Positions 1 to 64,000 of a stretch of 64,000 nt of DNA are shown piece by piece. The DNA is from Candidatus Nanoarchaeia archaeon (lineage in GTDB: Archaea > Nanobdellota > Nanobdellia > Pacearchaeales > GW2011-AR1). Each line of letters starts with the position of its first letter. The stretch's first letter is position 1. The notes under the pieces are model-generated. The model did no database searches, was not told the origin of the DNA, and was given only the letters and a program-made list of their open reading frames with translations. The translations under genes and the position numbers were made by a program. The DNA is taken from contig JAQTST010000001.1 of assembly GCA_028711165.1 (NCBI GenBank), positions 14,708 through 78,707 of the forward strand, read 5' to 3'.

Positions 1-524
1 AATCCGGAAGTGAGAGAATTCAAATGATGAACAATAAAGTTGTAAAATTAGAACACGCTAAAGAGATGGCAAAATATCTCAGAAAGAAAGGAATTTTTGC
101 CACGAATGCTTATATTTTTGGCCACCCGACAGAAACAGAAGAAGAATTAAAACAGACGATTCAATTCATAAAAGAAATTCCTGCAGATGAAAATTTAATT
201 CAATTATACAGGCCGATGCCAGGAACTCCTTATTTTCAGATATGCGTCGAGGCTGGGAGAGTAAAAGTTCCTGAAAGACTTGAAGATTGGGGTGGTTTTG
301 GAGTTCTCGGACATGATGTAAATGTTTCTGAGGTTCCGGATAAAATTTTATTTTCAAATTTTTATAAAACAAATGCTTTGCAGCAGTCAAAATACTGGAT
401 TAACCAGCAAAAGTTTTTTCTTAGGAATAATATGTATGAAGAATTTTTCAGAAATCTTGTTAAGAATAGATTTACATTTAAATTGAAAGAATTTATCGAG
501 AGTAAAAATGAAAAAATTGAATGA
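1..524 (+). CDS. radical SAM protein, C-terminal fragment (5' end lies off-window); resembles the class B (B12-binding) members of this locus
   Basis: The reading frame is open to base 3 ('SGSERIQMMNNK', matching the G-x-ESGS...L..M.K radical SAM core motif). The following 'YIFGHPTETEEEL...PMPGTPYF' parallels the C-terminal halves of the CDSs at 27016..28632 and 49525..51351. Confidence 0.6.
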   Translation, partial: SGSERIQMMNNKVVKLEHAKEMAKYLRKKGIFATNAYIFGHPTETEEELKQTIQFIKEIPADENLIQLYRPMPGTPYFQICVEAGRVKVPERLEDWGGFGVLGHDVNVSEVPDKILFSNFYKTNALQQSKYWINQQKFFLRNNMYEEFFRNLVKNRFTFKLKEFIESKNEKIE

Positions 525-1086
525 AACGGTTAAAAAATTAAATCTCGGATGCGGGGAAGATTATAGAGTGGGGTGGGTTAATCTTGATTTTAATAAAGAA
601 GTAAAAGCAGATGTTTATCATAATTTAGAAAAATTCCCTTACCCATTTAAAGACGATGAATTTGACTTGATATATATTGACAACGCTCTTGAACATGTTC
701 AGAATGTATTAAAGTGTATTGAGGAATTATGGAGAATATCAAAAAAAGGAGCTGAAATAATTATTTATGTCCCCCACTTCACAGGGATATATGCAACAAA
801 ACATCTTGCTCATTATCATCAATTTGGGATAGGAACTTTTGATATATACAAAAAAATCAGCGGACTCGATAAAGGATTTAATGGTGAAAGATACGGCAAA
901 GCAAGATTCGAAATAATTGAACAAAAATTGTTATATTTTCATCATAATTCCGTAGAGATTTCCTTGTTGTCAAAATTACCAATAAACAGGATGTTTAATT
1001 TTAGCCGAAAATGGCAATTAATCTTGGAGAAATTTTTCCCTCTTAAATTTGATGAAATCAGATATAAACTGAAGGTGTTGAAATAA
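508..1086 (+). CDS. class I SAM-dependent methyltransferase
   Basis: SAM motif I 'LNLGCGEDYRVGWVNLD'. Size and layout are typical of Methyltransf_11-like proteins. Overlaps the upstream gene by 17 nt. Confidence 0.75.
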   Translation: MKKLNETVKKLNLGCGEDYRVGWVNLDFNKEVKADVYHNLEKFPYPFKDDEFDLIYIDNALEHVQNVLKCIEELWRISKKGAEIIIYVPHFTGIYATKHLAHYHQFGIGTFDIYKKISGLDKGFNGERYGKARFEIIEQKLLYFHHNSVEISLLSKLPINRMFNFSRKWQLILEKFFPLKFDEIRYKLKVLK

Positions 1087-1916
1087 TGAAAAAAGTAATT
1101 TTAATAACGGGGGGAACGGGATTTATTGGAAGGAATCTTATTCCCTTACTTGAAAAAAAATATGAAATAAAAATTCTTTCCCGAGAGGTAGATGGAGAAA
1201 AAATTGTAAAGGGGGATTTGGTAAATTATGACTCGGTTAAAGACGTTACAAAAAATGTTGATGAAGTAATACACCTAGCATATTCAAAAAATTATCCTGA
1301 AAATATTCTAATGACTGAAAATTTAATTAAGGCTTGTAAAGAAGAGGAGGTAAAAAAAATAATTTTACTAAGTTCAATGTCAGCCAAAAGAAGTTATCCT
1401 GACGATTATGGAAAAAATAAACTTGAAATTGAAAAGATAATTAAGAATTCAGGAATAAATTATACAATATTAAGGCCGAGCATAGTTTATGGGAAGGGAA
1501 GTAAAAGTTTTGATTTTATTATCGAGAAAATAAAAAAATTGCCTTTTATTCCGATAATTGGAAATGGGAAATATGCAATAAGTCCTGTTTATATCGACGA
1601 TGTTATCTGTATGATTGACAAATGTGTGAATAATAAGAAAACGGATAAAAAAGAATATGATTTGCCTGGGGGAGAAAGCATCTGGTTTAGAGATTTGATA
1701 AAAGAACTTAAAAAAGAAATAAACACTTCGAAGAAAGAGATTAATATTCCCATAGGAATTTGCAAAATTGTTGCGAGAATATCCCCAAAGGTTATAAGCA
1801 TGGAAAATATCAAGAATTTGACAGAAGACAGCAAAGCAGATATTGAAATTGCAAGGAAAGATTTAGGCTATAATCCTGTTAAATTTTCCGAAGGAATAAA
1901 AAATGGTCTCATATAA
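1086..1916 (+). CDS. NAD(P)-dependent sugar epimerase/reductase (extended SDR)
   Basis: N-terminal Rossmann motif 'ILITGGTGFIGRNL'. The ATG overlaps the upstream stop (TAATG). Confidence 0.75.
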   Translation: MKKVILITGGTGFIGRNLIPLLEKKYEIKILSREVDGEKIVKGDLVNYDSVKDVTKNVDEVIHLAYSKNYPENILMTENLIKACKEEEVKKIILLSSMSAKRSYPDDYGKNKLEIEKIIKNSGINYTILRPSIVYGKGSKSFDFIIEKIKKLPFIPIIGNGKYAISPVYIDDVICMIDKCVNNKKTDKKEYDLPGGESIWFRDLIKELKKEINTSKKEINIPIGICKIVARISPKVISMENIKNLTEDSKADIEIARKDLGYNPVKFSEGIKNGLI

Positions 1917-3018
1917 ACAGATAATGAAAAGTGCTATTGCACGAAAACCAGTGAGGTCTATAGTCAGTAGCATGTCTACCTTTAGGCACGGCCAAAAAGC
2001 AGGATTGCCATTTAAGTTAAAATTTGAAAGTTCTTCTGTGTGCAATTTAAAATGTGGTATGTGCCCGCTAAATTCAGGATTAAAAAGAAAACAGGGATTT
2101 TTGAAATTTGATAATTTTAAAAAAGTATTTGACCAGATAAAACCTGCGTATCTGAATTTAACTGGTATCGGCGAGCCTTTTCTCAATCCAGATATTTTCG
2201 ATATTATAAAATACGCCAAGAAAAATAAAGCAATGGTAAAATTTGATACAAATGCTATGCTATTAAATGAAGAAAATATAACAAAAATTTTAGAGACAGG
2301 AGTTGATGTTTTATCAATTTCTATCGACGGAACTACGAAAAAAAGTTATGAACAAATAAGAGTTGGAGGAAATTTTGACACAGTCAGACAAAATGTTAAA
2401 AGATTAGTCGAAGAAAGAAATAAAGTAAATTCTTCAACGGAAGTGCATATGTTTTTTGTGCTACAAGCAAAGAATATTCAGGAATTGCCAAATTTTGTAA
2501 AATTAGCTGATGAGCTTGGAGTAAATTATGTTGCAGGAAGTTTTGTTGTTAACCTCGGAGATAATAAAAATGAAAAGAATAAAATATTTGATTACAAAGA
2601 AAAGGTGGACGAATTGGTAAGAGAAACAGAAGAAGCAGTGAAAAATGCAAAAGCGAAAGTGAGTATTGAACCGCTTCTGGAATATATAAAATCTTCAGGG
2701 AGCAAAGAATTCTACAATGAAGACATGCCTTGTTTTATGCCGTGGTATTCTGTTTTTATAACTTGGGATGGCTGGGTAAATCCATGTGATTTTTCATGTG
2801 ATAATGAAATTGTTTTTGGAAATGTTTTTGAAAAACCATTTAAGGAAATCTGGAATAATGAGAAATTAAAAAATTTCAGAATACAACTGTTAAACAGCAG
2901 GAAAGAAATTCCATTATGCAAAAATTGCGGAGTAAATGAAAGTTATATTGAGGATGAATTTAAAAAAATAAGAAAAATTCCTTTTCTAAAACGCCTGCAG
3001 AATAATAAAAATAGCTAA
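1903..3018 (+). CDS. radical SAM protein with SPASM-like C-terminal Cys cluster
   Basis: CX3CX2C 'CNLKCGMCP', 'GIGEPFLNP', and a C-terminal 'PCFMPW...WVNPCDFSC...LCKNCG'. Confidence 0.85.
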   Translation: MVSYKQIMKSAIARKPVRSIVSSMSTFRHGQKAGLPFKLKFESSSVCNLKCGMCPLNSGLKRKQGFLKFDNFKKVFDQIKPAYLNLTGIGEPFLNPDIFDIIKYAKKNKAMVKFDTNAMLLNEENITKILETGVDVLSISIDGTTKKSYEQIRVGGNFDTVRQNVKRLVEERNKVNSSTEVHMFFVLQAKNIQELPNFVKLADELGVNYVAGSFVVNLGDNKNEKNKIFDYKEKVDELVRETEEAVKNAKAKVSIEPLLEYIKSSGSKEFYNEDMPCFMPWYSVFITWDGWVNPCDFSCDNEIVFGNVFEKPFKEIWNNEKLKNFRIQLLNSRKEIPLCKNCGVNESYIEDEFKKIRKIPFLKRLQNNKNS

Positions 3019-3019
3019 A

Positions 3020-3997
3020 ATGGAATATCCAAAAATAAGTGTAATAATGCCAATTTACAATGAAGAGAAAAAGATACAGAAATGTCTGGAAAGTATAAGG
3101 GAGCAGGATTATCCCCAAGATAAAATAGAGATTGTTTTTGTTGACGATGATTCAACAGACAAAAGCCTGGAGATAGCAAAAAAGTACAAAATAAAATATG
3201 TAAGAAATGGTGCTCACGATTATGACATTGGAAAATCTTTGGGAATTAAAGAGGCAACCGGTGAATATATCACATTTCTCGACGGGGATAATATTTTGCC
3301 GAATAAAGATTGGTTTAAAAAAATGATTCAGCCATTAATTGAAGACAAGAGCATTATCGGAAGTCAACTGATGTGGATTAAATATGATAAAAGTTATCCT
3401 TTTTTTGACAGATACTGCACATTATATGGAATTACAGATCCTCTAACAATTTATCTCGAAAAAAGAGGGCATTTAATGCTCTGGGAAAAAAAATGGAAAT
3501 TGGGATTAGTAAAAGATAATGAAAATTATTCTATTGCAGAATTCAATGAAAAGAATTTACCAACAATCGGTTCTGTCGGGTTCACAATAAAAAAAGAATA
3601 TTTGCTAAAAACAGATTATGATCCGGCTTTTTCTCATCTCGACTGTATGCAGGATTTAATTAAATTGGGATTAAAACGCTTTGCGATAGTAAAACAGGAT
3701 ATCATTCACCTGCACTCTTCCAGTTATTCTGATTTCATCGGGAAATTAAAAAGAAATTTAAATATTTTTATGAGAGATTATAAAAAAAGAAGGTACAAAT
3801 GGGAAGCCCCCCTATGGAAAAAAGCTTATGCAACTTTTGCTATGGGGACATTTATTATCCCATTTTATCATGCAACAAGGGGATATCTCAAGATTCATGA
3901 CGTCGCATGGTTTGCACACCCTTTTATTTGTTTTTCTGTTATCACCAAGTATCTTAAAATATTTTTATTCTGGAAATTAGGATGGACAAAAAATTAG
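3020..3997 (+). CDS. family 2 glycosyltransferase with C-terminal hydrophobic segments
   Basis: 'ISVIMPIYNEEKKI', 'VDDDSTD', and DxD 'FLDGDN'. Starts 1 nt after the radical SAM stop. Confidence 0.85.
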   Translation: MEYPKISVIMPIYNEEKKIQKCLESIREQDYPQDKIEIVFVDDDSTDKSLEIAKKYKIKYVRNGAHDYDIGKSLGIKEATGEYITFLDGDNILPNKDWFKKMIQPLIEDKSIIGSQLMWIKYDKSYPFFDRYCTLYGITDPLTIYLEKRGHLMLWEKKWKLGLVKDNENYSIAEFNEKNLPTIGSVGFTIKKEYLLKTDYDPAFSHLDCMQDLIKLGLKRFAIVKQDIIHLHSSSYSDFIGKLKRNLNIFMRDYKKRRYKWEAPLWKKAYATFAMGTFIIPFYHATRGYLKIHDVAWFAHPFICFSVITKYLKIFLFWKLGWTKN

Positions 3998-4875
3998 AGA
4001 ATTAATTTCTTTAAACCTTCTTCCAATTCAAGAGGAATTATCCCTATTTTTGAAATATCAGCAATAAACTTTTCAACTTCCTGAGAAATGGGAGGAGAAT
4101 ATTTTATACTAACATTACTTTTTGAAACAGAGAGTACAAGTTCTGCCAATTGTTTTATTGAAGTTCCTTTTCCACCACCGATATTAAAAATTTCATTATC
4201 ATATTTTTCTATCGAATCCAATAAAACTTTTATGACATCATCTATCCAGACGAAGTCGAGTACCTGTTCTCCGCCATTAATAACCAAGTCTTCATTATTT
4301 TTTATCTTTCTAATAAAAGAGGGAATAACTCTGTATTTTCCTGGGTCATTTGGACCATAAACATTTGATAGTCTGAATATTGTCAAATTAATTCCATAAT
4401 TTTTTGCGAAGATGTTACAAAGAGATTCTCCGCAAACTTTTGAAGTGCCATAGATATTAACTGGATTTAATGGAGTGTTTTCTTTTACCGGCAGAGATTT
4501 TGCATTACCATAAACTTCTCTCGAGGAACTAAAGATTAATTTTTTTACCTTGTTCTGAAAAGCAGATTTTAAAACATTAAAAGTTCCGTTTACATTTGTT
4601 GAAATGCAATATTCTGGATTTTCAGTGCTGTCCTTAATGCTGGACAAGGCTGCCAAATGAAAAATGACATCAATATTCTTACAAGCCTGATTTACTAATT
4701 CGAAATTTCTGATATCTCCGTCGATGAATTTTATCTTTTCTATAAAAGGAAAGGTTTCAGGGTTTTGATTATGGTAAAGATTGTCTATTACAGTAACTTC
4801 ATGATTTTGTTTAACTAAAGCATTTACAAGATGTGCACCAATAAAACCTAACCCGCCAGTAACAAGAACTTTCAT
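3994..4875 (-). CDS. NAD-dependent sugar epimerase/dehydratase (UDP-glucose 4-epimerase-like SDR)
   Basis: 'VLVTGGLGFIGAHL' and catalytic 'YGTSK'. The convergent stop overlaps the stop of 3020..3997. Confidence 0.85.
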   Translation of the reverse strand: MKVLVTGGLGFIGAHLVNALVKQNHEVTVIDNLYHNQNPETFPFIEKIKFIDGDIRNFELVNQACKNIDVIFHLAALSSIKDSTENPEYCISTNVNGTFNVLKSAFQNKVKKLIFSSSREVYGNAKSLPVKENTPLNPVNIYGTSKVCGESLCNIFAKNYGINLTIFRLSNVYGPNDPGKYRVIPSFIRKIKNNEDLVINGGEQVLDFVWIDDVIKVLLDSIEKYDNEIFNIGGGKGTSIKQLAELVLSVSKSNVSIKYSPPISQEVEKFIADISKIGIIPLELEEGLKKLIL

Positions 4876-4912
4876 TTTGATTCGATTATATTTTTATTAA
4901 TAAAGATTGTGA

Positions 4913-6466
4913 TTAATTATAACTAGTTTCATAAACAATTAGTATAGGTGTTTGTTGTGCCTGATCTTCAAACCATACTTTTACAGGAGTAAATATATCG
5001 GGATATTGCGACGGATAAGTTAAAGTCCACTGAGGATTAGATGGTTCAAATGCTGAAACAACGACATATTTCGGCTTTTCATAATTTATTACGCCCCCCA
5101 ATTGTTCTGGAGTGTAATATGCTCCTTCAGTAGAATTATAAAAAGAAATTACTTTTCTCTCGGAATAATAAACTGTCTGCGGAACTGAAGCAGTCATGAT
5201 TATATCATTAGGATTAGAATTATCTTTCATCCACAGCGCCGCTTCTTTTACAGGCATATAACTACTTACCTTGTCTTTTATTATAATATCTGCATGATTT
5301 AATTGAAAATAAGCACCGAAAATAAGCGCGACAATTAAAATTATTATTGCTAGACTCTTGAAATTTTTTTTGACAAAGTCAAAAATCAAAACCAAGCCCT
5401 TCGCTGAAAGAATAAAGATACCTATTGACATTGCAATAAGCCATCTATTTTCTGCTACTCTTAAGAAGAAGATAAAAAAGAAAAGGATGACTGTTACTAA
5501 TAGGAATGAAAATAAATCATTATAATATTTTTTATCTTTTTTGAATAGAGTAAGATCGAGGCTTAAGAAAAGAGGGAAAAGAGTAGTCAGCCCGATTAAG
5601 AAAAATACGAAAAAACCGAGCTCAGGATAATCATACAAATGCTGAAACATATACCACCCAGGACTTAGATTAGATACATCACCATAACCCTGACTGAAAG
5701 CAAATACATTTCCGTGGTAAAACTGATTCCATATAAGGTAAGGAGATATTGTGAGGATGAAGACTAAAACTGCAATCCACAAATGTTTGTTTTTTAAAAA
5801 TTTAAATTGCTCTGTTGCAAATAAGAAAAAGAAAATAATTCCACCATATAGGATTCCTGTGAGTCGACAGAGAAAAGATAAAGCAACAAAAAAACCAATT
5901 AGCCAGATAAGATATTTTTTTTCTTTTTGGACATATCCTTTCCAGAAACAGAGAAGAGACAAAATCCCAAACAATAATCCAAGCGTGTCAGTCATTAATC
6001 TCATACTGTAGAAGAGATGAATCCATGAAACTGAGGTTATAAACGCAGTTATCAATGCTATTTTTTTATTATACATCTCTTTAACGAGAAGGTATGTGAA
6101 AAGAACAACAAGCAGAGCAGGAATTAATTCGAGAAGGAATTTAATGCTGTTTTCCTGAAATCCAATTTTGTATATTAAAAAAGCTAAAAATGAGAACAAT
6201 GGCGGTCTTGCGGGATGAATCTCATAAGGAATATCAAAAGCCCAATATTTTGCAGCAGATAAATATTCTGCTTCATCATGCCACAAAGTTTGACCATCTG
6301 TGATAAAAAAATAATATGACAGCAAAACAAAAGAAAATATCAAAAGTCCAAATAAAAGGATATTATACTTATTGGTTAAGATAGTTTTTATTTTTCCCTT
6401 TAATTCTTCTTTTTTTTTCTCTGTATCTGATGAAGACTCTTTTATCTCTCCTTTAATTTCTTCCAT
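4913..6466 (-). CDS. GT-C fold membrane glycosyltransferase (ArnT/PMT_2-like)
   Basis: More than 10 hydrophobic spans. Acidic first-loop motif 'WHDEAEYLSAAKYW'. Soluble C-terminal domain of about 130 aa. Confidence 0.6.
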   Translation of the reverse strand: MEEIKGEIKESSSDTEKKKEELKGKIKTILTNKYNILLFGLLIFSFVLLSYYFFITDGQTLWHDEAEYLSAAKYWAFDIPYEIHPARPPLFSFLAFLIYKIGFQENSIKFLLELIPALLVVLFTYLLVKEMYNKKIALITAFITSVSWIHLFYSMRLMTDTLGLLFGILSLLCFWKGYVQKEKKYLIWLIGFFVALSFLCRLTGILYGGIIFFFLFATEQFKFLKNKHLWIAVLVFILTISPYLIWNQFYHGNVFAFSQGYGDVSNLSPGWYMFQHLYDYPELGFFVFFLIGLTTLFPLFLSLDLTLFKKDKKYYNDLFSFLLVTVILFFFIFFLRVAENRWLIAMSIGIFILSAKGLVLIFDFVKKNFKSLAIIILIVALIFGAYFQLNHADIIIKDKVSSYMPVKEAALWMKDNSNPNDIIMTASVPQTVYYSERKVISFYNSTEGAYYTPEQLGGVINYEKPKYVVVSAFEPSNPQWTLTYPSQYPDIFTPVKVWFEDQAQQTPILIVYETSYN

Positions 6467-6505
6467 AAATTGAGAGAGAAAATGAAGTTTTTATTTATTG
6501 TTATT

Positions 6506-7534
6506 TTAAATCTCAACAAAAGTCTCCTTATTTGTTCCAGGGCAATCTTTGCATAATGCAAGACTTTTTTTATTAGTTAATATTTTTTTTCTGAAAGCAA
6601 GATACTTATTGTTATTCCAAATGTCTCTTATTTTTTCCTTAAACGCATTTCCAAAGACAAACAAGTTGTTCATATCAAAACAGCAAGGAACAACGCTTCC
6701 ATCCCAGTTTACAACAATTTCATCCCAGAGGAAATCGCATTCATTTTTAATTTCTTTTTTTGAAATAACTTTATTGCTATTAACAGAATATCTCGAGTAT
6801 TTTTTATTTTTTGGGAGATATTTTTTTATGTCTTCCTTGGAGAAATAATCCATTATTCCAACTGTTTTGAAAACGATTTCGTCCACGCCCAGAGATTTGG
6901 AAAGAGATTTAATTTTTTGTATTTCATGTTCATTTGATTTCATAATAATAAATTGCAATTTGATGTAAGGATTTGCGCATTTTAATCTCTTTTTCTCATT
7001 AACCAGAAATTGAATTGATTCTATTACTTTTTTGAAATTTCCGCCTTTCCTGTATTGCTGATAAGTTTCTTCAGAAGCGCCATCAAGGGAAACAATAAGT
7101 TCATCAAGTCGGGATTTAATTATCAGGGAAGAAGTATCTTTATCTAAAAAATGACTGTTTGTGCTGAGATTGACAAAAATATTTTTTTCCTTCGCATAAG
7201 AAATCATCTGAAAAATTTCTTTATTCAACAAAGGTTCTCCCCAATTCCATAATCTAAGATGATAAATATAGGGGGAGAGTTCATCAATGACTTTTTTAAA
7301 ATTGGAAAATGTAAGAAAACCTTTTGCTCTTTTTATGAACCCTGCTCCGGTCGGGCATAAAGGACATTTTAAGTTACAGGTATTTGTTGGCTCAATCATA
7401 AGTGTAGGAGGAAATCCAGAAATTTTTATCTTTTTTAATCGTTTAGAAATTTTAATCTTCAGAAGATTGACTAATCTCCGAGGATGAATTAAGATGTATT
7501 TAATAAAATATTTTATCTTTCTTTTTAATTTCAT
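6506..7534 (-). CDS. radical SAM protein with SPASM-like domain
   Basis: 'CNLKCPLCPTG', 'WGEPLLNK', and C-terminal 'VVPCCFD...LCKDCPG'. Resembles 1903..3018. Confidence 0.85.
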   Translation of the reverse strand: MKLKRKIKYFIKYILIHPRRLVNLLKIKISKRLKKIKISGFPPTLMIEPTNTCNLKCPLCPTGAGFIKRAKGFLTFSNFKKVIDELSPYIYHLRLWNWGEPLLNKEIFQMISYAKEKNIFVNLSTNSHFLDKDTSSLIIKSRLDELIVSLDGASEETYQQYRKGGNFKKVIESIQFLVNEKKRLKCANPYIKLQFIIMKSNEHEIQKIKSLSKSLGVDEIVFKTVGIMDYFSKEDIKKYLPKNKKYSRYSVNSNKVISKKEIKNECDFLWDEIVVNWDGSVVPCCFDMNNLFVFGNAFKEKIRDIWNNNKYLAFRKKILTNKKSLALCKDCPGTNKETFVEI

Positions 7535-8439
7535 TTTTTATAATCCAGAGTTTTAGTTGATTCAGAACGGGACCATACTGCAACATAGGGAATTTTTTTA
7601 ATCCTTATTTCATAAAAAGCTTTTAACCAAACATATAATCTTGCGGGATATAACAATAAAGTCCAAAGAAGTTCTTTTGAATTTTTTGGAAAAGACAAAA
7701 CAAATGAGAACCCGTAAATGAATTCGTTGAGCAGAGTTTTTTGCTTTACTTTTTTAGATAGATAAATATTCATAGCTTCATGAGATTTGGCTGAACGAAC
7801 TTTCTGTTTTACCCAGTCTCTAAAATTTCGTGGGTACATTACATAAACTTTTGCATCTCCGACGTAAATATTTTTATACCCTTTTTTTACAATCAGGTAA
7901 GGGATGATAGAATCTTCGGCAACATCTTTAGGAATTTTATTAATAATATATTTTCTTATCGCAAGAAGGTTTGCACATTGCTCTACAAATTTCCCACTGC
8001 GAAATCTTTTTTCTCTTAATCTATGGGCGGCATTTGTCAATAGATGAGCCCAGAATCCGAATAAATCATTTCTGCTATTTTGCGGAAGCGGCCTCCCACC
8101 AACACAGCCAACCAAAGGATCATCAAATTTTGCAACAATTAAACTGATTGCATCTTCTTCCACAAATTTATTTCCATCAGTCCAGATTAATATTTTCCCT
8201 TTAGCCAGATTTAAAATTTTATTCATTAATTCATTTTTGTCTGGGTTATCTTGTTTAACATATTTTATTATTTTGGGGTATTTTTTTTTATAATCCATAA
8301 TTACTTTTCTTGTCGGCTCATCAGGGCAGGCGGCAATTATCTCAAATTTTTCAGAAAAATTTTTTTGATTTAATAAACGATTAATTGCTTCATTTGTTGA
8401 ATGAGGATCTTCGTAAGCAGTCACAATTAATGAAATCAT
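7531..8439 (-). CDS. family 2 glycosyltransferase (paralog of 14262..15140)
   Basis: 'ISLIVTAYEDP...' GT-A N-terminus, long collinear similarity to 14262..15140, and a 4-nt overlap with the downstream radical SAM gene. Confidence 0.7.
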   Translation of the reverse strand: MISLIVTAYEDPHSTNEAINRLLNQKNFSEKFEIIAACPDEPTRKVIMDYKKKYPKIIKYVKQDNPDKNELMNKILNLAKGKILIWTDGNKFVEEDAISLIVAKFDDPLVGCVGGRPLPQNSRNDLFGFWAHLLTNAAHRLREKRFRSGKFVEQCANLLAIRKYIINKIPKDVAEDSIIPYLIVKKGYKNIYVGDAKVYVMYPRNFRDWVKQKVRSAKSHEAMNIYLSKKVKQKTLLNEFIYGFSFVLSFPKNSKELLWTLLLYPARLYVWLKAFYEIRIKKIPYVAVWSRSESTKTLDYKK

Positions 8440-8536
8440 AATTTTCAGACGGACAATCCTTTTTAAAAGATTATGAATTAAAAATATATCTTATTAGACA
8501 GATATGTTTAAAATAATAAAAGGAAATTATTAAATT
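8440..8536. promoter_or_regulatory. divergent promoter region with two TATA-like boxes
   Basis: 'ttttaaaaga' (8461..8470) lies 22-31 nt upstream of the minus-strand ATG (8439). 'gtttaaaataa' (8506..8516) lies 21-31 nt upstream of the plus-strand ATG (8537). Confidence 0.4.
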
Positions 8537-9280
8537 ATGCGAGCAATTTTACTTTCCGGGGGGAGAGGAGAAAGATTAAAGCCCCTCACGGATAAAATTC
8601 AAAAAGTGATGGTGCCAATAAATGGAAAACCTCTTTTGCAATATTGGGTAGAACTCTTGAAAAAATATAATATAAAAGAGATTGGAATGAACTTAAATTA
8701 TCTTGGGGAACAGATTATGGATCATTTTGGTGATGGAAAAAATTTTGGGGTGAATGTATACTATTTAATAGAAGAGACTCTTCTTGGAACTGCAACGCCA
8801 ATTAAAAGATTTGATAAACTTTATCCGGGATTTTGTTCAGAACCTTTTTTTGTAATTTATGCGGATAATTTGAGCAATATGAATTTGGAAAAAGTAATCT
8901 CAAGACATAAAAAAAATTCTCCATTTGTTACATTAACCCTGCATAATCATTCTGAACCTTGGACAAGAGGAATTGTGAACGTAAATAGTAAAGGAAAGGT
9001 TTTGGGATTTATAGAGAAACCAAAAAAAGAAGATATAATCTCGGGGAAAATAAGGGGGGAATCTGCATCATGTGTTTATTTATTTGAACCGACAACGCTA
9101 AAATATTTCAGAGAGGAAAAAGAAGATTTGGGAACAGATTTATTCCCAAGACTTTTAGAAGATAAATGCCCCCTCTATGCATTTAATCCGAAAGCATATG
9201 TTCAAGATATAGGAACATTAGAAAGATATGAGCAAGCAAAAAAAGATGTTGCAAAATTTCCAAAGAAATTTAATGTTTAA
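8537..9280 (+). CDS. sugar-1-phosphate nucleotidylyltransferase (HddC/ManC-like)
   Basis: 'AILLSGGRGERLKPLT' signature of NTP_transferase enzymes. Confidence 0.8.
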   Translation: MRAILLSGGRGERLKPLTDKIQKVMVPINGKPLLQYWVELLKKYNIKEIGMNLNYLGEQIMDHFGDGKNFGVNVYYLIEETLLGTATPIKRFDKLYPGFCSEPFFVIYADNLSNMNLEKVISRHKKNSPFVTLTLHNHSEPWTRGIVNVNSKGKVLGFIEKPKKEDIISGKIRGESASCVYLFEPTTLKYFREEKEDLGTDLFPRLLEDKCPLYAFNPKAYVQDIGTLERYEQAKKDVAKFPKKFNV

Positions 9281-9374
9281 ATTATTTCCTAAGTAAAATA
9301 TAGATTATCTCTTCATAATCTTTAAAAGATAATATAGGTAAAAAGGTGTATGAAAAAAGTGAGGCAAAAGGAAG

Positions 9375-11081
9375 ATGATAATTTCTAAGACCCCTTACAG
9401 AGTTGACTTAATTGGAGATGGAACTGATTTAGGAAGTTTTTGCAGAAGAGAAAGGGGATGTATAATTAATGCGGCGATTAAAAAGTATATTTACATAATA
9501 ATCAATAAATCAAAAGATGATAAAATCACAATAATCTCTGAAGAAAATATAGAAATTGCCGACAATGTTGAAGAAGTAAAAAATTCCAGAATAAGGGAAG
9601 CAATGAAACTTACTGGAGTTACAAAGGGAATTACACTCTATTCGATTGCAGAAGCTCCGGTGGGAACAGGGTTGGGTGGTTCTAGTTCATTCACGGTAGG
9701 AATTCTAAATGCTCTTCATGCTTACAAGGGAGAACATCCTGATAAAAAAGAATTAGCTGAAGAAGCCTGCAAAATAGAAATCGATATTCTAAAAGAGCCT
9801 ATAGGAAAACAAGATCAATATGCTGCTGCTTTTGGGGGGTTTAATAGAATGGAATTTTTTGGGAAGGATGTTAAAGTATCTTCTTTGGGTTTAGAAAATG
9901 AGACATTATCTAAAATTGAAGAAACTATGATGATGTTTTATCTTGGAGGAAGCAGAAAGACTTCTAATATTCTCTCAGAACAAAATGAAAGAATAAAAGA
10001 TAACTTGGAAGTTTTTAATTCTCTTTTGAATATGAGGAATCTCGCAGACCAGATGTTTATAGAATGTGACTCAAACTGCGAAGTTAGATTTGGAGAATAT
10101 CTAAAAAAGAATTGGGCTATCAAGAAAGGATTAGTCGGAGGAATAAATAATCCTATAATAGAAAACTATTGTGCTCTCGCATTATCTCTTGGGGTCTATG
10201 GAGCAAAACTTTCCGGAGCAGGAGGTTCTGGATTTTTAATTGTGTCTGCTTCTAAAGAAAAGCAGAATATAATAAAAGAGAATTTTAAAAATTTAGAGTT
10301 TCATGAATTTAAAATTGATTATACTGGAAGCCAGATTATTTATTCAGATGAAAAAGAATTTGAAAATAAAGTGGAGAGAAATTTTCCAAAACTAAAGGGA
10401 GTAGCTTTTGATTTGGAGGGAACTGTTGTGGATTTAGAAAGGTTTCATCATAACGCTCACTTAGAAGTCTGCAGGGCAGTAGGATTGAATATCTCCTTAA
10501 CGGAAGCCATTGAAAAAATTCCCCATTTTGTAGGCGGACCAGACAATAAAATAATGGAGGATATACGCAATTTGGGATATACAAGCAAAAGTGTAGAAGA
10601 GATGATTGAAATGGATAGCAAACTTTACGAAAAAGAATTAATGAGCACTCCGATGATTCTACCGCGCCCCGGATTTTTAGAATTTTTAGATAAATTAAAG
10701 AAAACAGGAATAAAATATTCTATCGGTTCTCTCACAGATACAAAGTGGGCTGTATATATTCTTGAAAAATCCGGGCTTATGCATCCCTTTGATACAAATA
10801 GTATAGTTTTAAGAGAGCATGTTTTTAATTTGAAACCTTCTCCTGATGTTTATCTTAAAACCGCGCAAAGAATGGGAATTTCTCCTGAAGAACAGATAGT
10901 TTTTGAAGATTCTCCAAACGGAGCTAAAGCGGCAGTAAATGCTGGCTCCAGAGTCATTGCTATGCCCATATACTACAAGAACCAAGAAGTAACAAGGAGA
11001 TTAAAAGAAGTTGGGATATTGGAAATCTTTCCTGATTGGGACTGCGATAAATTAATGCAGTTAATTGGGGGATTGAAATGA
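9375..11081 (+). CDS. GHMP sugar kinase (HddA-like heptose kinase) fused to a HAD-superfamily phosphatase-like domain
   Basis: N-terminal half: 'DLIGDGTDL', 'APVGTGLGGSSS' (GHMP motif II) and 'KLSGAGGSGF' (motif III). C-terminal half: 'AFDLEGTVVD' (HAD motif I with Glu in place of the second Asp) and 'FEDSPNGAKAA' (motif IV). Confidence 0.75.
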   Translation: MIISKTPYRVDLIGDGTDLGSFCRRERGCIINAAIKKYIYIIINKSKDDKITIISEENIEIADNVEEVKNSRIREAMKLTGVTKGITLYSIAEAPVGTGLGGSSSFTVGILNALHAYKGEHPDKKELAEEACKIEIDILKEPIGKQDQYAAAFGGFNRMEFFGKDVKVSSLGLENETLSKIEETMMMFYLGGSRKTSNILSEQNERIKDNLEVFNSLLNMRNLADQMFIECDSNCEVRFGEYLKKNWAIKKGLVGGINNPIIENYCALALSLGVYGAKLSGAGGSGFLIVSASKEKQNIIKENFKNLEFHEFKIDYTGSQIIYSDEKEFENKVERNFPKLKGVAFDLEGTVVDLERFHHNAHLEVCRAVGLNISLTEAIEKIPHFVGGPDNKIMEDIRNLGYTSKSVEEMIEMDSKLYEKELMSTPMILPRPGFLEFLDKLKKTGIKYSIGSLTDTKWAVYILEKSGLMHPFDTNSIVLREHVFNLKPSPDVYLKTAQRMGISPEEQIVFEDSPNGAKAAVNAGSRVIAMPIYYKNQEVTRRLKEVGILEIFPDWDCDKLMQLIGGLK

Positions 11082-12037
11082 TAATTTCTCGAACTCCATT
11101 AAATTTAAATTTCTGTGGAGAGGAGACAAATATAAAAGAATATTGGGAAAAACATGACGGGGCAATTATCTGTGGAACAATTAACAAATATATATATTTA
11201 ATCGCAAAAGAAAGAATTGATAATGAAATCTGGCTGAAATATTCCAAAAACGAAATTGTAAAAAGATTGGACGAGATTAAAAATGAACTACTAAAAGAAG
11301 TGTTAAAAGAAACAGGGTTCATCAAGGGGATAGAACTTGTCTCCCTCTCAAGCATCCCAAAGGGGTATGAACTAGGAAGCTCTAGTGCATTTACTATTGG
11401 TTCTTTAAATTCAGTTTATGCTTTATTGGGAAAATATAAATCTCCCTTAGAGTTGGCTAAAGAAGCCATAGAAATAGAAAGAAAAGCGAGGGGATTAAAT
11501 AGCAAAAGAAATGAGCAGTATTCCCTTTCATATGGAGGATTAAATTTTATAGAACTAAAAAAAGATGGAGAAATAAAAATTAGCCCGATTATTATGCCTC
11601 CCTCAATAAAAAAGAGCCTGACGGATAATCTTCTTTTATTTGATATGGGGATAAAAGAGAATCCTCAAGATGAAATTTTAAAAGAAAAACCAATAGATGA
11701 AGAATCTCTTCATAAGGCAAAAGAATTTGCTTATGCACTTAAAGATTCACTACAGTCTTTGGATATTAGAAGATTTGGAGAAATTCTACACCAAAATTGG
11801 GTTTATAAAAAAACAAAAGAGGAAATACATCCTGCAATAGAATGGAACTATAATCTTGCAAAATCCGCCGGTGCAGTCGGAGGAAAGGTTTGGAATTGTA
11901 AAAATGGAAGATTCTTGCTTCTGTATGTTGAACCAGAAAATCAAGACAGGGTAAGAGCTGCTTTAGGGAATCTAAATGAGATTCATTTTAATTTAGAAAG
12001 TTCTGGCAGTAAGATAATCTATCTGGAGGATATATGA
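11078..12037 (+). CDS. GHMP kinase-family paralog with degenerate nucleotide-binding motifs
   Basis: Collinear with the N-terminal half of 9375..11081 ('MIISRTPLNLNF' vs 'MIISKTPYRVDL'). Motif II is 'IPKGYELGSSSA' and motif III is 'GAVGGKVWNCKNGRF'. ATGA overlap with the upstream gene. Confidence 0.6.
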   Translation: MIISRTPLNLNFCGEETNIKEYWEKHDGAIICGTINKYIYLIAKERIDNEIWLKYSKNEIVKRLDEIKNELLKEVLKETGFIKGIELVSLSSIPKGYELGSSSAFTIGSLNSVYALLGKYKSPLELAKEAIEIERKARGLNSKRNEQYSLSYGGLNFIELKKDGEIKISPIIMPPSIKKSLTDNLLLFDMGIKENPQDEILKEKPIDEESLHKAKEFAYALKDSLQSLDIRRFGEILHQNWVYKKTKEEIHPAIEWNYNLAKSAGAVGGKVWNCKNGRFLLLYVEPENQDRVRAALGNLNEIHFNLESSGSKIIYLEDI

Positions 12038-12648
12038 ATTTTGCAGAAGAATATTTTTTTGAATTGAAAAAAAATCTGGAAAAAGTAGATAAAAAAAAAA
12101 TAGAAGAGATCGCGAATGTTCTTATAAATGCGTGGAAAAACGACAAGCAGGTTTTTATTGTTGGTAATGGTGGAAGTGCAGCCACTTCTTCCCATATGGC
12201 TTGTGATTTGGGAAAAGGAACTTTGAAAAAGATTTATGATCCCAGAGAAAAAAGATTCAGAGTTATTTCCCTTACTGATAATACCCCCTTGTTAACTGCT
12301 TTGTCAAACGATGTTGGTTATGAAAATGTTTTTGCCCAACAGTTGTATAACCAAATTCAAGTTGGAGATGTATTAATTGCTATTACTGGAAGCGGAAACA
12401 GTGAAAATGTGATTAGGGCAATTAAAGTCGCCCAAGAAAAAAAAGCCATTATAATTGCTTTTCTTGGAGCAAATGGGGGGAAGGTAAGAGAGATTGTGGA
12501 TTATTATTTACTCTATGAAGAACCCCATTATGGAAGAATTGAAGATGCACATAGCATTTTTTCACATTTAATCTGCTGTTGGATAAGAGAAAAAATTAAT
12601 GTTTTAAAATCAGAGGGGAAGTTTTTTAAGGAGGGTGTAGAAAAATAA
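12034..12648 (+). CDS. gmhA: sedoheptulose-7-phosphate isomerase (SIS domain, GmhA-like)
   Basis: 'FIVGNGGSAATSSHMACDL' SIS/GmhA signature. About 200 aa. Sits next to heptose kinase-like genes. Confidence 0.8.
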   Translation: MNFAEEYFFELKKNLEKVDKKKIEEIANVLINAWKNDKQVFIVGNGGSAATSSHMACDLGKGTLKKIYDPREKRFRVISLTDNTPLLTALSNDVGYENVFAQQLYNQIQVGDVLIAITGSGNSENVIRAIKVAQEKKAIIIAFLGANGGKVREIVDYYLLYEEPHYGRIEDAHSIFSHLICCWIREKINVLKSEGKFFKEGVEK

Positions 12649-13745
12649 TGAAAGTCTTAATCACAGGAGGAGCAGGATTCATTGGAAGTCATACTGCAGA
12701 TTTGTTATCTCAAAAAGGATACTCTGTAAAAATATTAGATAATTTAAGCCCGCCAGTCCACGACGGAGAATGGCCGGATTATGTTAAAAGAGAAGGATAT
12801 GAATTGGTAAGAGGAGATGTTACAAACAAAAAAGATTTAACAAAAGTGTTAGACAGCGTCGATTATGTGTTACATCTTGCAGCATACCAAGATCAGATGC
12901 CTAACTTCAGCAAATTTTTTACAACAAATACTGTAAGTACGGCTCTCATCTTTGAGACAATATTAGAGAATAAATTTCCTGTTAAAAAAATAGTTTATGC
13001 AAGTTCCCAATTTGTTTATGGTGATGGGATTTACAAATCAGAGGATGGAAAAGAATTTTTTCCCGAGCTAAGAACTGAAGAACAATTCAAAAATAAAATG
13101 TGGGACATAATTGATTCTGGAGGAAGAAGAGCAAAATTTATATCATTCAAAGAAGAGCAAAAAATTAATCCAATCAATTCATATGGGTTATCTAAAATGG
13201 CGTCGGAAGTGATGGGATTAAGACTTGGAAAAACTTATGGCATACCTTTTTCAATTTTGAGATATTCAATTGTGCAGGGAGCAAGGCAATCTCCGAGAAA
13301 TATTTATTCCGGAGCATTGAGAATTTTTGTAACTCAAGCTCTTGCAGGAAAAACTATCACAGTAATGGAAGATGGGAATCAGTTAAGAGATTTTGTCAAT
13401 GTTGAAAATGTCGCGGAGGCAAATGTGCTAATGATTGAAGATTCAAAAACAGATTTTGAGATATACAACGTCGGTGGAGGAAAAAGCTACAAGGTAAAAG
13501 ATTTTGCAGAGATAGTAAAAAGAATAACAAAATCCGATTCAGATATTTTAATCGACGGAAGATACAGAAGGACAGACACCAGAAATGCTGTGTCAGATAT
13601 TTCAAAATTAGAAAATCTCGGCTGGAATCCATCAAATAGTCCTGAAAAATCTGTTAATGATTATGTTAACTGGATAAAATCCTCAAAATTTGATATAGAG
13701 GAAATTGTAAAAAATATTGAAAGGGGGCATAAAGAATTAGTTTAA
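12648..13745 (+). CDS. NAD-dependent sugar epimerase/dehydratase (extended SDR)
   Basis: '[13 protein letters not shown]' and catalytic 'YGLSK'. Confidence 0.8.
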   Translation: MKVLITGGAGFIGSHTADLLSQKGYSVKILDNLSPPVHDGEWPDYVKREGYELVRGDVTNKKDLTKVLDSVDYVLHLAAYQDQMPNFSKFFTTNTVSTALIFETILENKFPVKKIVYASSQFVYGDGIYKSEDGKEFFPELRTEEQFKNKMWDIIDSGGRRAKFISFKEEQKINPINSYGLSKMASEVMGLRLGKTYGIPFSILRYSIVQGARQSPRNIYSGALRIFVTQALAGKTITVMEDGNQLRDFVNVENVAEANVLMIEDSKTDFEIYNVGGGKSYKVKDFAEIVKRITKSDSDILIDGRYRRTDTRNAVSDISKLENLGWNPSNSPEKSVNDYVNWIKSSKFDIEEIVKNIERGHKELV

Positions 13746-14261
13746 ATGTTTCCTGTAGAAAATTCCGATTTATACACTTCTGGAAAAATCATTAAGCCGG
13801 AAGAAGCAGCGATTTTTGTCTCAAAATTAAAAAGTTTTAATAAAAAAGTTGGCTTGTGCCTCGGATGTTTTGATTTGCTTCATCCCGGACATATAAAACA
13901 TTTAGAATCTGCAAAAAAATTATGCGATTATCTTGTTGTTGCGATAACTGCAGACAAATTTATAACTCCAAGAAAAGGTGAAGGCAGGCCCATATTTAAT
14001 GAAAAAATCAGGGCTTATATGATAGCAATGATGGAAATTGTTGATTGCGTGGTTATTCAAAATTATGAAAGAGGAACAGAAATGATAGAGATAATCAAAC
14101 CAACACATTATTTTAAAGGACCAGATATTAAAAATTTAGATACTCCTGCAATTAATGAAGAACGTGAGATGGTTAAAAAAGTTGGCGGGGAGATGATATA
14201 CACTGATGATCCAAAATGGGCAACTACAGAGATATTAGATTTCCTGAAAAATTTAAAATAA
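13746..14261 (+). CDS. cytidylyltransferase-fold nucleotidyltransferase (RfaE/HldE domain II-like)
   Basis: 'GCFDLLHPGHIKHL' (HxGH), followed by 'RPIFNEKIRAYMIAMMEIVDCVV', resembling the heptose-1-phosphate adenylyltransferase domain. Confidence 0.7.
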   Translation: MFPVENSDLYTSGKIIKPEEAAIFVSKLKSFNKKVGLCLGCFDLLHPGHIKHLESAKKLCDYLVVAITADKFITPRKGEGRPIFNEKIRAYMIAMMEIVDCVVIQNYERGTEMIEIIKPTHYFKGPDIKNLDTPAINEEREMVKKVGGEMIYTDDPKWATTEILDFLKNLK

Positions 14262-15140
14262 TTATGGATTTACTTTCGGCCTCCATACAGGACAATACGG
14301 ATTTTTCTTAATCCTCAAAGCATAATAGGCTCGAATTTGTATGTAAGCCAGGAATAAAATAAAGGATAAAGATTTTAAAAAATTATCAAAAAGATTGTCA
14401 AAGGAAAAAAATAAAACTTCATTATAAAAATTTTTATACCGAATATTACTGCCCTTTGCGTATCTTAATAAAGTCATGTGCGCTTTTGCGCTACGAACTC
14501 TTTGATGAAAATGTGCATTTAAATCTGAAGGGTATTTAACATAAACTTTTGCATTTTCGACATAAATATTCTTGTATCCTTTATTGCTTATTAAAAAAGA
14601 AATTATGGTGCCTTCAGCGACGTCGAGGGGGATTTCATTGATTATACCTTTTCGAATAGCGAGGATTGTTGCGGTGTGTTCAATGAATAAATTTTTCTTA
14701 AATCTTCTTTTTTTCATTTTATGAAGTCCGTTTGTCAATACATGCGCCCAGTAATCGTATAAATTATTTTTGCCATTTAGAGGGATTATTCTGCCACCGG
14801 CGATTCCAACTTTCTCATCATTAAATTGTTCAACAAGAAGTCTGACAACATCTTTTTCAAAAAACTTGTTTCCATCAGTCCAGATTAAAATTCTCCCTTT
14901 GGCAATTTTCATGATTTCATTCATAAGCTGATTTTTTGAGTGAGTATAATCTTGAGAAATATATTTTATAATTTGGGGGTATTTTTTTTTATAATCCATA
15001 ATTATTTTTTTTGTGGGATTGTCCGGACAGGCAGCAATTAATTCAAATTCCTCGGAAAAATTTTCCTGGTTTAAAATTCGGGAAATACATTCACCAATAG
15101 TGTTTGAATGTTCAAAAGCTGTAACAATTATGGAAATCAT
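14262..15140 (-). CDS. family 2 glycosyltransferase (paralog of 7531..8439)
   Basis: 'MISIIVTAFEHSN...FELIAACPDNPTKKIIMDYKKKYPQIIKY' aligns collinearly with 7531..8439. Confidence 0.7.
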   Translation of the reverse strand: MISIIVTAFEHSNTIGECISRILNQENFSEEFELIAACPDNPTKKIIMDYKKKYPQIIKYISQDYTHSKNQLMNEIMKIAKGRILIWTDGNKFFEKDVVRLLVEQFNDEKVGIAGGRIIPLNGKNNLYDYWAHVLTNGLHKMKKRRFKKNLFIEHTATILAIRKGIINEIPLDVAEGTIISFLISNKGYKNIYVENAKVYVKYPSDLNAHFHQRVRSAKAHMTLLRYAKGSNIRYKNFYNEVLFFSFDNLFDNFLKSLSFILFLAYIQIRAYYALRIKKNPYCPVWRPKVNP

Positions 15141-16672
15141 ATTCTATATCTTACTTTATCATACCACACTTTAAAATTTACAGGAAGAGAGCGATAAAAA
15201 GGCTTGGCAATTTTTTCCCGAATTAAATCATAGAACCCAACGATTTCCAAGACAATCAAAGTTCTAAGATTATTTCTTAAATTTCTTTTTACTCTTTCAG
15301 GTTTTAATAAATAATTAATTAGAGAATTAGATAAAAATCCAAAACGGGTTTTAGTAACACTTCCTCTCATTAAATTTAATATAAGAACGAGATACATATT
15401 TTTTCGTTTAAGTAAAATGTGAGCTTTTCTATCCCAATAATTCAAATGATAGGCTGCATCTTTTTCTGTTTTTACTAATCCTTCTTTTCTTGCTCGCTGG
15501 TCAAGTTTAGAGCCAGGAAAAAGAACAAGATTATTTACTGAAAGATAATAGGGTTTTGGAATTTTTTGAAGGAGCCTTATCAGGCTAATTATATTTTCTG
15601 GAGTTTCATAAGGATTGCAGGTAATAACATCGTACATAACTGCTAATTTATCCTTGTATTTGTTCAAAATTCTTGACGCCCTTAAAACATCTTCATCTTT
15701 CTGATTTCTATGATAGATTTCAGAATTTGTTTTTTCACTTCCCTGAATACCAATTATGATATCAGTGCATCCAGCATCGATTAAAAGAGAAATTTTTTCG
15801 TCATCAATTGTCTTTGGGTCTCCGAGACATTTGAATCGCATTTTTATCTGTTTTTTATATAATTCGCAGAATTTTTTTATGTCTTCTTTATTTCTCCAGG
15901 AGAATGTATCGTCGCGGATATCAAAATAATTTAAAGTTGGAAATTTTTTCTTTAATTCAAGAATCCCCCTGATGATATATTCTGGAGAATGCCATCTTAA
16001 AATTTTTTTTCGCTTTTCTTTGTAAAGTTCGTTTAATAGACTATTACTGCAATAATCACATCCATAAGGACAGCCCCGCCCAGTCAGGAAAAATATTGCT
16101 CCATCTAAATCTGATTCAGAAAATTTTCTTATTTTTTTATTGTCCAAAAGATAATGGGTATTAATCTCATAGTCGGGCATCGGGATTTCGTCAAGATTAT
16201 CAATCAGATTTCGGACAGGATTTTTTATTATTTTATTTTCTTTTTTAATCCATAAATTTTTTATTTTTTCAATAGATTTTTTATTTTCAATGGCATTTGC
16301 AAGTTCCACAATTGCATCTTCAGCCTCGCCGACACAGACTAAATCACAGACTTTAATACAATCTTCAGGAGATATTGTTGCGTGAACTCCACCATAGACT
16401 ATTGGTTGATTTAATCTTTTTTTCAAAAAAGATATTATTCTTGATGCTCTCTTGGAAGTTGAAGCAAATGCATTTATTCCAATCAACTGGCTATCTCTGC
16501 AAAATTTTAATAATTGATTCAGTTCTCGAAGGTTATAATTTCTAAAATAATTTTCACTTAGAGACATAAATACAATCCTCACGTTATGCCCTGCCTTTTT
16601 TAACATTGAAGAAATTGTTCTTATTCCCTGATCAGAGGGATAGGTTGAAGTTGAAATGAGAGTTATCTTCAT
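15137..16672 (-). CDS. class B (B12-binding domain) radical SAM enzyme
   Basis: N-terminal flavodoxin-like B12-type domain ('ITLISTS...VYGGVHAT'), then 'LTGRGCPYGCDYCS' and 'GIQGSEKT'. Confidence 0.85.
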   Translation of the reverse strand: MKITLISTSTYPSDQGIRTISSMLKKAGHNVRIVFMSLSENYFRNYNLRELNQLLKFCRDSQLIGINAFASTSKRASRIISFLKKRLNQPIVYGGVHATISPEDCIKVCDLVCVGEAEDAIVELANAIENKKSIEKIKNLWIKKENKIIKNPVRNLIDNLDEIPMPDYEINTHYLLDNKKIRKFSESDLDGAIFFLTGRGCPYGCDYCSNSLLNELYKEKRKKILRWHSPEYIIRGILELKKKFPTLNYFDIRDDTFSWRNKEDIKKFCELYKKQIKMRFKCLGDPKTIDDEKISLLIDAGCTDIIIGIQGSEKTNSEIYHRNQKDEDVLRASRILNKYKDKLAVMYDVITCNPYETPENIISLIRLLQKIPKPYYLSVNNLVLFPGSKLDQRARKEGLVKTEKDAAYHLNYWDRKAHILLKRKNMYLVLILNLMRGSVTKTRFGFLSNSLINYLLKPERVKRNLRNNLRTLIVLEIVGFYDLIREKIAKPFYRSLPVNFKVWYDKVRYRI

Positions 16673-16785
16673 CTAAAAGAATAAAGGATTTGTTTTTTAA
16701 GGGTTTATCTCAAAATAATATATATTTTGGAATAATATATCAATCTTATATAAACCCTTTAAAGAGCAAGTGCTGAGGATTTATA
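16673..16785. promoter_or_regulatory. divergent promoter region with two TATA-like boxes
   Basis: 'ttttttaag' (16693..16701) lies 21-29 nt upstream of the minus-strand ATG (16672). 'tttaaag' (16758..16764) lies 22-28 nt upstream of the ATG at 16786. Confidence 0.4.
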
Positions 16786-18669
16786 ATGAAAGCTGTAATA
16801 ATTGCGGGTGGAAAAGGAGTGAGATTAGAAGAACTTACTAAGGAAAAGAATAAAGCCATGTTGAGAATTTATGATAAAAGTTTACTGGAATATAATCTGG
16901 ATCGGGCTGTTGAAGCAAAAGTTAAGGAGATAATTTTAGTTCTATGTTACATGCCACAAGAAATAATTAAAAGGATTGGTAAAAGGTATAAGGGTATCTC
17001 TGTCACATATGTTATTGAAAAAGAAGGGAAGGGAATTGTTAATGCAATTGAAAATGCTAAGGAAATGATAGGGAAAAGTGATTTTATTTTGATGCTGGGA
17101 GATGAGGTTATGATTGATACTGATGTTAAGGGTATGATTACTAAGTTCAGAAGAGAAGATTTGTTTGCTGTTTGCGGGATTGTTTATGAAAATGATAAAT
17201 CTAGCATTAAAAGAACATATTCAGTTATGACAAGCAAAGAAGGAAGAATTTTTCGTTTAGTCGAAAAGCCAAGATTTCCTATTAGTAATTTAAAGGGTAC
17301 AGGATATTGTGTTTTTAAAAATGAAATATTAGATTATGTAGATAAGACACCGATTAATGCTTATAGAAATCAAAAAGAATTAGTAGACATGATACAATGC
17401 GCAGTTGATGACGGGAAAGAAGTAAAAATTCATAGGATAGCAAGAGATTATACAAATGTGAATACTTACGAAGAATTGAACATTGCAAAAGAAATGATAA
17501 AAAAAAGTAAACCAAAAGTGCTGATAATTCATAATCAAATGAAATATTTTGGTGGGGGGGAATTATTAATCGTTGAACTTGCAAATGAACTTACTAAAAG
17601 AGGAATAAAAAATGATATACTTGCTTTATCGAGTTCAAAAGATGTCGAAGAGCAATTGCTTAATACTGAAGTGATTATCCCCGAGAATAACATTTATTTA
17701 AATCCTCCCGGATACAAAAATATGTCTGACATATTAAATGCAATAAAAGTGTTTAGAAAAAAATTAAATGAAATAATAGATAATTATGATGTAATTAATT
17801 TTCATGATTTCCCTGTAACCTGGACTCTATGGCCAAAAAAGAAACCATCTGTTTGGTTCATGAATCTTCCCCCCAATCTTTACAGCAAACCAAAGGCGGG
17901 ATTGGTTCTTAAAACTCTTAATAAGTTGAGGATTTGGCTGGATAGGTTTATTGTAAGAGGTAGTATAGATGTGATTACTGTTGCTGAAAGCCTCAATCAA
18001 ATAAGGGCAAAAAAAAGATACGGAAAAAATGCAAGATTAATCGATTTTGGAATTGATTATGAGTTCTTTTCAAAGGGGAAAGCAGCAAATGCAATTAAAA
18101 AATTTAATCTAAAAAATAAATTTGTGATTATACAATCGGGAATATTATGCGACGTTAAAAATCAATTAGAAAGTATAAAAGCTGTTGAAAAAGTCAAGGA
18201 TGCAATTCCAAACATCTTGCTTGTTTTGACCGGGAAAGAAGACGCAGAATACAAGAAAAAACTGGGAGCATATATAAAAGAAAAAAAACTAGAAAAATTT
18301 GTTTTATTTTTGGGGTTTCTTAAAACAAGAGAGGAATTAAGAGATCTGTATAAATCTGCGGATATTGGATTATTTCCAATTAAAAAACAGGGAGGAGTTT
18401 TAGCGCCAATAGAAGTCTTGTGTGCGGGAATTCCAATAATTGTTTCAACGGAGATAGAAACAGCTTCATTAATTAAAAAAAATAATTTAGGGACTATTAC
18501 AACTGAATATGATAAAGAGATATTAAATATTTATCGGGAAAAAGAGAGGTATAAAAAAATAGCACGGGGGGGGGCATTATTTGTAAAAAATAACCTAAGC
18601 TGGAAAGCATTTGCAGAAAAGATGGTTGAAGCATATATGTTTTCCTGGAAGAAGCGTGAACATAATTAA
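16786..18669 (+). CDS. fusion protein: sugar-1-phosphate nucleotidylyltransferase (N-terminal) and GT4 glycosyltransferase (C-terminal)
   Basis: 'AVIIAGGKGVRLEELT' at the N-terminus. From about aa 245 a GT-B/GT4 region ending in 'QGGVLAPIEVLCAGIPIIVS'. Confidence 0.75.
   Translation: MKAVIIAGGKGVRLEELTKEKNKAMLRIYDKSLLEYNLDRAVEAKVKEIILVLCYMPQEIIKRIGKRYKGISVTYVIEKEGKGIVNAIENAKEMIGKSDFILMLGDEVMIDTDVKGMITKFRREDLFAVCGIVYENDKSSIKRTYSVMTSKEGRIFRLVEKPRFPISNLKGTGYCVFKNEILDYVDKTPINAYRNQKELVDMIQCAVDDGKEVKIHRIARDYTNVNTYEELNIAKEMIKKSKPKVLIIHNQMKYFGGGELLIVELANELTKRGIKNDILALSSSKDVEEQLLNTEVIIPENNIYLNPPGYKNMSDILNAIKVFRKKLNEIIDNYDVINFHDFPVTWTLWPKKKPSVWFMNLPPNLYSKPKAGLVLKTLNKLRIWLDRFIVRGSIDVITVAESLNQIRAKKRYGKNARLIDFGIDYEFFSKGKAANAIKKFNLKNKFVIIQSGILCDVKNQLESIKAVEKVKDAIPNILLVLTGKEDAEYKKKLGAYIKEKKLEKFVLFLGFLKTREELRDLYKSADIGLFPIKKQGGVLAPIEVLCAGIPIIVSTEIETASLIKKNNLGTITTEYDKEILNIYREKERYKKIARGGALFVKNNLSWKAFAEKMVEAYMFSWKKREHN
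18566..18574 (+). repeat. G9 homopolymer inside the GT4 part of the fusion gene
   Basis: 'gcacgggggggggca' encodes A-R-G-G-A. It is the longest G/C run I found in this AT-rich window. Confidence 0.9.
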
Positions 18670-19649
18670 TTTTTTTCCCTTAATGTTTTCAGCGGATGTT
18701 TTCTTAAATTTCTAACCATCTCACATAATAGATAACATCCCTCATAACATTTTGATTTTTTTATCATCGAAGAATAATTCCGAGGAATAGTAAAATTATT
18801 TTTTATATTTCCCAGGGCAGAAATTCTTCCGACGAGATTCTCACAAGGGTAAATATTCCCCGTATAATCTATATAGATGGAATTTGTTCCAGCATAGCAT
18901 TTATTTGTAATATTTTTTTTCTCATAAAATTTCCTGAAAAACAAGAGATAAGTATAATCAAAAAAACCTCTTTTTCTCTCTCCGTAAATTTTTTTTAGCT
19001 GATTTAGAACAATTTGTTTTTGTTCTTTGGAGAGAGTTCTGTCTCCGACATGATTCAATCTACCATAATCCATCTCGGGAGAGAAAAGGATATTCATATT
19101 TTTTTCTTTGGCAAATTCCCATGCCCATAAAAGCTGGTCATAATTCTCTTTAGTAACTGTGAAAATTAAACTAGTGTTTATGCCTAATGATCTTAATTTT
19201 TCAATTGTTTCCAGAAGTTTTTTAAAATTCCCCCCAATCCCGCGAGTCTCGTCGTGAGTTTCTTCTTTCCCATTGAAAGAGAGAGTTATCAAAACATCTT
19301 TTGGCATATTTTTTACTTTTTCATAAATAACATCCGGCATCAGAGCATTAGACAAAATAGTAATATGTAATTTTTTATTTTTTTGCTTAAACATATTTAC
19401 AATTTTATCTATATCTTTTCTAAGAAACGGCTCCCCACCAGTAAGAGAAAGAAAGCGTATTTTTTTGAATAAACCTGTTTCTGCAAATTTTTCCAATATT
19501 TCAAAATCTAGTTCTTCTCTTTTTTTATTCTTCCAAAGAAAACAGGTTTTACAACGCGAGTTACAGAGATTCGTGAGGCATAAAATTGCTCTTCTTAACC
19601 TTTTTACTGGAAGAATATTTTCCAATGCATAAAGATAATCTGTTTTCAT
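18666..19649 (-). CDS. radical SAM protein with twitch/SPASM-like C-terminus
   Basis: 'CNSRCKTC', 'LTGGEPFL', and C-terminal 'CYAGTNSIYIDYTGNIYPCE...CYEGCYLLC'. Confidence 0.8.
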   Translation of the reverse strand: MKTDYLYALENILPVKRLRRAILCLTNLCNSRCKTCFLWKNKKREELDFEILEKFAETGLFKKIRFLSLTGGEPFLRKDIDKIVNMFKQKNKKLHITILSNALMPDVIYEKVKNMPKDVLITLSFNGKEETHDETRGIGGNFKKLLETIEKLRSLGINTSLIFTVTKENYDQLLWAWEFAKEKNMNILFSPEMDYGRLNHVGDRTLSKEQKQIVLNQLKKIYGERKRGFFDYTYLLFFRKFYEKKNITNKCYAGTNSIYIDYTGNIYPCENLVGRISALGNIKNNFTIPRNYSSMIKKSKCYEGCYLLCEMVRNLRKHPLKTLREKN

Positions 19650-20830
19650 TTTATTTCATATGCCGGACATAAAGCACATTCTTTAGGACATCTATTTTCT
19701 CTTATTAATTTCCTCATTATTTTATATTTTGGAGAATGCCAAATTTCTTTAAATGGTTTTTCTAAAGCGTTTCCCAAAGACATTTTCTTCTGCCACTCTC
19801 TTGCATTTGCTTCATTCTGTCCGCAACAAGGTGTAACATCACCATTAACAAAAATGAATGGCATGATGTATTCCTTGCAATTATTTATCGATGGTTTTTT
19901 TTCCAATTTTTCAGCATCCTGTTTTGCACACATGTTTATTGTAATTGGGATTTTGTAACGTTTTGCTTTTGTCCTTATTTTTTCTACGTATTGACTGTCA
20001 AGTTCAACAGCATATTTCTGAGCTTCCTTGAAAGAATGCAACAGGGGAGTTACCAAAATTTCCCCAACTTCTGTATTAAGAGAATGAACAAAATCTAAAA
20101 ATTCGGGAAGTTCATCTTTTGACTTGCTGGTGATGATGTAATGAAAGTTTAGAATAGGAAATTTTCTCTTCATTTGTTTTTTTAATCGGACAAAAGTTTT
20201 GATGTTCTGTTCAATGGTTTTATAATCACTTCCGACGCAAATTTTTTCGAAAGAATTTTTTGATGCTCCGTAAGTTGAAATAAACTGAAAATCGGGACCG
20301 ATTCTAATAAGTTCTCGGATTTGTTCATCATTTTTAAAATGGGCAAAATGGTCAAAGACTTCAATTATTGTTCCTTTTGATTTTGCGTACGCGAGCATTT
20401 TGTGATAATCTTTATTCAAATAAGAAGAACCAATTCCTGTAAGTCCAATCCATTTTGGTTTTCCAAAATCATCAAATATTTTTTTAAATTGTTCAAAAGT
20501 CATATTTTTTGATGGTTCTTTCCAGTAAGTATGTTCACAGCAAACACATTTAAGATTGCAGACAGTTGTTGGCTCTATCTCGAGAAAAGGAGGAAATAAA
20601 TCAATTCCTAATTTTGGAAAAAATCTGTTCAATAAAAAAGCAGCAGTTTTTCTGTTCCACCACAGAGGATAAACCCAGAACATATTCTTAATTTCCCTGA
20701 ATTTTCCTTCGACAATAAAATGAGACAGCAGTTTTAATTTGTGAGACAAGGACATTGTTGGCATTTTTAGAAAAGAAAAACCTTGTTTAAAAGATTTATG
20801 AAACAATACTAAGGGGTAGTTATAATACAT
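19646..20830 (-). CDS. radical SAM protein with SPASM-like domain
   Basis: 'CNLKCVCCEH', 'VTPCCGQ', 'CPKECALCP'. ATGA-type overlap with 18666..19649. Confidence 0.8.
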   Translation of the reverse strand: MYYNYPLVLFHKSFKQGFSFLKMPTMSLSHKLKLLSHFIVEGKFREIKNMFWVYPLWWNRKTAAFLLNRFFPKLGIDLFPPFLEIEPTTVCNLKCVCCEHTYWKEPSKNMTFEQFKKIFDDFGKPKWIGLTGIGSSYLNKDYHKMLAYAKSKGTIIEVFDHFAHFKNDEQIRELIRIGPDFQFISTYGASKNSFEKICVGSDYKTIEQNIKTFVRLKKQMKRKFPILNFHYIITSKSKDELPEFLDFVHSLNTEVGEILVTPLLHSFKEAQKYAVELDSQYVEKIRTKAKRYKIPITINMCAKQDAEKLEKKPSINNCKEYIMPFIFVNGDVTPCCGQNEANAREWQKKMSLGNALEKPFKEIWHSPKYKIMRKLIRENRCPKECALCPAYEIK

Positions 20831-20916
20831 AAATTTATTTAAATGAAAATTCGAAAATAGTTTTATGCCTACCGTTTAGGGTAAGATTAGGAAATAAATT
20901 TTAACAGATTTTATAA

Positions 20917-22080
20917 ATGAAAATTATTCAGATAAGTTCAGCTTCATCTTCGTATTCTGTAAAAGACTATGAGAAAGATTTTTTTCTTGCTTGGTATGCA
21001 AGAGTTGGTTTTGCAATTAAAAAATACCATAAAGAATTAAATGTTGAATGCTGGACAATTGAAAAAGAATGTAAAGACGAGAAAGAAATAGAAAAAGAAG
21101 GAGTTAAATTTAGGATTTTTCCGACGAAGATTTCTTTAAGGCATGGTATGGAAATTTCATTTAATTTGTTGAAAGCAATAAAAGAAGAGATAAAAAAAGC
21201 TAAAAAAGAAAATGAAAGATTGGTTTTACATTTGCATGAATATCATTCATGGATTACTTATTTAATTTTATTCTTGACGAAGAAAGATAATGTAAAAATA
21301 ATTGCTCAACATCACGGAGGGAGAAATCCTTTTGCAAATCTGAAAAAATACAAAATATTATTTTTAGTTTTTCCTTTGATAGCATTAATGCAATTTTGCG
21401 AGAATTTTTTATTTAAGAAAATTGATATCGTTTATGCATTAAGCGAAGAAGAGATGGAATACTTAAAAAAAATCTCTCCGAATTCAGAAATAAAATTCCG
21501 AACAATGGGAATTGAAGAAGAATGTTTCAAAAAAATCGATAAAAAGTTGGCAAGAAAAAGACTGAAACTAAATTTGAATAAAAAATATGTCTTGTATATT
21601 GGTAGGATTAAAACTACAAAAGGGATTAAAGAATTATTGGATGCTGCCGAAGGATTAAAGGGGATAGAATTTCTTCTGGTCGGGGGTGGGGTCGAGGAAG
21701 AAATTTTAAAATATGAAAATTATGTTAAGGAAAAGAATATTTCAAATGTTAAATTTCTCGGCTCAGTTTATGGGAAAGAAAAATTAGATTACCTTTCTGC
21801 GTCGGATTGTCTGATTCTGCCGAGTTACACTGAAGGCGCACCTGTTGTTTTAATGGAAGCAATGGCAAAAAATCTTCCGGTGATTGCAACAAATGTTGGA
21901 GGTATTCCTATCATGATTAAAGATAAAGAAGGAATAATAATCAAACCAAAATCCGGCAAAGAGATTATAAATGCAATAAAAGAAATTTTAATATGGAAAA
22001 AAAGGGATATGAAAAAAGAAGCAGAAAAATATAAATGGAAAGAGATAATTGAAAAAACGATTGAAGACTATGAAAGATAA
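20917..22080 (+). CDS. GT4 family glycosyltransferase
   Basis: C-terminal 'EGAPVVLMEAMAKNLPVIATNVGG' (EX7E region). Confidence 0.8.
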   Translation: MKIIQISSASSSYSVKDYEKDFFLAWYARVGFAIKKYHKELNVECWTIEKECKDEKEIEKEGVKFRIFPTKISLRHGMEISFNLLKAIKEEIKKAKKENERLVLHLHEYHSWITYLILFLTKKDNVKIIAQHHGGRNPFANLKKYKILFLVFPLIALMQFCENFLFKKIDIVYALSEEEMEYLKKISPNSEIKFRTMGIEEECFKKIDKKLARKRLKLNLNKKYVLYIGRIKTTKGIKELLDAAEGLKGIEFLLVGGGVEEEILKYENYVKEKNISNVKFLGSVYGKEKLDYLSASDCLILPSYTEGAPVVLMEAMAKNLPVIATNVGGIPIMIKDKEGIIIKPKSGKEIINAIKEILIWKKRDMKKEAEKYKWKEIIEKTIEDYER

Positions 22081-23092
22081 AAAACTTACGGAGAAAGATA
22101 CTTGTCTTCTTATTGCTACCTATAACAGAGCAGAGGATATAGAAAAAACTTTTGATTCACTTATTAAAAATAAAAATATCCCGGGGAAAGTTGTCATAAT
22201 TGACCAAAGCAAAAATGAAGAAACAAAATTGGTTGTTAATAAATATAAAAAGAGATTACCGATAGATTATATCTATTGCAACATACCATCGGCAGACATC
22301 TCTATGAATATGGGAATTAAGAAGTATAGAGATAAATTTCCAATACTCATTACCTCGGGAGATGATGTCGATTTTCTTGAAAATTATCTTGACGAAGTGA
22401 TAAAAGAATTTAATAATAATCCTAAGATAATGGCTATCGGAGGAAAAGATATCTCTTCAGGAAATTCATATAATTTTGACTCTCCGGGAAACAAAATTAA
22501 AAATTTAATTCTAAGAATTTTTTTCTTACCTTTCAAAGAAAATCATAAGTTCAGGATAACTGGGCCTTATGGACACACTTCAAGTCCAATTATAAATGAA
22601 AATATTGAAGTTCAATGGATTCCCGGGGTTAATACCTGCTGGAGAAGTGAGATTTATAAAAATTATTTATGGCCAGAAATCAAAGGATATAATGTCATCG
22701 ACGATATCGACTCTTCATATCATGTATATAAAGAATATGGAAAAGGAAGTCTGATGATGATTCCAAAATGCAGAGTTTATCATAGGTATAGTCATGCGGG
22801 GAGATATGACGACAAGAAAAGAATTTTTGTGAATCATGAAGATCATTTTTCTTATTTTTACATGTACTTTAATAATCCTCTGGGAAAAATTAAACTGTTT
22901 TTATCTTTAGCGGGTATAATAATAGGAAATTTTTTGAGATTTATATTTCGGCCAAAAAAAGAGACATTTAATGGTTTAGTCTATAATGTTCAAGCGATAA
23001 GATATTGTCTGAAGAATAGAAAAGATATAGAAAATAAAAAATACAGATTATATCTAAATGAAGATTTAAGTATGAAGAAGGATATCTTATAA
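22070..23092 (+). CDS. family 2 glycosyltransferase
   Basis: 'CLLIATYNRAEDIEKTFDSL', 'IIDQS'. The first ATG is at 22070; the ORF-track start at 22049 is a TTG. Confidence 0.7.
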   Translation: MKDKKLTEKDTCLLIATYNRAEDIEKTFDSLIKNKNIPGKVVIIDQSKNEETKLVVNKYKKRLPIDYIYCNIPSADISMNMGIKKYRDKFPILITSGDDVDFLENYLDEVIKEFNNNPKIMAIGGKDISSGNSYNFDSPGNKIKNLILRIFFLPFKENHKFRITGPYGHTSSPIINENIEVQWIPGVNTCWRSEIYKNYLWPEIKGYNVIDDIDSSYHVYKEYGKGSLMMIPKCRVYHRYSHAGRYDDKKRIFVNHEDHFSYFYMYFNNPLGKIKLFLSLAGIIIGNFLRFIFRPKKETFNGLVYNVQAIRYCLKNRKDIENKKYRLYLNEDLSMKKDIL

Positions 23093-23120
23093 GAGAATAT
23101 ATCATTCGGAACATAAGAAT

Positions 23121-23129
23121 GTTTAAAAG
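23121..23129 (+). promoter_or_regulatory. TATA-like box
   Basis: 'gtttaaaag' lies 22-30 nt upstream of the ATG at 23151. Confidence 0.35.
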
Positions 23130-23150
23130 ATTATTTAGATACAGGATTTT

Positions 23151-24140
23151 ATGAAAAAACTGGCGCTGATTGGCTGTGGTTATTGGGGGAAAAATTATAT
23201 AAGGAGTATAGAAAATATTCCGGATTTAAAACTAGAATACATTCAAGATCTTATTCAACCAAAATCTATCCCTGAAAATATCAAATTTACAAAAGACTTA
23301 TCTCAAATTTTAAAAGATGATAAAATTGAAGGAGTTATAATCGCAACTCCTCCGGAAACACATTACGATATTGCACTTAAATCAATTAATGCGGGGAAAA
23401 ATGTTCTTGTTGAGAAACCAATAACAATGAATTTGAAAGATGCAGAAAATCTTTGTGAAGAAGCTCAAAGGAAGAAAGTTGTTTTGATGGTTGGACATAT
23501 TTTCAAATATAATAATGCAATAAGAGACATCAAGAAAAGATTAGATGGGGGCGATATTGGAGAAATAAAGTATATAGAATCAAGAAGAATTGCCTTGGGG
23601 CCAATAAGACAATCTACGAGCGCATTATGGGACTTGGCTGTCCATGACGTGTATATAGCAGAATACTTTATTGGAAAAAAACCTTTTTCAGTAAGTTGTA
23701 TTGGGGAGAGTCATAACAAAAAGATAGACGACATCGTCTCTATAAATCTGAGATTTCCGGAGGATATACTAACAACAATTTATGCAAATTGGGAGCATCC
23801 AATAAAAGAAAGAAAGATTATCATAGGTGGAACAAAAAAAGCAATTCTATTTGACGATATTGAACCAACAGACAAAGTTACTATTTACGATAGGGGGGTA
23901 GATTATAATCCTCGAACAGGAGATTTTGGAGAGTTCCAGGCAATTACAAGAACAGGAGATACATTAATTCCAAAATTAAAATTAAATCAGCCACTAGAAG
24001 AAGAATTAATACATTTTTCAAAATGCATAGACGGAGAAAAATGTTTTACCGACGGATATGAAGGATTAGAAACAGTAAAAATTTTGGAAACTGCGGAGGA
24101 ATCCAGAAAGAAAGGAGGATTAGAAATAAAAATAAAATGA
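23151..24140 (+). CDS. Gfo/Idh/MocA NAD-dependent sugar oxidoreductase (WbpB-like 3-dehydrogenase)
   Basis: 'LALIGCGYWGKNY' and 'VLVEKPIT' (EKP motif). Confidence 0.8.
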   Translation: MKKLALIGCGYWGKNYIRSIENIPDLKLEYIQDLIQPKSIPENIKFTKDLSQILKDDKIEGVIIATPPETHYDIALKSINAGKNVLVEKPITMNLKDAENLCEEAQRKKVVLMVGHIFKYNNAIRDIKKRLDGGDIGEIKYIESRRIALGPIRQSTSALWDLAVHDVYIAEYFIGKKPFSVSCIGESHNKKIDDIVSINLRFPEDILTTIYANWEHPIKERKIIIGGTKKAILFDDIEPTDKVTIYDRGVDYNPRTGDFGEFQAITRTGDTLIPKLKLNQPLEEELIHFSKCIDGEKCFTDGYEGLETVKILETAEESRKKGGLEIKIK

Positions 24141-24622
24141 AAGAAAATTCTATAATAAGGGAAGATGTAAAGATAGGGAAAAATTCAAAGGTATGGAATT
24201 TTTGTAATTTATACGGATGTAAAATTGGAGAAAATACCCAGATAGGAAGTTATTGTGAAATAAAAGAAGGAGCAGAAGTTGGAGACAATTGCAGATTTCA
24301 ATCTTATGTCTTTGTACCTGAAGGAACAAAAATAGGCAATTATGTTTTTATTGGACCAAGAGTTACTTTCTTAAATGACAAATATCCGACTTCTAAAAAA
24401 GCGATTGAGAAAAAATGGAATTTAGAAGCAGCAGTCGTTGAGGATGAAGTTTCTATTGGTGGCGGAGTAACAATTCTTCCGGGGATAAGAATTGGAAAAG
24501 GAAGTATGATTGGGGCGGGAAGCGTTGTTACAAAAAATGTTCCAGAATATACAGTAATCTGTGGAAATCCAGCAAGAATTATTGGAAATGTTAAAGACAA
24601 TAAATACAAATTTGTTATATAA
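24137..24622 (+). CDS. left-handed beta-helix (hexapeptide) N-acetyltransferase (WbpD/QdtC-like)
   Basis: Repeated hexapeptide pattern 'IGENTQIGSYCEIKEGAEVGDNCRF...IGGGVTILPGIRIGKGSMIGAGSVV'. ATGA overlap upstream. Confidence 0.8.
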   Translation: MKENSIIREDVKIGKNSKVWNFCNLYGCKIGENTQIGSYCEIKEGAEVGDNCRFQSYVFVPEGTKIGNYVFIGPRVTFLNDKYPTSKKAIEKKWNLEAAVVEDEVSIGGGVTILPGIRIGKGSMIGAGSVVTKNVPEYTVICGNPARIIGNVKDNKYKFVI

Positions 24623-24623
24623 A

Positions 24624-25730
24624 ATGAAAATACCTTTTATGGATTTACAAAGAATGCATGGACCAATAAAAAAAGAATTGGAAAATTCTGTTCTTGGAAT
24701 TATAGATAAAGGAAATTTTATTCTTGGAAAACAAGTAGAAGATTTTGAGAAAAATTTTGCAAAATATTGCGGTGTGAAATATGGTGCAGGAGTTTCGACA
24801 GGGACTGATGCATTAGAATTAATTCTGAGAGGTTTTGATATTGGTGAAGGAGATGAAGTAATAGTTCCTGCAAATACTTTTATAGCAACTGCAACTGCAG
24901 TCAGCTCTTCTGGAGCTAAGCCAATATTTGCCGACGCTAAATATGAAGATGGTAATATAAATCCGAAAAAGATAGAAAGAAAAATTTCAAGAAAGACAAA
25001 AGCAATTATACCAGTCCATTTGTATGGGAATCCTGTAGATATGGATGAAATTTTAGAAATTACAGCGAGATATAATTTGAGAGTAATTGAAGATGCGTGT
25101 CAGGCTCATGGCGCGAAATACATGGGAGAAAGAATCGGAAGTCTTGGAGATGCTGCAGCATTTTCGTTTTATCCTGGAAAAAATTTAGGTGGTTTTGGAG
25201 ATGGCGGAGCAATTGTTTCTAACGATGAAATATTAATTGAAAAAATTAAGAAATTAAGAAATTACGGGCAAACAGAAAAATATTTTCATGATTTTTTTGC
25301 TTTTAACAAACGACTTGATACAATACAGGCAGCAGTTTTAGATGTTAAGTTAAAATATCTTGATGAATGGAATGAATCAAGAAGAAATTCTGCCAAGAAA
25401 TTAAATGAAGGTTTGAGCGGACTCGTTAAGGTACCAAATATTGAGACAATTAAAAATCCGGTATTTCATTTGTATGTCATTCGAGCTAAAACAGAAAATG
25501 AAAGAGACAGATTAAAAGATTTTCTTCAGAAGAAAGATATCCAGACAGGATTGCATTATCCCAGACCAATACATCTCCAAAAAGCGTATTCAAATTTAGG
25601 ATTAAAAAATGGAGATTATCCCGTAACAGAAGAATTGTGCAACAAAGGATTATCCTTGCCCATGTTTCCATATATGAAAGATGAAGAGATAAATTATATT
25701 ATTGATTCAGTTAAAGAGTTCTATTCATGA
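24624..25730 (+). CDS. DegT/DnrJ/EryC1-family PLP sugar aminotransferase (WbpE-like)
   Basis: 'MKIPFMDL', 'TGTDALELILR', 'FSFYPGKNLG' (PLP lysine). Start placed at the ATG just after the upstream stop, not the upstream-extended ORF start (24561). Confidence 0.85.
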   Translation: MKIPFMDLQRMHGPIKKELENSVLGIIDKGNFILGKQVEDFEKNFAKYCGVKYGAGVSTGTDALELILRGFDIGEGDEVIVPANTFIATATAVSSSGAKPIFADAKYEDGNINPKKIERKISRKTKAIIPVHLYGNPVDMDEILEITARYNLRVIEDACQAHGAKYMGERIGSLGDAAAFSFYPGKNLGGFGDGGAIVSNDEILIEKIKKLRNYGQTEKYFHDFFAFNKRLDTIQAAVLDVKLKYLDEWNESRRNSAKKLNEGLSGLVKVPNIETIKNPVFHLYVIRAKTENERDRLKDFLQKKDIQTGLHYPRPIHLQKAYSNLGLKNGDYPVTEELCNKGLSLPMFPYMKDEEINYIIDSVKEFYS

Positions 25731-27014
25731 TTTTCTATTTCCCCTTCTCCGAGGATCAAAACCTGTAATCTCCACAAATTTTTCAAATTCTTTATGATAA
25801 GCATCAATAATTTCTTCTCTGGATAAATCAGGTGTTGAAACAAAACATTCGTCGATAGTTTTTGCTTTTGTAACTGCTTTTTCGTGAGGCATACCATACA
25901 ATGTGATAAAGTCTCTAAATGATTTTCCTGCATATTGTCCATTAGTAAATGGAGAATCATATTTTTCTGTAATAGGAGAACCTGGATAAGGAACAAAAAT
26001 GTTATAACCAAATTTATGCGGTTTAGCTTTCTCCATAAAATTTCTGGTATCCTCAATTGTTTTTTCTGATTCGCCCGGTAAACCAACCATGATAAAAGAA
26101 TTGACAGACATTCCTATCTTCTGAGTTTGCTGAATAAAGTTAATATTATTTTCCACGGTTGTATGTTTATTCATTAATGTTAAAATTTTTTGGCTCCCAG
26201 ATTCAATCCCCACACCAAGTTCGACACAACCAGATTCCAGCATTAACTTGAGTAAATCCTCGTCGGCAGAATTATCTGCTCTTGCATAACATCGATATTT
26301 TAATTTATAGTTCTTTAAGGATTGGGCAACTGAGATTAATCTTTTTTTATTTAAGGTAAAAGAGTCATCTAAAAATAATAATCTATCAAACCCATATTTA
26401 TTGACAAGCATATCAATCTCTTTCATAACAGAGTCGGTATTTACAAAGGAAACTTTTCTGCAATTATTAGCACAAAAGGCACAATCATAAGGGCAACCTC
26501 TCGAGGTAATAATTGTTGCAGCTCTGCCGCCTTCGAGAGGATATCCGTATTCTTTCATATCTAATGCTTCTCTGTCCGGAAAAAAATTGTTGAGTTCTTC
26601 GTTATCCAGATTAACACCTTCAACCACCCCAAATGATTCATTTCCCTGGACAATATTCAAAAGTGCCTTTTCACCTTGTCCCTTAACAACATAATCAAAA
26701 CCGTCTTTTAGTGCTTCATTAATGCATCGGGGAGAAGTTGTATGAGCACCCCCCAAAATAATTTTTGCAGAAGGATTATTTTCCCTTATTCTCTCCAAAA
26801 ATTTTTTAGATTTTGAATACTGGGGGGTTGAAGAAGAAATTCCGTAAAAATCATAATCCCCATTTATATCGTCGGGATTTCCATGAAGACATTTCACTTC
26901 ATAACCATTTTTTTTCAAGAAAGAAGAGAGATATAAAATTCCCAGGGGAGGAAATTCTTTTGGAGTTAATAAAAAATCTTCAAGAGGGGAGATTAATAAT
27001 ATTTTCTTTGACAT
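25725..27014 (-). CDS. class B (B12-binding domain) radical SAM enzyme
   Basis: N-terminal 'ILLISP...' B12-type domain, 'ITSRGCPYDCAFCAN', 'GIESGSQKIL'. Confidence 0.85.
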   Translation of the reverse strand: MSKKILLISPLEDFLLTPKEFPPLGILYLSSFLKKNGYEVKCLHGNPDDINGDYDFYGISSSTPQYSKSKKFLERIRENNPSAKIILGGAHTTSPRCINEALKDGFDYVVKGQGEKALLNIVQGNESFGVVEGVNLDNEELNNFFPDREALDMKEYGYPLEGGRAATIITSRGCPYDCAFCANNCRKVSFVNTDSVMKEIDMLVNKYGFDRLLFLDDSFTLNKKRLISVAQSLKNYKLKYRCYARADNSADEDLLKLMLESGCVELGVGIESGSQKILTLMNKHTTVENNINFIQQTQKIGMSVNSFIMVGLPGESEKTIEDTRNFMEKAKPHKFGYNIFVPYPGSPITEKYDSPFTNGQYAGKSFRDFITLYGMPHEKAVTKAKTIDECFVSTPDLSREEIIDAYHKEFEKFVEITGFDPRRRGNRKS

Positions 27015-27015
27015 T

Positions 27016-28632
27016 TTATACTTTTTTCTTATTAAAATTTTCTATAAATTTTTTTTGATAATCTCTCAAACCTCTTATTTTCGAATAATGCTGATAAGCA
27101 AATTTTTGCATAGCACTGACAACAAAAAAACGCATATGGCAATTCCTGCAGACGAGATTAAATCCGTATGTGAATCTGTTTTTAACAAAACAATTTTTGT
27201 AGGTGATTAGTTCATTACAATGGGGGCATTTGATAGTGAAATCATAAATCTCTTTTTTTGTTTTTTTCATAGTTATTGGCTGAACAAACTTTTGGTATTT
27301 AGCCATAGAATCAAGAATATCTCTTTTCAATTTTTCAACCTCTCCATCAGTCATATTATCTGTCATATTAAACCAATGATCTGTAGAAATTTGATTTCGA
27401 ATAAAATCTTCTTTATTTTTAATGATTCCTTTTCGAATGCAATGATTATAAATTTCACTTCCAGGATAGGGTTTTATAAAACCGAGGCCAACTTGCCCCG
27501 GAGCATTTTTTTCCCACCAACTTAAAGTTTCTTTTGCAGTCTCATTTGTTTCAGCAACATCTCCGAATATAAAATTTGCCTGCACCCCAATTCCTGCTTT
27601 TAATGTATCATGGAAAGTTTTATCTATTTGTTCGGGGGTTATTGGCTTTCTCATGCTTCTTAATACTGCTGGAGAAAAACTTTCAAAACCATAACTTATA
27701 GTCTCAACACCGGCATCTTTCATTGTCCTTAACAAATCATAATCTACGGAAAATACCATTAATTGACATGTCCATTTAATTTCCTGATTGAACTTTTTAG
27801 ATAATTTTTTTAGTTCTTTACAAAATTCGTACACTCTATCTTTAGTAGCAGAGAAACAATCATCATAGATAAGGATGTTATTTATTTTGTAATGTTCTAT
27901 AGCAAATTCTAATTCTTTCATGATATTCTTGATGGATCTTTTTCTATTCTTTTCGGAATGCCAGCAGAAACTACAACTGAAAGGGCATCCTCTGCTTGCT
28001 AACAGAGGGTAAGTTCTTGGGTAATCAAGACAGTTATAAATATAATTGGAATTGCAAAAATTATTTCCAACAAATTTTTCAAATTCCAATCCTCCAAAAT
28101 CGGGGTAGGGAATTGAATCGATGTCCTCTATAAATTCTCTCTTTTCTGTGATTATTGCGTTGCCTTCCTTGTCTAAATAGACTATTCCTTTAATTTTGTT
28201 TAAATCCCCATTAGTCTCAAAACATTTTAATAAATCTAAGATTGTTGCTTCTCCTTCACCAATAACTCCTATATCTGGTTTCAGTAATTTTATCATTAAT
28301 TCTGGTTCGCTTGTTACAATAGGGCCTCCGAGAATGAGTTTTGGTTTGGAGTTGTGATTTTTCACAATGTTTATAATTTTTTCAATAACTGAAAAACCAA
28401 GAGTATTATTACCAGTACAAACAAAATCATATTGTTTTTTTTCTAATGCATTCTGTATTAATTGTTCAATAGTTCCTTCATGATGATTCAAATTTATAAT
28501 ATCCAAATTGTATCCTGCTTTTTTTAAAACTGCAGAAATATAAGCTAATCCAAGAGGGAAGTTATAAGAAAAATTTGCTCTTGTTGTATAATTATATCGG
28601 GGCACGACGAGCAATATCTGGAAATGGTTCAT
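27016..28632 (-). CDS. class B radical SAM enzyme with C-terminal zinc-ribbon (paralog of 49525..51351)
   Basis: 'LASRGCPFSCSFCWH', 'GFESFSPAVLRSM', and C-terminal 'CPHCN...CRNCH'. Confidence 0.85.
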   Translation of the reverse strand: MNHFQILLVVPRYNYTTRANFSYNFPLGLAYISAVLKKAGYNLDIINLNHHEGTIEQLIQNALEKKQYDFVCTGNNTLGFSVIEKIINIVKNHNSKPKLILGGPIVTSEPELMIKLLKPDIGVIGEGEATILDLLKCFETNGDLNKIKGIVYLDKEGNAIITEKREFIEDIDSIPYPDFGGLEFEKFVGNNFCNSNYIYNCLDYPRTYPLLASRGCPFSCSFCWHSEKNRKRSIKNIMKELEFAIEHYKINNILIYDDCFSATKDRVYEFCKELKKLSKKFNQEIKWTCQLMVFSVDYDLLRTMKDAGVETISYGFESFSPAVLRSMRKPITPEQIDKTFHDTLKAGIGVQANFIFGDVAETNETAKETLSWWEKNAPGQVGLGFIKPYPGSEIYNHCIRKGIIKNKEDFIRNQISTDHWFNMTDNMTDGEVEKLKRDILDSMAKYQKFVQPITMKKTKKEIYDFTIKCPHCNELITYKNCFVKNRFTYGFNLVCRNCHMRFFVVSAMQKFAYQHYSKIRGLRDYQKKFIENFNKKKV

Positions 28633-28663
28633 ACGAGAAATTGTTAATATTGATTTATAAAGA

Positions 28664-30178
28664 TTATTGGCGTGTTAATGTTCCTCTAAATATTTGAAAA
28701 TCTTTCTTAGATATTCCGCCGATTAATAGCATAACGAGGATATAGATTAAAATCCCCATAATTATTTCTGATATTCCCATCAGTAAAGTAATCTCTTTTA
28801 TGAGGTAATTATTCAATAAAAATAAAACAGAAAACATTACTATGGAAGCCACAAGCGGCCTAATCCAATCGCCCAAAATTAATTTAAGATTTAATTTTTT
28901 TTTCATCATCAGGATTAACATAATTAAAGCAAAATATCTGCTTATGAGGGTAGCTGTTACTGCACCGACTAATGCCCACAGTGGAGAGAAGACTAGTAAG
29001 GATTTTATCAGAATAAAACTTAATACAATATTGATAAATAAAGAATAGATAGTAATTTTGGTTGTAAATTTTGGCTGTTCTTTTGCTGCAAATATTGTTA
29101 TGATAAAACTTCCGTTAACTGTTTCAATTATTAAAAATGCCATCAAAGATAAAACTATTGAAACTCCGATGTATTGCTCTCCGTAAATAAGGAAGAGTAT
29201 AAATTTTGATAATACCGCAACCCCAAATGCTATCGGGATAGTTAAGATACAAGAATATTTCAAAACAGAGTTCAATGAATGTTCGAGATTATTTTCTTTA
29301 ATCTGAGTAAAAATAGGAAGGAATACTGAATTAAAACTTAATAGTCCTGCAATTCCCCACGTGAAAGCAACTGCTGCACTGTATAATCCAATATATTTTA
29401 TCTCTGGCAAAAAGACTCCAAGCATTAGAATATCTACATAAGAAAAAATTAGTCCTGTTGCGCCACCAATCAGCAAATAATAGAAAAATTTCATAATCTT
29501 TTTTTTATCAGATTTTTCTATCTCCTCCTTATTAAAAAGAAAAAAGGCAAATTTTTTTACATAGAAGAAGACGAAAATTAAAATAAGAATATTAGTCAGA
29601 GTTAACCCCAAAAGAACTCCTTCGATATAATAAACTTTAGCGACGGAGAGAAAAACAATAATTGTTATTAATATCTTAAAAAATTGCTTTACTAATTCTT
29701 TAATCGCTTTTCCTTTTGTATATTTAAAAATATAAAATAAAGAGGAGTAAGAGTTTTCAATTGCTAAAATTAGAATGTAAAATCCGAGAATAAATAGTAA
29801 AGGGAAGAGGAAAGGTTTTTTAAAAATGTACATAGATAAAGGGTATGCTAAAACAAGGAGCAAAAATGAAGCTATGAGAGAAAATATAATTTTTTTTCTG
29901 AAGATAAAATTGAAATAACCTCGTGCAAGTTTGTTATCATTTTTCCCCAATGCATCAGAAACATATCGAATCAAAGTTCCGTCAATTGCATAATCCATAA
30001 AGCTGATAAAAATTAGAGAAACAGTCATTGCCAGGCTATAAGCTCCAAATCCTTCCGGAAGCAAGAATCTCGCAAGGAGTATTGTAAAAATAAATCCTCC
30101 TATCTTTTCTACAATTTTAGAAATTAATTCCCATAAAGAATTCTTGATACTTGTTTTTTTTAATCCTTTTTCTTCCAT
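28664..30178 (-). CDS. MOP-superfamily polysaccharide flippase (Wzx-like)
   Basis: About 500 aa and about 12-14 hydrophobic spans. The N-terminal 'LARFLLPEGFGAYSLAMT' region is typical of polysaccharide biosynthesis (Wzx) proteins. Confidence 0.7.
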   Translation of the reverse strand: MEEKGLKKTSIKNSLWELISKIVEKIGGFIFTILLARFLLPEGFGAYSLAMTVSLIFISFMDYAIDGTLIRYVSDALGKNDNKLARGYFNFIFRKKIIFSLIASFLLLVLAYPLSMYIFKKPFLFPLLFILGFYILILAIENSYSSLFYIFKYTKGKAIKELVKQFFKILITIIVFLSVAKVYYIEGVLLGLTLTNILILIFVFFYVKKFAFFLFNKEEIEKSDKKKIMKFFYYLLIGGATGLIFSYVDILMLGVFLPEIKYIGLYSAAVAFTWGIAGLLSFNSVFLPIFTQIKENNLEHSLNSVLKYSCILTIPIAFGVAVLSKFILFLIYGEQYIGVSIVLSLMAFLIIETVNGSFIITIFAAKEQPKFTTKITIYSLFINIVLSFILIKSLLVFSPLWALVGAVTATLISRYFALIMLILMMKKKLNLKLILGDWIRPLVASIVMFSVLFLLNNYLIKEITLLMGISEIIMGILIYILVMLLIGGISKKDFQIFRGTLTRQ

Positions 30179-31368
30179 AAGTTATGTTTAATACAGATTA
30201 CCTGTTTAAAAAAATTCTCAAGTAATCCTACCTGATTTTCAATGCTCAGAAAATCTCTCGTTTTAAGGATATTTTTTTCAAATTTTGAAGGATTATTTTT
30301 TTTTAATATTTTTTTAAGTTTGTTAAAATTAGATAATTTGATGCCAACCCCACTATCTTCTAAAAATTTTCCTGCGGAAAGATAATAATCGGGATATATT
30401 ACCGGAAGTCCGGCTTCAAGGTAGGAAGGAATTTTATTTCCTGTAGCGTTAGAATATCCTTTTTTGCCAGAGATACAATAACTATAAATTCCATAGTCAT
30501 ATTTTGAAATTTCTTTTGATAATTCTTTTTGGCTTACTGTATCATGAAGCACCAAGAATTTTTTTTTTAAAGAATCTTTTAAAACTTTCATAACTCTTTG
30601 TTTTTCTTCTTTATCTGGAATATTATTTGTCCTGCTGTATAGATGTAAATAAATCCCCTGATTAATTATATTATTAAGTCCTTCAATCCACCCAGAGTCA
30701 TCAGGGACATGCCCCACATAAACCAGATGGATTCCTTTCTGCCTTAAAGATATTTTATTTGTTTTATCGAGGGGAACTGCAAATTCCCCTAAACAATATG
30801 GGAAAAAATAAAATGTCGGACAGGCTATATTTATATCCCCCAGGAGAGTTTTGTTTAAGATATTTAATTCATTCTCGTCTCCTTTGTGAATGATACCATC
30901 AGTATTTTCAAAACAATATTTTTCTGAATTTATTTCAAATTTAGGAACCCCATTAGATAAAGCATCTTTAAGGGAAGGGTATGAAAATGACCTTATATCA
31001 TAAGGGAAATAAATAAAAGGATACTTTTTGAAATATTTTGCAAAGATAGTACACAGCCAGTTTGGGGGAGCTCTTCCTATGATTACATAAGGTTTAAGTT
31101 TTGTTATCTCATATAATGATTTTATTATTGCAGAGAAATTTTTAAGTCCATGGAAAAAAATTTCTGGAAAATTCGAAATATTTATTTTGAAAAATTTAGC
31201 ATTAAATGATATTGTCTTATCATAACTCTCTTTGATAAAATCTCTTTCAATATCGCTGACAAGGCTGATAAAAATAACTTCATATCCTTTTTTCTTAAGT
31301 CCTTTTGCTATTTTTGCAAGAGTATCTGTGGGGGAAGATTCTATAATAACTATCTGTTTTTTTTCCAT
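30160..31368 (-). CDS. divergent GT-B-fold glycosyltransferase-like protein (function uncertain)
   Basis: Rossmann-like N-terminus 'IVIIESSPTDTLAKIAKGLKKKGYEV' and C-terminal 'GNKIPSYLEAGLPVIYP', resembling the GT-B donor-binding region. No strong signature. Confidence 0.4.
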   Translation of the reverse strand: MEKKQIVIIESSPTDTLAKIAKGLKKKGYEVIFISLVSDIERDFIKESYDKTISFNAKFFKINISNFPEIFFHGLKNFSAIIKSLYEITKLKPYVIIGRAPPNWLCTIFAKYFKKYPFIYFPYDIRSFSYPSLKDALSNGVPKFEINSEKYCFENTDGIIHKGDENELNILNKTLLGDINIACPTFYFFPYCLGEFAVPLDKTNKISLRQKGIHLVYVGHVPDDSGWIEGLNNIINQGIYLHLYSRTNNIPDKEEKQRVMKVLKDSLKKKFLVLHDTVSQKELSKEISKYDYGIYSYCISGKKGYSNATGNKIPSYLEAGLPVIYPDYYLSAGKFLEDSGVGIKLSNFNKLKKILKKNNPSKFEKNILKTRDFLSIENQVGLLENFFKQVICIKHNLWKKKD

Positions 31369-31464
31369 GTAATATCCCGAATATCCTTGTTTTTAACCCT
31401 TGCGAAGTTAAATTATATGCTATACAATAAGATTATTTTTAAAGGGTTATGTTGAAATAATAGA
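31369..31464. promoter_or_regulatory. divergent promoter region with two TATA-like boxes
   Basis: 'tttttaac' (31390..31397) lies 22-29 nt upstream of the minus-strand ATG (31368). 'tttttaaag' (31435..31443) lies 22-30 nt upstream of the ATG at 31465. Confidence 0.4.
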
Positions 31465-32514
31465 ATGAGACAAGATTTATACAGCCAATATAAACTGTTA
31501 AAACATTTAGATAGATTAATCGCATGGAGAGATGGAGAAATTGTTTATCCAATTGCTGCAGATTTTAATCTTACAAATAAATGCAATAATAGATGTCCTT
31601 TGTGTGTTAGTTCGGAAAGTAGAGATAATACCACTGTAAATTTTGAAGATGCAAAAAGAATTATTCAAGAATTAAAAGATGTTGGTACAAGGTCTATTTA
31701 TTTTGCCGGAGGAGGAGATCCTACCTGCCATGAAAATCTTGAAGAGATAATAAGACTTACAAAATCTAAAGACATGGATGTTGCGGTTTGCACCAACGGA
31801 TATAAAATGTCCGACGGTGTTATTGATGCAATTGTGGACTGCTGTTCATGGATGAGAATTAGTTTAGATGCTGATGGTCCTGAGATTTATAAGAGAACAC
31901 ATGGAATGTCCAAAGATTCATTTTACAGAGTAATAGAAAACATGAGCAAGTTAGCAATAAAAAAGAGGGAGAAGAATAGCGAGATTGTAATTGGGGCAGC
32001 TTATCTTCTTGGTCCGGAAACAGTATCCGGAATTTATAACGCAGCAGAATTATGCAAAAAAATAGGTATTGATGGAATAAGATTCAGGCCTTTTTTTGAA
32101 TGGATGAATAGTGAAAAGTTTCCAGAAAAAGAGAGAGAAATAATGCTCAGAGAATTTGAATTTTGCAACAGATTAAAAAGTAATAACTTTTCTGTTTCTT
32201 ATCCTGAAGATAGATTACAGGCAGTAGTCACAAAAAAGATAAGGCATTATGATAAATGTTATGTTCCCCATGTTATCACGGCGATATCTGCGGATTTGAA
32301 ATTGTATCCTTGCTGTGTCTTAAGGAATAATCCAAAGTATGTATTGGGAGATTTGAAAGAAAAAAGTTTCAGAGAAATTTGGGAATCGGATGAGAGAAGA
32401 AAAGTTCATGAAAAAATAGATGTCAACGATTGCCCCAATCCCTGCCAATATGAAAAAGACAATAAAATAATGCACGCAGTTATAGAAAAAATAACTCATT
32501 CAAACTTTTTATAA
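31465..32514 (+). CDS. radical SAM protein (tandem paralog A; 'HSNFL-tail' family)
   Basis: 'CNNRCPLC', 'FAGGGDPTCH', C-terminal 'YPCCVL...CPNPC', ends in 'THSNFL'. Confidence 0.85.
   Translation: MRQDLYSQYKLLKHLDRLIAWRDGEIVYPIAADFNLTNKCNNRCPLCVSSESRDNTTVNFEDAKRIIQELKDVGTRSIYFAGGGDPTCHENLEEIIRLTKSKDMDVAVCTNGYKMSDGVIDAIVDCCSWMRISLDADGPEIYKRTHGMSKDSFYRVIENMSKLAIKKREKNSEIVIGAAYLLGPETVSGIYNAAELCKKIGIDGIRFRPFFEWMNSEKFPEKEREIMLREFEFCNRLKSNNFSVSYPEDRLQAVVTKKIRHYDKCYVPHVITAISADLKLYPCCVLRNNPKYVLGDLKEKSFREIWESDERRKVHEKIDVNDCPNPCQYEKDNKIMHAVIEKITHSNFL
31642..32104 (+). repeat. near-identical DNA block, copy 1 (inside radical SAM paralog A)
   Basis: Aligns at a constant +1045 offset to 32687..33149. 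Includes a 122-nt perfect match (31773..31894 = 32818..32939) that I checked base by base. A second block, 32347..32398, equals 33389..33440. Confidence 0.9.
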
Positions 32515-32515
32515 G

Positions 32516-33556
32516 ATGACAGAACTTTATAGCGAATTTAAATTGTTAAAGAATTTAGACAGAGTAGATTACTGGAAAAAAGGAAAAGTAGTTTATCCAA
32601 TTCTTGTTGGAGTCAATCTTACGAATAAATGCAATAATAGATGTCCTTTATGTACTTCGAGAAGAAAAGATAATACAACAATTAGTTTTGAAGATGCAAA
32701 AAGAATTATTCAAGAATTAAAAGATGTTGATGTTAAAGCAGTCGGATATGGCGGAGGAGGAGATCCTACCTGCCATGAAAATCTTGAAGAGATAATAAGA
32801 CTCACAAAATCGAAGGGCATGGATGTTGCGGTTTGCACCAACGGATATAAAATGTCCGACGGTGTTATTGATGCAATTGTGGACTGCTGTTCATGGATGA
32901 GAATTAGTTTAGATGCTGATGGTCCTGAGATTTATAAGAAAACACATGGAATGTCCAAAGATTCATTTTACAGAGTAATAGAAAACATGAGCAAGTTAGC
33001 AATAAAAAAGAGAGCGAAAAATAGCGAGATTGTAATTGGGGCAGCTTATCTTCTTGGTCCGGAAACAGTATCTGGAATTTATAACGCAGCAGAATTATGC
33101 AAAAAAATAGGTATTGATGGAATAAGATTCAGGCCTTTTTTTGAATGGAAAGGGAACAAATTAAAAAAAGAAGAAGGGGATTTTATGTACAGCGAGTTAG
33201 AGAGATGCAAGGAATTAGAAAATAATGATTTTTCTGTATCATTTACCAAGGATAGATGTGAATCTGTTACCGTTGGAAGAGAAAGAAAATATACAAAATG
33301 CAATGTTCATCATTTTAACACGCTGATAACTCCAGATATGAAAATATATCCTTGTTGTATGTTAGAAGATAATCCAGCATATGTATTAGGAGATTTGAAA
33401 GAAAAAAGTTTCAGAGAAATTTGGGAATCGGATGAGAGAAAAAATGCTTATGAAAAGATAAATTTAAGAGATTGTCCTAATCCCTGTATGCTAGAAAAAC
33501 ATAATGAGATATTACATGCATTCAAAGAGAAAATTACTCATTCAAATTTTTTATAA
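32516..33556 (+). CDS. radical SAM protein (tandem paralog B; 'HSNFL-tail' family)
   Basis: 'CNNRCPLC', 'YGGGGDPTCH', 'YPCCML...CPNPC', ends in 'THSNFL'. Starts 1 nt after paralog A's stop. Confidence 0.85.
   Translation: MTELYSEFKLLKNLDRVDYWKKGKVVYPILVGVNLTNKCNNRCPLCTSRRKDNTTISFEDAKRIIQELKDVDVKAVGYGGGGDPTCHENLEEIIRLTKSKGMDVAVCTNGYKMSDGVIDAIVDCCSWMRISLDADGPEIYKKTHGMSKDSFYRVIENMSKLAIKKRAKNSEIVIGAAYLLGPETVSGIYNAAELCKKIGIDGIRFRPFFEWKGNKLKKEEGDFMYSELERCKELENNDFSVSFTKDRCESVTVGRERKYTKCNVHHFNTLITPDMKIYPCCMLEDNPAYVLGDLKEKSFREIWESDERKNAYEKINLRDCPNPCMLEKHNEILHAFKEKITHSNFL
32687..33149 (+). repeat. near-identical DNA block, copy 2 (inside radical SAM paralog B)
   Basis: See copy 1. A 24-nt divergent patch and a handful of single mismatches interrupt otherwise identical sequence. 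Confidence 0.9.
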
Positions 33557-33557
33557 T

Positions 33558-34070
33558 TCAGTTAATCTCATGTTTAATATATTCTATTAACTGGGTTGTA
33601 GATAATTTTTCATCAACAGTAAAGACAATTTTCCCCCCACGAGCTTCTAAGAATTCTTTTATTTTATCAAGAACAGGATCTGTTTTGTTAAGATAATCTT
33701 TTCCTTTGATATAAAAATCGGGTTGAATTAAATCTATTGTAGAGTATTCATTTTCATTGTATAAGACAAAATCAACTGGTTTTAACTGCGCTACCGAATA
33801 TGCTCTTACTTCCTGTGAAAAAACAGGTCTTCCTTTTCTTGATTTTATTTTTTCACTCAAATTATCAGTTGCTATTGCAACAAAGAGGACATCACAAAAA
33901 TTTTTTGCTGATGTTAAATGGGTAATATGTCCGGGGTGCAAGAGATCAAAACTACCGCTGCATAATCCGATTATTTTTTTTTCGTATTTAAGTTCCTGAA
34001 TTTTTTTTACTAATCCATTTTCGGTAAGAATATTGGAAAGCAAATAATAGGAATTATCTGTGTCTATCAT
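33558..34070 (-). CDS. cytidylyltransferase-fold nucleotidyltransferase (second RfaE domain II-like copy)
   Basis: 'GSFDLLHPGHITHL', 'RPVFSQEVRAYSVAQLKPVDFVL'. Collinear with 13746..14261. Confidence 0.7.
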   Translation of the reverse strand: MIDTDNSYYLLSNILTENGLVKKIQELKYEKKIIGLCSGSFDLLHPGHITHLTSAKNFCDVLFVAIATDNLSEKIKSRKGRPVFSQEVRAYSVAQLKPVDFVLYNENEYSTIDLIQPDFYIKGKDYLNKTDPVLDKIKEFLEARGGKIVFTVDEKLSTTQLIEYIKHEIN

Positions 34071-34145
34071 TTAAAATTTATCTCGGAATAATTTATAAGG
34101 ATTATTATGATATTTTGCAAAAAAGTATATAAAGGAGTATTTTGG

Positions 34146-35048
34146 ATGAGATTTATGAGAATCGAAAGCTTAATGAAGAATTGGGAAAATTCACTTGCTT
34201 CTTACGGAACTCCTGGAAATTTTGCTGATGATACTTTGATTAAAACAATTAAAGGGGAAGCACTCCCAATAACTTTATTTGAATCTTCAGGATATGTTAG
34301 AAGAAGAGAATTTATGGATAAGATAAAAAAAGAAAAAATTCAAAATGGCGAAGAGGAAATAAAATGTTTTTTATGTGACAATGTAAGACAGGCAAAATCT
34401 AAGGGAAATAATTTAACTCTTCCTTTTGAAGAATATAAAAATTACATTCTCTGTCCAAACAGATTTCCTTTTGCAAGAGGACATTTTCTCTTAATCAGCA
34501 AATATCATGACAGTTCAGAGATAAAAGTTGGAAATACAATCACTCAAGAATATCTTGACGTAATAAAAAATATCTGTGAAAAATATGACTTGGTTGCAAT
34601 GAGAAATCATAAATTTGCGGGCATGAGCATTCCCGACCATGAACATTGCCATTTAATACCAAGACTATTAAAAGATGAAAAAAATAAAACAGTTTATTGC
34701 GGAGGATTATTAGGTTCAACAAAAAAACCAACTCCATTTAATGATAAGGTTTTTTTCACAGAATCCGATTTAGATACAATAGCATTCGATAAAAGTTTAG
34801 AGAATAATATTATAGAATACTTAAGAAGACTGGAAAAAGAGGATATTATTTTTACATTTGTGAAAGATAATGAGTATTTTTATCTCACCCCCCACCAAAA
34901 GCAATGCAAAGGGATTGGCAGCGGCGACACAATTTATCTGAAAGTGAATCCTTCGGGGGAATCTTTTTCTTATGATTCACATATAAATTTATTAAAAGAA
35001 TCTATTTTTACCAAAGGGGCTTTTCCGTGGCAGAAGTACATTAATTAA
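34146..35048 (+). CDS. HIT-superfamily (GalT/Ap4A-phosphorylase-like) nucleotidyl transferase/hydrolase
   Basis: 'NRFPFARGHFLLISKYH' followed by the histidine triad-like 'PDHEHCHLIP'. The start is uncertain. The ORF opens at 34107, GGAG lies 8 nt before the ATG at 34146, and the ATG at 34155 fits the TATA spacing. Confidence 0.5.
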   Translation: MRFMRIESLMKNWENSLASYGTPGNFADDTLIKTIKGEALPITLFESSGYVRRREFMDKIKKEKIQNGEEEIKCFLCDNVRQAKSKGNNLTLPFEEYKNYILCPNRFPFARGHFLLISKYHDSSEIKVGNTITQEYLDVIKNICEKYDLVAMRNHKFAGMSIPDHEHCHLIPRLLKDEKNKTVYCGGLLGSTKKPTPFNDKVFFTESDLDTIAFDKSLENNIIEYLRRLEKEDIIFTFVKDNEYFYLTPHQKQCKGIGSGDTIYLKVNPSGESFSYDSHINLLKESIFTKGAFPWQKYIN

Positions 35049-36142
35049 ACGAATTCTAATTCTTTTCTATCAACATTCAAGTAATCAATTATTAGTTTAT
35101 TTTCTGTATCAGCAACACAATGATGATCACAATTTAATGCAGGATTTATTTTGAAAAAGTTATCTCTATCTGAAAACCAAAATTTCTTAAAACTCTGATT
35201 TTTTATAGAACCAATCAGCCCATTATCTAAATTATAAGCTTTGTCCTGACAGGCATAAATATTTTGGTCTGCTCCGATGACAGGACGTATTTGAATATAA
35301 GGGCACCAAGCATAATCTTTTTTGAAAGAGATTACTTCTTTATTGTAAGAATCAAAGATTTCAAAATCATTTTTTTCAAAATCGAGTACAGCTTTTTTAA
35401 TTTGCTCTTTTACCTGATTAAAAAATGGTTCGTGATATAAATTGTTTTGCTCCCCATAATCACTTACAATGCAAGGAGAAACTTTTATGCTGCTGACACC
35501 GACATTTTTCAGTCTTTGTATCATTTCATAAACGTGAGAAGAATTTTTTTCACCAATAATTAAACTAACTCCGAGGCTGCATGGCCCCCCGAATTTTTTG
35601 AAATTTTCCATATTGTTCATTATTTTGGTATATTCTCCATCTTTTACCCGTCGGTATTCTGAATAACTTTTATTATCCCACCCATCCATTGATACCCTAA
35701 GCCATGTTCCTTTTTGTGCAAATAATTCTGAAACCTCTCCTTCAAGTCTCGCACCGTTAGTATAAGATCGGAATTTGATATTTGTCTTTGAAATTTTTTT
35801 TAATACGTCCAAAAGATAAGGATAACAAAATGGTTCACCTCCTCCGCTAAAAGTAACCGCCTTAACTTTCATCGAATCCAAATCGTCGATAATTTCTATC
35901 AGTTTATTCTTTGGGATAAAATCTTTTATTACCATATCTTTTCCAAGCTGCAAACATTCGGCCCGATAAGAACAATAACTACAATTATGATTGCATGAAT
36001 TTGTCGGTTTTATTCTTACATGAATCGGAGAAGAAATTTTACTTTCCTTAAAAGAGGTTAATTTGTCTGGAAAATGAAATATTTTTGTTTTTGCGTATGA
36101 TTTCCCCATAGTTTCGAAAGTAACTTTTACATATATAAACAT
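35045..36142 (-). CDS. radical SAM protein (same family as 31465, 32516 and 43199)
   Basis: 'KIFHFPDKL...IKPTNSCNHNCSYCSY', 'FSGGGEPFCY', C-terminal Cys pairs. Confidence 0.8.
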   Translation of the reverse strand: MFIYVKVTFETMGKSYAKTKIFHFPDKLTSFKESKISSPIHVRIKPTNSCNHNCSYCSYRAECLQLGKDMVIKDFIPKNKLIEIIDDLDSMKVKAVTFSGGGEPFCYPYLLDVLKKISKTNIKFRSYTNGARLEGEVSELFAQKGTWLRVSMDGWDNKSYSEYRRVKDGEYTKIMNNMENFKKFGGPCSLGVSLIIGEKNSSHVYEMIQRLKNVGVSSIKVSPCIVSDYGEQNNLYHEPFFNQVKEQIKKAVLDFEKNDFEIFDSYNKEVISFKKDYAWCPYIQIRPVIGADQNIYACQDKAYNLDNGLIGSIKNQSFKKFWFSDRDNFFKINPALNCDHHCVADTENKLIIDYLNVDRKELEFV

Positions 36143-36192
36143 TATTGTTATGAGATATAAATTCTTAAAAAGATAAAATAAATTTATCTGTT
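36143..36192. promoter_or_regulatory. 50-bp divergent intergenic region with one central shared TATA-like element
   Basis: 'cttaaaaag' (36164..36172) lies 22-30 nt from the minus-strand ATG (36142) and 21-29 nt from the plus-strand ATG (36193). Confidence 0.4.
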
Positions 36193-37440
36193 ATGGAATC
36201 ATCTATAAAAAAAAGAAATAATTGCAGACTGTGTAATGGGGGACTCGAAAAGATGTTCAGCCTTGCTCCAACGCCGCCAGGAGATAAATATTTGCCAGAA
36301 AAAGATTTTGTTAAAAAAGAGGCAAAATATCCATTAAATATTGTTTCATGCAATAAGTGCGGACTTTTGCAATTAGAACACACGGTTAATCCCAAGATAT
36401 TATATAGAGATTATATTTATTTGACTTCTAATTCTCTCGGATTAGTTGAACATTTCAAAAAATACGCAGAAACTTCTCTTGAAGAAATTGATATTCCAGA
36501 ACAAAGCTTGGTGATAGATATTGGATGTAATGATGGAACATTGCTCAATCATTTTAAAACTCTTGGCATGAAACCCCTGGGAATTGAACCCGCGAAAAAA
36601 TGTGCTGAAATAACCAGAGGAAAAGGAATTCCTGTAATTGAAGATTTTTTGAATCGGGATGTTGTTCAAAAAGTTTCACAAGAATATGGGAAGGCAAAGA
36701 TTATTACTGCCAATAATGTTTTCGCCAATATAGACAATCTTGGAGAAACAATAAGAAATATTAAAGATATGCTTTCACCAACAGGAGTTTTTATTTTTGA
36801 AACAGGGTATATGCCGGATGCAATAGCAAATAATATTTTTGATAATCTTTATCATGAACATCTATCCTATTTTTCTGTTGGTCCACTTAAATCTTTTTTT
36901 GAATCTGAAGATATGGAAATTTTTGATATCAAACATCTTCCAACAAAAGGGGGTTCAATAAGGGGAATGGTTCAATTTAAAGGAGAGGAGAAGAAAATAT
37001 CTGATTCTGTGAAATATCAATTAGATTTTGAAGAGAATATGAAAATTCGTGATAAAAAAACATTCAAAGGATTTTATGAGAGAATAAAAAAAGAAGGTGA
37101 AGAGATAAAAAGGACAATTAAAGAGATTAAATCGAAGGGGAAGATTGTTGCAGGATATGGTGCATCTGTAGGAGTTACAACAATGTTATATGAATGGGAT
37201 ATGGGAGGATTAATAGATTTTTTAATAGATGATAATCAGATGAGGCATAATTTGCTGAGCCCCGGACTTGGATTGAGAGTATATCCTCCAACATCCTTAA
37301 AAGAAAAAAAACCAGAAGCAGTATGCATATTCGCCTGGAGATATTCTGATCCAATAATAAATAAAAATAAAGAATATATAAAAGAAGGTGGGAGATTTAT
37401 TGTTCCCTTTTCAAATTCAGATATTACAAAAACATATTAA
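36193..37440 (+). CDS. NDP-hexose C-methyltransferase (TylCIII-type: Zn-ribbon, SAM methyltransferase core and C-methyltransferase C-terminal domain)
   Basis: 'CRLCNG...CNKCGLLQL', SAM motif 'VIDIGCNDGTLL', C-terminal 'KIVAGYGASVGVTTML...DDNQ'. Confidence 0.8.
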   Translation: MESSIKKRNNCRLCNGGLEKMFSLAPTPPGDKYLPEKDFVKKEAKYPLNIVSCNKCGLLQLEHTVNPKILYRDYIYLTSNSLGLVEHFKKYAETSLEEIDIPEQSLVIDIGCNDGTLLNHFKTLGMKPLGIEPAKKCAEITRGKGIPVIEDFLNRDVVQKVSQEYGKAKIITANNVFANIDNLGETIRNIKDMLSPTGVFIFETGYMPDAIANNIFDNLYHEHLSYFSVGPLKSFFESEDMEIFDIKHLPTKGGSIRGMVQFKGEEKKISDSVKYQLDFEENMKIRDKKTFKGFYERIKKEGEEIKRTIKEIKSKGKIVAGYGASVGVTTMLYEWDMGGLIDFLIDDNQMRHNLLSPGLGLRVYPPTSLKEKKPEAVCIFAWRYSDPIINKNKEYIKEGGRFIVPFSNSDITKTY

Positions 37441-37441
37441 G

Positions 37442-38245
37442 ATGAACAAAGAAATATTAATTCTGGGGGCATCAGGACTATTGGGAAAAGAGATTTATAA
37501 TTTCCTTGGAGAAAAAAATTGTGCGGGGACTACATTTAGAAAAGATATCAAGAATCTTATCAGAACAGATTTAACCGCAGGAGATAATTTAGAGAAGGTT
37601 TTGGAGGAAGTTAACCCTGAAATAATAATAAACTGCCTTAATCTCGGAGGTTTTCTTGACCCAAATCCAGAGCAAACGAAAAAAGTAAATTACGAAATAA
37701 ATGAAAAGTTGTCAAAAATATTTAATAAAAAAATAATATTTTTTTCAACTGACAGTGTATTCGACGGAGAAAGAGGAGATTATATTGAAACGGATAAACC
37801 AAATCCAATAAATAATTATGGGACGACAAAATATCTTGGTGAACAAGTTTTGCTCCAAAATAAAAAAAATTCTTTAATCTTGAGGCTGGGAATTTTATAT
37901 AGAGATGTTAATAGTGGGGGGTACATGAAATTTGTTTATGATAATTTAAGTCAAGGAAAAATGATAGACAGCTGGAAAGAAATTGTTAGTTGCCCAACAC
38001 ACATCGATGATGTTTGCACTTATATGGATTATTTATTAAAACAAGATGCTTCGGGAATTTACCATCTGGTGGGAAGTGAAAAAATGTCAAGATATGATTT
38101 TGCAATAAAGATAGCAGATAAATTCGGACTGAATAAAAGTTTGATAAATTGTCCTGTTTATTCTGGAGAAATAAAAAGACCAAAAGACACTTCAATGAAG
38201 AGCATACGGTTAAAAACAAAATTAAGAGGTATTGAATTTGGTTGA
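37442..38245 (+). CDS. RmlD-like NDP-4-keto-sugar reductase (SDR)
   Basis: 'ILILGASGLLGKEIY', 'YGTTK'. About 267 aa. ATG 2 nt after the upstream stop. Confidence 0.7.
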   Translation: MNKEILILGASGLLGKEIYNFLGEKNCAGTTFRKDIKNLIRTDLTAGDNLEKVLEEVNPEIIINCLNLGGFLDPNPEQTKKVNYEINEKLSKIFNKKIIFFSTDSVFDGERGDYIETDKPNPINNYGTTKYLGEQVLLQNKKNSLILRLGILYRDVNSGGYMKFVYDNLSQGKMIDSWKEIVSCPTHIDDVCTYMDYLLKQDASGIYHLVGSEKMSRYDFAIKIADKFGLNKSLINCPVYSGEIKRPKDTSMKSIRLKTKLRGIEFG

Positions 38246-39389
38246 AAGTTTTTTGGAGTTTTATGGAAAGCATGAGATATCTCCTGTGAGACAAGATTTA
38301 TCTGATTATAAAAAACATACAGAAAGAAGAAGAGAATTGTACAGACATCTGGGACTACTTCCTACTTCATTCAAAGATAAAAAAATTCTTGAAGTTGGTC
38401 CGGGGGGAGGATATAATTCTCTAGTTATTGCAGACTGGGAACCAAGTTTATATGTATTAATTGAAGCAAATAAGACAGGAATAAACGATATAAAAAGAAA
38501 TTTTGCGGGCCATCCCATTCTCGAAAAAAAAGGGTTACAACTCATAGAAAAAAGATTGGAAGAAACTTCTCTGGATGAAAAATTTGATATTGTTTTATGT
38601 GAACAAACAATCCCGCATAATAAAAATCAAAAAGATTTATTGAATAAATTAGATGAGTTCACAAAAGAAGGAGGTATTATGGTGCTGACATGCATAGATG
38701 AGATTTCGAGTTATTTTGAAATTATGAAAAGATATTTTGGATTTCAACTTGTCAAGGGCAAAGAAGATTTCAGAGAAAAAGTAAATATATTAGTAGATGC
38801 TTTGGGTCCCCATAAAAGAACTCTAAGCGGAAGCAGCAGGTTTGAAGAAGATTGGGTTATAGATAATTTCCTTAATGAAGCTGTGCATAATTCATTATTC
38901 TCGATGGGAGATTGTATAAATTTTTTCAGAGAAAAATATCAAATTTATAACACATCTCCAAAAATTTTCACAGATTACAGATGGTTTAAGAAAATTCCCG
39001 AAGAAGATGGAAAACATAATGAAGTTTGTTTAGAGCAATTTAATTGCCTTATGCATAATTTCTTTTATACAGAAAAAATATTTGATAAGAGAAAATCATC
39101 ACAAAATTTAGAACTTCTTGATTTGTGCAAAGAGGCCAGAAAATGGGCATACCTAAATGAATTTGAAAATAAAGAAATTAAAAAAGAGATGGGAAGAAAT
39201 ATTGGGAAGATTATAGAAAATGCAGGATATTTAGATAAAGATATATTAAATTCTCTAAAAGATATTTATAGATTAAACAAAAAAGAAAAGTTAACTATAG
39301 AAGATTTAGGAAAGAACTGCAAACATTTTATGAAAGCGTTTGGCAAATGTTCCCAGTATATAAGTTTGACAAAAAATAATTCTATTTGA
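38232..39389 (+). CDS. SAM-dependent methyltransferase
   Basis: 'ILEVGPGGGYNS' motif I. There is no in-frame ATG near the 5' end, so the start is probably TTG at 38232 or 38238 (GAGGT at 38226..38230). Confidence 0.6.
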   Translation: MNLVESFLEFYGKHEISPVRQDLSDYKKHTERRRELYRHLGLLPTSFKDKKILEVGPGGGYNSLVIADWEPSLYVLIEANKTGINDIKRNFAGHPILEKKGLQLIEKRLEETSLDEKFDIVLCEQTIPHNKNQKDLLNKLDEFTKEGGIMVLTCIDEISSYFEIMKRYFGFQLVKGKEDFREKVNILVDALGPHKRTLSGSSRFEEDWVIDNFLNEAVHNSLFSMGDCINFFREKYQIYNTSPKIFTDYRWFKKIPEEDGKHNEVCLEQFNCLMHNFFYTEKIFDKRKSSQNLELLDLCKEARKWAYLNEFENKEIKKEMGRNIGKIIENAGYLDKDILNSLKDIYRLNKKEKLTIEDLGKNCKHFMKAFGKCSQYISLTKNNSI

Positions 39390-40236
39390 AGAATTTAAGA
39401 TATCTATCAATTTCTGGAAAATCAATGTTTAAATCTCTTTTAAGCTTCTCGTTATTTATAGTTAAATCAGAAGGTAATGGCTCTGAAAAACCAAATTCTC
39501 TTATTGAACAAGGAACTATTTTTCCCGAGGAGATATTTAATTCTCTTTTTAATAAATTTGCTAATTCAAATCTGTCTGAAGAATCAATCGAAGCAACATT
39601 ATAAAGACCGTACAAATTTTCATCAAGCATCTTGTCAACTATTTTCACTAGATCACCAATATAAGTAAGGCTGAATTTTTGGTCATCGGCACATTTGAGA
39701 ATTTTGTCTTCTTTTAAATCTTTAATTAAAGAAGTTAGTAAAGTTCCGTCACCAGAATCTGTTCCAAAAACACGGCTTAGTCTCAAGATTAAATATTTCT
39801 CATTGCTGTTTAATAAGAAATCTTCTATAGTTTTTTTATGTTTTCCATAATGGTAGTAAGGACTCGTTTCATCATTTTCAGCATAATTTCCTTTTTTCCC
39901 GTCGAAAACTCTATCGGAAGATAAAAAAATAGGGATGATATTTTTCTCAAAAAGTTGATTTATGAGATTCTGAGTTCCTAAAACATTAATCTTGTAAGTT
40001 TCATCAGAATTTGTTTCACAATCTTTTATCTTGGATTTGGCCGAGCAAATGATTGCATGAGTTATTTTATTAAAATTTATATCAAGAGTATCTAATGATG
40101 GATTTTTTAAATCAAGATATCTTAAATTTTTCTTTGGAGAAGTAAAATAAGTCCCTACGCTATCTTTTCCTGTTTCAGAAAAATAATCTAAAATATTTTT
40201 TCCTATATAACCTGATGCACCTATAATTAATTCCAT
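39382..40236 (-). CDS. RmlD-like NDP-sugar reductase/epimerase (SDR)
   Basis: 'LIIGASGYIGKNI', 'YGKHK', 'SSDRVFDG'. Confidence 0.7.
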   Translation of the reverse strand: MELIIGASGYIGKNILDYFSETGKDSVGTYFTSPKKNLRYLDLKNPSLDTLDINFNKITHAIICSAKSKIKDCETNSDETYKINVLGTQNLINQLFEKNIIPIFLSSDRVFDGKKGNYAENDETSPYYHYGKHKKTIEDFLLNSNEKYLILRLSRVFGTDSGDGTLLTSLIKDLKEDKILKCADDQKFSLTYIGDLVKIVDKMLDENLYGLYNVASIDSSDRFELANLLKRELNISSGKIVPCSIREFGFSEPLPSDLTINNEKLKRDLNIDFPEIDRYLKFFK

Positions 40237-40239
40237 AGA

Positions 40240-41181
40240 TTAGTAAATTTTTTTCTCTTCTAAATCCCAGATGTTACAACCGCGACAAAGAGGAATATCA
40301 TTTCGTTTATTAGAAGAATGTATTTTTCGTATTTCTTCATAAGCTTCTGAATTCCAAATTTCTTTTATAGTAGAAGAATTTAAATCCCCAAGGTTAAACG
40401 AAGGTTCATAATCTACACCACAAAGCGGAACTTTCCCGTCATAAAGAGAAACCAGCGTAGACCAAGGAGAAATGCAGGGGATATTTGAATATTTTTCAAG
40501 CATCTCAGTATCACATTTTTTTAATTTATTCCCCCAAGTATTCATCTCTTTGGAGCAGACAATATCCTGTTCAGAAATTTTAGAAAGCCAAAAGTTTTTC
40601 CATTGAGTTTCCTCATTCCGATTTTCATCCTGCAGAACCATTCTTATCCTTATACGAGGTTTGTTTCCTTTTTCATTTCTTAATCTGATAAATTGAAGAC
40701 AGTTTTCAACTACATTTTCAAAGTCGAGTCCATAGCGAATAGATTCAAAAGTCTCTTTTGTGTATCCATCAATGGAAAATCGTATATCATCAAGCCCAGA
40801 TTCAATTAGTTCAAGAGATTTTTTCTTATTCAATAGAGAAGCATTTGTAGAAAAAGTTACATCTTTTATTCCATAATTTTTCAGAGTCTTAATTTTGTCT
40901 ACGAGATTTTTATCTAATAAGGGTTCTCCGTTTCTTGACAAACATACTGAATTTATCCACGACGAATATCCTGACATTTCAGAAGAGATTTTATCGAATA
41001 ATTTTTTTTCCATTCTGCCATAATCTTCTGGGTGTTTCCAGATAGGACACATTTTGCATTTTGCATTACAAGCATGAACCGTTTCAATTTCAAAATATTT
41101 TGGAAAAAATGAAGAATCTGAAAGATTAGTTAGATTAAGCCGATTTGCCAGAGATTTAAGCTCGGTCTCTATATCTTTCAT
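40240..41181 (-). CDS. radical SAM protein with SPASM-like domain
   Basis: 'CNAKCKMCPIW', 'NGEPLLDK', 'VPLCGVD...LCRGCN'. Confidence 0.85.
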   Translation of the reverse strand: MKDIETELKSLANRLNLTNLSDSSFFPKYFEIETVHACNAKCKMCPIWKHPEDYGRMEKKLFDKISSEMSGYSSWINSVCLSRNGEPLLDKNLVDKIKTLKNYGIKDVTFSTNASLLNKKKSLELIESGLDDIRFSIDGYTKETFESIRYGLDFENVVENCLQFIRLRNEKGNKPRIRIRMVLQDENRNEETQWKNFWLSKISEQDIVCSKEMNTWGNKLKKCDTEMLEKYSNIPCISPWSTLVSLYDGKVPLCGVDYEPSFNLGDLNSSTIKEIWNSEAYEEIRKIHSSNKRNDIPLCRGCNIWDLEEKKIY

Positions 41182-41267
41182 TTTTGTAGAATAAAAAAAT
41201 TGTATAAAAAGATTGTTGTGGTATAGATTACATAAATATTTATAAGTTCATTATAAAACTTATAAGA
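41182..41267. promoter_or_regulatory. divergent promoter region with two TATA-like boxes
   Basis: 'tataaaaa' (41203..41210) lies 22-29 nt upstream of the minus-strand ATG (41181). 'aatatttataag' (41235..41246) lies 22-33 nt upstream of the ATG at 41268. Confidence 0.4.
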
Positions 41268-41930
41268 ATGGGAAAGTTAATGGAGATTATTACATCATTG
41301 CATAAAAAAACAGAGAGAAATTATCTTGCAAGGATGATAGACGATAAGGTAGAGTGTATGAAAGTCGCTAAAGAATATGGCAAAGAGTTTTGGGATGGTG
41401 ACAGAAAATATGGCTATGGCGGATATCATTATGATGGAAGACAAAAGAGAATATCAGATGGATTGATAAAAGCATACAATCTTGAGAAAGATGCAAAGAT
41501 ATTGGATGTTGGATGCGGCAAAGGATATTTAATTTACGAACTTCAAGAGGCAGTTCCAACAAAAAATGTGAGCGGATTTGACATTTCATCTTATGCATTA
41601 GAAAACTGCAAAGAGGAGATAAAATCTAAAATTTTCAGACATGAAGCACAAACAAAATATCCTTTCAAGGATAAGGAATTTGACTTGGCAATCTCAATAA
41701 CAACATTGCATAATCTTCCTATAAGTGATTTAAAAAGTGCACTACAGGAAATAGAAAGAGTTGGGAAAGAAAAGTATGTTGCTGTTGAAAGTTTTAGAAA
41801 TGATAAGGAACTATTTAATCTCCAATGCTGGGCACTTACGTGCAATTCTTTTTTTGGCCCCGACGAGTGGAAATGGATTTTTAATGAATTTGGATATACC
41901 GGAGATTACGAGTTTATTTATTTCGAATAA
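41268..41930 (+). CDS. class I SAM-dependent methyltransferase
   Basis: 'ILDVGCGKGYLIYEL' motif I. Confidence 0.75.
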   Translation: MGKLMEIITSLHKKTERNYLARMIDDKVECMKVAKEYGKEFWDGDRKYGYGGYHYDGRQKRISDGLIKAYNLEKDAKILDVGCGKGYLIYELQEAVPTKNVSGFDISSYALENCKEEIKSKIFRHEAQTKYPFKDKEFDLAISITTLHNLPISDLKSALQEIERVGKEKYVAVESFRNDKELFNLQCWALTCNSFFGPDEWKWIFNEFGYTGDYEFIYFE

Positions 41931-41935
41931 TTAAA

Positions 41936-42673
41936 ATGGATATTTTAGAATTAGAATTTAAAGCAAGAGAGCTGAGAAAAAAAGTCTTAGATTTGTCGAT
42001 GAAAGAAGGCGAGGCGCATTTGGGGGGAAGTTTTTCTGAGATAGAAATTTTAGTTTCTCTTTATAATAAAATATTACAACCAGAAGATAAATTTATCTTA
42101 AGTAAAGGGCATGCAAGCACCCCCTTTTATTTATTGTTAAGGGAAAAAGGATATAACCCAATTATTCAAACTCACCCTGATTTAGATGAAAAAAATGGAA
42201 TATTTGCGACGACAGGAAGTCTTGGACATGGCTTGCCAATAGCAGTTGGGATGGCTCTTGCTAGAAAAAAAATGAATAGAAGTGGAAGGATTTATGTTTT
42301 ACTTGGAGACGGAGAATGTCAGGAAGGAACCATATGGGAAGCAGCAGATGTAGCCTGCCATTATAGATTAGATAATTTAACAGTAATTGTTGATCATAAT
42401 AAATTACAGGCGTTATGTAAGATAGAGGAGATTTCCCCTACATTTTTGAAATCAAAATTTCAGGCTTTTGGTTGTTATGTTACTGAAATCGACGGACATA
42501 ATTTTAAAGAGATTATTTCTGCTTTTGAAAATACTCCGGCAGGAAAGCCCTATGTGATAATAGCAAATACTGTAAAGGGTAAGGGGGTGAGTTATATGCA
42601 AAATGACCCAAAATGGCATACAAGATTGCCAAATGAAGAAGAATTAAGAAAAGCATATGATGAATTAAAATGA
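41936..42673 (+). CDS. transketolase, N-terminal (PP/ThDP-binding) subunit
   Basis: 'HLGGSFS', 'GSLGHGLPIAVGMA', 'LLGDGECQEG'. Confidence 0.85.
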   Translation: MDILELEFKARELRKKVLDLSMKEGEAHLGGSFSEIEILVSLYNKILQPEDKFILSKGHASTPFYLLLREKGYNPIIQTHPDLDEKNGIFATTGSLGHGLPIAVGMALARKKMNRSGRIYVLLGDGECQEGTIWEAADVACHYRLDNLTVIVDHNKLQALCKIEEISPTFLKSKFQAFGCYVTEIDGHNFKEIISAFENTPAGKPYVIIANTVKGKGVSYMQNDPKWHTRLPNEEELRKAYDELK

Positions 42674-43149
42674 GAAAAATTTTCGGGAAGGTTATCACAG
42701 AACTTGCAGAAAAAGACAAAGATATTTTTTTAATCGTCGGAGATATTGGCTATGGAATTTTTGACGAATTCAGAAATAAATTTTGTGACAGATTTATCAA
42801 TGTCGGAATTCGAGAACAAAGCATGATAAGCATTGCAGCAGGAATGGCTCTTGAAGGATTAAAACCATATGTGTTTACAATAACTCCTTTTCTTATCGAA
42901 AGACCTTTTGAACAAATAAAAATTGATATTGATCAACAAAATGTCAATGTTAAATTGGTAGGATATGCGGATTATCCAAAACAGGGTCCGACACATGCCG
43001 AATTAGATGCAGAAAAATTAATGAATATTTTAAAAAATACTAAAAATTATTTTCCAAGTAATGCAGATGAGACCAGGAAAGCGCTGATAGAATCTTACGA
43101 AAATAAAAAGCCGACATTTATCAGTTTAAAAAAAGATAAAGTAAATTGA
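42670..43149 (+). CDS. transketolase pyrimidine-binding subunit, short form (no C-terminal TKC domain)
   Basis: 'FINVGIREQSMISIAAGMALEGLKP'. Only 159 aa, ending where the C-terminal domain would begin. ATGA overlap with the N-terminal subunit. Confidence 0.75.
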   Translation: MRKIFGKVITELAEKDKDIFLIVGDIGYGIFDEFRNKFCDRFINVGIREQSMISIAAGMALEGLKPYVFTITPFLIERPFEQIKIDIDQQNVNVKLVGYADYPKQGPTHAELDAEKLMNILKNTKNYFPSNADETRKALIESYENKKPTFISLKKDKVN

Positions 43150-43164
43150 TGTATCCCATCACAT

Positions 43165-43177
43165 AAATATTTTTAAT
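43165..43177 (+). promoter_or_regulatory. TATA-like box
   Basis: 'aaatatttttaat' lies 22-34 nt upstream of the ATG at 43199. Confidence 0.35.
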
Positions 43178-43198
43178 AGATTTTATTATTCTTAGATT

Positions 43199-44248
43199 AT
43201 GGGTTCAGATATAGATAGTCATAAACTAATGTATCATCCAGAGAGAGTTAATGACTGGAAAAAGACTGATGATTGTTTTCCAATTTATGTTGAAATTGAA
43301 TTGACTAATTGCTGCAATCACCGATGCACTTTTTGCGGACTTGATTGGGCGAGAGGAAAAAATATTATTAGCTCAGAAATAATGTATAAACTTATAGACG
43401 AATTGGCAGATGGGGGGGTAAAGTCGGTATGTTTTGCAGGAGCAGGAGAACCAACTCTTCATAAAGATTTAAAGGGTTTTTTAAGAAAATGCCACTCACA
43501 GAGAATAGATTCATCTATCTCAACTAATGCAGTTTTATTTACAAAAGAAATTGCTGAAGAATGTATGCCTTATCTTTCATGGATAAGATTTAGCGTCGAT
43601 GCTGCAAGTTCAAAAACTCATGCTTTACTCCACGGAACTTCTGAGTCTGACTTTGAAAAAGTTAAAAAAAATATACAAGATGCAGTAGAGATTAAAAAGA
43701 AAAATAATTATCCAGTCGTTTTGGGGGTGCAATTTTTACTTTTGCCCGAAAATGAAAAAGAGGTTATAGAATTTGTAAAAATATTCAAAGAGATTGGTGT
43801 TGATAATGTTCAGATTAAACCATATTCTCAAAATCCAAATAGTATAAATAAAATGAATATTGACTATCAAAAATTTGATTATCTTGAAAAAGAATTAGCA
43901 GGATTATCCAGTGAAAAATTTTCTGTGATTTACAGGGGTAATAGAATGAGCCAATTATCACATGAGCAAGATTATTGCGAATGTTACGGGCTTCCCTTTT
44001 TCTCTATAATCACTTCTGAAGGGAATGTAATGCCCTGTCATCTTTATTTTGGAAAAGAATATTATTCATATGGAAATATTAATACAAAAACTTTTAAAGA
44101 AATATGGAGAAGTGCGAGAAGAAAAGAAATCGTCGAAGAAATAAAAAAGATGGGAGTGTCTCATTGCAAAAAAGGATGCAGACTTGATTCAATTAATAAG
44201 TATCTTTATAGGATAAAAAATCCTCTTCCGCATGATAATTTTATATGA
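43199..44248 (+). CDS. radical SAM protein (same family as 31465, 32516 and 35045)
   Basis: 'HKLMYHPERV...ELTNCCNHRCTFC', 'FAGAGEPTLH', ends in 'PHDNFI'. Confidence 0.85.
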   Translation: MGSDIDSHKLMYHPERVNDWKKTDDCFPIYVEIELTNCCNHRCTFCGLDWARGKNIISSEIMYKLIDELADGGVKSVCFAGAGEPTLHKDLKGFLRKCHSQRIDSSISTNAVLFTKEIAEECMPYLSWIRFSVDAASSKTHALLHGTSESDFEKVKKNIQDAVEIKKKNNYPVVLGVQFLLLPENEKEVIEFVKIFKEIGVDNVQIKPYSQNPNSINKMNIDYQKFDYLEKELAGLSSEKFSVIYRGNRMSQLSHEQDYCECYGLPFFSIITSEGNVMPCHLYFGKEYYSYGNINTKTFKEIWRSARRKEIVEEIKKMGVSHCKKGCRLDSINKYLYRIKNPLPHDNFI

Positions 44249-44278
44249 TTAATAAAAGATATATCATACCTATATAAT

Positions 44279-44288
44279 CTTTAAATAT
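44279..44288 (+). promoter_or_regulatory. TATA-like box
   Basis: 'ctttaaatat' lies 21-30 nt upstream of the ATG at 44309. Confidence 0.35.
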
Positions 44289-44308
44289 CTCTGAGAAAAT
44301 TTAGATTG

Positions 44309-45091
44309 ATGAAAACGGTGATATTATGCGGAGGAAAAGGAACACGTTTGAAAGAAGAAACAGAATATCGCCCCAAACCTCTCGTGGAAATTGGGGGAAA
44401 ACCAATTCTATGGCATATAATGAAAATATATGACACTCAGGGTTTCAATGATTTTGTTCTTTGTCTGGGATATAAGGGGAATATGATTAAGGATTATTTT
44501 TTGAATCTTAAGGAAATGTCCAATGATTTTATGATGGATTTGAAAAATAAAGAGACAGAAACATTTAGCAATAATGAAAGTCTCAAAGGCAAGGTTTGGT
44601 TTGTAGATACAGGATTAAACAGCCAAACTGGTTCGAGGGTGGCAAGAATAAAAAAATACGTAGAGAAAGATGAAGATTTTTTCTTAACTTATGGAGATGG
44701 TGTTTCAGATGTAAACATTCAGGAACTTTATGAATACCACAAGAAAATGGATAGAATAGCGACGATTACTGCAGTTAAACCCCCATATAGGTTTGGGCTA
44801 ATTGAACTTTGCAAGGACAAGGGATTGGTTAAAAAATTTGATGAGAAACCAGATATGACAGATATGGTAATTAATGGAGGATTCATGGTTTTCAAAAATA
44901 AAATATTTGACTATTTGTCTGAAAATGAAAATTGTATTCTTGAAAAAGATGCTTTGGAAAAATTGACAACCGAAAGACAATTGGCAGCTTATGAGCATAA
45001 AGGTTTTTGGAAATGCATGGACAATCAAAAAGAAGTCGATGAATTAAATAAAATTTACCAGGAAGGGGCTCCTTGGGAGACATGGAAATGA
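44309..45091 (+). CDS. rfbF: glucose-1-phosphate cytidylyltransferase
   Basis: 'VILCGGKGTRLKEETEYRPKPLVEIGGKPILWHIMKIY' closely matches the RfbF/DdhA N-terminus. ATG at 44309; the ORF-track start is a TTG one codon upstream. Confidence 0.9.
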   Translation: MKTVILCGGKGTRLKEETEYRPKPLVEIGGKPILWHIMKIYDTQGFNDFVLCLGYKGNMIKDYFLNLKEMSNDFMMDLKNKETETFSNNESLKGKVWFVDTGLNSQTGSRVARIKKYVEKDEDFFLTYGDGVSDVNIQELYEYHKKMDRIATITAVKPPYRFGLIELCKDKGLVKKFDEKPDMTDMVINGGFMVFKNKIFDYLSENENCILEKDALEKLTTERQLAAYEHKGFWKCMDNQKEVDELNKIYQEGAPWETWK

Positions 45092-46050
45092 ATAAAGAAT
45101 TTTGGGAAAATAAAAATGTTTTAGTCACGGGGGCGGGAGGTTTTAAAGGAAGTCATTTATTGGAAAAATTAGGTGAAACAGAAGCGAACATAATTTCTCT
45201 TGTAAGAGACTTTGATCCAAAAAGTTATTTTGAAATGCAAAAACTTGGAAAGAAATCGACGGTTGTCGTCGGAGATTTAAAGGATTACAGAAAGATTTCA
45301 GATATTCTATCCAAATATGAGATCACAACAATTTTTCATCTGGGGGCGCAACCAATTGTTACAACTGCTTTGTCAAATCCTGTTGAAACTTTAGAGACAA
45401 ATATTATGGGGACGGTAAATATTCTGGATTCTGCAAGGATTAATTCTAAGATAGAAGAGATTGTGATGATTTCCAGCGACAAGGCATATGGCCCTACCGA
45501 TAAAATTCCTTACAAAGAAACAGAACGATTGCAGGGCAAAGCGCCATATGATGTTTCAAAATCATGTGCTGATTTAATTGCTCAAATGTATTCTAAAATT
45601 TTTGATTTACCCGTTACAATAGCGAGATCTGTAAATGTTTTTGGCCCGGGAGATTTAAACTGGAACAGAATAATTCCGGGGATAATGGAATCAATTATTA
45701 AAAATAAACCTCTCAAAATTAGAAGTGATGGGAAAATGATTAGAGAATATATTTATGTAAAAGACAGCATTGATGCTTATATTAATCTCGCTGAGAATAT
45801 AAAAAAAACAAGGGGAGAAGCGTTTAATATTAGTGGAAAAAATATTATGTCTGTTCTTGAAATTATTGAAAAAACGTCAGAGGCATTAGGAAGAAAAGTG
45901 AATTATGAAATAATAAATAATGCAAAGGCAGAGATTCCAAAACAATATCTCGATGGGAATAAAATTAAAACTACTTTAGGTTGGGAAGCCAAGACTAATT
46001 TTGAAGAGGCAATTAAAGAGACATTTGAATGGTATACAAAATTAATGTAA
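45088..46050 (+). CDS. rfbG: CDP-glucose 4,6-dehydratase
   Basis: 'FWENKNVLVTGAGGFKGSHL', 'YDVSK'. ATGA overlap with rfbF. Confidence 0.85.
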   Translation: MNKEFWENKNVLVTGAGGFKGSHLLEKLGETEANIISLVRDFDPKSYFEMQKLGKKSTVVVGDLKDYRKISDILSKYEITTIFHLGAQPIVTTALSNPVETLETNIMGTVNILDSARINSKIEEIVMISSDKAYGPTDKIPYKETERLQGKAPYDVSKSCADLIAQMYSKIFDLPVTIARSVNVFGPGDLNWNRIIPGIMESIIKNKPLKIRSDGKMIREYIYVKDSIDAYINLAENIKKTRGEAFNISGKNIMSVLEIIEKTSEALGRKVNYEIINNAKAEIPKQYLDGNKIKTTLGWEAKTNFEEAIKETFEWYTKLM

Positions 46051-46051
46051 G

Positions 46052-47623
46052 ATGAAAAAAAAATTAAGTTATCTGTTTGATAAAGAAAAAAGTTCTGAGA
46101 TTAAAAAACCATTATTTATATTTGACATTGCAAACAATCATAATGGCGATGTTGAGCATGGCTTGAAAATTATTCGTGAAACTTCTAAAGTATGTAATGG
46201 ATTAGAAGATAAATTTCTTTTCGGATTTAAATTTCAATATAGAGACTTAGATAGTTTTATTCATCCGGATTATAAAGACAGAAAAGACATAAGTTATGTT
46301 AAAAGATTTTCTGATACAAAATTGACAAGAAAAGAATTTGAATTAATGAAAAATGAAATAGAAAACGGAGGATTTATTTCTGTATGCACTCCTTTTGACG
46401 AGAACAGCGTCGATCTAATTGAAGAACAAAATTTTGATATAATAAAAATTGCAAGCTGTTCTTTTACTGATTGGCCTCTACTGGAAAGAATTGTCAAAAC
46501 AGACAAGCCAATAATTGCATCAACTGCAGGAGCTACTCTCGAAGAACTTGACAGGGTTGTTTCATTTCTTGAGCACCGAGATAAAAAAAGTGTATTAATG
46601 CACTGTGTTGGTGAATATCCAACTAAAAAAGAAAGTCTTCAGTTGAATCAGATAGACTTGCTGAAAAAGCGTTACCCCGAAATCACAATTGGATTTTCTA
46701 CACATGAAGAACCAAATAATCTTGATGCTGTTAAGATTGCCGTCGGAAAAGGGGCGCAAGTATTCGAGAGACATGTAAATGTTGAATCAGAAAAATATTC
46801 AATAAATGCTTATTCTTCAACGCCTGGTGAGATAAAAAAATGGCTGCAGTCTGCTGAAGAGGCTTATGAAATGTGCGGTGTGGAAAATAATCGTCATATC
46901 AGCACAGAAAAAGAAAAAAATGATTTGAGAAGATTCAGGAGAGGAGTATTCGTAAAAAGAAATCTGAAGGAAGGAGAATTATTGACAAAAGAAAATATTT
47001 TTTATGCATTTCCTTGCGGTGAAAGACAAATACTAGCAAATGATATGTCAAAATATATTGAATATATTCCTACTAAAGATATCAATACAAATGAGGCAAT
47101 TAATTTAGAAAATTTAACAATTAAAAATTCACGTGAAGATGTTTTAAGAATTGTTAAAAAATTGAAAGATATAGTTTTAGAAAGCCATATAATTTTACCT
47201 AATAGAATAGAGTTAGAGTTATCGCACCATTACGGGATTGAAAATTATGAAAAATTTGGTGCTGCAATTTTAAACTGCATTAACAGAGAGTATTGTAAAA
47301 AGTTAATAATATTACTACCGGGACAAAATCATCCTTTGCATTACCATGAAAAGAAAGAGGAAACTTTCCAAGTTTTATATGGAGATATGAATCTTAAGCT
47401 TGGAAATGAAAAAATATCATTGAAACCAGGAGATATACAGACGGTAGAAAGAAAAGTCAATCACAGTTTTTCTTCTGAGAAAGGATGTATTTTTGAGGAG
47501 GTGTCAACGACGCATTATAATAATGATTCTTTTTATGAAAATGAAGAAGTAAGAAATAATAAGAACAGAAAAACGCATATGACTTTCTGGGCAGATTGGC
47601 TATCTGGAAAAACTATAGAATGA
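46052..47623 (+). CDS. NeuB-family PEP-condensing (ulosonic acid synthase-like) enzyme fused to SAF and C-terminal cupin domains
   Basis: 'FDIANNHNGD', 'FKFQ', a TIM-barrel-length N-terminal region, and the C-terminal cupin motif 'GQNHPLHYHEKKEETFQVLYG...KPGD'. Confidence 0.7.
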   Translation: MKKKLSYLFDKEKSSEIKKPLFIFDIANNHNGDVEHGLKIIRETSKVCNGLEDKFLFGFKFQYRDLDSFIHPDYKDRKDISYVKRFSDTKLTRKEFELMKNEIENGGFISVCTPFDENSVDLIEEQNFDIIKIASCSFTDWPLLERIVKTDKPIIASTAGATLEELDRVVSFLEHRDKKSVLMHCVGEYPTKKESLQLNQIDLLKKRYPEITIGFSTHEEPNNLDAVKIAVGKGAQVFERHVNVESEKYSINAYSSTPGEIKKWLQSAEEAYEMCGVENNRHISTEKEKNDLRRFRRGVFVKRNLKEGELLTKENIFYAFPCGERQILANDMSKYIEYIPTKDINTNEAINLENLTIKNSREDVLRIVKKLKDIVLESHIILPNRIELELSHHYGIENYEKFGAAILNCINREYCKKLIILLPGQNHPLHYHEKKEETFQVLYGDMNLKLGNEKISLKPGDIQTVERKVNHSFSSEKGCIFEEVSTTHYNNDSFYENEEVRNNKNRKTHMTFWADWLSGKTIE

Positions 47624-47696
47624 TTAAAATATATTCTCAAAATATTATGAATTTTTCCTTCATAACCTTATTAAATGTGAAAAATCCTTTTTTAGA

Positions 47697-48671
47697 ATGA
47701 AAAAAGTGAAGAGACTAATCAGCATAGTTATTCCTGCGTATAATGAAGAAGAAGGATTGGATGAACTTTATAGAAGACTGCAGAAAGTTTTAGATGGTTT
47801 AGATAAATATTCTTTTGAGGTAATAATTGTAGAAAATGGTTCAAGAGATGATACCTATAAGAAATTGTTGGAGATTCATCAAAAAGATAAACGATTTAAG
47901 ATTGTTCAGTTGTCCAAAAATTTTAATTGCGATGGAGGAATAAGCGCAGGATTAAAATATGTCAGAGGTGATGCTGTAATACTTATGAATGCTGATCTCC
48001 AGGATCCTCCGGAGATTATTCCAGAGTTTATTAATAAATGGGAACAAGGATATGAAATTATTTATGGAGTTATCCAGAAAAGAAAAGGTGTTTCAATTTT
48101 AAGAAAAATGGTATCCTGGATGTTTTACCAAACAATATATTCTTTAACTAACGGACAAATTAAAAAAAATGTCAGTGATTTCAGATTAATTGATAAAAAA
48201 GTGTATGAAGTAATAAACAGTATGCCTGAGCATAATCGATTTCTGAGAGGAATGATTTCATGGACAGGATTCAAGAGCACAGGTATCCCTTTTGTAAGAG
48301 CAGAAAGATATAAGGAAGGAGGCGAAGCAAAAGTGTTGAGCATTTTCCAACGTGCAAAAAATATAAAATGGTTTGTCACAAATGCAATTTTTACATTTTC
48401 GGATTTTCCATTGAAATTAATGACCAGCGTCGGTGCTTTTACTTCTTTCTTGTCATTTATACTTGCGATGTATTTCTTGGGAGGTTATCTTATCTACGGA
48501 ACAGCTTCCCCGGGATATGTAAAAGGACATACCTCTCTGATGTTAGTTATATTATTTTTATTTGGAGTTCTATTTATTTTTTTAGGGATTATCGGTAAAT
48601 ACATTTCGAAAATTTATGATGAGGTAAAACAACGCCCGTTGTATATTGTGCGTGATAAAATCGGAGTATAG
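47697..48671 (+). CDS. polyprenyl/dolichyl-phosphate sugar synthase-type GT2 (Dpm1/ArnC/GtrB-like) with C-terminal TM helices
   Basis: 'ISIVIPAYNEEEGL', 'VENGSRDDT', 'MNADLQDPPE', and two C-terminal hydrophobic helices. Confidence 0.8.
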   Translation: MKKVKRLISIVIPAYNEEEGLDELYRRLQKVLDGLDKYSFEVIIVENGSRDDTYKKLLEIHQKDKRFKIVQLSKNFNCDGGISAGLKYVRGDAVILMNADLQDPPEIIPEFINKWEQGYEIIYGVIQKRKGVSILRKMVSWMFYQTIYSLTNGQIKKNVSDFRLIDKKVYEVINSMPEHNRFLRGMISWTGFKSTGIPFVRAERYKEGGEAKVLSIFQRAKNIKWFVTNAIFTFSDFPLKLMTSVGAFTSFLSFILAMYFLGGYLIYGTASPGYVKGHTSLMLVILFLFGVLFIFLGIIGKYISKIYDEVKQRPLYIVRDKIGV

Positions 48672-48674
48672 AAT

Positions 48675-49532
48675 ATGAAAAAAATTTTAATAACTGGGGG
48701 GAACGGATTTATAGCAAGAAATCTCTATGAAAATTTAAAAGGAAAATATGATGTTAAAACTATAAATCACCAGGAACTTGATCTGCTTGATTCACCAAAG
48801 GTGTTTGATTATGTAAATCAAAAAAAATTTGATGTTGTTATACATTCTGCTACATACGACGCTGCTCCTAAACATTCTGTTAAAGATCCTGCAAAAGTCT
48901 TAGATAATAATCTGAGAATGTTTTTTAATATTGCGAGATGCAGGGATTATTTTGGAAAGATGATTTATTTTGGTTCGGGGGCAGAATTTAGCCGAGAGCA
49001 TTGGATTCCTAAAATGAAAGAAAATTATTTTGACGAACACGTTCCAAAGGACCAATACGGTTTTTCTAAATATGTGATGACAAAATATACAAAATCAAAT
49101 GAAAATATAATTAACCTCCGACTTTTTGCAGTGGTAGGGAGAAATGATGATTGGAAAACTCGTTTTATTCCCAACGCATGCTGTCAGGCAATGGAAAAAG
49201 AAACAATAGATATACATCAGAATGCTTTTTATGATTATTTAGATGTTGATGATTTAACAAGGGTAGTAGATTGGTTTATCAATAATAATTCAAAAGAAAA
49301 AGTGTATAATGTGTGTTCTGGAAAAACTTATGACAGAAGAAGTCTGGCAGAAAAAATTGTAAAAATTTCTGGAGAAGATTTAAAGATAAATATTCAGAAT
49401 AAAGAAATTGGAAAAGAATACAGCGGAGATAATTCTCTCCTTTTGAATGAATTGGGAAATTTTGAGTTTACTCCTATAGATGATTCAATAAAAAGATTAT
49501 ATGAATGGTATAAGAGGGAGAGAAATGAGTAA
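48675..49532 (+). CDS. NAD-dependent sugar epimerase/reductase (GDP-fucose synthase-like SDR)
   Basis: 'ILITGGNGFIARNL', 'YGFSK'. Confidence 0.75.
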   Translation: MKKILITGGNGFIARNLYENLKGKYDVKTINHQELDLLDSPKVFDYVNQKKFDVVIHSATYDAAPKHSVKDPAKVLDNNLRMFFNIARCRDYFGKMIYFGSGAEFSREHWIPKMKENYFDEHVPKDQYGFSKYVMTKYTKSNENIINLRLFAVVGRNDDWKTRFIPNACCQAMEKETIDIHQNAFYDYLDVDDLTRVVDWFINNNSKEKVYNVCSGKTYDRRSLAEKIVKISGEDLKINIQNKEIGKEYSGDNSLLLNELGNFEFTPIDDSIKRLYEWYKRERNE

Positions 49533-51351
49533 ACTAAATTATCTTTTGGTGATGCCCCGATTAGTTCAGAATGTTGGGGATGGATATTCTTTCCCCCTGG
49601 GGCTTCCATATATTTCTGCTAGCATGAAAAAGTCGGGATTTAATGTAAGAACCATTAATTTGAATCATCGCGAAGGAGATATTTTTAATATTCTTGAAAA
49701 AGAAATTGAAGAAAACAAAATCAATGTTGTTGCAACGGGCGGGCTTTCCTTCCAATATACTACAATCAAGGAGGTTATTGATTCTGCTAAGAGAGTAGAT
49801 AAAAAAATTAATACAATTGTCGGGGGAGGAATTATCACAGCAGATCCAAAACCAGCAATGATTGCCTTAGAAAATGTAGATTATGGGATAATCGGTGAAG
49901 GGGAAAAGACAATATGCGAGTTAAGTGAAGCAATTGAGAAAAAATTAGATATCTGCAAAATCGATGGAGTAATTTTGAGTGATGGAAGAAGTTATGTTCA
50001 GACAAATCCCCGCAAAGAAATTGAAAATATTGATTCTATCGCCTGGCCAGATTATGAAGGATTTGAATTTGAAAAGTTCTTAGAAACATCGCCAAGTATC
50101 AGCGGGATAAATAAAAAAAATACAGCATTTATGATTGCCAGCCGTTCATGTCCTTATAGTTGCACTTTTTGTTTTCACACCCTCGGTAAAAAATATCGAC
50201 AGAGGACACTGGATAATTTTTTCGAAGAATTAGATTATATGGTAGCTAAATATGATCTGGGGTTTATTTGTTTAGCCGATGAACTTTTTTCTGCAGATAC
50301 AAAACGCACAGAAGAATTTTGCGAGAGAATAAAACCTTACAATATTAAATGGTGGGCACAATTCAGAGTCGATCAGATAGCAGAAAATCCAAAACTTCTT
50401 CCGATGCTAAAAGAGTCTGGATGTGATGTTATGTCTTTTGGATTAGAAAGTGCAGATAACCGCATTCTAAAAAGTATGAAGAAAAAAACGACAATTGAAG
50501 AAACAGAAAAAGCATTAAAATCTGTCTATGACAGCGGGATGCATTTAGAAGGTGCTTTTATATTCGGTGATATTGAAGAAACAGGGGAAACTGCAGATAA
50601 CACTTTAAAATGGTGGAAAGAACATTCAGAGTATAAAATAACTCTTAATCTTATAACCATTTACCCCGGAACTTTTCTTTATAATCATGCATGCAACAAA
50701 GGATTAATTGAAGATAGAGTTAAATTTCTTAAAGATGGATGTCCTCAGGTAAATGTTTCTAAATTAACCGACGGAGAAGTTTCTAAATTAGTTAAAGAAA
50801 TAATCGAAGCTCCCTTAACTCTAACAAAGACTCTTTCAGAAAGTAAAACGAATGTTTTAGATTACAAAACAGGAAGAATGGAGGTTTGGGGGAAATGCAG
50901 CATCTGTGATAGAGAGAATTATTGGGAAAATGTAAAATTATTTTCTTCAAGCTTTCTTGCCTGTAACAAATGCGGACAAAGATATAACTTAATTTTATCA
51001 GATGAAGTAATATCTAACATAGACGATAATTTAAAAAAATTATTGGATGAAGAGGAAAAGATAGCAATGTGGGGAATAAATTATCATGTAACAAATTTAT
51101 TTAGGAGGTCAAAATTACTCAAAGATAAAAATGTTTATCCAATTGAAATTTCACAAATGAAAAGGTTAGTTGATTTATATGGGAAAAAAGTAAATCCTCC
51201 CGAGATTATAGATTCTGAAAAAATAAAAACAGTAGTGATTCCAATTCCAGCGTATATTAATGAAATTACCGGGCGCATAAAAAAGAATCACAAAGAGGTT
51301 AAAAAAATTATAGATATTTGCGAGTTGATAAATCCAAATTATTCAAAATGA
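49525..51351 (+). CDS. class B radical SAM enzyme with zinc-ribbon and a C-terminal domain resembling the C-methyltransferase C-terminal domain
   Basis: 'IASRSCPYSCTFCFH', 'GLESADNRILKSM', 'CSICD...CNKCGQRY', then 'KIAMWGINYHVTNL...VNPPEII...VVIPIP'. Start at the ATG preceded by GGGAGAG. Confidence 0.85.
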   Translation: MSKLNYLLVMPRLVQNVGDGYSFPLGLPYISASMKKSGFNVRTINLNHREGDIFNILEKEIEENKINVVATGGLSFQYTTIKEVIDSAKRVDKKINTIVGGGIITADPKPAMIALENVDYGIIGEGEKTICELSEAIEKKLDICKIDGVILSDGRSYVQTNPRKEIENIDSIAWPDYEGFEFEKFLETSPSISGINKKNTAFMIASRSCPYSCTFCFHTLGKKYRQRTLDNFFEELDYMVAKYDLGFICLADELFSADTKRTEEFCERIKPYNIKWWAQFRVDQIAENPKLLPMLKESGCDVMSFGLESADNRILKSMKKKTTIEETEKALKSVYDSGMHLEGAFIFGDIEETGETADNTLKWWKEHSEYKITLNLITIYPGTFLYNHACNKGLIEDRVKFLKDGCPQVNVSKLTDGEVSKLVKEIIEAPLTLTKTLSESKTNVLDYKTGRMEVWGKCSICDRENYWENVKLFSSSFLACNKCGQRYNLILSDEVISNIDDNLKKLLDEEEKIAMWGINYHVTNLFRRSKLLKDKNVYPIEISQMKRLVDLYGKKVNPPEIIDSEKIKTVVIPIPAYINEITGRIKKNHKEVKKIIDICELINPNYSK

Positions 51352-51851
51352 ATACAAAAAGTGCTATAAATTTTCTGGAAGAACAGATTACAGACGCAAG
51401 AAAAGGATTACCTGAAGAAATTTTTCTTTTTGCAAGCAGCATTACTCCATTGGTAAATGTAGAATTATTAATAAAAGATGAAAATGGAAGAACGCTTTTA
51501 TCGTGGAGAGATGATAAATATGCAGGAAAGGGCTGGCATATTCCGGGGGGAATTGTCAGGTTTAAAGAAAGTTTAGAAGAAAGAATTCAGAAAGTTGCAA
51601 AAGAGGAAATTGGCACCCAGATTGAATTTGAACCTAATCCGATAGCAATAAAGCAGGTTATTTTAGAACAGAACACAAGAGGACATTCGCTGGCATTTAT
51701 GTATAAATGTTTTCTTAACAGCAAATATACTTTAGAAAATAAAGGTTTAACTGAAAAAGATGCAGGTTATTTGAAATGGCATGAATTTTGTCCAAATAAT
51801 TTAATTAAAGTACAGGAAATATATCGGGAGTTTATCAATGACTATAAATAA
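51348..51851 (+). CDS. NUDIX hydrolase (GDP-mannose mannosyl hydrolase/WcaH-like NDP-sugar hydrolase)
   Basis: Nudix box 'GGIVRFKESLEERIQKVAKEEIG'. The preceding 'TPLVNVELLIKDENGRTLL' resembles the WcaH layout. ATGA overlap upstream. Confidence 0.7.
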   Translation: MNTKSAINFLEEQITDARKGLPEEIFLFASSITPLVNVELLIKDENGRTLLSWRDDKYAGKGWHIPGGIVRFKESLEERIQKVAKEEIGTQIEFEPNPIAIKQVILEQNTRGHSLAFMYKCFLNSKYTLENKGLTEKDAGYLKWHEFCPNNLIKVQEIYREFINDYK

Positions 51852-53037
51852 ATGCAGAGTATGTGAGAATGATTTTTTTGAAAAACCGCTATTGAGGTAT
51901 GAGAATATGCCGTCGACAGCTCAATATTTACCAGATATAGAATCCTTAGAAAGAGATAAGGGAATTGTTTTGGAAGTGTGTCAATGTTCAAAATGCGGTT
52001 TGGTGCAATTAAATAATGAACCTGTTCCGTATTACAAAGAGGTTATACGTGCTTCAGGATTTTCAGAAGAAATGAAAAATTTTAGATTAGAACAATTTAA
52101 AGAATTTACAAAAAAGTATTCTTTAGGAAATAAAAAAATTATTGAAATCGGTTGTGGAAGAGGAGAATATCTCTCTCTTATGCAAAATTTTATAACCAAT
52201 TCTTCTGGACTGGAATATTCAGAAAGTTCTGTGATACAAGGAAATAGAGAAGGGTTAAGAATTTCTAAGGGATTCATCGAAAAAGATTCGGATAGATTGA
52301 AAAATTCTCCTTTTGACGGATTTTATATTTTAAGTTTTCTTGAACATTTACCAAATATTAATTCGGTCCTCAAAGGAATAAGCAACAATCTTACAGAAAA
52401 GGCAGTTGGAATAATCGAGGTTCCAAATTTTGATATGATTTTGGAAAGAAATCTTTTTTCAGAATTCGCAAGGGATCATTTATTCTATTTTACCGAAGAG
52501 ACATTGAGCTCAACATTAAACAGAAATGGTTTTGAGATTATTGAGTGCAAAGAGATATGGCAGGATTATATAATTTCTGCGGTGGTTAAAAAGAAAATTT
52601 ATGACGAGACAAATATCCCAATTAGAAAAAAAGAGAAATTAGATTTGTCTGAGTTTAATAATCATCAGAATAAAATAACAAGAGAATTAACAAATTATAT
52701 TAATCAATTTGGAGATAAGAAAACGGCCATATGGGGAGCAGGGCATCAGTCATTTAGCATTCTATCCTTGGCAAAACTCGAGGATAAGATTAGATATGTT
52801 GTTGATTCCGCAACGTTTAAGCAAGGCAAATATACTCCCGCAACGCATATTCCGATTGTTCATCCAGATACATTAATGTCAAATCCGGTGGATTCAATTA
52901 TTATAATGGCAGGAAGCTATTCTGATGAGGTTTCGAATATTATAAAAATAAAATATAAAAATAAATTAGAAGATAAAGTCAAGAAAATAAATATAGCCAT
53001 CCTAAGAGATTTTGGATTGGAGGAAATTAATGAATGA
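51838..53037 (+). CDS. NDP-hexose C-methyltransferase (second TylCIII-type copy)
   Basis: 'CRVCEN...CSKCGLVQL', 'IIEIGCGRGEYL', C-terminal 'TAIWGAGHQSFSIL...'. Confidence 0.8.
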   Translation: MTINKCRVCENDFFEKPLLRYENMPSTAQYLPDIESLERDKGIVLEVCQCSKCGLVQLNNEPVPYYKEVIRASGFSEEMKNFRLEQFKEFTKKYSLGNKKIIEIGCGRGEYLSLMQNFITNSSGLEYSESSVIQGNREGLRISKGFIEKDSDRLKNSPFDGFYILSFLEHLPNINSVLKGISNNLTEKAVGIIEVPNFDMILERNLFSEFARDHLFYFTEETLSSTLNRNGFEIIECKEIWQDYIISAVVKKKIYDETNIPIRKKEKLDLSEFNNHQNKITRELTNYINQFGDKKTAIWGAGHQSFSILSLAKLEDKIRYVVDSATFKQGKYTPATHIPIVHPDTLMSNPVDSIIIMAGSYSDEVSNIIKIKYKNKLEDKVKKINIAILRDFGLEEINE

Positions 53038-54088
53038 AGGTTTAGTAAGTATTATAATTCCCGTATATAACGGAGAAAAATATATTGATAGATGCCTGGA
53101 AAGTATTTTTAGTCAGGGTTATAAAAATATTGAGACAATATTAATAAATGATGGTTCAACCGACGGTAGCAGGGAGATATGTAACGAATATGCATTTAAT
53201 TATAATAATATTGATGTGTTTAATATAAAAAATCAAGGGCCTGCAGCGGCAAGGAATAAAGGAATAAAAAATTCAAGAGGAGAATTTATTTTTTTTCTTG
53301 ATATAGATGATTTTATCGAAAGTAATGCAATAGGGCTACTAATAAAAAATTATAATCAATACAAGGCGGACATAGTCGTTGGAGATTTCAAAAATGTTGG
53401 AAAAAGTATGACTAATTCGGGGCATAGCAATGTTTTTTCAGAAGATAAATTGATGATGAAAAAAGATATTGGAGATTATGTAAAAAAATATTTAAAAAAA
53501 CCGAACAGACATCCTTTATTTGCTTATTCTTGGGGAAGATTGTTTAAGTCTTCAATCATAAAAAATAAGGATATTAAATTTGATGAAGATTTACATACTT
53601 TTGAAGATGTGGCTTTTAATTTTGAATATTTAAAGCATACTGATAAAATCTTCTTTGTAAATCAGGCGATATATAATCATCAGATGTATGACAGTTTTAA
53701 TTCTGCAACAATGGATATTGGAAATAATCCAAAAAAATTATTTGGTTATAAGAAAGCACTTGAAAATGTTAAAAATTTTCTTGAGTGTAGTGATTTAGAA
53801 AATATTAATATAAAAAAAGAGGTGGGGCACGCAGATGTATGTTATACAATAATTCAGTTAATCCGCACTTGTGGACAAATAAATAAAAATAATGAAAAAG
53901 AGATTTACAAACTTGTCCACGAGATTGTTAATGAACTAAATTTCAGAGATAACCTTCAGTTTTATTCTCCATCAAAAGGAGACAGTAAGATTATTCCAAT
54001 GCTGATGAAGCTGAAACTTGTCACACCAATTACTAAATTATGCAAACATAAAGCGTATAAAAGATATAACAGAGGCAATAAGAAATGA
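53030..54088 (+). CDS. family 2 glycosyltransferase
   Basis: 'VSIIIPVYNGEKYI', 'INDGSTDGS', 'FLDIDD'. Confidence 0.85.
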   Translation: MNEGLVSIIIPVYNGEKYIDRCLESIFSQGYKNIETILINDGSTDGSREICNEYAFNYNNIDVFNIKNQGPAAARNKGIKNSRGEFIFFLDIDDFIESNAIGLLIKNYNQYKADIVVGDFKNVGKSMTNSGHSNVFSEDKLMMKKDIGDYVKKYLKKPNRHPLFAYSWGRLFKSSIIKNKDIKFDEDLHTFEDVAFNFEYLKHTDKIFFVNQAIYNHQMYDSFNSATMDIGNNPKKLFGYKKALENVKNFLECSDLENINIKKEVGHADVCYTIIQLIRTCGQINKNNEKEIYKLVHEIVNELNFRDNLQFYSPSKGDSKIIPMLMKLKLVTPITKLCKHKAYKRYNRGNKK

Positions 54089-55275
54089 AAAAAGATATCA
54101 TTGAAGATAAAAATCTCCCTGTAATAATATTTGGTGCAGGTATTGTTGGTGAAGCATTATTTAATGTGTGCAATGAGGTGGGGGTTAAAGTTGAATCTTT
54201 TTGCGACAATAATAAAAATAAAACAAAATTAAATAAATGCGGGACAAAGGTATTTACCCCTGCTGAAATAAAAGAGGAATATGGGGATGCAAATTTTTTA
54301 ATATCTGCTGCGGATATAAAAGATGTTGTTGATCAATTAGAAGAGTTGGGGTTTTCAAAATGGTATGCTGGCAGTTTGTTGTTAAAAGATTTTAACGTCG
54401 ATAAATATAAATTTAATGCTTTGGGAGATTTTGTCAGATATGCTGTTGATACCTGTATTTTATGTCAAGACAATTATCTAAATCCAAATAAACTTTTTTT
54501 AAGAAGTGTGGATTTAATCATCACTGAACGCTGTTCTTTAAAATGCAAGAACTGTTCCAATCTTATGCAGTATTATGAAAAACCAAAAGATTGTGATTAC
54601 AGAGAATTGAAAAAATCTATAGATTCATTTTGTAACATCGCTGACGAGATTAATGAATTCAGAATTTTGGGGGGGGAACCGTTTATGAATAAAGATTTTG
54701 ATTTAACAATAAAAAGATTAATTAATGAGCCCAAGGTTAAAAAAGTTGTAATTTACACAAACGGTACAATAGTGCCTGAAGAAAACAAAATTGACAGTTT
54801 GAAAGATGATAAGGTACTTTTACTGATTACAGATTATAATAACCTTTCAAGAAAATTAGAAAATTTAACTGAGAAATTGTCAAAAAAAGATATTTCTTTT
54901 TATGTACAAAAAGCACAAGGATGGACTAATTGTAGTGATATATTCAAACATTATAGAAATATTGAAGAACAGAAAAAAATCTTTCAAAATTGTTGTGCTC
55001 GAAATACTTTTACATTATCGAACGGAAAATTATACAGATGTCCTTTTTCTGCAAATGCCGACAGACTTAGAGCAGTTCCGAATCTTGAGAGAGATTATAT
55101 AAATATTTTTAAGGAGAAAAATGTCCAAGAGATGAAAGAAGAAATTAAAGAGTTTATTATGAAAAAAGATTTCCTTGAAACATGTGATTATTGCAATGGG
55201 AGGTCATTTGGAGATACTGAAATAGAACCTGCAATTCAAATAAAAAAATCCTTGGAATATAAAAAATATGAATGA
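54085..55275 (+). CDS. radical SAM protein with N-terminal Rossmann-like (NeuD/PglD-N or C-methyltransferase-C-like) domain
   Basis: 'LPVIIFGAGIVGEALFNVCNEVGVKVESFCDNNKNK', then 'CSLKCKNCSN', 'LGGEPFMN', C-terminal 'CCARN...YRCPFS...CDYCNG'. Confidence 0.75.
   Translation: MKKDIIEDKNLPVIIFGAGIVGEALFNVCNEVGVKVESFCDNNKNKTKLNKCGTKVFTPAEIKEEYGDANFLISAADIKDVVDQLEELGFSKWYAGSLLLKDFNVDKYKFNALGDFVRYAVDTCILCQDNYLNPNKLFLRSVDLIITERCSLKCKNCSNLMQYYEKPKDCDYRELKKSIDSFCNIADEINEFRILGGEPFMNKDFDLTIKRLINEPKVKKVVIYTNGTIVPEENKIDSLKDDKVLLLITDYNNLSRKLENLTEKLSKKDISFYVQKAQGWTNCSDIFKHYRNIEEQKKIFQNCCARNTFTLSNGKLYRCPFSANADRLRAVPNLERDYINIFKEKNVQEMKEEIKEFIMKKDFLETCDYCNGRSFGDTEIEPAIQIKKSLEYKKYE
54669..54676 (+). repeat. G8 homopolymer inside a radical SAM gene
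   Basis: 'ttggggggggaacc' encodes L-G-G-E (the GGEP motif). Confidence 0.9.
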
Positions 55276-56362
55276 ATTAAAACAGAATGAATTAGAGAAG
55301 AGAAGTTGGTTAAAAGAGAATAAACCAAGAGTTTATGAAAAGGTTTCAAAATTCGCTGAAAAAGCAAAAAGGGGAGAGAGCATTGCGATAATTCAATTTC
55401 AGTATGATTATACTTGCAATTTTAAATGCCCGCATTGTTCAGTAAAAAGATTTCAGGGAAAAAAGCAAGGCAGATATTTTACGATTAAAGATGTCGAAGA
55501 ACTTTCACGGCAGGCTGATGAAATGGGGCTTGCAAATATGGTAATTACGGGAGGAGAACCATTGGTATTTCGGGATTTGGATTATTTAGTTAAAGCAATC
55601 GATCCTAAAAAATTTTATATTTCTTCAGATACAAATGGGTGGTTGTTAAATTATGAAAAAGCAAAACATTTGAAAGAAATTGGTATTGATAAAATTCAAT
55701 TAAGTCTTGACAGCATTACAGAAAATAATTCAGAGAATTTTCATGGAAAGGGAAAAACAAACGGTTGGGCATTAAAAGCTCTTGATGCATCATTAAAAGC
55801 TGAATTAAATACAATTGTTCAGACAGTCGTTACAAAACAGAGAGTTCGGTCAAAGGAGTTTATTGATTTCTTAGAATACCTAAATAAAAAAGATGTGGGA
55901 GTTTTTGTCACTTATGCAAAACCTGTTGGGGCATGGGAAGGAAATTTTGATATTCTCGTCGATAAAGAAGATATGAATTATGTAAAAGAACTGGAAAAAA
56001 GATATAAGGTTTTCACACATTTAACTCCTTCATACGGACTTGACTTGGGATGTATTGCAGTCAAAAGAATGATATCAATTACAAAATATGGAGATGTTAT
56101 GCCTTGTCCTTATATTCATGTTTCACTTGGAAATTTTTTTAAAGAACCGTTAAAAGATATTGTCGAGAGAGGCTTAAAAATAAAATATTTTGGAAATCAT
56201 TGTGATACTTGCCTTATTGCAGAAGACAGGAATTTTATTGACAAATACGTTGTTGGCAGAATATATAACAAACCTCTTCCAGTGCCCTATGATAGGGTAT
56301 TTGATAAAGAGGATTTTATTGAAAAACCTGATTTTGTAAAAAAAGATATCTTAACTCAATAA
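55268..56362 (+). CDS. radical SAM protein with SPASM/twitch-like C-terminus
   Basis: 'CNFKCPHCS', 'ITGGEPLV', 'VMPCPYIH...HCDTCL'. Confidence 0.85.
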   Translation: MNELKQNELEKRSWLKENKPRVYEKVSKFAEKAKRGESIAIIQFQYDYTCNFKCPHCSVKRFQGKKQGRYFTIKDVEELSRQADEMGLANMVITGGEPLVFRDLDYLVKAIDPKKFYISSDTNGWLLNYEKAKHLKEIGIDKIQLSLDSITENNSENFHGKGKTNGWALKALDASLKAELNTIVQTVVTKQRVRSKEFIDFLEYLNKKDVGVFVTYAKPVGAWEGNFDILVDKEDMNYVKELEKRYKVFTHLTPSYGLDLGCIAVKRMISITKYGDVMPCPYIHVSLGNFFKEPLKDIVERGLKIKYFGNHCDTCLIAEDRNFIDKYVVGRIYNKPLPVPYDRVFDKEDFIEKPDFVKKDILTQ

Positions 56363-56372
56363 TATTTTTAAA
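56363..56372 (+). promoter_or_regulatory. TATA-like box (internal promoter in the long plus-strand gene array)
   Basis: 'tatttttaaa' lies 22-31 nt upstream of the ATG at 56394. Confidence 0.3.
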
Positions 56373-56393
56373 CAGATTAATCAGATTTTGATT

Positions 56394-58025
56394 ATGAAAC
56401 TTAGTGATTATGTGACTTCTTTTACAGAGAAAATGACTGACAGTATTTTTTTAGTTTCTGGCGGGGGGATTATGCATCTTGTTGATTCTATTGGGAGAAG
56501 TAATCTTGACAGCTACTGCTGCCATCATGAACAAGCGTGTGCATTGGCTGCTGAAGGATATGCCAGAATGAAAAATGATATTGGTGTTATTTGCGTTACA
56601 ACAGGGCCGGGAGGAACAAATGCAATTACAGGAGTTGCGGCAAGCTGGATGGACGGAATTCCTATGATGGTAATTTCCGGACAGGTGAGAAGAGAAATAA
56701 TGCTAAAAGAAAAAGATAAAAAAAGAGGATTAAGGCAAATCGGTCCTCAGGAACTTAATATCGTTGATGTTGTTAAACCAATCACAAAATATGCTGCGAC
56801 TGTAATGAATCCTAATGAGATAAAATATCATTTAGAAAAAGCAAGTTATATTGCTAAAGAAGGCAAGCCCGGACCTGTTTGGATTGATATACCTTTAGAT
56901 GTTCAGAGTTCTGAAATTGATGAAGAAACTTTAAAAAATTTTTCAGTTCCAAAAAAACAAAAGCTACATATTCCTCTTGAGAAAATTGTCAATGAATTAG
57001 AAAAATCAAAAAAACCATTGATGCTCGTTGGACATGGAGTTAGGCTTGCGGGAGCTTATGATTTATTGTGGGAGTTTATTGAGAAATCTAAAATTAATGT
57101 TGTCTCAGCAATGAGCGGGGATGATTTAGTAAATGAAGATTATCCTTATTACCTTGGCAAGCAAGGAATGACTGGAACAAAGGCAGCAAATTATGCCGTC
57201 GATAATTGTGATTTATTACTTGTTCTTGGAACGAGAATGCAAATGAGACAGACATCTTTTGATTATGATAAATTTGCTAAAAAAGCTAAGAAAATTATGG
57301 TAGATATTGATAAAGCCGAGCTAGATAAAATTAATTTTAAACCGAATATAAAAGTAGAATCTGATGCAAAAGATTTTTTAGAAAATATCTTGGAAAAAGA
57401 GATTAGATTAAATCGGTGGCAGGTTAATACAGAACCTATTCTTTATGAAAGCAAAAAAAATTTTATAGATATTTATGAATTTTTCCAAGAAGGATTAAAT
57501 GGGAAATGTGATTTTCCGATTATTACATCAAATGGGATGACTGCTGAAGTTACTCACCAAGCTGCGAGATTAAAAAAAGGACAGAGATTGATAACAAATA
57601 CTGCTCTTGGTGAAATGGGGAAGGGGTTGCCGATGGCGATTGGAGCATGTATTGCAAATAAGAAAAAACCTGTAATCTGTATGGAAGGCGATGGTTCGAT
57701 AATGATGAATCTTCAGGAATTAGAAACAATGAAATATCATAATCTCCCATTGAAAGTTTTTATTTTTAATAATGGAGGTTACTATTCTATAAGAAATACC
57801 CACAGGAAATTTTTTAATAAAATTTTTGCTGCGGATGAAGAATCGGGAGTAAGTCTTCCCAACTGGGAAAATTTGATTAATGGGTGGGGGATTAAATATG
57901 AAAAAATAAAAAATAAAAATGATTTGTATAAGATTAAAAATATTTTAGATTATCACGGGCCAGTTGTTTGTGAACTGATGATTGATCCAGAACAAAAGGG
58001 ACTTCCGAAATGGAGTGCAAAATGA
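56394..58025 (+). CDS. ThDP-dependent acetolactate-synthase-like carboligase (YerE-like candidate)
   Basis: 'TTGPGGTNAITG', ThDP motif 'GDGSIMMNLQELET...FNNGGY'. First ATG at 56394; the ORF-track start is a TTG. Confidence 0.8.
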   Translation: MKLSDYVTSFTEKMTDSIFLVSGGGIMHLVDSIGRSNLDSYCCHHEQACALAAEGYARMKNDIGVICVTTGPGGTNAITGVAASWMDGIPMMVISGQVRREIMLKEKDKKRGLRQIGPQELNIVDVVKPITKYAATVMNPNEIKYHLEKASYIAKEGKPGPVWIDIPLDVQSSEIDEETLKNFSVPKKQKLHIPLEKIVNELEKSKKPLMLVGHGVRLAGAYDLLWEFIEKSKINVVSAMSGDDLVNEDYPYYLGKQGMTGTKAANYAVDNCDLLLVLGTRMQMRQTSFDYDKFAKKAKKIMVDIDKAELDKINFKPNIKVESDAKDFLENILEKEIRLNRWQVNTEPILYESKKNFIDIYEFFQEGLNGKCDFPIITSNGMTAEVTHQAARLKKGQRLITNTALGEMGKGLPMAIGACIANKKKPVICMEGDGSIMMNLQELETMKYHNLPLKVFIFNNGGYYSIRNTHRKFFNKIFAADEESGVSLPNWENLINGWGIKYEKIKNKNDLYKIKNILDYHGPVVCELMIDPEQKGLPKWSAK

Positions 58026-58693
58026 AAATAGAATCAATAATATTTGATTTTGATGGGGTGCTTGTAAAATCGAATCAAATAAGAAATCAGACTTATTTTG
58101 ATATATTGAGCCATGTACCAAATTCTAAAAAAATAATAGAAGAGGCAATTGCAGAAGATTCAAAAAGAGACAGATATGGAATTATCGAGGCTGTTTTGCA
58201 AGAATTGAAAGATAAAAATTTAATGCAGTTTGAAGATTTAGGAGAAGAAACAGAAAAATATGTTTGCAGGTATAATTGGATTACAGAGAGGAAAGTTTCA
58301 ATAGCTACAGAAGTACCCGGAGCTGAAAAAAGTTTAGAAATGTTAAGCCAAGAATATCCTTTGTTTATTGTTACAGGAACAATTCAAAAAAGTATAGATA
58401 TAGTTTTAAAAAATAGAGAGATGCAAAAATATTTCAAAAAAGTTTATGGGGGATTCAGAGACAAAAAAGAAGGTATGACTATCTTAATAAAAGAACAGAG
58501 GATAAAACAAAGAAGTTCTATTTTTGTTGGAGATGGAAAATCAGATTATGAATGTGCGAGATATCTTTCAATGCCCTTTATAGGAATAATGAATGAAACA
58601 AATGATTTTGAAAAGAGACAAGATGTTATGTGGAAATTGTATGATTTAGAAAAATTACCTAATGTAATCAGAGAGATAAAAGAGAATGAATGA
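58022..58693 (+). CDS. HAD-superfamily hydrolase
   Basis: 'IIFDFDGVLV' (DxDG motif I), 'VGDGKSDYECA' (motif IV). ATGA overlap upstream. Confidence 0.75.
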   Translation: MKIESIIFDFDGVLVKSNQIRNQTYFDILSHVPNSKKIIEEAIAEDSKRDRYGIIEAVLQELKDKNLMQFEDLGEETEKYVCRYNWITERKVSIATEVPGAEKSLEMLSQEYPLFIVTGTIQKSIDIVLKNREMQKYFKKVYGGFRDKKEGMTILIKEQRIKQRSSIFVGDGKSDYECARYLSMPFIGIMNETNDFEKRQDVMWKLYDLEKLPNVIREIKENE

Positions 58694-60005
58694 AGAAAAA
58701 AAGTTAAGAAAAGAAATTTTGGAAAGAGTTAAACAGATATATAATTTAAGAAAAGAAAATGAAAAGTTTACTCCTGGAATTGACAGAGTTAATTATTCAG
58801 GAAGAGTTTTTGACGAAAAAGAGATGTTAGCTCTTGTGAATAGCTCTCTTGATTTTTGGCTAACTCTCGGGAAGGAAGGAAAAGAGTTTGAAAAAAAATT
58901 TGGAGATTATCTGGGGTTGGAAAAAGTAATTGTTTGTAATTCTGGCTCTTCTGCAAATTTACTTGCAATAAGTTCTCTGTGCTCTCCGACGATTGATAAT
59001 CCATTAAAAAGGGGAGAAGAGATTATAACAACTGCCGCAACTTTTCCTACGACATTAGCTCCGATAATCCAGAATAACTTAATTCCAGTTTTTATCGATA
59101 TAAACTTGGGGGATTATAACATTCAAGCAGAAAAAATTGAAAAAGCAGTTTCAAAAAAAACAAGAGCTATCTTTTTTGCTCATACATTAGGAAATCCTGC
59201 AGATATGGAAAAAATAATGCGGATAGCAGATAGATATCATCTTTATGTTATTGAAGATACCTGTGATGCTCTTGATTCAAAATATGATGGAAAGTTAGTA
59301 GGAACTTTTGGAGACATATCTACATATAGTTTTTATGCCGCTCACCACATAACTATGGGGGAGGGGGGCGCATTAGCAACAAATAATTCTAAAATTGCAA
59401 GAGCAATATTATCCCTGAGAGATTGGGGAAGAGACTGTCTCTGTCCAACTGGAGAAAAAAATCCTCTTGGTGCATGCGAGAGCAGATTCAAACATAAATT
59501 TCCTCTGCTTCCTGAAGGATATGATCATAAATATGTTTACAGCAATATTGGGTATAATTTAAAACCGTTAGATTTGCAATGTACAATTGGAATAGAACAG
59601 TTAGAAAAATTACCCGAATTTTCAAAAAAGAGAAAAGAGAATTTTCAACAGATTTATAATACATTCTCAAAATATGAAAATAAATTAATTTTACCGTCGT
59701 GGAATCCAAAAGCAGATGTTTCCTGGTTTGCATTTCCTATCACTGTAAAAGAAAATGCGGGATTTGGAAGAAGAGATATTGTAAATTTTCTGGAGAATAA
59801 AAAAATTGAAACTAGAATGTTATTTGGAGGAAATATTTTAAGACAACCGGGTTTTACTAAAATAAAAAAGAGAATTGTAGGAGATTTAATAAATACAGAC
59901 AGAGTTTTGAATGATACTTTTTTTATTGGAGTTTATCCCGGATTGACTAAAGAGAAAATCAATTATGTATGTGAAAGCATTGAAGATTTTTTTAAGAAGT
60001 ACTAG
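58686..60005 (+). CDS. rfbH: CDP-6-deoxy-4-hexulose 3-dehydrase (E1; RfbH/DdhC-like PMP enzyme)
   Basis: About 439 aa. 'SSLDFWLT', 'RDWGRDCLCPTGEKNPLGACESRF' (Cys-rich Fe-S region typical of RfbH), DegT-like fold. Confidence 0.8.
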   Translation: MNEEKKLRKEILERVKQIYNLRKENEKFTPGIDRVNYSGRVFDEKEMLALVNSSLDFWLTLGKEGKEFEKKFGDYLGLEKVIVCNSGSSANLLAISSLCSPTIDNPLKRGEEIITTAATFPTTLAPIIQNNLIPVFIDINLGDYNIQAEKIEKAVSKKTRAIFFAHTLGNPADMEKIMRIADRYHLYVIEDTCDALDSKYDGKLVGTFGDISTYSFYAAHHITMGEGGALATNNSKIARAILSLRDWGRDCLCPTGEKNPLGACESRFKHKFPLLPEGYDHKYVYSNIGYNLKPLDLQCTIGIEQLEKLPEFSKKRKENFQQIYNTFSKYENKLILPSWNPKADVSWFAFPITVKENAGFGRRDIVNFLENKKIETRMLFGGNILRQPGFTKIKKRIVGDLINTDRVLNDTFFIGVYPGLTKEKINYVCESIEDFFKKY

Positions 60006-60006
60006 A

Positions 60007-61470
60007 TTAATTATTTTTTTCACTAAGGTATAACAAATCATATTTTCTTATCAAAGAAAAATTTTCAGCATCAATAGGTTCACCAATGCCAATCCCATAT
60101 TTTATAGAACTATAATCTGTGTTATCGTGTGTATTTTTGCTCATTCCCCCTGAAATCCAGATTTGTCTTCTGTCCTGAATATTTGGAATAGGCATAAATG
60201 TTTTTTCAAATAAGATAGTTTGATTATTCAAAAAGAGATTATAATCTTCGATGCTTACAAATTCTTTGACATCATCTCCCCAGTACAAATGGGAAATTTT
60301 TTGAAAATTATCATTTTCATTTCCGACGATAAAAGTTTCTTCAGGAAATTCTTCAACTATCTTTTTTATATCATTCTGGAAGATAATATTTTTATTTTCA
60401 GAAATTTCTATGTTATTAAATTTAGATAAGATAGAGGAAAATTCTTCAATATTTGTAGAGTAATTTATTTGTATAGCATAAGGGATTATAACTAAGAGAG
60501 ATATAACTGAAAAGATAGCTATTTGCTTCCTGAATTGTTTCTCTGTAAGTTTTGGAATTAATTCTAGAAGAATTATGGGAGTCAACAATAAAAGATAACG
60601 GATTTGGGGATTTTTTAGCAGGATTAAAAAGCTCAGAAAGAGGAAAATAAGTGTTTTTTTGTTATCTCTCCAATCTTCTTTAGAAAATAATTTATAAGTA
60701 AAAAAAGGCAGGAATAGGAGAAGGGATAAAAAAGTTACAAAGGGAAATGAAGAACCCATAGTTCCATAAACTCCCTGGAAAAAAGCTGCCGTGATAATTC
60801 CTGATAAATATCTTAATATTCCTATAAAAGCAAAATTAAACAAATAATTATCTAAGATTAGTTTAGGAAGAAGTCCGACAAATAAGAAGAGGACAAATAA
60901 AATAGAATGATAAAATTTTTTATTGTAAAAAAAAGCGAGGAAAAGTGCAATCAGTAAAAATAATGCGCCATCCCAGAAACCCCATGATAGCCCCATTAAA
61001 ATGCCTGAAAGAATTAAAGATTTAATCTTTTCAGTTTTATCATATTTTTTAATGAAAAAGTATGCCCATAAAAATAATAAAGAAGATAATTGGATAGAGT
61101 TTATCCACGGTGCCATATACCAAACAACAGGAGACAGAATCATAAGCCAAAATATTTTTTTATTTTTCCCGCTAATCCAAAAAGCAGAGTATGTTAAGAG
61201 TAATAAAAAAATCAAACTTAATATTTTGAAAATGAGGAAATTATCGAATAAAGAAAGTAATGGCGAGACTAAAAAACCGTACAGATAAGAATGTGAAGAA
61301 CGAATATCTGCATTTAAATCTCCAGAAAAATATTTTGCAACATCAGAATAATCTCCGACGTCAGTAGAGCCTTCATAAGTTGTTAAAAGAGTTACAGAAA
61401 TGAGTAATATTAATAATAACAAGATTATCCAATTCTTTTTTAAAGAAAGAAATTTATCAAAAATTTTCAT
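60007..61470 (-). CDS. polytopic membrane protein, probable GT-C fold glycosyltransferase
   Basis: About 10 hydrophobic spans. First-loop acidic motif 'DVGDYSDVAKYF', comparable to 'HDEAEYLSAAKYW' of 4913..6466. Soluble C-terminal domain of about 150 aa. Confidence 0.45.
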   Translation of the reverse strand: MKIFDKFLSLKKNWIILLLLILLISVTLLTTYEGSTDVGDYSDVAKYFSGDLNADIRSSHSYLYGFLVSPLLSLFDNFLIFKILSLIFLLLLTYSAFWISGKNKKIFWLMILSPVVWYMAPWINSIQLSSLLFLWAYFFIKKYDKTEKIKSLILSGILMGLSWGFWDGALFLLIALFLAFFYNKKFYHSILFVLFLFVGLLPKLILDNYLFNFAFIGILRYLSGIITAAFFQGVYGTMGSSFPFVTFLSLLLFLPFFTYKLFSKEDWRDNKKTLIFLFLSFLILLKNPQIRYLLLLTPIILLELIPKLTEKQFRKQIAIFSVISLLVIIPYAIQINYSTNIEEFSSILSKFNNIEISENKNIIFQNDIKKIVEEFPEETFIVGNENDNFQKISHLYWGDDVKEFVSIEDYNLFLNNQTILFEKTFMPIPNIQDRRQIWISGGMSKNTHDNTDYSSIKYGIGIGEPIDAENFSLIRKYDLLYLSEKNN

Positions 61471-61598
61471 CAGTTTAGGAGATAAACAGAGTTTTTATTT
61501 TTTGAGTATCTGGGATAGTATATTCAGGAAAATTATATATTGGATAAGAATATCTAAACTACATAAAGCCTTAAAAGCAAAGTTCATATTTGTTTTTT
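61471..61598. promoter_or_regulatory. divergent promoter region with two TATA-like boxes
   Basis: 'gtttttattt' (61491..61500) lies 21-30 nt upstream of the minus-strand ATG (61470). 'ccttaaaagc' (61569..61578) lies 21-30 nt upstream of the ATG at 61599. Confidence 0.4.
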
Positions 61599-62459
61599 AT
61601 GAAAATTGGTGTAGTTGGTGTGGGTATTGTTGGTGGAGCTACAGCAAAAGTTCTAGAAAAAAAGCATGATATTTATCTTTATGACAAATTTAAACCAGAA
61701 TATAATTCAGAAAAAAATCTTGAGAAACTTATTATTAATTCAGAAGTGATTTTTATTTGTGTTCCAACACCTATGAAAGTTACAGGAGAAATTGATTATT
61801 CCTCAATCTATAGTTCAATGAACCAGCTAAATAAAGAGATAAAAAAAGTTGAAAGGAATCCAGAGGATATTCTTATCACTGTGAGATCAACTGCAGTGTC
61901 AGGAACAACTGATAGACTCGCTAAGGAGTATCCGTTTAGGTTTGCATTTAATCCTGAATTTTTGAGAGAAAAATATTCAGTCGAAGATATGGAAAAAACA
62001 GACAGGGTAGTGATAGGAGCAAATGATGAGAAAAGCAGAGACCAACTAAGAGAAGTTTATGAATCTCTTTTTCCTGATGCAAAATATGTTATGGTTACAA
62101 GAAAAGAAGCGGAGATGATAAAGTATGCAGCAAATGTAACTCTGGCTGCGCAGATAGCAATTGCAAATGAAATTTATCAAATCTGTAGTGCTGCAGGGGT
62201 TAATTATAATACTGTAAAAGAGGCTATTTTACTAGATAAAAGAATTGGAAGCAATATTGATGTTCCTGGTCCTGATGGAGATTTTGGGTTTGGGGGAAAA
62301 TGTTTCCCAAAAGATTTGAAAGCATTGATAAGATTATCACAAGAAGAAGAATACGATCCTTACCTCCTTCAAGAAGTCTGGAGGACAAATGAAAAATTAA
62401 GGAAAGATAAAGATTGGTTGAATATTACGGGGGCAACCGCAAAAAATAATTATTTGTAA
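61599..62459 (+). CDS. UDP-glucose/GDP-mannose dehydrogenase-family protein, short form lacking the C-terminal UDP-binding domain
   Basis: '[12 protein letters not shown]', 'NPEFLREK', catalytic-Cys motif 'GGKCFPKDL'. It ends about 100 aa earlier than canonical enzymes. Confidence 0.7.
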
Positions 62460-62460
62460 A

Positions 62461-63405
62461 ATGAAAATCTTAGTTACTGGTGGAGCAGGTTTTATTGGGA
62501 ATCATCTGTGCAGATATTTATTAAGGGAAGGAAATGAAGTTGTTTGTCTGGATAATTTTTTTACTGGAAAGAGTGCAAATGTAGCGGACTTAAAAAAGAA
62601 TTTAGAATTTAGAGTTATGCCACATGATATAACTAATCCGCTCGATTTAAAAGAACATTTTGATAGGATTTACAATTTAGCATGTCCAGCTTCTCCTGTT
62701 CATTACCAGTTTGATCCAATTGAAACAATAAAAACCAGCACGATAGGAGTGATTAATATTCTCGATTTTGCAAAATTAAATGGTGCAAGAATTCTGCAAG
62801 CATCGACCTCGGAGATTTATGGAGATCCGTTAGAACACCCCCAAACAGAAACTTACAAAGGAAATGTTAATACTCTAGGACCAAGAGCCTGCTATGATGA
62901 AGGGAAAAGAGTTGCAGAAACCTTATTGATGGATTATCATCGGACATATAAAGTCCCTGTGAGAATTGCAAGAATTTTTAATACCTATGGTCCAAACATG
63001 GATAAAGATGATGGCAGAGTTGTCAGTAATTTTATTGTACAGGCATTAAACAATCAACCAATAACAATTTATGGAACAGGAAAACAAACAAGAAGTTTTT
63101 GCTATGTTTCAGATCTAGTCAGAGGACTTTACAATTTAATGGAATCAAATAATATCGGACCGATTAATCTTGGAAATCCGGGGGAATTCACGATGTTAGA
63201 ACTAGCAGAGAAAATTATAAAATTAACAGATTCAAAAAGCAAAATCGAGTATAAAGAATTGCCACAAGATGACCCCCACCAAAGGAAACCAGATATAACT
63301 CTTGCAAAAAAAATTTTGGGATGGGAACCGAAGATAAAATTAGATGAAGGCTTAACAAAGACAATCAATTATTTTAAGAAATCAATTAAAAATCCTTATT
63401 CTTAA
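62461..63405 (+). CDS. uxs: UDP-glucuronate decarboxylase (UDP-xylose synthase)
   Basis: '[14 protein letters not shown]', 'LDNFFTG', '[10 protein letters not shown]', 'RIFNTYGP'. Confidence 0.9.
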
Positions 63406-63420
63406 ATATTTATATGAAAT

Positions 63421-63867
63421 TTATTTTCGAGTTTTAAATTGGCAATAATTCCAAATTAGAGAAAATTTGTCAGCTGTTCCTTTGTCATACATTTCATAGA
63501 TTAAATCAATAAATAAATGAAAAGAAAAACCCAAAAAAAGAAAAAAGAAAAAAGAAAAATAATTACCTAATAAAAAAAGAAGGATATTCCATTCAATTCC
63601 GTGGAATAAATAAAATCCTGTATAAATTTTTTTCTTCTGTGCTCTTGGGAGTTTATTTAACATTTTTTGTTTTTCCATGTACCATTTACGAGCCTTAAAT
63701 GGATTCATACTTCCTTTTTTAAAGAAATAATAAAATACATGATCGATGTCAATAAAGACTGAAGATAGAAAAATAATTATTAATCCGAAGATAGATATCT
63801 GGGGGAAGAAGAAATAAAGAATTGTAACAAATATAAGTCCGAATGAAATGTGGTATTTTGGGAGCAT
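63421..63867 (-). CDS. small membrane protein, possibly a DUF457/YdjM-like membrane-bound metal-dependent hydrolase
   Basis: Four hydrophobic spans with His-containing motifs 'DIDHVFYYF', 'FHGIEW', 'FHLFIDL'. Start set at the ATG just after the SecD/F stop. Confidence 0.35.
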   Translation of the reverse strand: MLPKYHISFGLIFVTILYFFFPQISIFGLIIIFLSSVFIDIDHVFYYFFKKGSMNPFKARKWYMEKQKMLNKLPRAQKKKIYTGFYLFHGIEWNILLFLLGNYFSFFFFLFLGFSFHLFIDLIYEMYDKGTADKFSLIWNYCQFKTRK

Positions 63868-63868
63868 G

Positions 63869-64000
63869 TTAATCTTCTTTCTCAACCATTTTGATTAAAT
63901 CTGCAAAAGCAGGACGAGTAATTAAAACTCCGATAGTTATTCCGATTATTGTCATGATTGCAAATCCTCTTAGTAATCCTGCACCTGCCCATAAAAGAGG
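63869..64000 (-). CDS. SecD/SecF-family protein-export membrane protein, C-terminal fragment (rest off-window)
   Basis: The minus-strand translation 'PLLWAGAGLLRGFAIMTIIGITIGVLITRPAFADLIKMVEKED*' matches the conserved last TM of SecD/F (GFA..T...G......ITRPA). It is too short to appear in the ORF track. Confidence 0.5.
   Translation of the reverse strand, partial: PLLWAGAGLLRGFAIMTIIGITIGVLITRPAFADLIKMVEKED

Follow-up and report, generated by a model that had tools for sequence, protein, structure and literature searches.

The gene under study (49525..51351, forward strand) lies in the window, that is, the whole 64,000-nucleotide stretch of archaeal DNA analysed here. Its open reading frame is preceded by a ribosome-binding site (GGGAGAG, 7 nt upstream), and the 608-aa product is identical to the NCBI entry MDD5012079.1, named 'cobalamin-dependent protein'. 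The target family comprises at least 120 full-length homolog clusters (53-79% identity), and the full-length AF2 model of the target protein has a pLDDT of 92.9 and a pTM of 0.91. The genes and protein regions considered below are as follows:

27016..28632, reverse strand: paralogous class B radical SAM protein of 538 aa (Pfam), with the ribbon and without the Rossmann-like end domain
44306..46050, forward strand: glucose-1-phosphate cytidylyltransferase and CDP-glucose 4,6-dehydratase-like gene (TIGR02623, TIGR02622)
46052..49532, forward strand: NeuB-cupin fusion, polyprenyl-phosphate-type GT2 and SDR epimerase/reductase, directly upstream of the target
49525..51351, forward strand: target gene, encoding a class B (B12-binding) radical SAM protein that ends in a ribbon followed by a Rossmann-like module
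49582..49923, forward strand: B12-binding (cobalamin) Rossmann domain, residues 20-133 (PF02310; Foldseek matches to TsrM, CysS, TokK and OxsB)
50134..50613, forward strand: radical SAM core, residues 204-363 (PF04055), with CxxxCxxC at nt 50149-50172
50614..50838, forward strand: post-core region, residues 364-438, with conserved G405-C406-P407 and N410 and with secondary structure in the model
50839..50994, forward strand: beta-rich Cys4 ribbon, residues 439-490 (C458, C461, C480, C483; candidate metal Zn or Fe)
51001..51336, forward strand: Rossmann-like accessory domain, residues ~493-604 (hhalign, shuffle and specificity controls, Foldseek, transitive Pfam links)
51348..51851, forward strand: Nudix-like protein (GDP-mannose mannosyl hydrolase-like)
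51838..53037, forward strand: TcaB9/MtmC-type NDP-hexose C-methyltransferase (Pfam, PDB sequence matches)
54085..55275, forward strand: radical SAM protein whose N-terminal Rossmann-like domain is a distant relative of the target module (hhalign)
55268..56362, forward strand: SPASM radical SAM protein
56388..58025, forward strand: ThDP enzyme, acetolactate-synthase-like
58686..60005, forward strand: RfbH/E1-type CDP-4-keto-6-deoxyglucose 3-dehydrase (NF011936)

The target protein matches the Pfam families PF02310 (residues 20-133; 57.6 bits, cutoff 32.1) and PF04055 (residues 204-363; 60.2 bits, cutoff 29.5). Cysteines C209, C213 and C216 of the [4Fe-4S] motif are invariant across 67 homologs. 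The best structural matches for residues ~1-440 are TsrM, AprD4, CysS, MgmA, TokK and OxsB (Foldseek E 1e-16 to 3e-23, probability 1.00), which span approx. 420-470 of the 608 target columns with a TMq of approx. 0.5. The CxxxCxxC radical SAM core, the N-terminal B12-binding domain and the overall fold of solved members that define class B enzymes are all found in the target, in line with the class B assignment of the preliminary description. Residues 364-438 probably correspond to the cap region of class B enzymes, by analogy with the cap domains of TsrM and TokK (PMC9204698).

None of the named class B subfamilies in NCBIfam (BchE, PhpK, HpnJ, HpnR, KedN5, TsrM, MCR Gln methylase and others) is matched above its cutoff. 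In particular, the best matches attain about a quarter to a third of the cutoffs (BchE, 153.9 vs 481; PhpK, 134.4 vs 600; HpnJ, 131.4 vs 578), and the below-cutoff matches further include methylase families such as the KedN5 and PhpK types. The top PDB sequence match is AprD4, a diol dehydratase that is not known to use cobalamin; given such a close structural match, the fold alone is no proof of cobalamin use. Cyclisation, ring contraction and dehydration are likewise class B reactions, and, with the target below every named-subfamily cutoff, several reaction types are conceivable. Judged from its sequence and model, the target is a member of an uncharacterised, sparsely distributed class B radical SAM family with predicted cobalamin use.

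The Cys4 ribbon that follows the catalytic core (C458-x2-C461-x18-C480-x2-C483) is invariant in 67 homologs and is modelled as a five-stranded beta-ribbon with pLDDT >85. It had been regarded as equivalent to the zinc ribbons of C-methyltransferases, an equivalence that is not supported. Pfam detects weak generic zinc-ribbon families only, and no Methyltransf_13, in the ribbon region. Compared by hhalign with the N-terminal zinc domain of C-methyltransferases (Methyltransf_13), the ribbon reaches 3-6%, with the CxxCG knuckle alone aligning, whereas the positive control, in which the zinc domains of two C-methyltransferase families were compared with each other, reaches 96.8%; the ribbon is thus not detectably related to that domain. 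The Cys pairs are separated by 18 residues in the target vs 38-40 in C-methyltransferases, and the cysteine domain lies after the catalytic core in the target but before it in C-methyltransferases. Over residues 1-490, the paralog at 27016..28632 is 34% identical to the target and has its Cys pairs at matching positions; it ends after the ribbon, as had been described earlier. Because the paralog has the ribbon and not the last domain, the ribbon either predates the gain of the Rossmann-like domain or is independent of it. Together with the lack of Methyltransf_13 profile similarity and the different position and spacing, its presence in the paralog indicates that the ribbon is native to the radical SAM lineage.

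In contrast to the ribbon, the last approx. 110 residues of the target share ancestry with the core of the C-terminal domain found in NDP-hexose C-methyltransferases of the TylC3/TcaB9/MtmC type. Relative to the C-3 methyltransferases TylC3, TcaB9, MtmC and KijD1, which consist of Methyltransf_13, class I and Methyltransf_14 domains, the homology covers the last ~95-105 residues of the target. In Methyltransf_14, this stretch is the Rossmann-like core, at about positions 51-144 of the 160-position model; the first ~50 positions are missing from the target. BLASTP aligns the target end with the neighbouring 51838 protein (E 6e-4), and an HMM built from the close target family scores that protein 21.4 bits over residues 279-375. 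In hhalign, the end domain matches the 51838-type family at 98.4% (E 5.6e-15) and the canonical 36193-type family at 93.5-95.1% (E about 1e-7 to 3e-8), with scores of 87.3 and 47.7, respectively, vs 16.2 for the best of the null scores (40 column shuffles per family). Other domains encoded at these loci served as specificity controls: the B12 domain, the class I methyltransferase domain and two SDR families give 0.2-19%, and the class I domain alone gives 8.6-19%. The (W/Y)G loop, D-x-S/N-x-x-K and G..(I/V)..P are shared in register with the C-methyltransferases; the conserved residues of the end domain are W516-G517-x-N519, (D/E)541-I-S543-x-x-K546, G553, P559, P575 and I581. The closest relative of the target end domain is the C-terminal domain of the co-clustered 51838 C-methyltransferase. 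BLASTP and hhalign recover the same register as the alignment previously made by eye.

The result for the canonical C-methyltransferase family depends on the depth of the alignment: with a shallow alignment (Neff 3.2), hhalign against the canonical C-methyltransferase family gives a non-significant 1.5%, and significance vs this family is reached only after distant representatives are added (Neff 6.9). A word-indexed search with the C-terminal region returned one fragment only, and an exhaustive profile search was needed. Direct Pfam scans of the full-length target, of its segments 439-608 and 499-608 and of 39 family members (the target and 38 relatives) gave no match to Methyltransf_14 or Methyltransf_13 at E <= 10. 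The intermediates P0386 and P0369 are recognised by the family profile, with E of about 1e-9 to 3e-11, and, at the same place, by Methyltransf_14 (E 1e-4 and 5e-3). A profile of the C-terminal region found no C-methyltransferase among PDB sequences; it gave chance-level matches (TRAP/MtrB) and weak zinc-ribbon matches (Elf1, HypF). In Foldseek, the isolated module superposes on MtmC, KijD1 and TcaB9 with an rmsd of 3.0-3.9 A over 108-113 columns (probability 0.93-0.99), but at weak E-values of 0.04-0.1 and with generic Rossmann proteins listed beside the C-methyltransferases. Of the two accessory domains proposed in the preliminary description, profile comparison therefore sustains the C-terminal one (98.4% and 93-95%) and not the zinc domain (3-6%), while the structural comparison agrees in rmsd and is weak in E-value.

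The neighbourhood of the target was surveyed at 17 loci from at least eight phyla by counting genes within 10 kb of the target homolog. The 51838-type C-methyltransferase and the SPASM radical SAM gene each occur at 15 of the 17 loci, the ThDP enzyme at 13, the Nudix and NeuB-cupin genes at 12 each, RfbH at 11, the SDR epimerase/reductase at nine and the radical SAM gene at 54085..55275 at seven. Moreover, members of the target family are found joined in one protein with the Nudix protein (P0019 and P0068) or with the SPASM protein (P0096). Both neighbouring C-methyltransferases (51838 and 36193) are genuine; the 51838 protein, recognised by Pfam and by its similarity to the PDB sequences of MtmC, TcaB9 and KijD1 (E 1e-16 to 3e-21), is the TylCIII-type gene that had been reported two genes downstream. 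The cytidylyltransferase (TIGR02623, 305.5 bits, cutoff 300.25) and RfbH (NF011936, 629.7 bits, cutoff 423) exceed NCBIfam equivalog cutoffs, and TIGR02622 is the top match of the 4,6-dehydratase-like gene, below its cutoff. From context, we take the ThDP enzyme to be YerE-like. The cassette also contains other methyltransferases and polyprenyl-phosphate-type GT2s.

Because the target sits in this nucleotide-sugar tailoring cassette, a sugar substrate is plausible, and the conserved gene set and the nearby glucose-1-phosphate cytidylyltransferase point to a CDP-deoxyhexose as the likely one. With CDP-3,6-dideoxyhexose and yersiniose-type pathways (RfbF/RfbG/RfbH and YerE), the cassette shares the cytidylyltransferase, the 4,6-dehydratase-like gene, RfbH and the ThDP enzyme. 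Beyond these pathways, it contains the C-methyltransferase, the B12 radical SAM gene, two further radical SAM genes, the Nudix gene and the NeuB-cupin fusion; we know of no pathway with this gene combination.

The domain organization looks like the outcome of adding one C-methyltransferase-type accessory domain to a class B radical SAM enzyme. The preliminary description had read it the other way round, as a TylC3-type C-methyltransferase that kept both accessory domains while a B12/radical SAM core took the place of its class I SAM core. The co-occurrence of a Cys4 ribbon and a Methyltransf_14-like domain fits such a swap, as does the C-x-K-C-G knuckle common to the ribbon and the C-methyltransferase zinc domain. 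However, the low profile similarity of the ribbon despite a strong control, its Cys-pair spacing, its place behind the core and its presence in register in a paralog without the last domain all argue against a core swap, which we consider highly improbable; domain accretion is preferred because the paralog has the ribbon and lacks the last domain. It is also unlikely that the end domain is simply a generic small Rossmann fold, as similar to many other nucleotide-binding domains as to that of the C-methyltransferases, with a role in oligomerisation, in partner docking or in binding a reductant and not in NDP-sugar recognition. Such a role would be in keeping with the Foldseek results, in which DUF364, HcgC, Rex, shikimate dehydrogenases and FAAL subdomains reach similar or better E-values than C-methyltransferases, with the lack of a direct Methyltransf_14 match in the target, and with the matches of some family members to PF22674 (C2185-like_N) instead. 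Against it stand the hhalign values for C-methyltransferases vs those for other families of the locus, the shuffle nulls, none of which exceeds 16.2, the motifs in register and the fact that the closest relative of the end domain is the co-clustered C-methyltransferase.

A more serious alternative, though still a doubtful one, is that the target acts in the same pathway by a reaction other than methylation, for example, a rearrangement or ring contraction, an AprD4-like dehydration, a BchE-like oxidative cyclisation or C-C bond formation, or that it acts on a lipid-linked or free sugar after nucleotide removal. BchE and HpnJ are among the best NCBIfam matches (all below cutoff), the diol dehydratase AprD4 is the best PDB sequence match, and the cassette already has a C-methyltransferase, other methyltransferases, a Nudix gene and polyprenyl-phosphate-type GT2s. 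In contrast, PhpK-type, KedN5-type and other methylase families are matched as well, and methylases make up the majority of class B enzymes characterised so far (PMC9204698). The fusion and adjacency of an NDP-sugar-type Nudix protein fit action before nucleotide removal and thus weigh against a lipid-linked or free sugar.

On balance, we lean towards the view that the target is a class B radical SAM enzyme with a C-methyltransferase-type domain as a putative nucleotide-handle, modifying a CDP-hexose, most likely by methylation. The Methyltransf_14-type domain probably contacts the nucleotide in the TcaB9, MtmC and KijD1 structures. By analogy, the Rossmann-like domain of the target may be a substrate-handle, binding a CDP-linked 6-deoxy or 3,6-dideoxy hexose by its nucleotide; the neighbouring cytidylyltransferase, 4,6-dehydratase and RfbH would supply this sugar. 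Held in this way, the substrate would allow the cobalamin/radical SAM core to modify an unactivated sugar or side-branch carbon beyond the reach of a polar C-methyltransferase. The chemistry is probably methylation: hydrogen abstraction by the 5'-deoxyadenosyl radical would be followed by methyl transfer from methylcobalamin. Further steps on the product might fall to the co-conserved Nudix, NeuB-cupin and glycosyltransferase genes.

The target and TylC3/TcaB9-type enzymes probably share nucleotide sugars as their substrate class. Their catalytic parts differ: TylC3/TcaB9-type enzymes have a class I SAM core, whereas the target has a [4Fe-4S]/SAM core, a B12 domain and a non-homologous ribbon, and Pfam detects no class I SAM-dependent methyltransferase domain in it. 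The modular logic is that of TsrM, TokK, CysS, MgmA and OxsB, in which a family-specific C-terminal domain helps to bind the substrate (PMC9204698); however, the C-terminal domains of these enzymes and of AprD4 are helical or otherwise unrelated, and none covers the ribbon and Rossmann-like module. The class B sugar C-methylases GenK, GenD1/GntE, Fms7 and MoeK5 combine B12-binding and radical SAM domains, as the target does, but none has been described with a Methyltransf_14-like domain. To our knowledge, their substrates are aminoglycoside pseudo-oligosaccharides or, in one case or another, a moenomycin intermediate, and not nucleotide-activated monosaccharides. They nevertheless provide a precedent for methylating unactivated sp3 sugar carbons (PMC9204698, PMC12931638). 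The same reviews mention neither nucleotide-sugar substrates nor such an end domain, and no paper joining B12 radical SAM terms with CDP-glucose was found in the open-access literature. The target is a good candidate for the first cobalamin-type radical SAM enzyme acting on a nucleotide-linked sugar.

The class B radical SAM group is very large and mostly uncharacterised, and guessing the substrate is the main obstacle. Because a substrate-side domain and a conserved CDP-hexose neighbourhood indicate an accessible substrate class, which is purchasable or can be made enzymatically, the target family is directly testable. If the proposal is true, radical C-alkylation would extend to nucleotide sugars and would explain alkyl groups on sugar positions out of reach for enolate chemistry. 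It would also establish a portable sugar-nucleotide-handle domain that could help to annotate other enzymes, and would draw attention to a widely transferred pathway that makes an undescribed surface sugar in DPANN archaea, Omnitrophota, Planctomycetota, Lentisphaerota, Fibrobacterota, Magnetococcales, CPR bacteria and Firmicutes.

The module itself is not confined to the target gene. An architecture survey of the kind proposed in the preliminary description found the C-methyltransferase-type end domain on B12 radical SAM proteins in 78 of 150 representatives (local HMM classification). Sulfotransferase-like proteins (P0344, P0351, P0378, P0385, P0386 and P0388) carry it as well; in hhalign, their module matches the target family at 99.4% and the 51838-type C-methyltransferase at 98.2%. 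The N-terminus of the 54085 radical SAM protein is more distant (40.6-72.5%). Because it is found on sulfotransferase-like proteins and, distantly, on this radical SAM protein, the module is portable rather than exclusive to C-methyltransferases. We propose that the Methyltransf_14/C2185-like_N Rossmann-like domain is one portable group joined to different catalytic cores. A broader reading, which we advance only tentatively, would combine the first cobalamin radical SAM enzymes on nucleotide sugars with a portable handle domain that recruits them to CDP-hexoses. Evolution would have joined this domain to no fewer than three and perhaps to four unrelated catalytic cores: those of class I C-methyltransferases, of B12 radical SAM enzymes, of sulfotransferase-like proteins and possibly of a twitch/SPASM radical SAM enzyme. 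The cassette (RfbF/G/H, ThDP enzyme, C-methyltransferase, three radical SAM proteins, Nudix and NeuB-cupin) would then make an undescribed, heavily C-alkylated higher-carbon sugar acid and would have been shared horizontally among DPANN archaea and many bacterial phyla. Weak matches to PF22674 (C2185-like_N) occur in P0107, P0119, the relative P0385 and the L001 ortholog of the 54085 radical SAM protein. The N-terminal domain of CAC2185 (PDB 2g6t), presumably the PF22674 domain to judge from its name, resembles the end domain in structure (Foldseek probability 1.00, rmsd 3.4 A, 103 columns), although its sequence similarity to the end domain is weaker than that of the 51838-type C-methyltransferase.

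The target and the genes set beside it lie at the following window positions:

49525..51351, + strand: target ORF, 608 aa, with ATG at 49525, preceded at a distance of 7 nt by a GGGAGAG ribosome-binding site
51838..53037, + strand: C-methyltransferase, two genes downstream of the target
36193..37440: C-methyltransferase
27016..28632, − strand: paralog of the target
54085..55275, + strand: radical SAM protein
55268..56362, + strand: SPASM radical SAM protein

The target is identical in its 608-aa sequence to MDD5012079.1, a Candidatus Nanoarchaeia archaeon entry annotated at NCBI as 'cobalamin-dependent protein'. This places the window in a DPANN archaeal MAG, and P0122, which is 100% identical to the 36193 C-methyltransferase, agrees with that origin. 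The target belongs to the class B radical SAM enzymes. Residues 20-133 correspond to the B12-binding domain and 204-363 to Radical_SAM, both well over the Pfam thresholds; beyond residue 440, Pfam gives no significant match, just weak generic zinc-ribbon models. The full-length AF2 model is confident (pLDDT 92.9, pTM 0.91) and matches TsrM, AprD4, CysS, MgmA, TokK, and OxsB over ~420-470 columns (Foldseek, E 3e-23 to 4e-16); none of these enzymes spans the C-terminal module of the target in the structural alignment. With respect to the named class B subfamilies, the target falls under every NCBIfam cutoff, the best partial matches being BchE, PhpK, and HpnJ, and members of its family bear non-specific public labels ('cobalamin-dependent protein', 'radical SAM protein', YgiQ, BchE). 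Identity to the target is 53-79% over 99-100% of the length in at least 120 protein clusters; thus, the whole architecture, tail included, constitutes a conserved family. In 67 aligned homologs, C458, C461, C480, and C483 are invariant and W516, G517, P559, and I581 nearly so; Ser543 and Lys546 are invariant within the closer homolog set. In one family member, P0009, the N-terminal region is partly duplicated, which may be an artefact of assembly or gene calling.

The C-terminal ~110 aa form a Rossmann-like domain that is homologous to the C-terminal domain of C-methyltransferases, as an alignment made by eye had proposed; the two neighbours used in that comparison are genuine C-methyltransferases. 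In particular, Pfam gives strong hits to Methyltransf_13, a class I methyltransferase domain, and Methyltransf_14 in the 36193 protein, and the full length of the 51838 protein aligns with MtmC, TcaB9, and KijD1 in the PDB (E 3e-21 to 2e-16). The evidence for homology can be ranked from weakest to strongest. In BLASTP, a 93-aa stretch of target residues 439-608 is 24% identical to the 51838 protein in the register seen by eye (E 6e-4 for a single comparison), and an HMM built from the close target family only finds the same protein at 21.4 bits (residues 279-375). In hhalign, no significant match was obtained while the alignment was still shallow. An alignment of 250 domain sequences (Neff 6.9) matches the 36193-type C-terminal domain at 95.1% (E 3.2e-8) and the 51838-type family, gathered from related loci, at 98.4% (E 5.6e-15), columns 6-97 corresponding to residues 280-374. 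The maximum score in 40 column shuffles per target alignment was 16.2, as against real scores of 87.3 and 47.7, and reversed alignments scored 10-12. Other Rossmann-type families of the same loci were matched at 18% (B12 domain), 19% (class I methyltransferase), and 0.2-0.3% (two SDRs). Moreover, P0386 and P0369, distant relatives of the module, are hit directly by Pfam Methyltransf_14 in the corresponding region (E 1.2e-4 and 5e-3), which links the module transitively to Methyltransf_14. The module represents only the Rossmann core of that model, approximately positions 51-144 of 160.

Structure prediction agrees with this homology. The AF2 model of residues 439-608 (pLDDT 93.6) is made up of a beta-ribbon, a long helix, and a Rossmann-like domain of four to five strands, and MtmC, TcaB9, and KijD1 are all among its Foldseek matches in the PDB (108-113 columns, rmsd 3.0-3.9 A, probability 0.93-0.99), as is CAC2185 (2g6t). 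These matches have weak E-values, and the C-methyltransferases are mixed with generic Rossmann proteins in the ranking.

The preliminary description had gone further and regarded the target as a C-methyltransferase with a swapped catalytic core, likening its Cys4 ribbon to the C-methyltransferase zinc domain. The ribbon is real but different from that domain. In hhalign, the ribbon matches the first 75-80 residues of each of the two C-methyltransferase families at 3-6%, with the CxxCG knuckle alone aligned, whereas the two families, used as a positive control, match each other at 96.8%. The gap between the Cys pairs is 18 residues in the target versus 38-40 in the C-methyltransferases. The paralog, as had been noted earlier, keeps the ribbon and lacks the last domain: it is 34% identical over residues 1-490, with the Cys pairs in register, and then ends. 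Taken together, the missing match, the different Cys spacing, and the ribbon in register in the paralog indicate that the ribbon belongs to this radical SAM lineage, and since the paralog ends before the module, the Rossmann-like domain is an add-on. The swapped-core reading is therefore unlikely. The target shares one domain with the TylC3/TcaB9 family; two of the three domains that define that family were tested and were not found in the target, which accordingly lies outside it.

An exhaustive profile search with the C-terminal 170 aa (1.84 billion representatives) returned just 316 clusters at E <= 1e-3. Among the best 150 of these, 78 have a B12/radical SAM core, most of the remainder are short fragments, and six with a different N-terminal region make up one sulfotransferase-like family (P0344, P0351, P0378, P0385, P0386, and P0388; ~430-510 aa), which carries the same domain at its C-terminus. 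This domain matches the target family at 99.4% and the 51838-type C-methyltransferase at 98.2% (hhalign); thus, the domain is portable from one catalytic core to another. P0344 also has a Cys4 ribbon ahead of it. The 54085 protein begins with a small domain of Rossmann-like type (N-terminal ~90 aa) that is a distant relative of the module (hhalign 40.6-72.5%), and the ortholog of this protein in locus L001 weakly matches PF22674 (C2185-like_N). One type of accessory domain may thus be common to as many as three cassette enzymes.

In the window, the genes upstream of the target encode a Glc-1-P cytidylyltransferase (above its equivalog cutoff), a protein like CDP-glucose 4,6-dehydratase, a fusion of a NeuB-family synthase with a cupin (46052..47623), a GT2, and an SDR. 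Downstream lie genes for a GDP-mannose-mannosyl-hydrolase-like Nudix protein (51348..51851), the 51838 C-methyltransferase, and a GT2; two radical SAM genes come next, and then genes for a ThDP enzyme of the acetolactate-synthase-like type, a HAD protein, and RfbH (above its cutoff). The target start overlaps the end of the SDR (48675..49532) by 8 nt (region 49501..49532), and the Nudix ORF overlaps the target's end; such tight packing is consistent with co-translation. Seventeen loci with a target homolog were examined (16 of them independent, since two come from the same contig), from Omnitrophota, Magnetococcales, Pirellulales, Planctomycetaceae, Fibrobacteres, Lentisphaerae, Victivallaceae, Magasanikbacteria, Lachnospiraceae, and Peptococcaceae.

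Genes found within 10 kb of a target homolog
51838-type C-methyltransferase: 15/17 loci
SPASM radical SAM 55268: 15/17 loci
ThDP enzyme: 13/17 loci
NeuB-cupin: 12/17 loci
Nudix: 12/17 loci
RfbH: 11/17 loci

Natural fusions join the target family to the Nudix protein (P0019 and P0068) and to a homolog of the 55268 SPASM protein (P0096). Guilt by association argues strongly for a CDP-deoxyhexose tailoring pathway. Across these loci (L001-L017), the B12 radical SAM protein is 49-68% and most other products of the 44306..60005 cassette ~40-75% identical to those of the window, with gene order partly kept in bacteria of many phyla; in L001, synteny extends over 13 genes, one of which encodes the paralogous B12 radical SAM protein. 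The occurrence of one cassette in this DPANN archaeal MAG and in such diverse bacteria suggests horizontal transfer.

The acquired domain would hold the CDP handle of a sugar nucleotide, much as the Methyltransf_14-type domain in C-methyltransferases probably holds the nucleotide handle. Candidate nucleotide-binding features, of a type seen at nucleotide sites in Rossmann folds, are the conserved glycine loop that follows the first strand and the acidic-x-Ser-x-x-Lys motif that follows the second. Next, an unactivated carbon would be modified by the B12/radical SAM core, with methylation as the most likely reaction. The ThDP enzyme may attach a two-carbon branch, by analogy to the pathway for yersiniose. 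More speculatively, the Nudix and NeuB-cupin proteins could free the tailored CDP-hexose of its nucleotide and condense it with PEP into a higher-carbon sugar acid. In solved class B enzymes, C-terminal domains contribute to substrate binding (PMC9204698). The known sugar-methylating class B enzymes GenK, GenD1, Fms7, and MoeK5 are not described as nucleotide-sugar enzymes or as having this module (PMC9204698, PMC12931638), and a full-text literature search found no paper tying B12 radical SAM enzymes to CDP-glucose. The proposed substrate is specific and testable.

The surrounding glycan locus (25725..56362) is unusually dense in radical SAM genes, with at least ten:

Class B: 25725-27014, 27016-28632, 49525-51351
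SPASM, twitch, or other (n=7), by start: 31465, 32516, 35045, 40240, 43199, 54085, 55268

They are accompanied by two TcaB9-type C-methyltransferases and by further class I methyltransferases (38232, 41268). A second sub-cluster (36193..37440, 41936..43149) contains a canonical TcaB9-type C-methyltransferase, split transketolase-like subunits, further SPASM radical SAM genes, and SDRs, and could specify another branched-sugar route; of its genes, the split transketolase subunits (41936/42670) and the 43199 SPASM protein were checked and have homologs near the target family only in locus L015. The SPASM genes at 31465..32514 and 32516..33556 are tandem paralogs with 73% identity overall and a nearly identical central block of ~130 residues, which suggests recent duplication or gene conversion.
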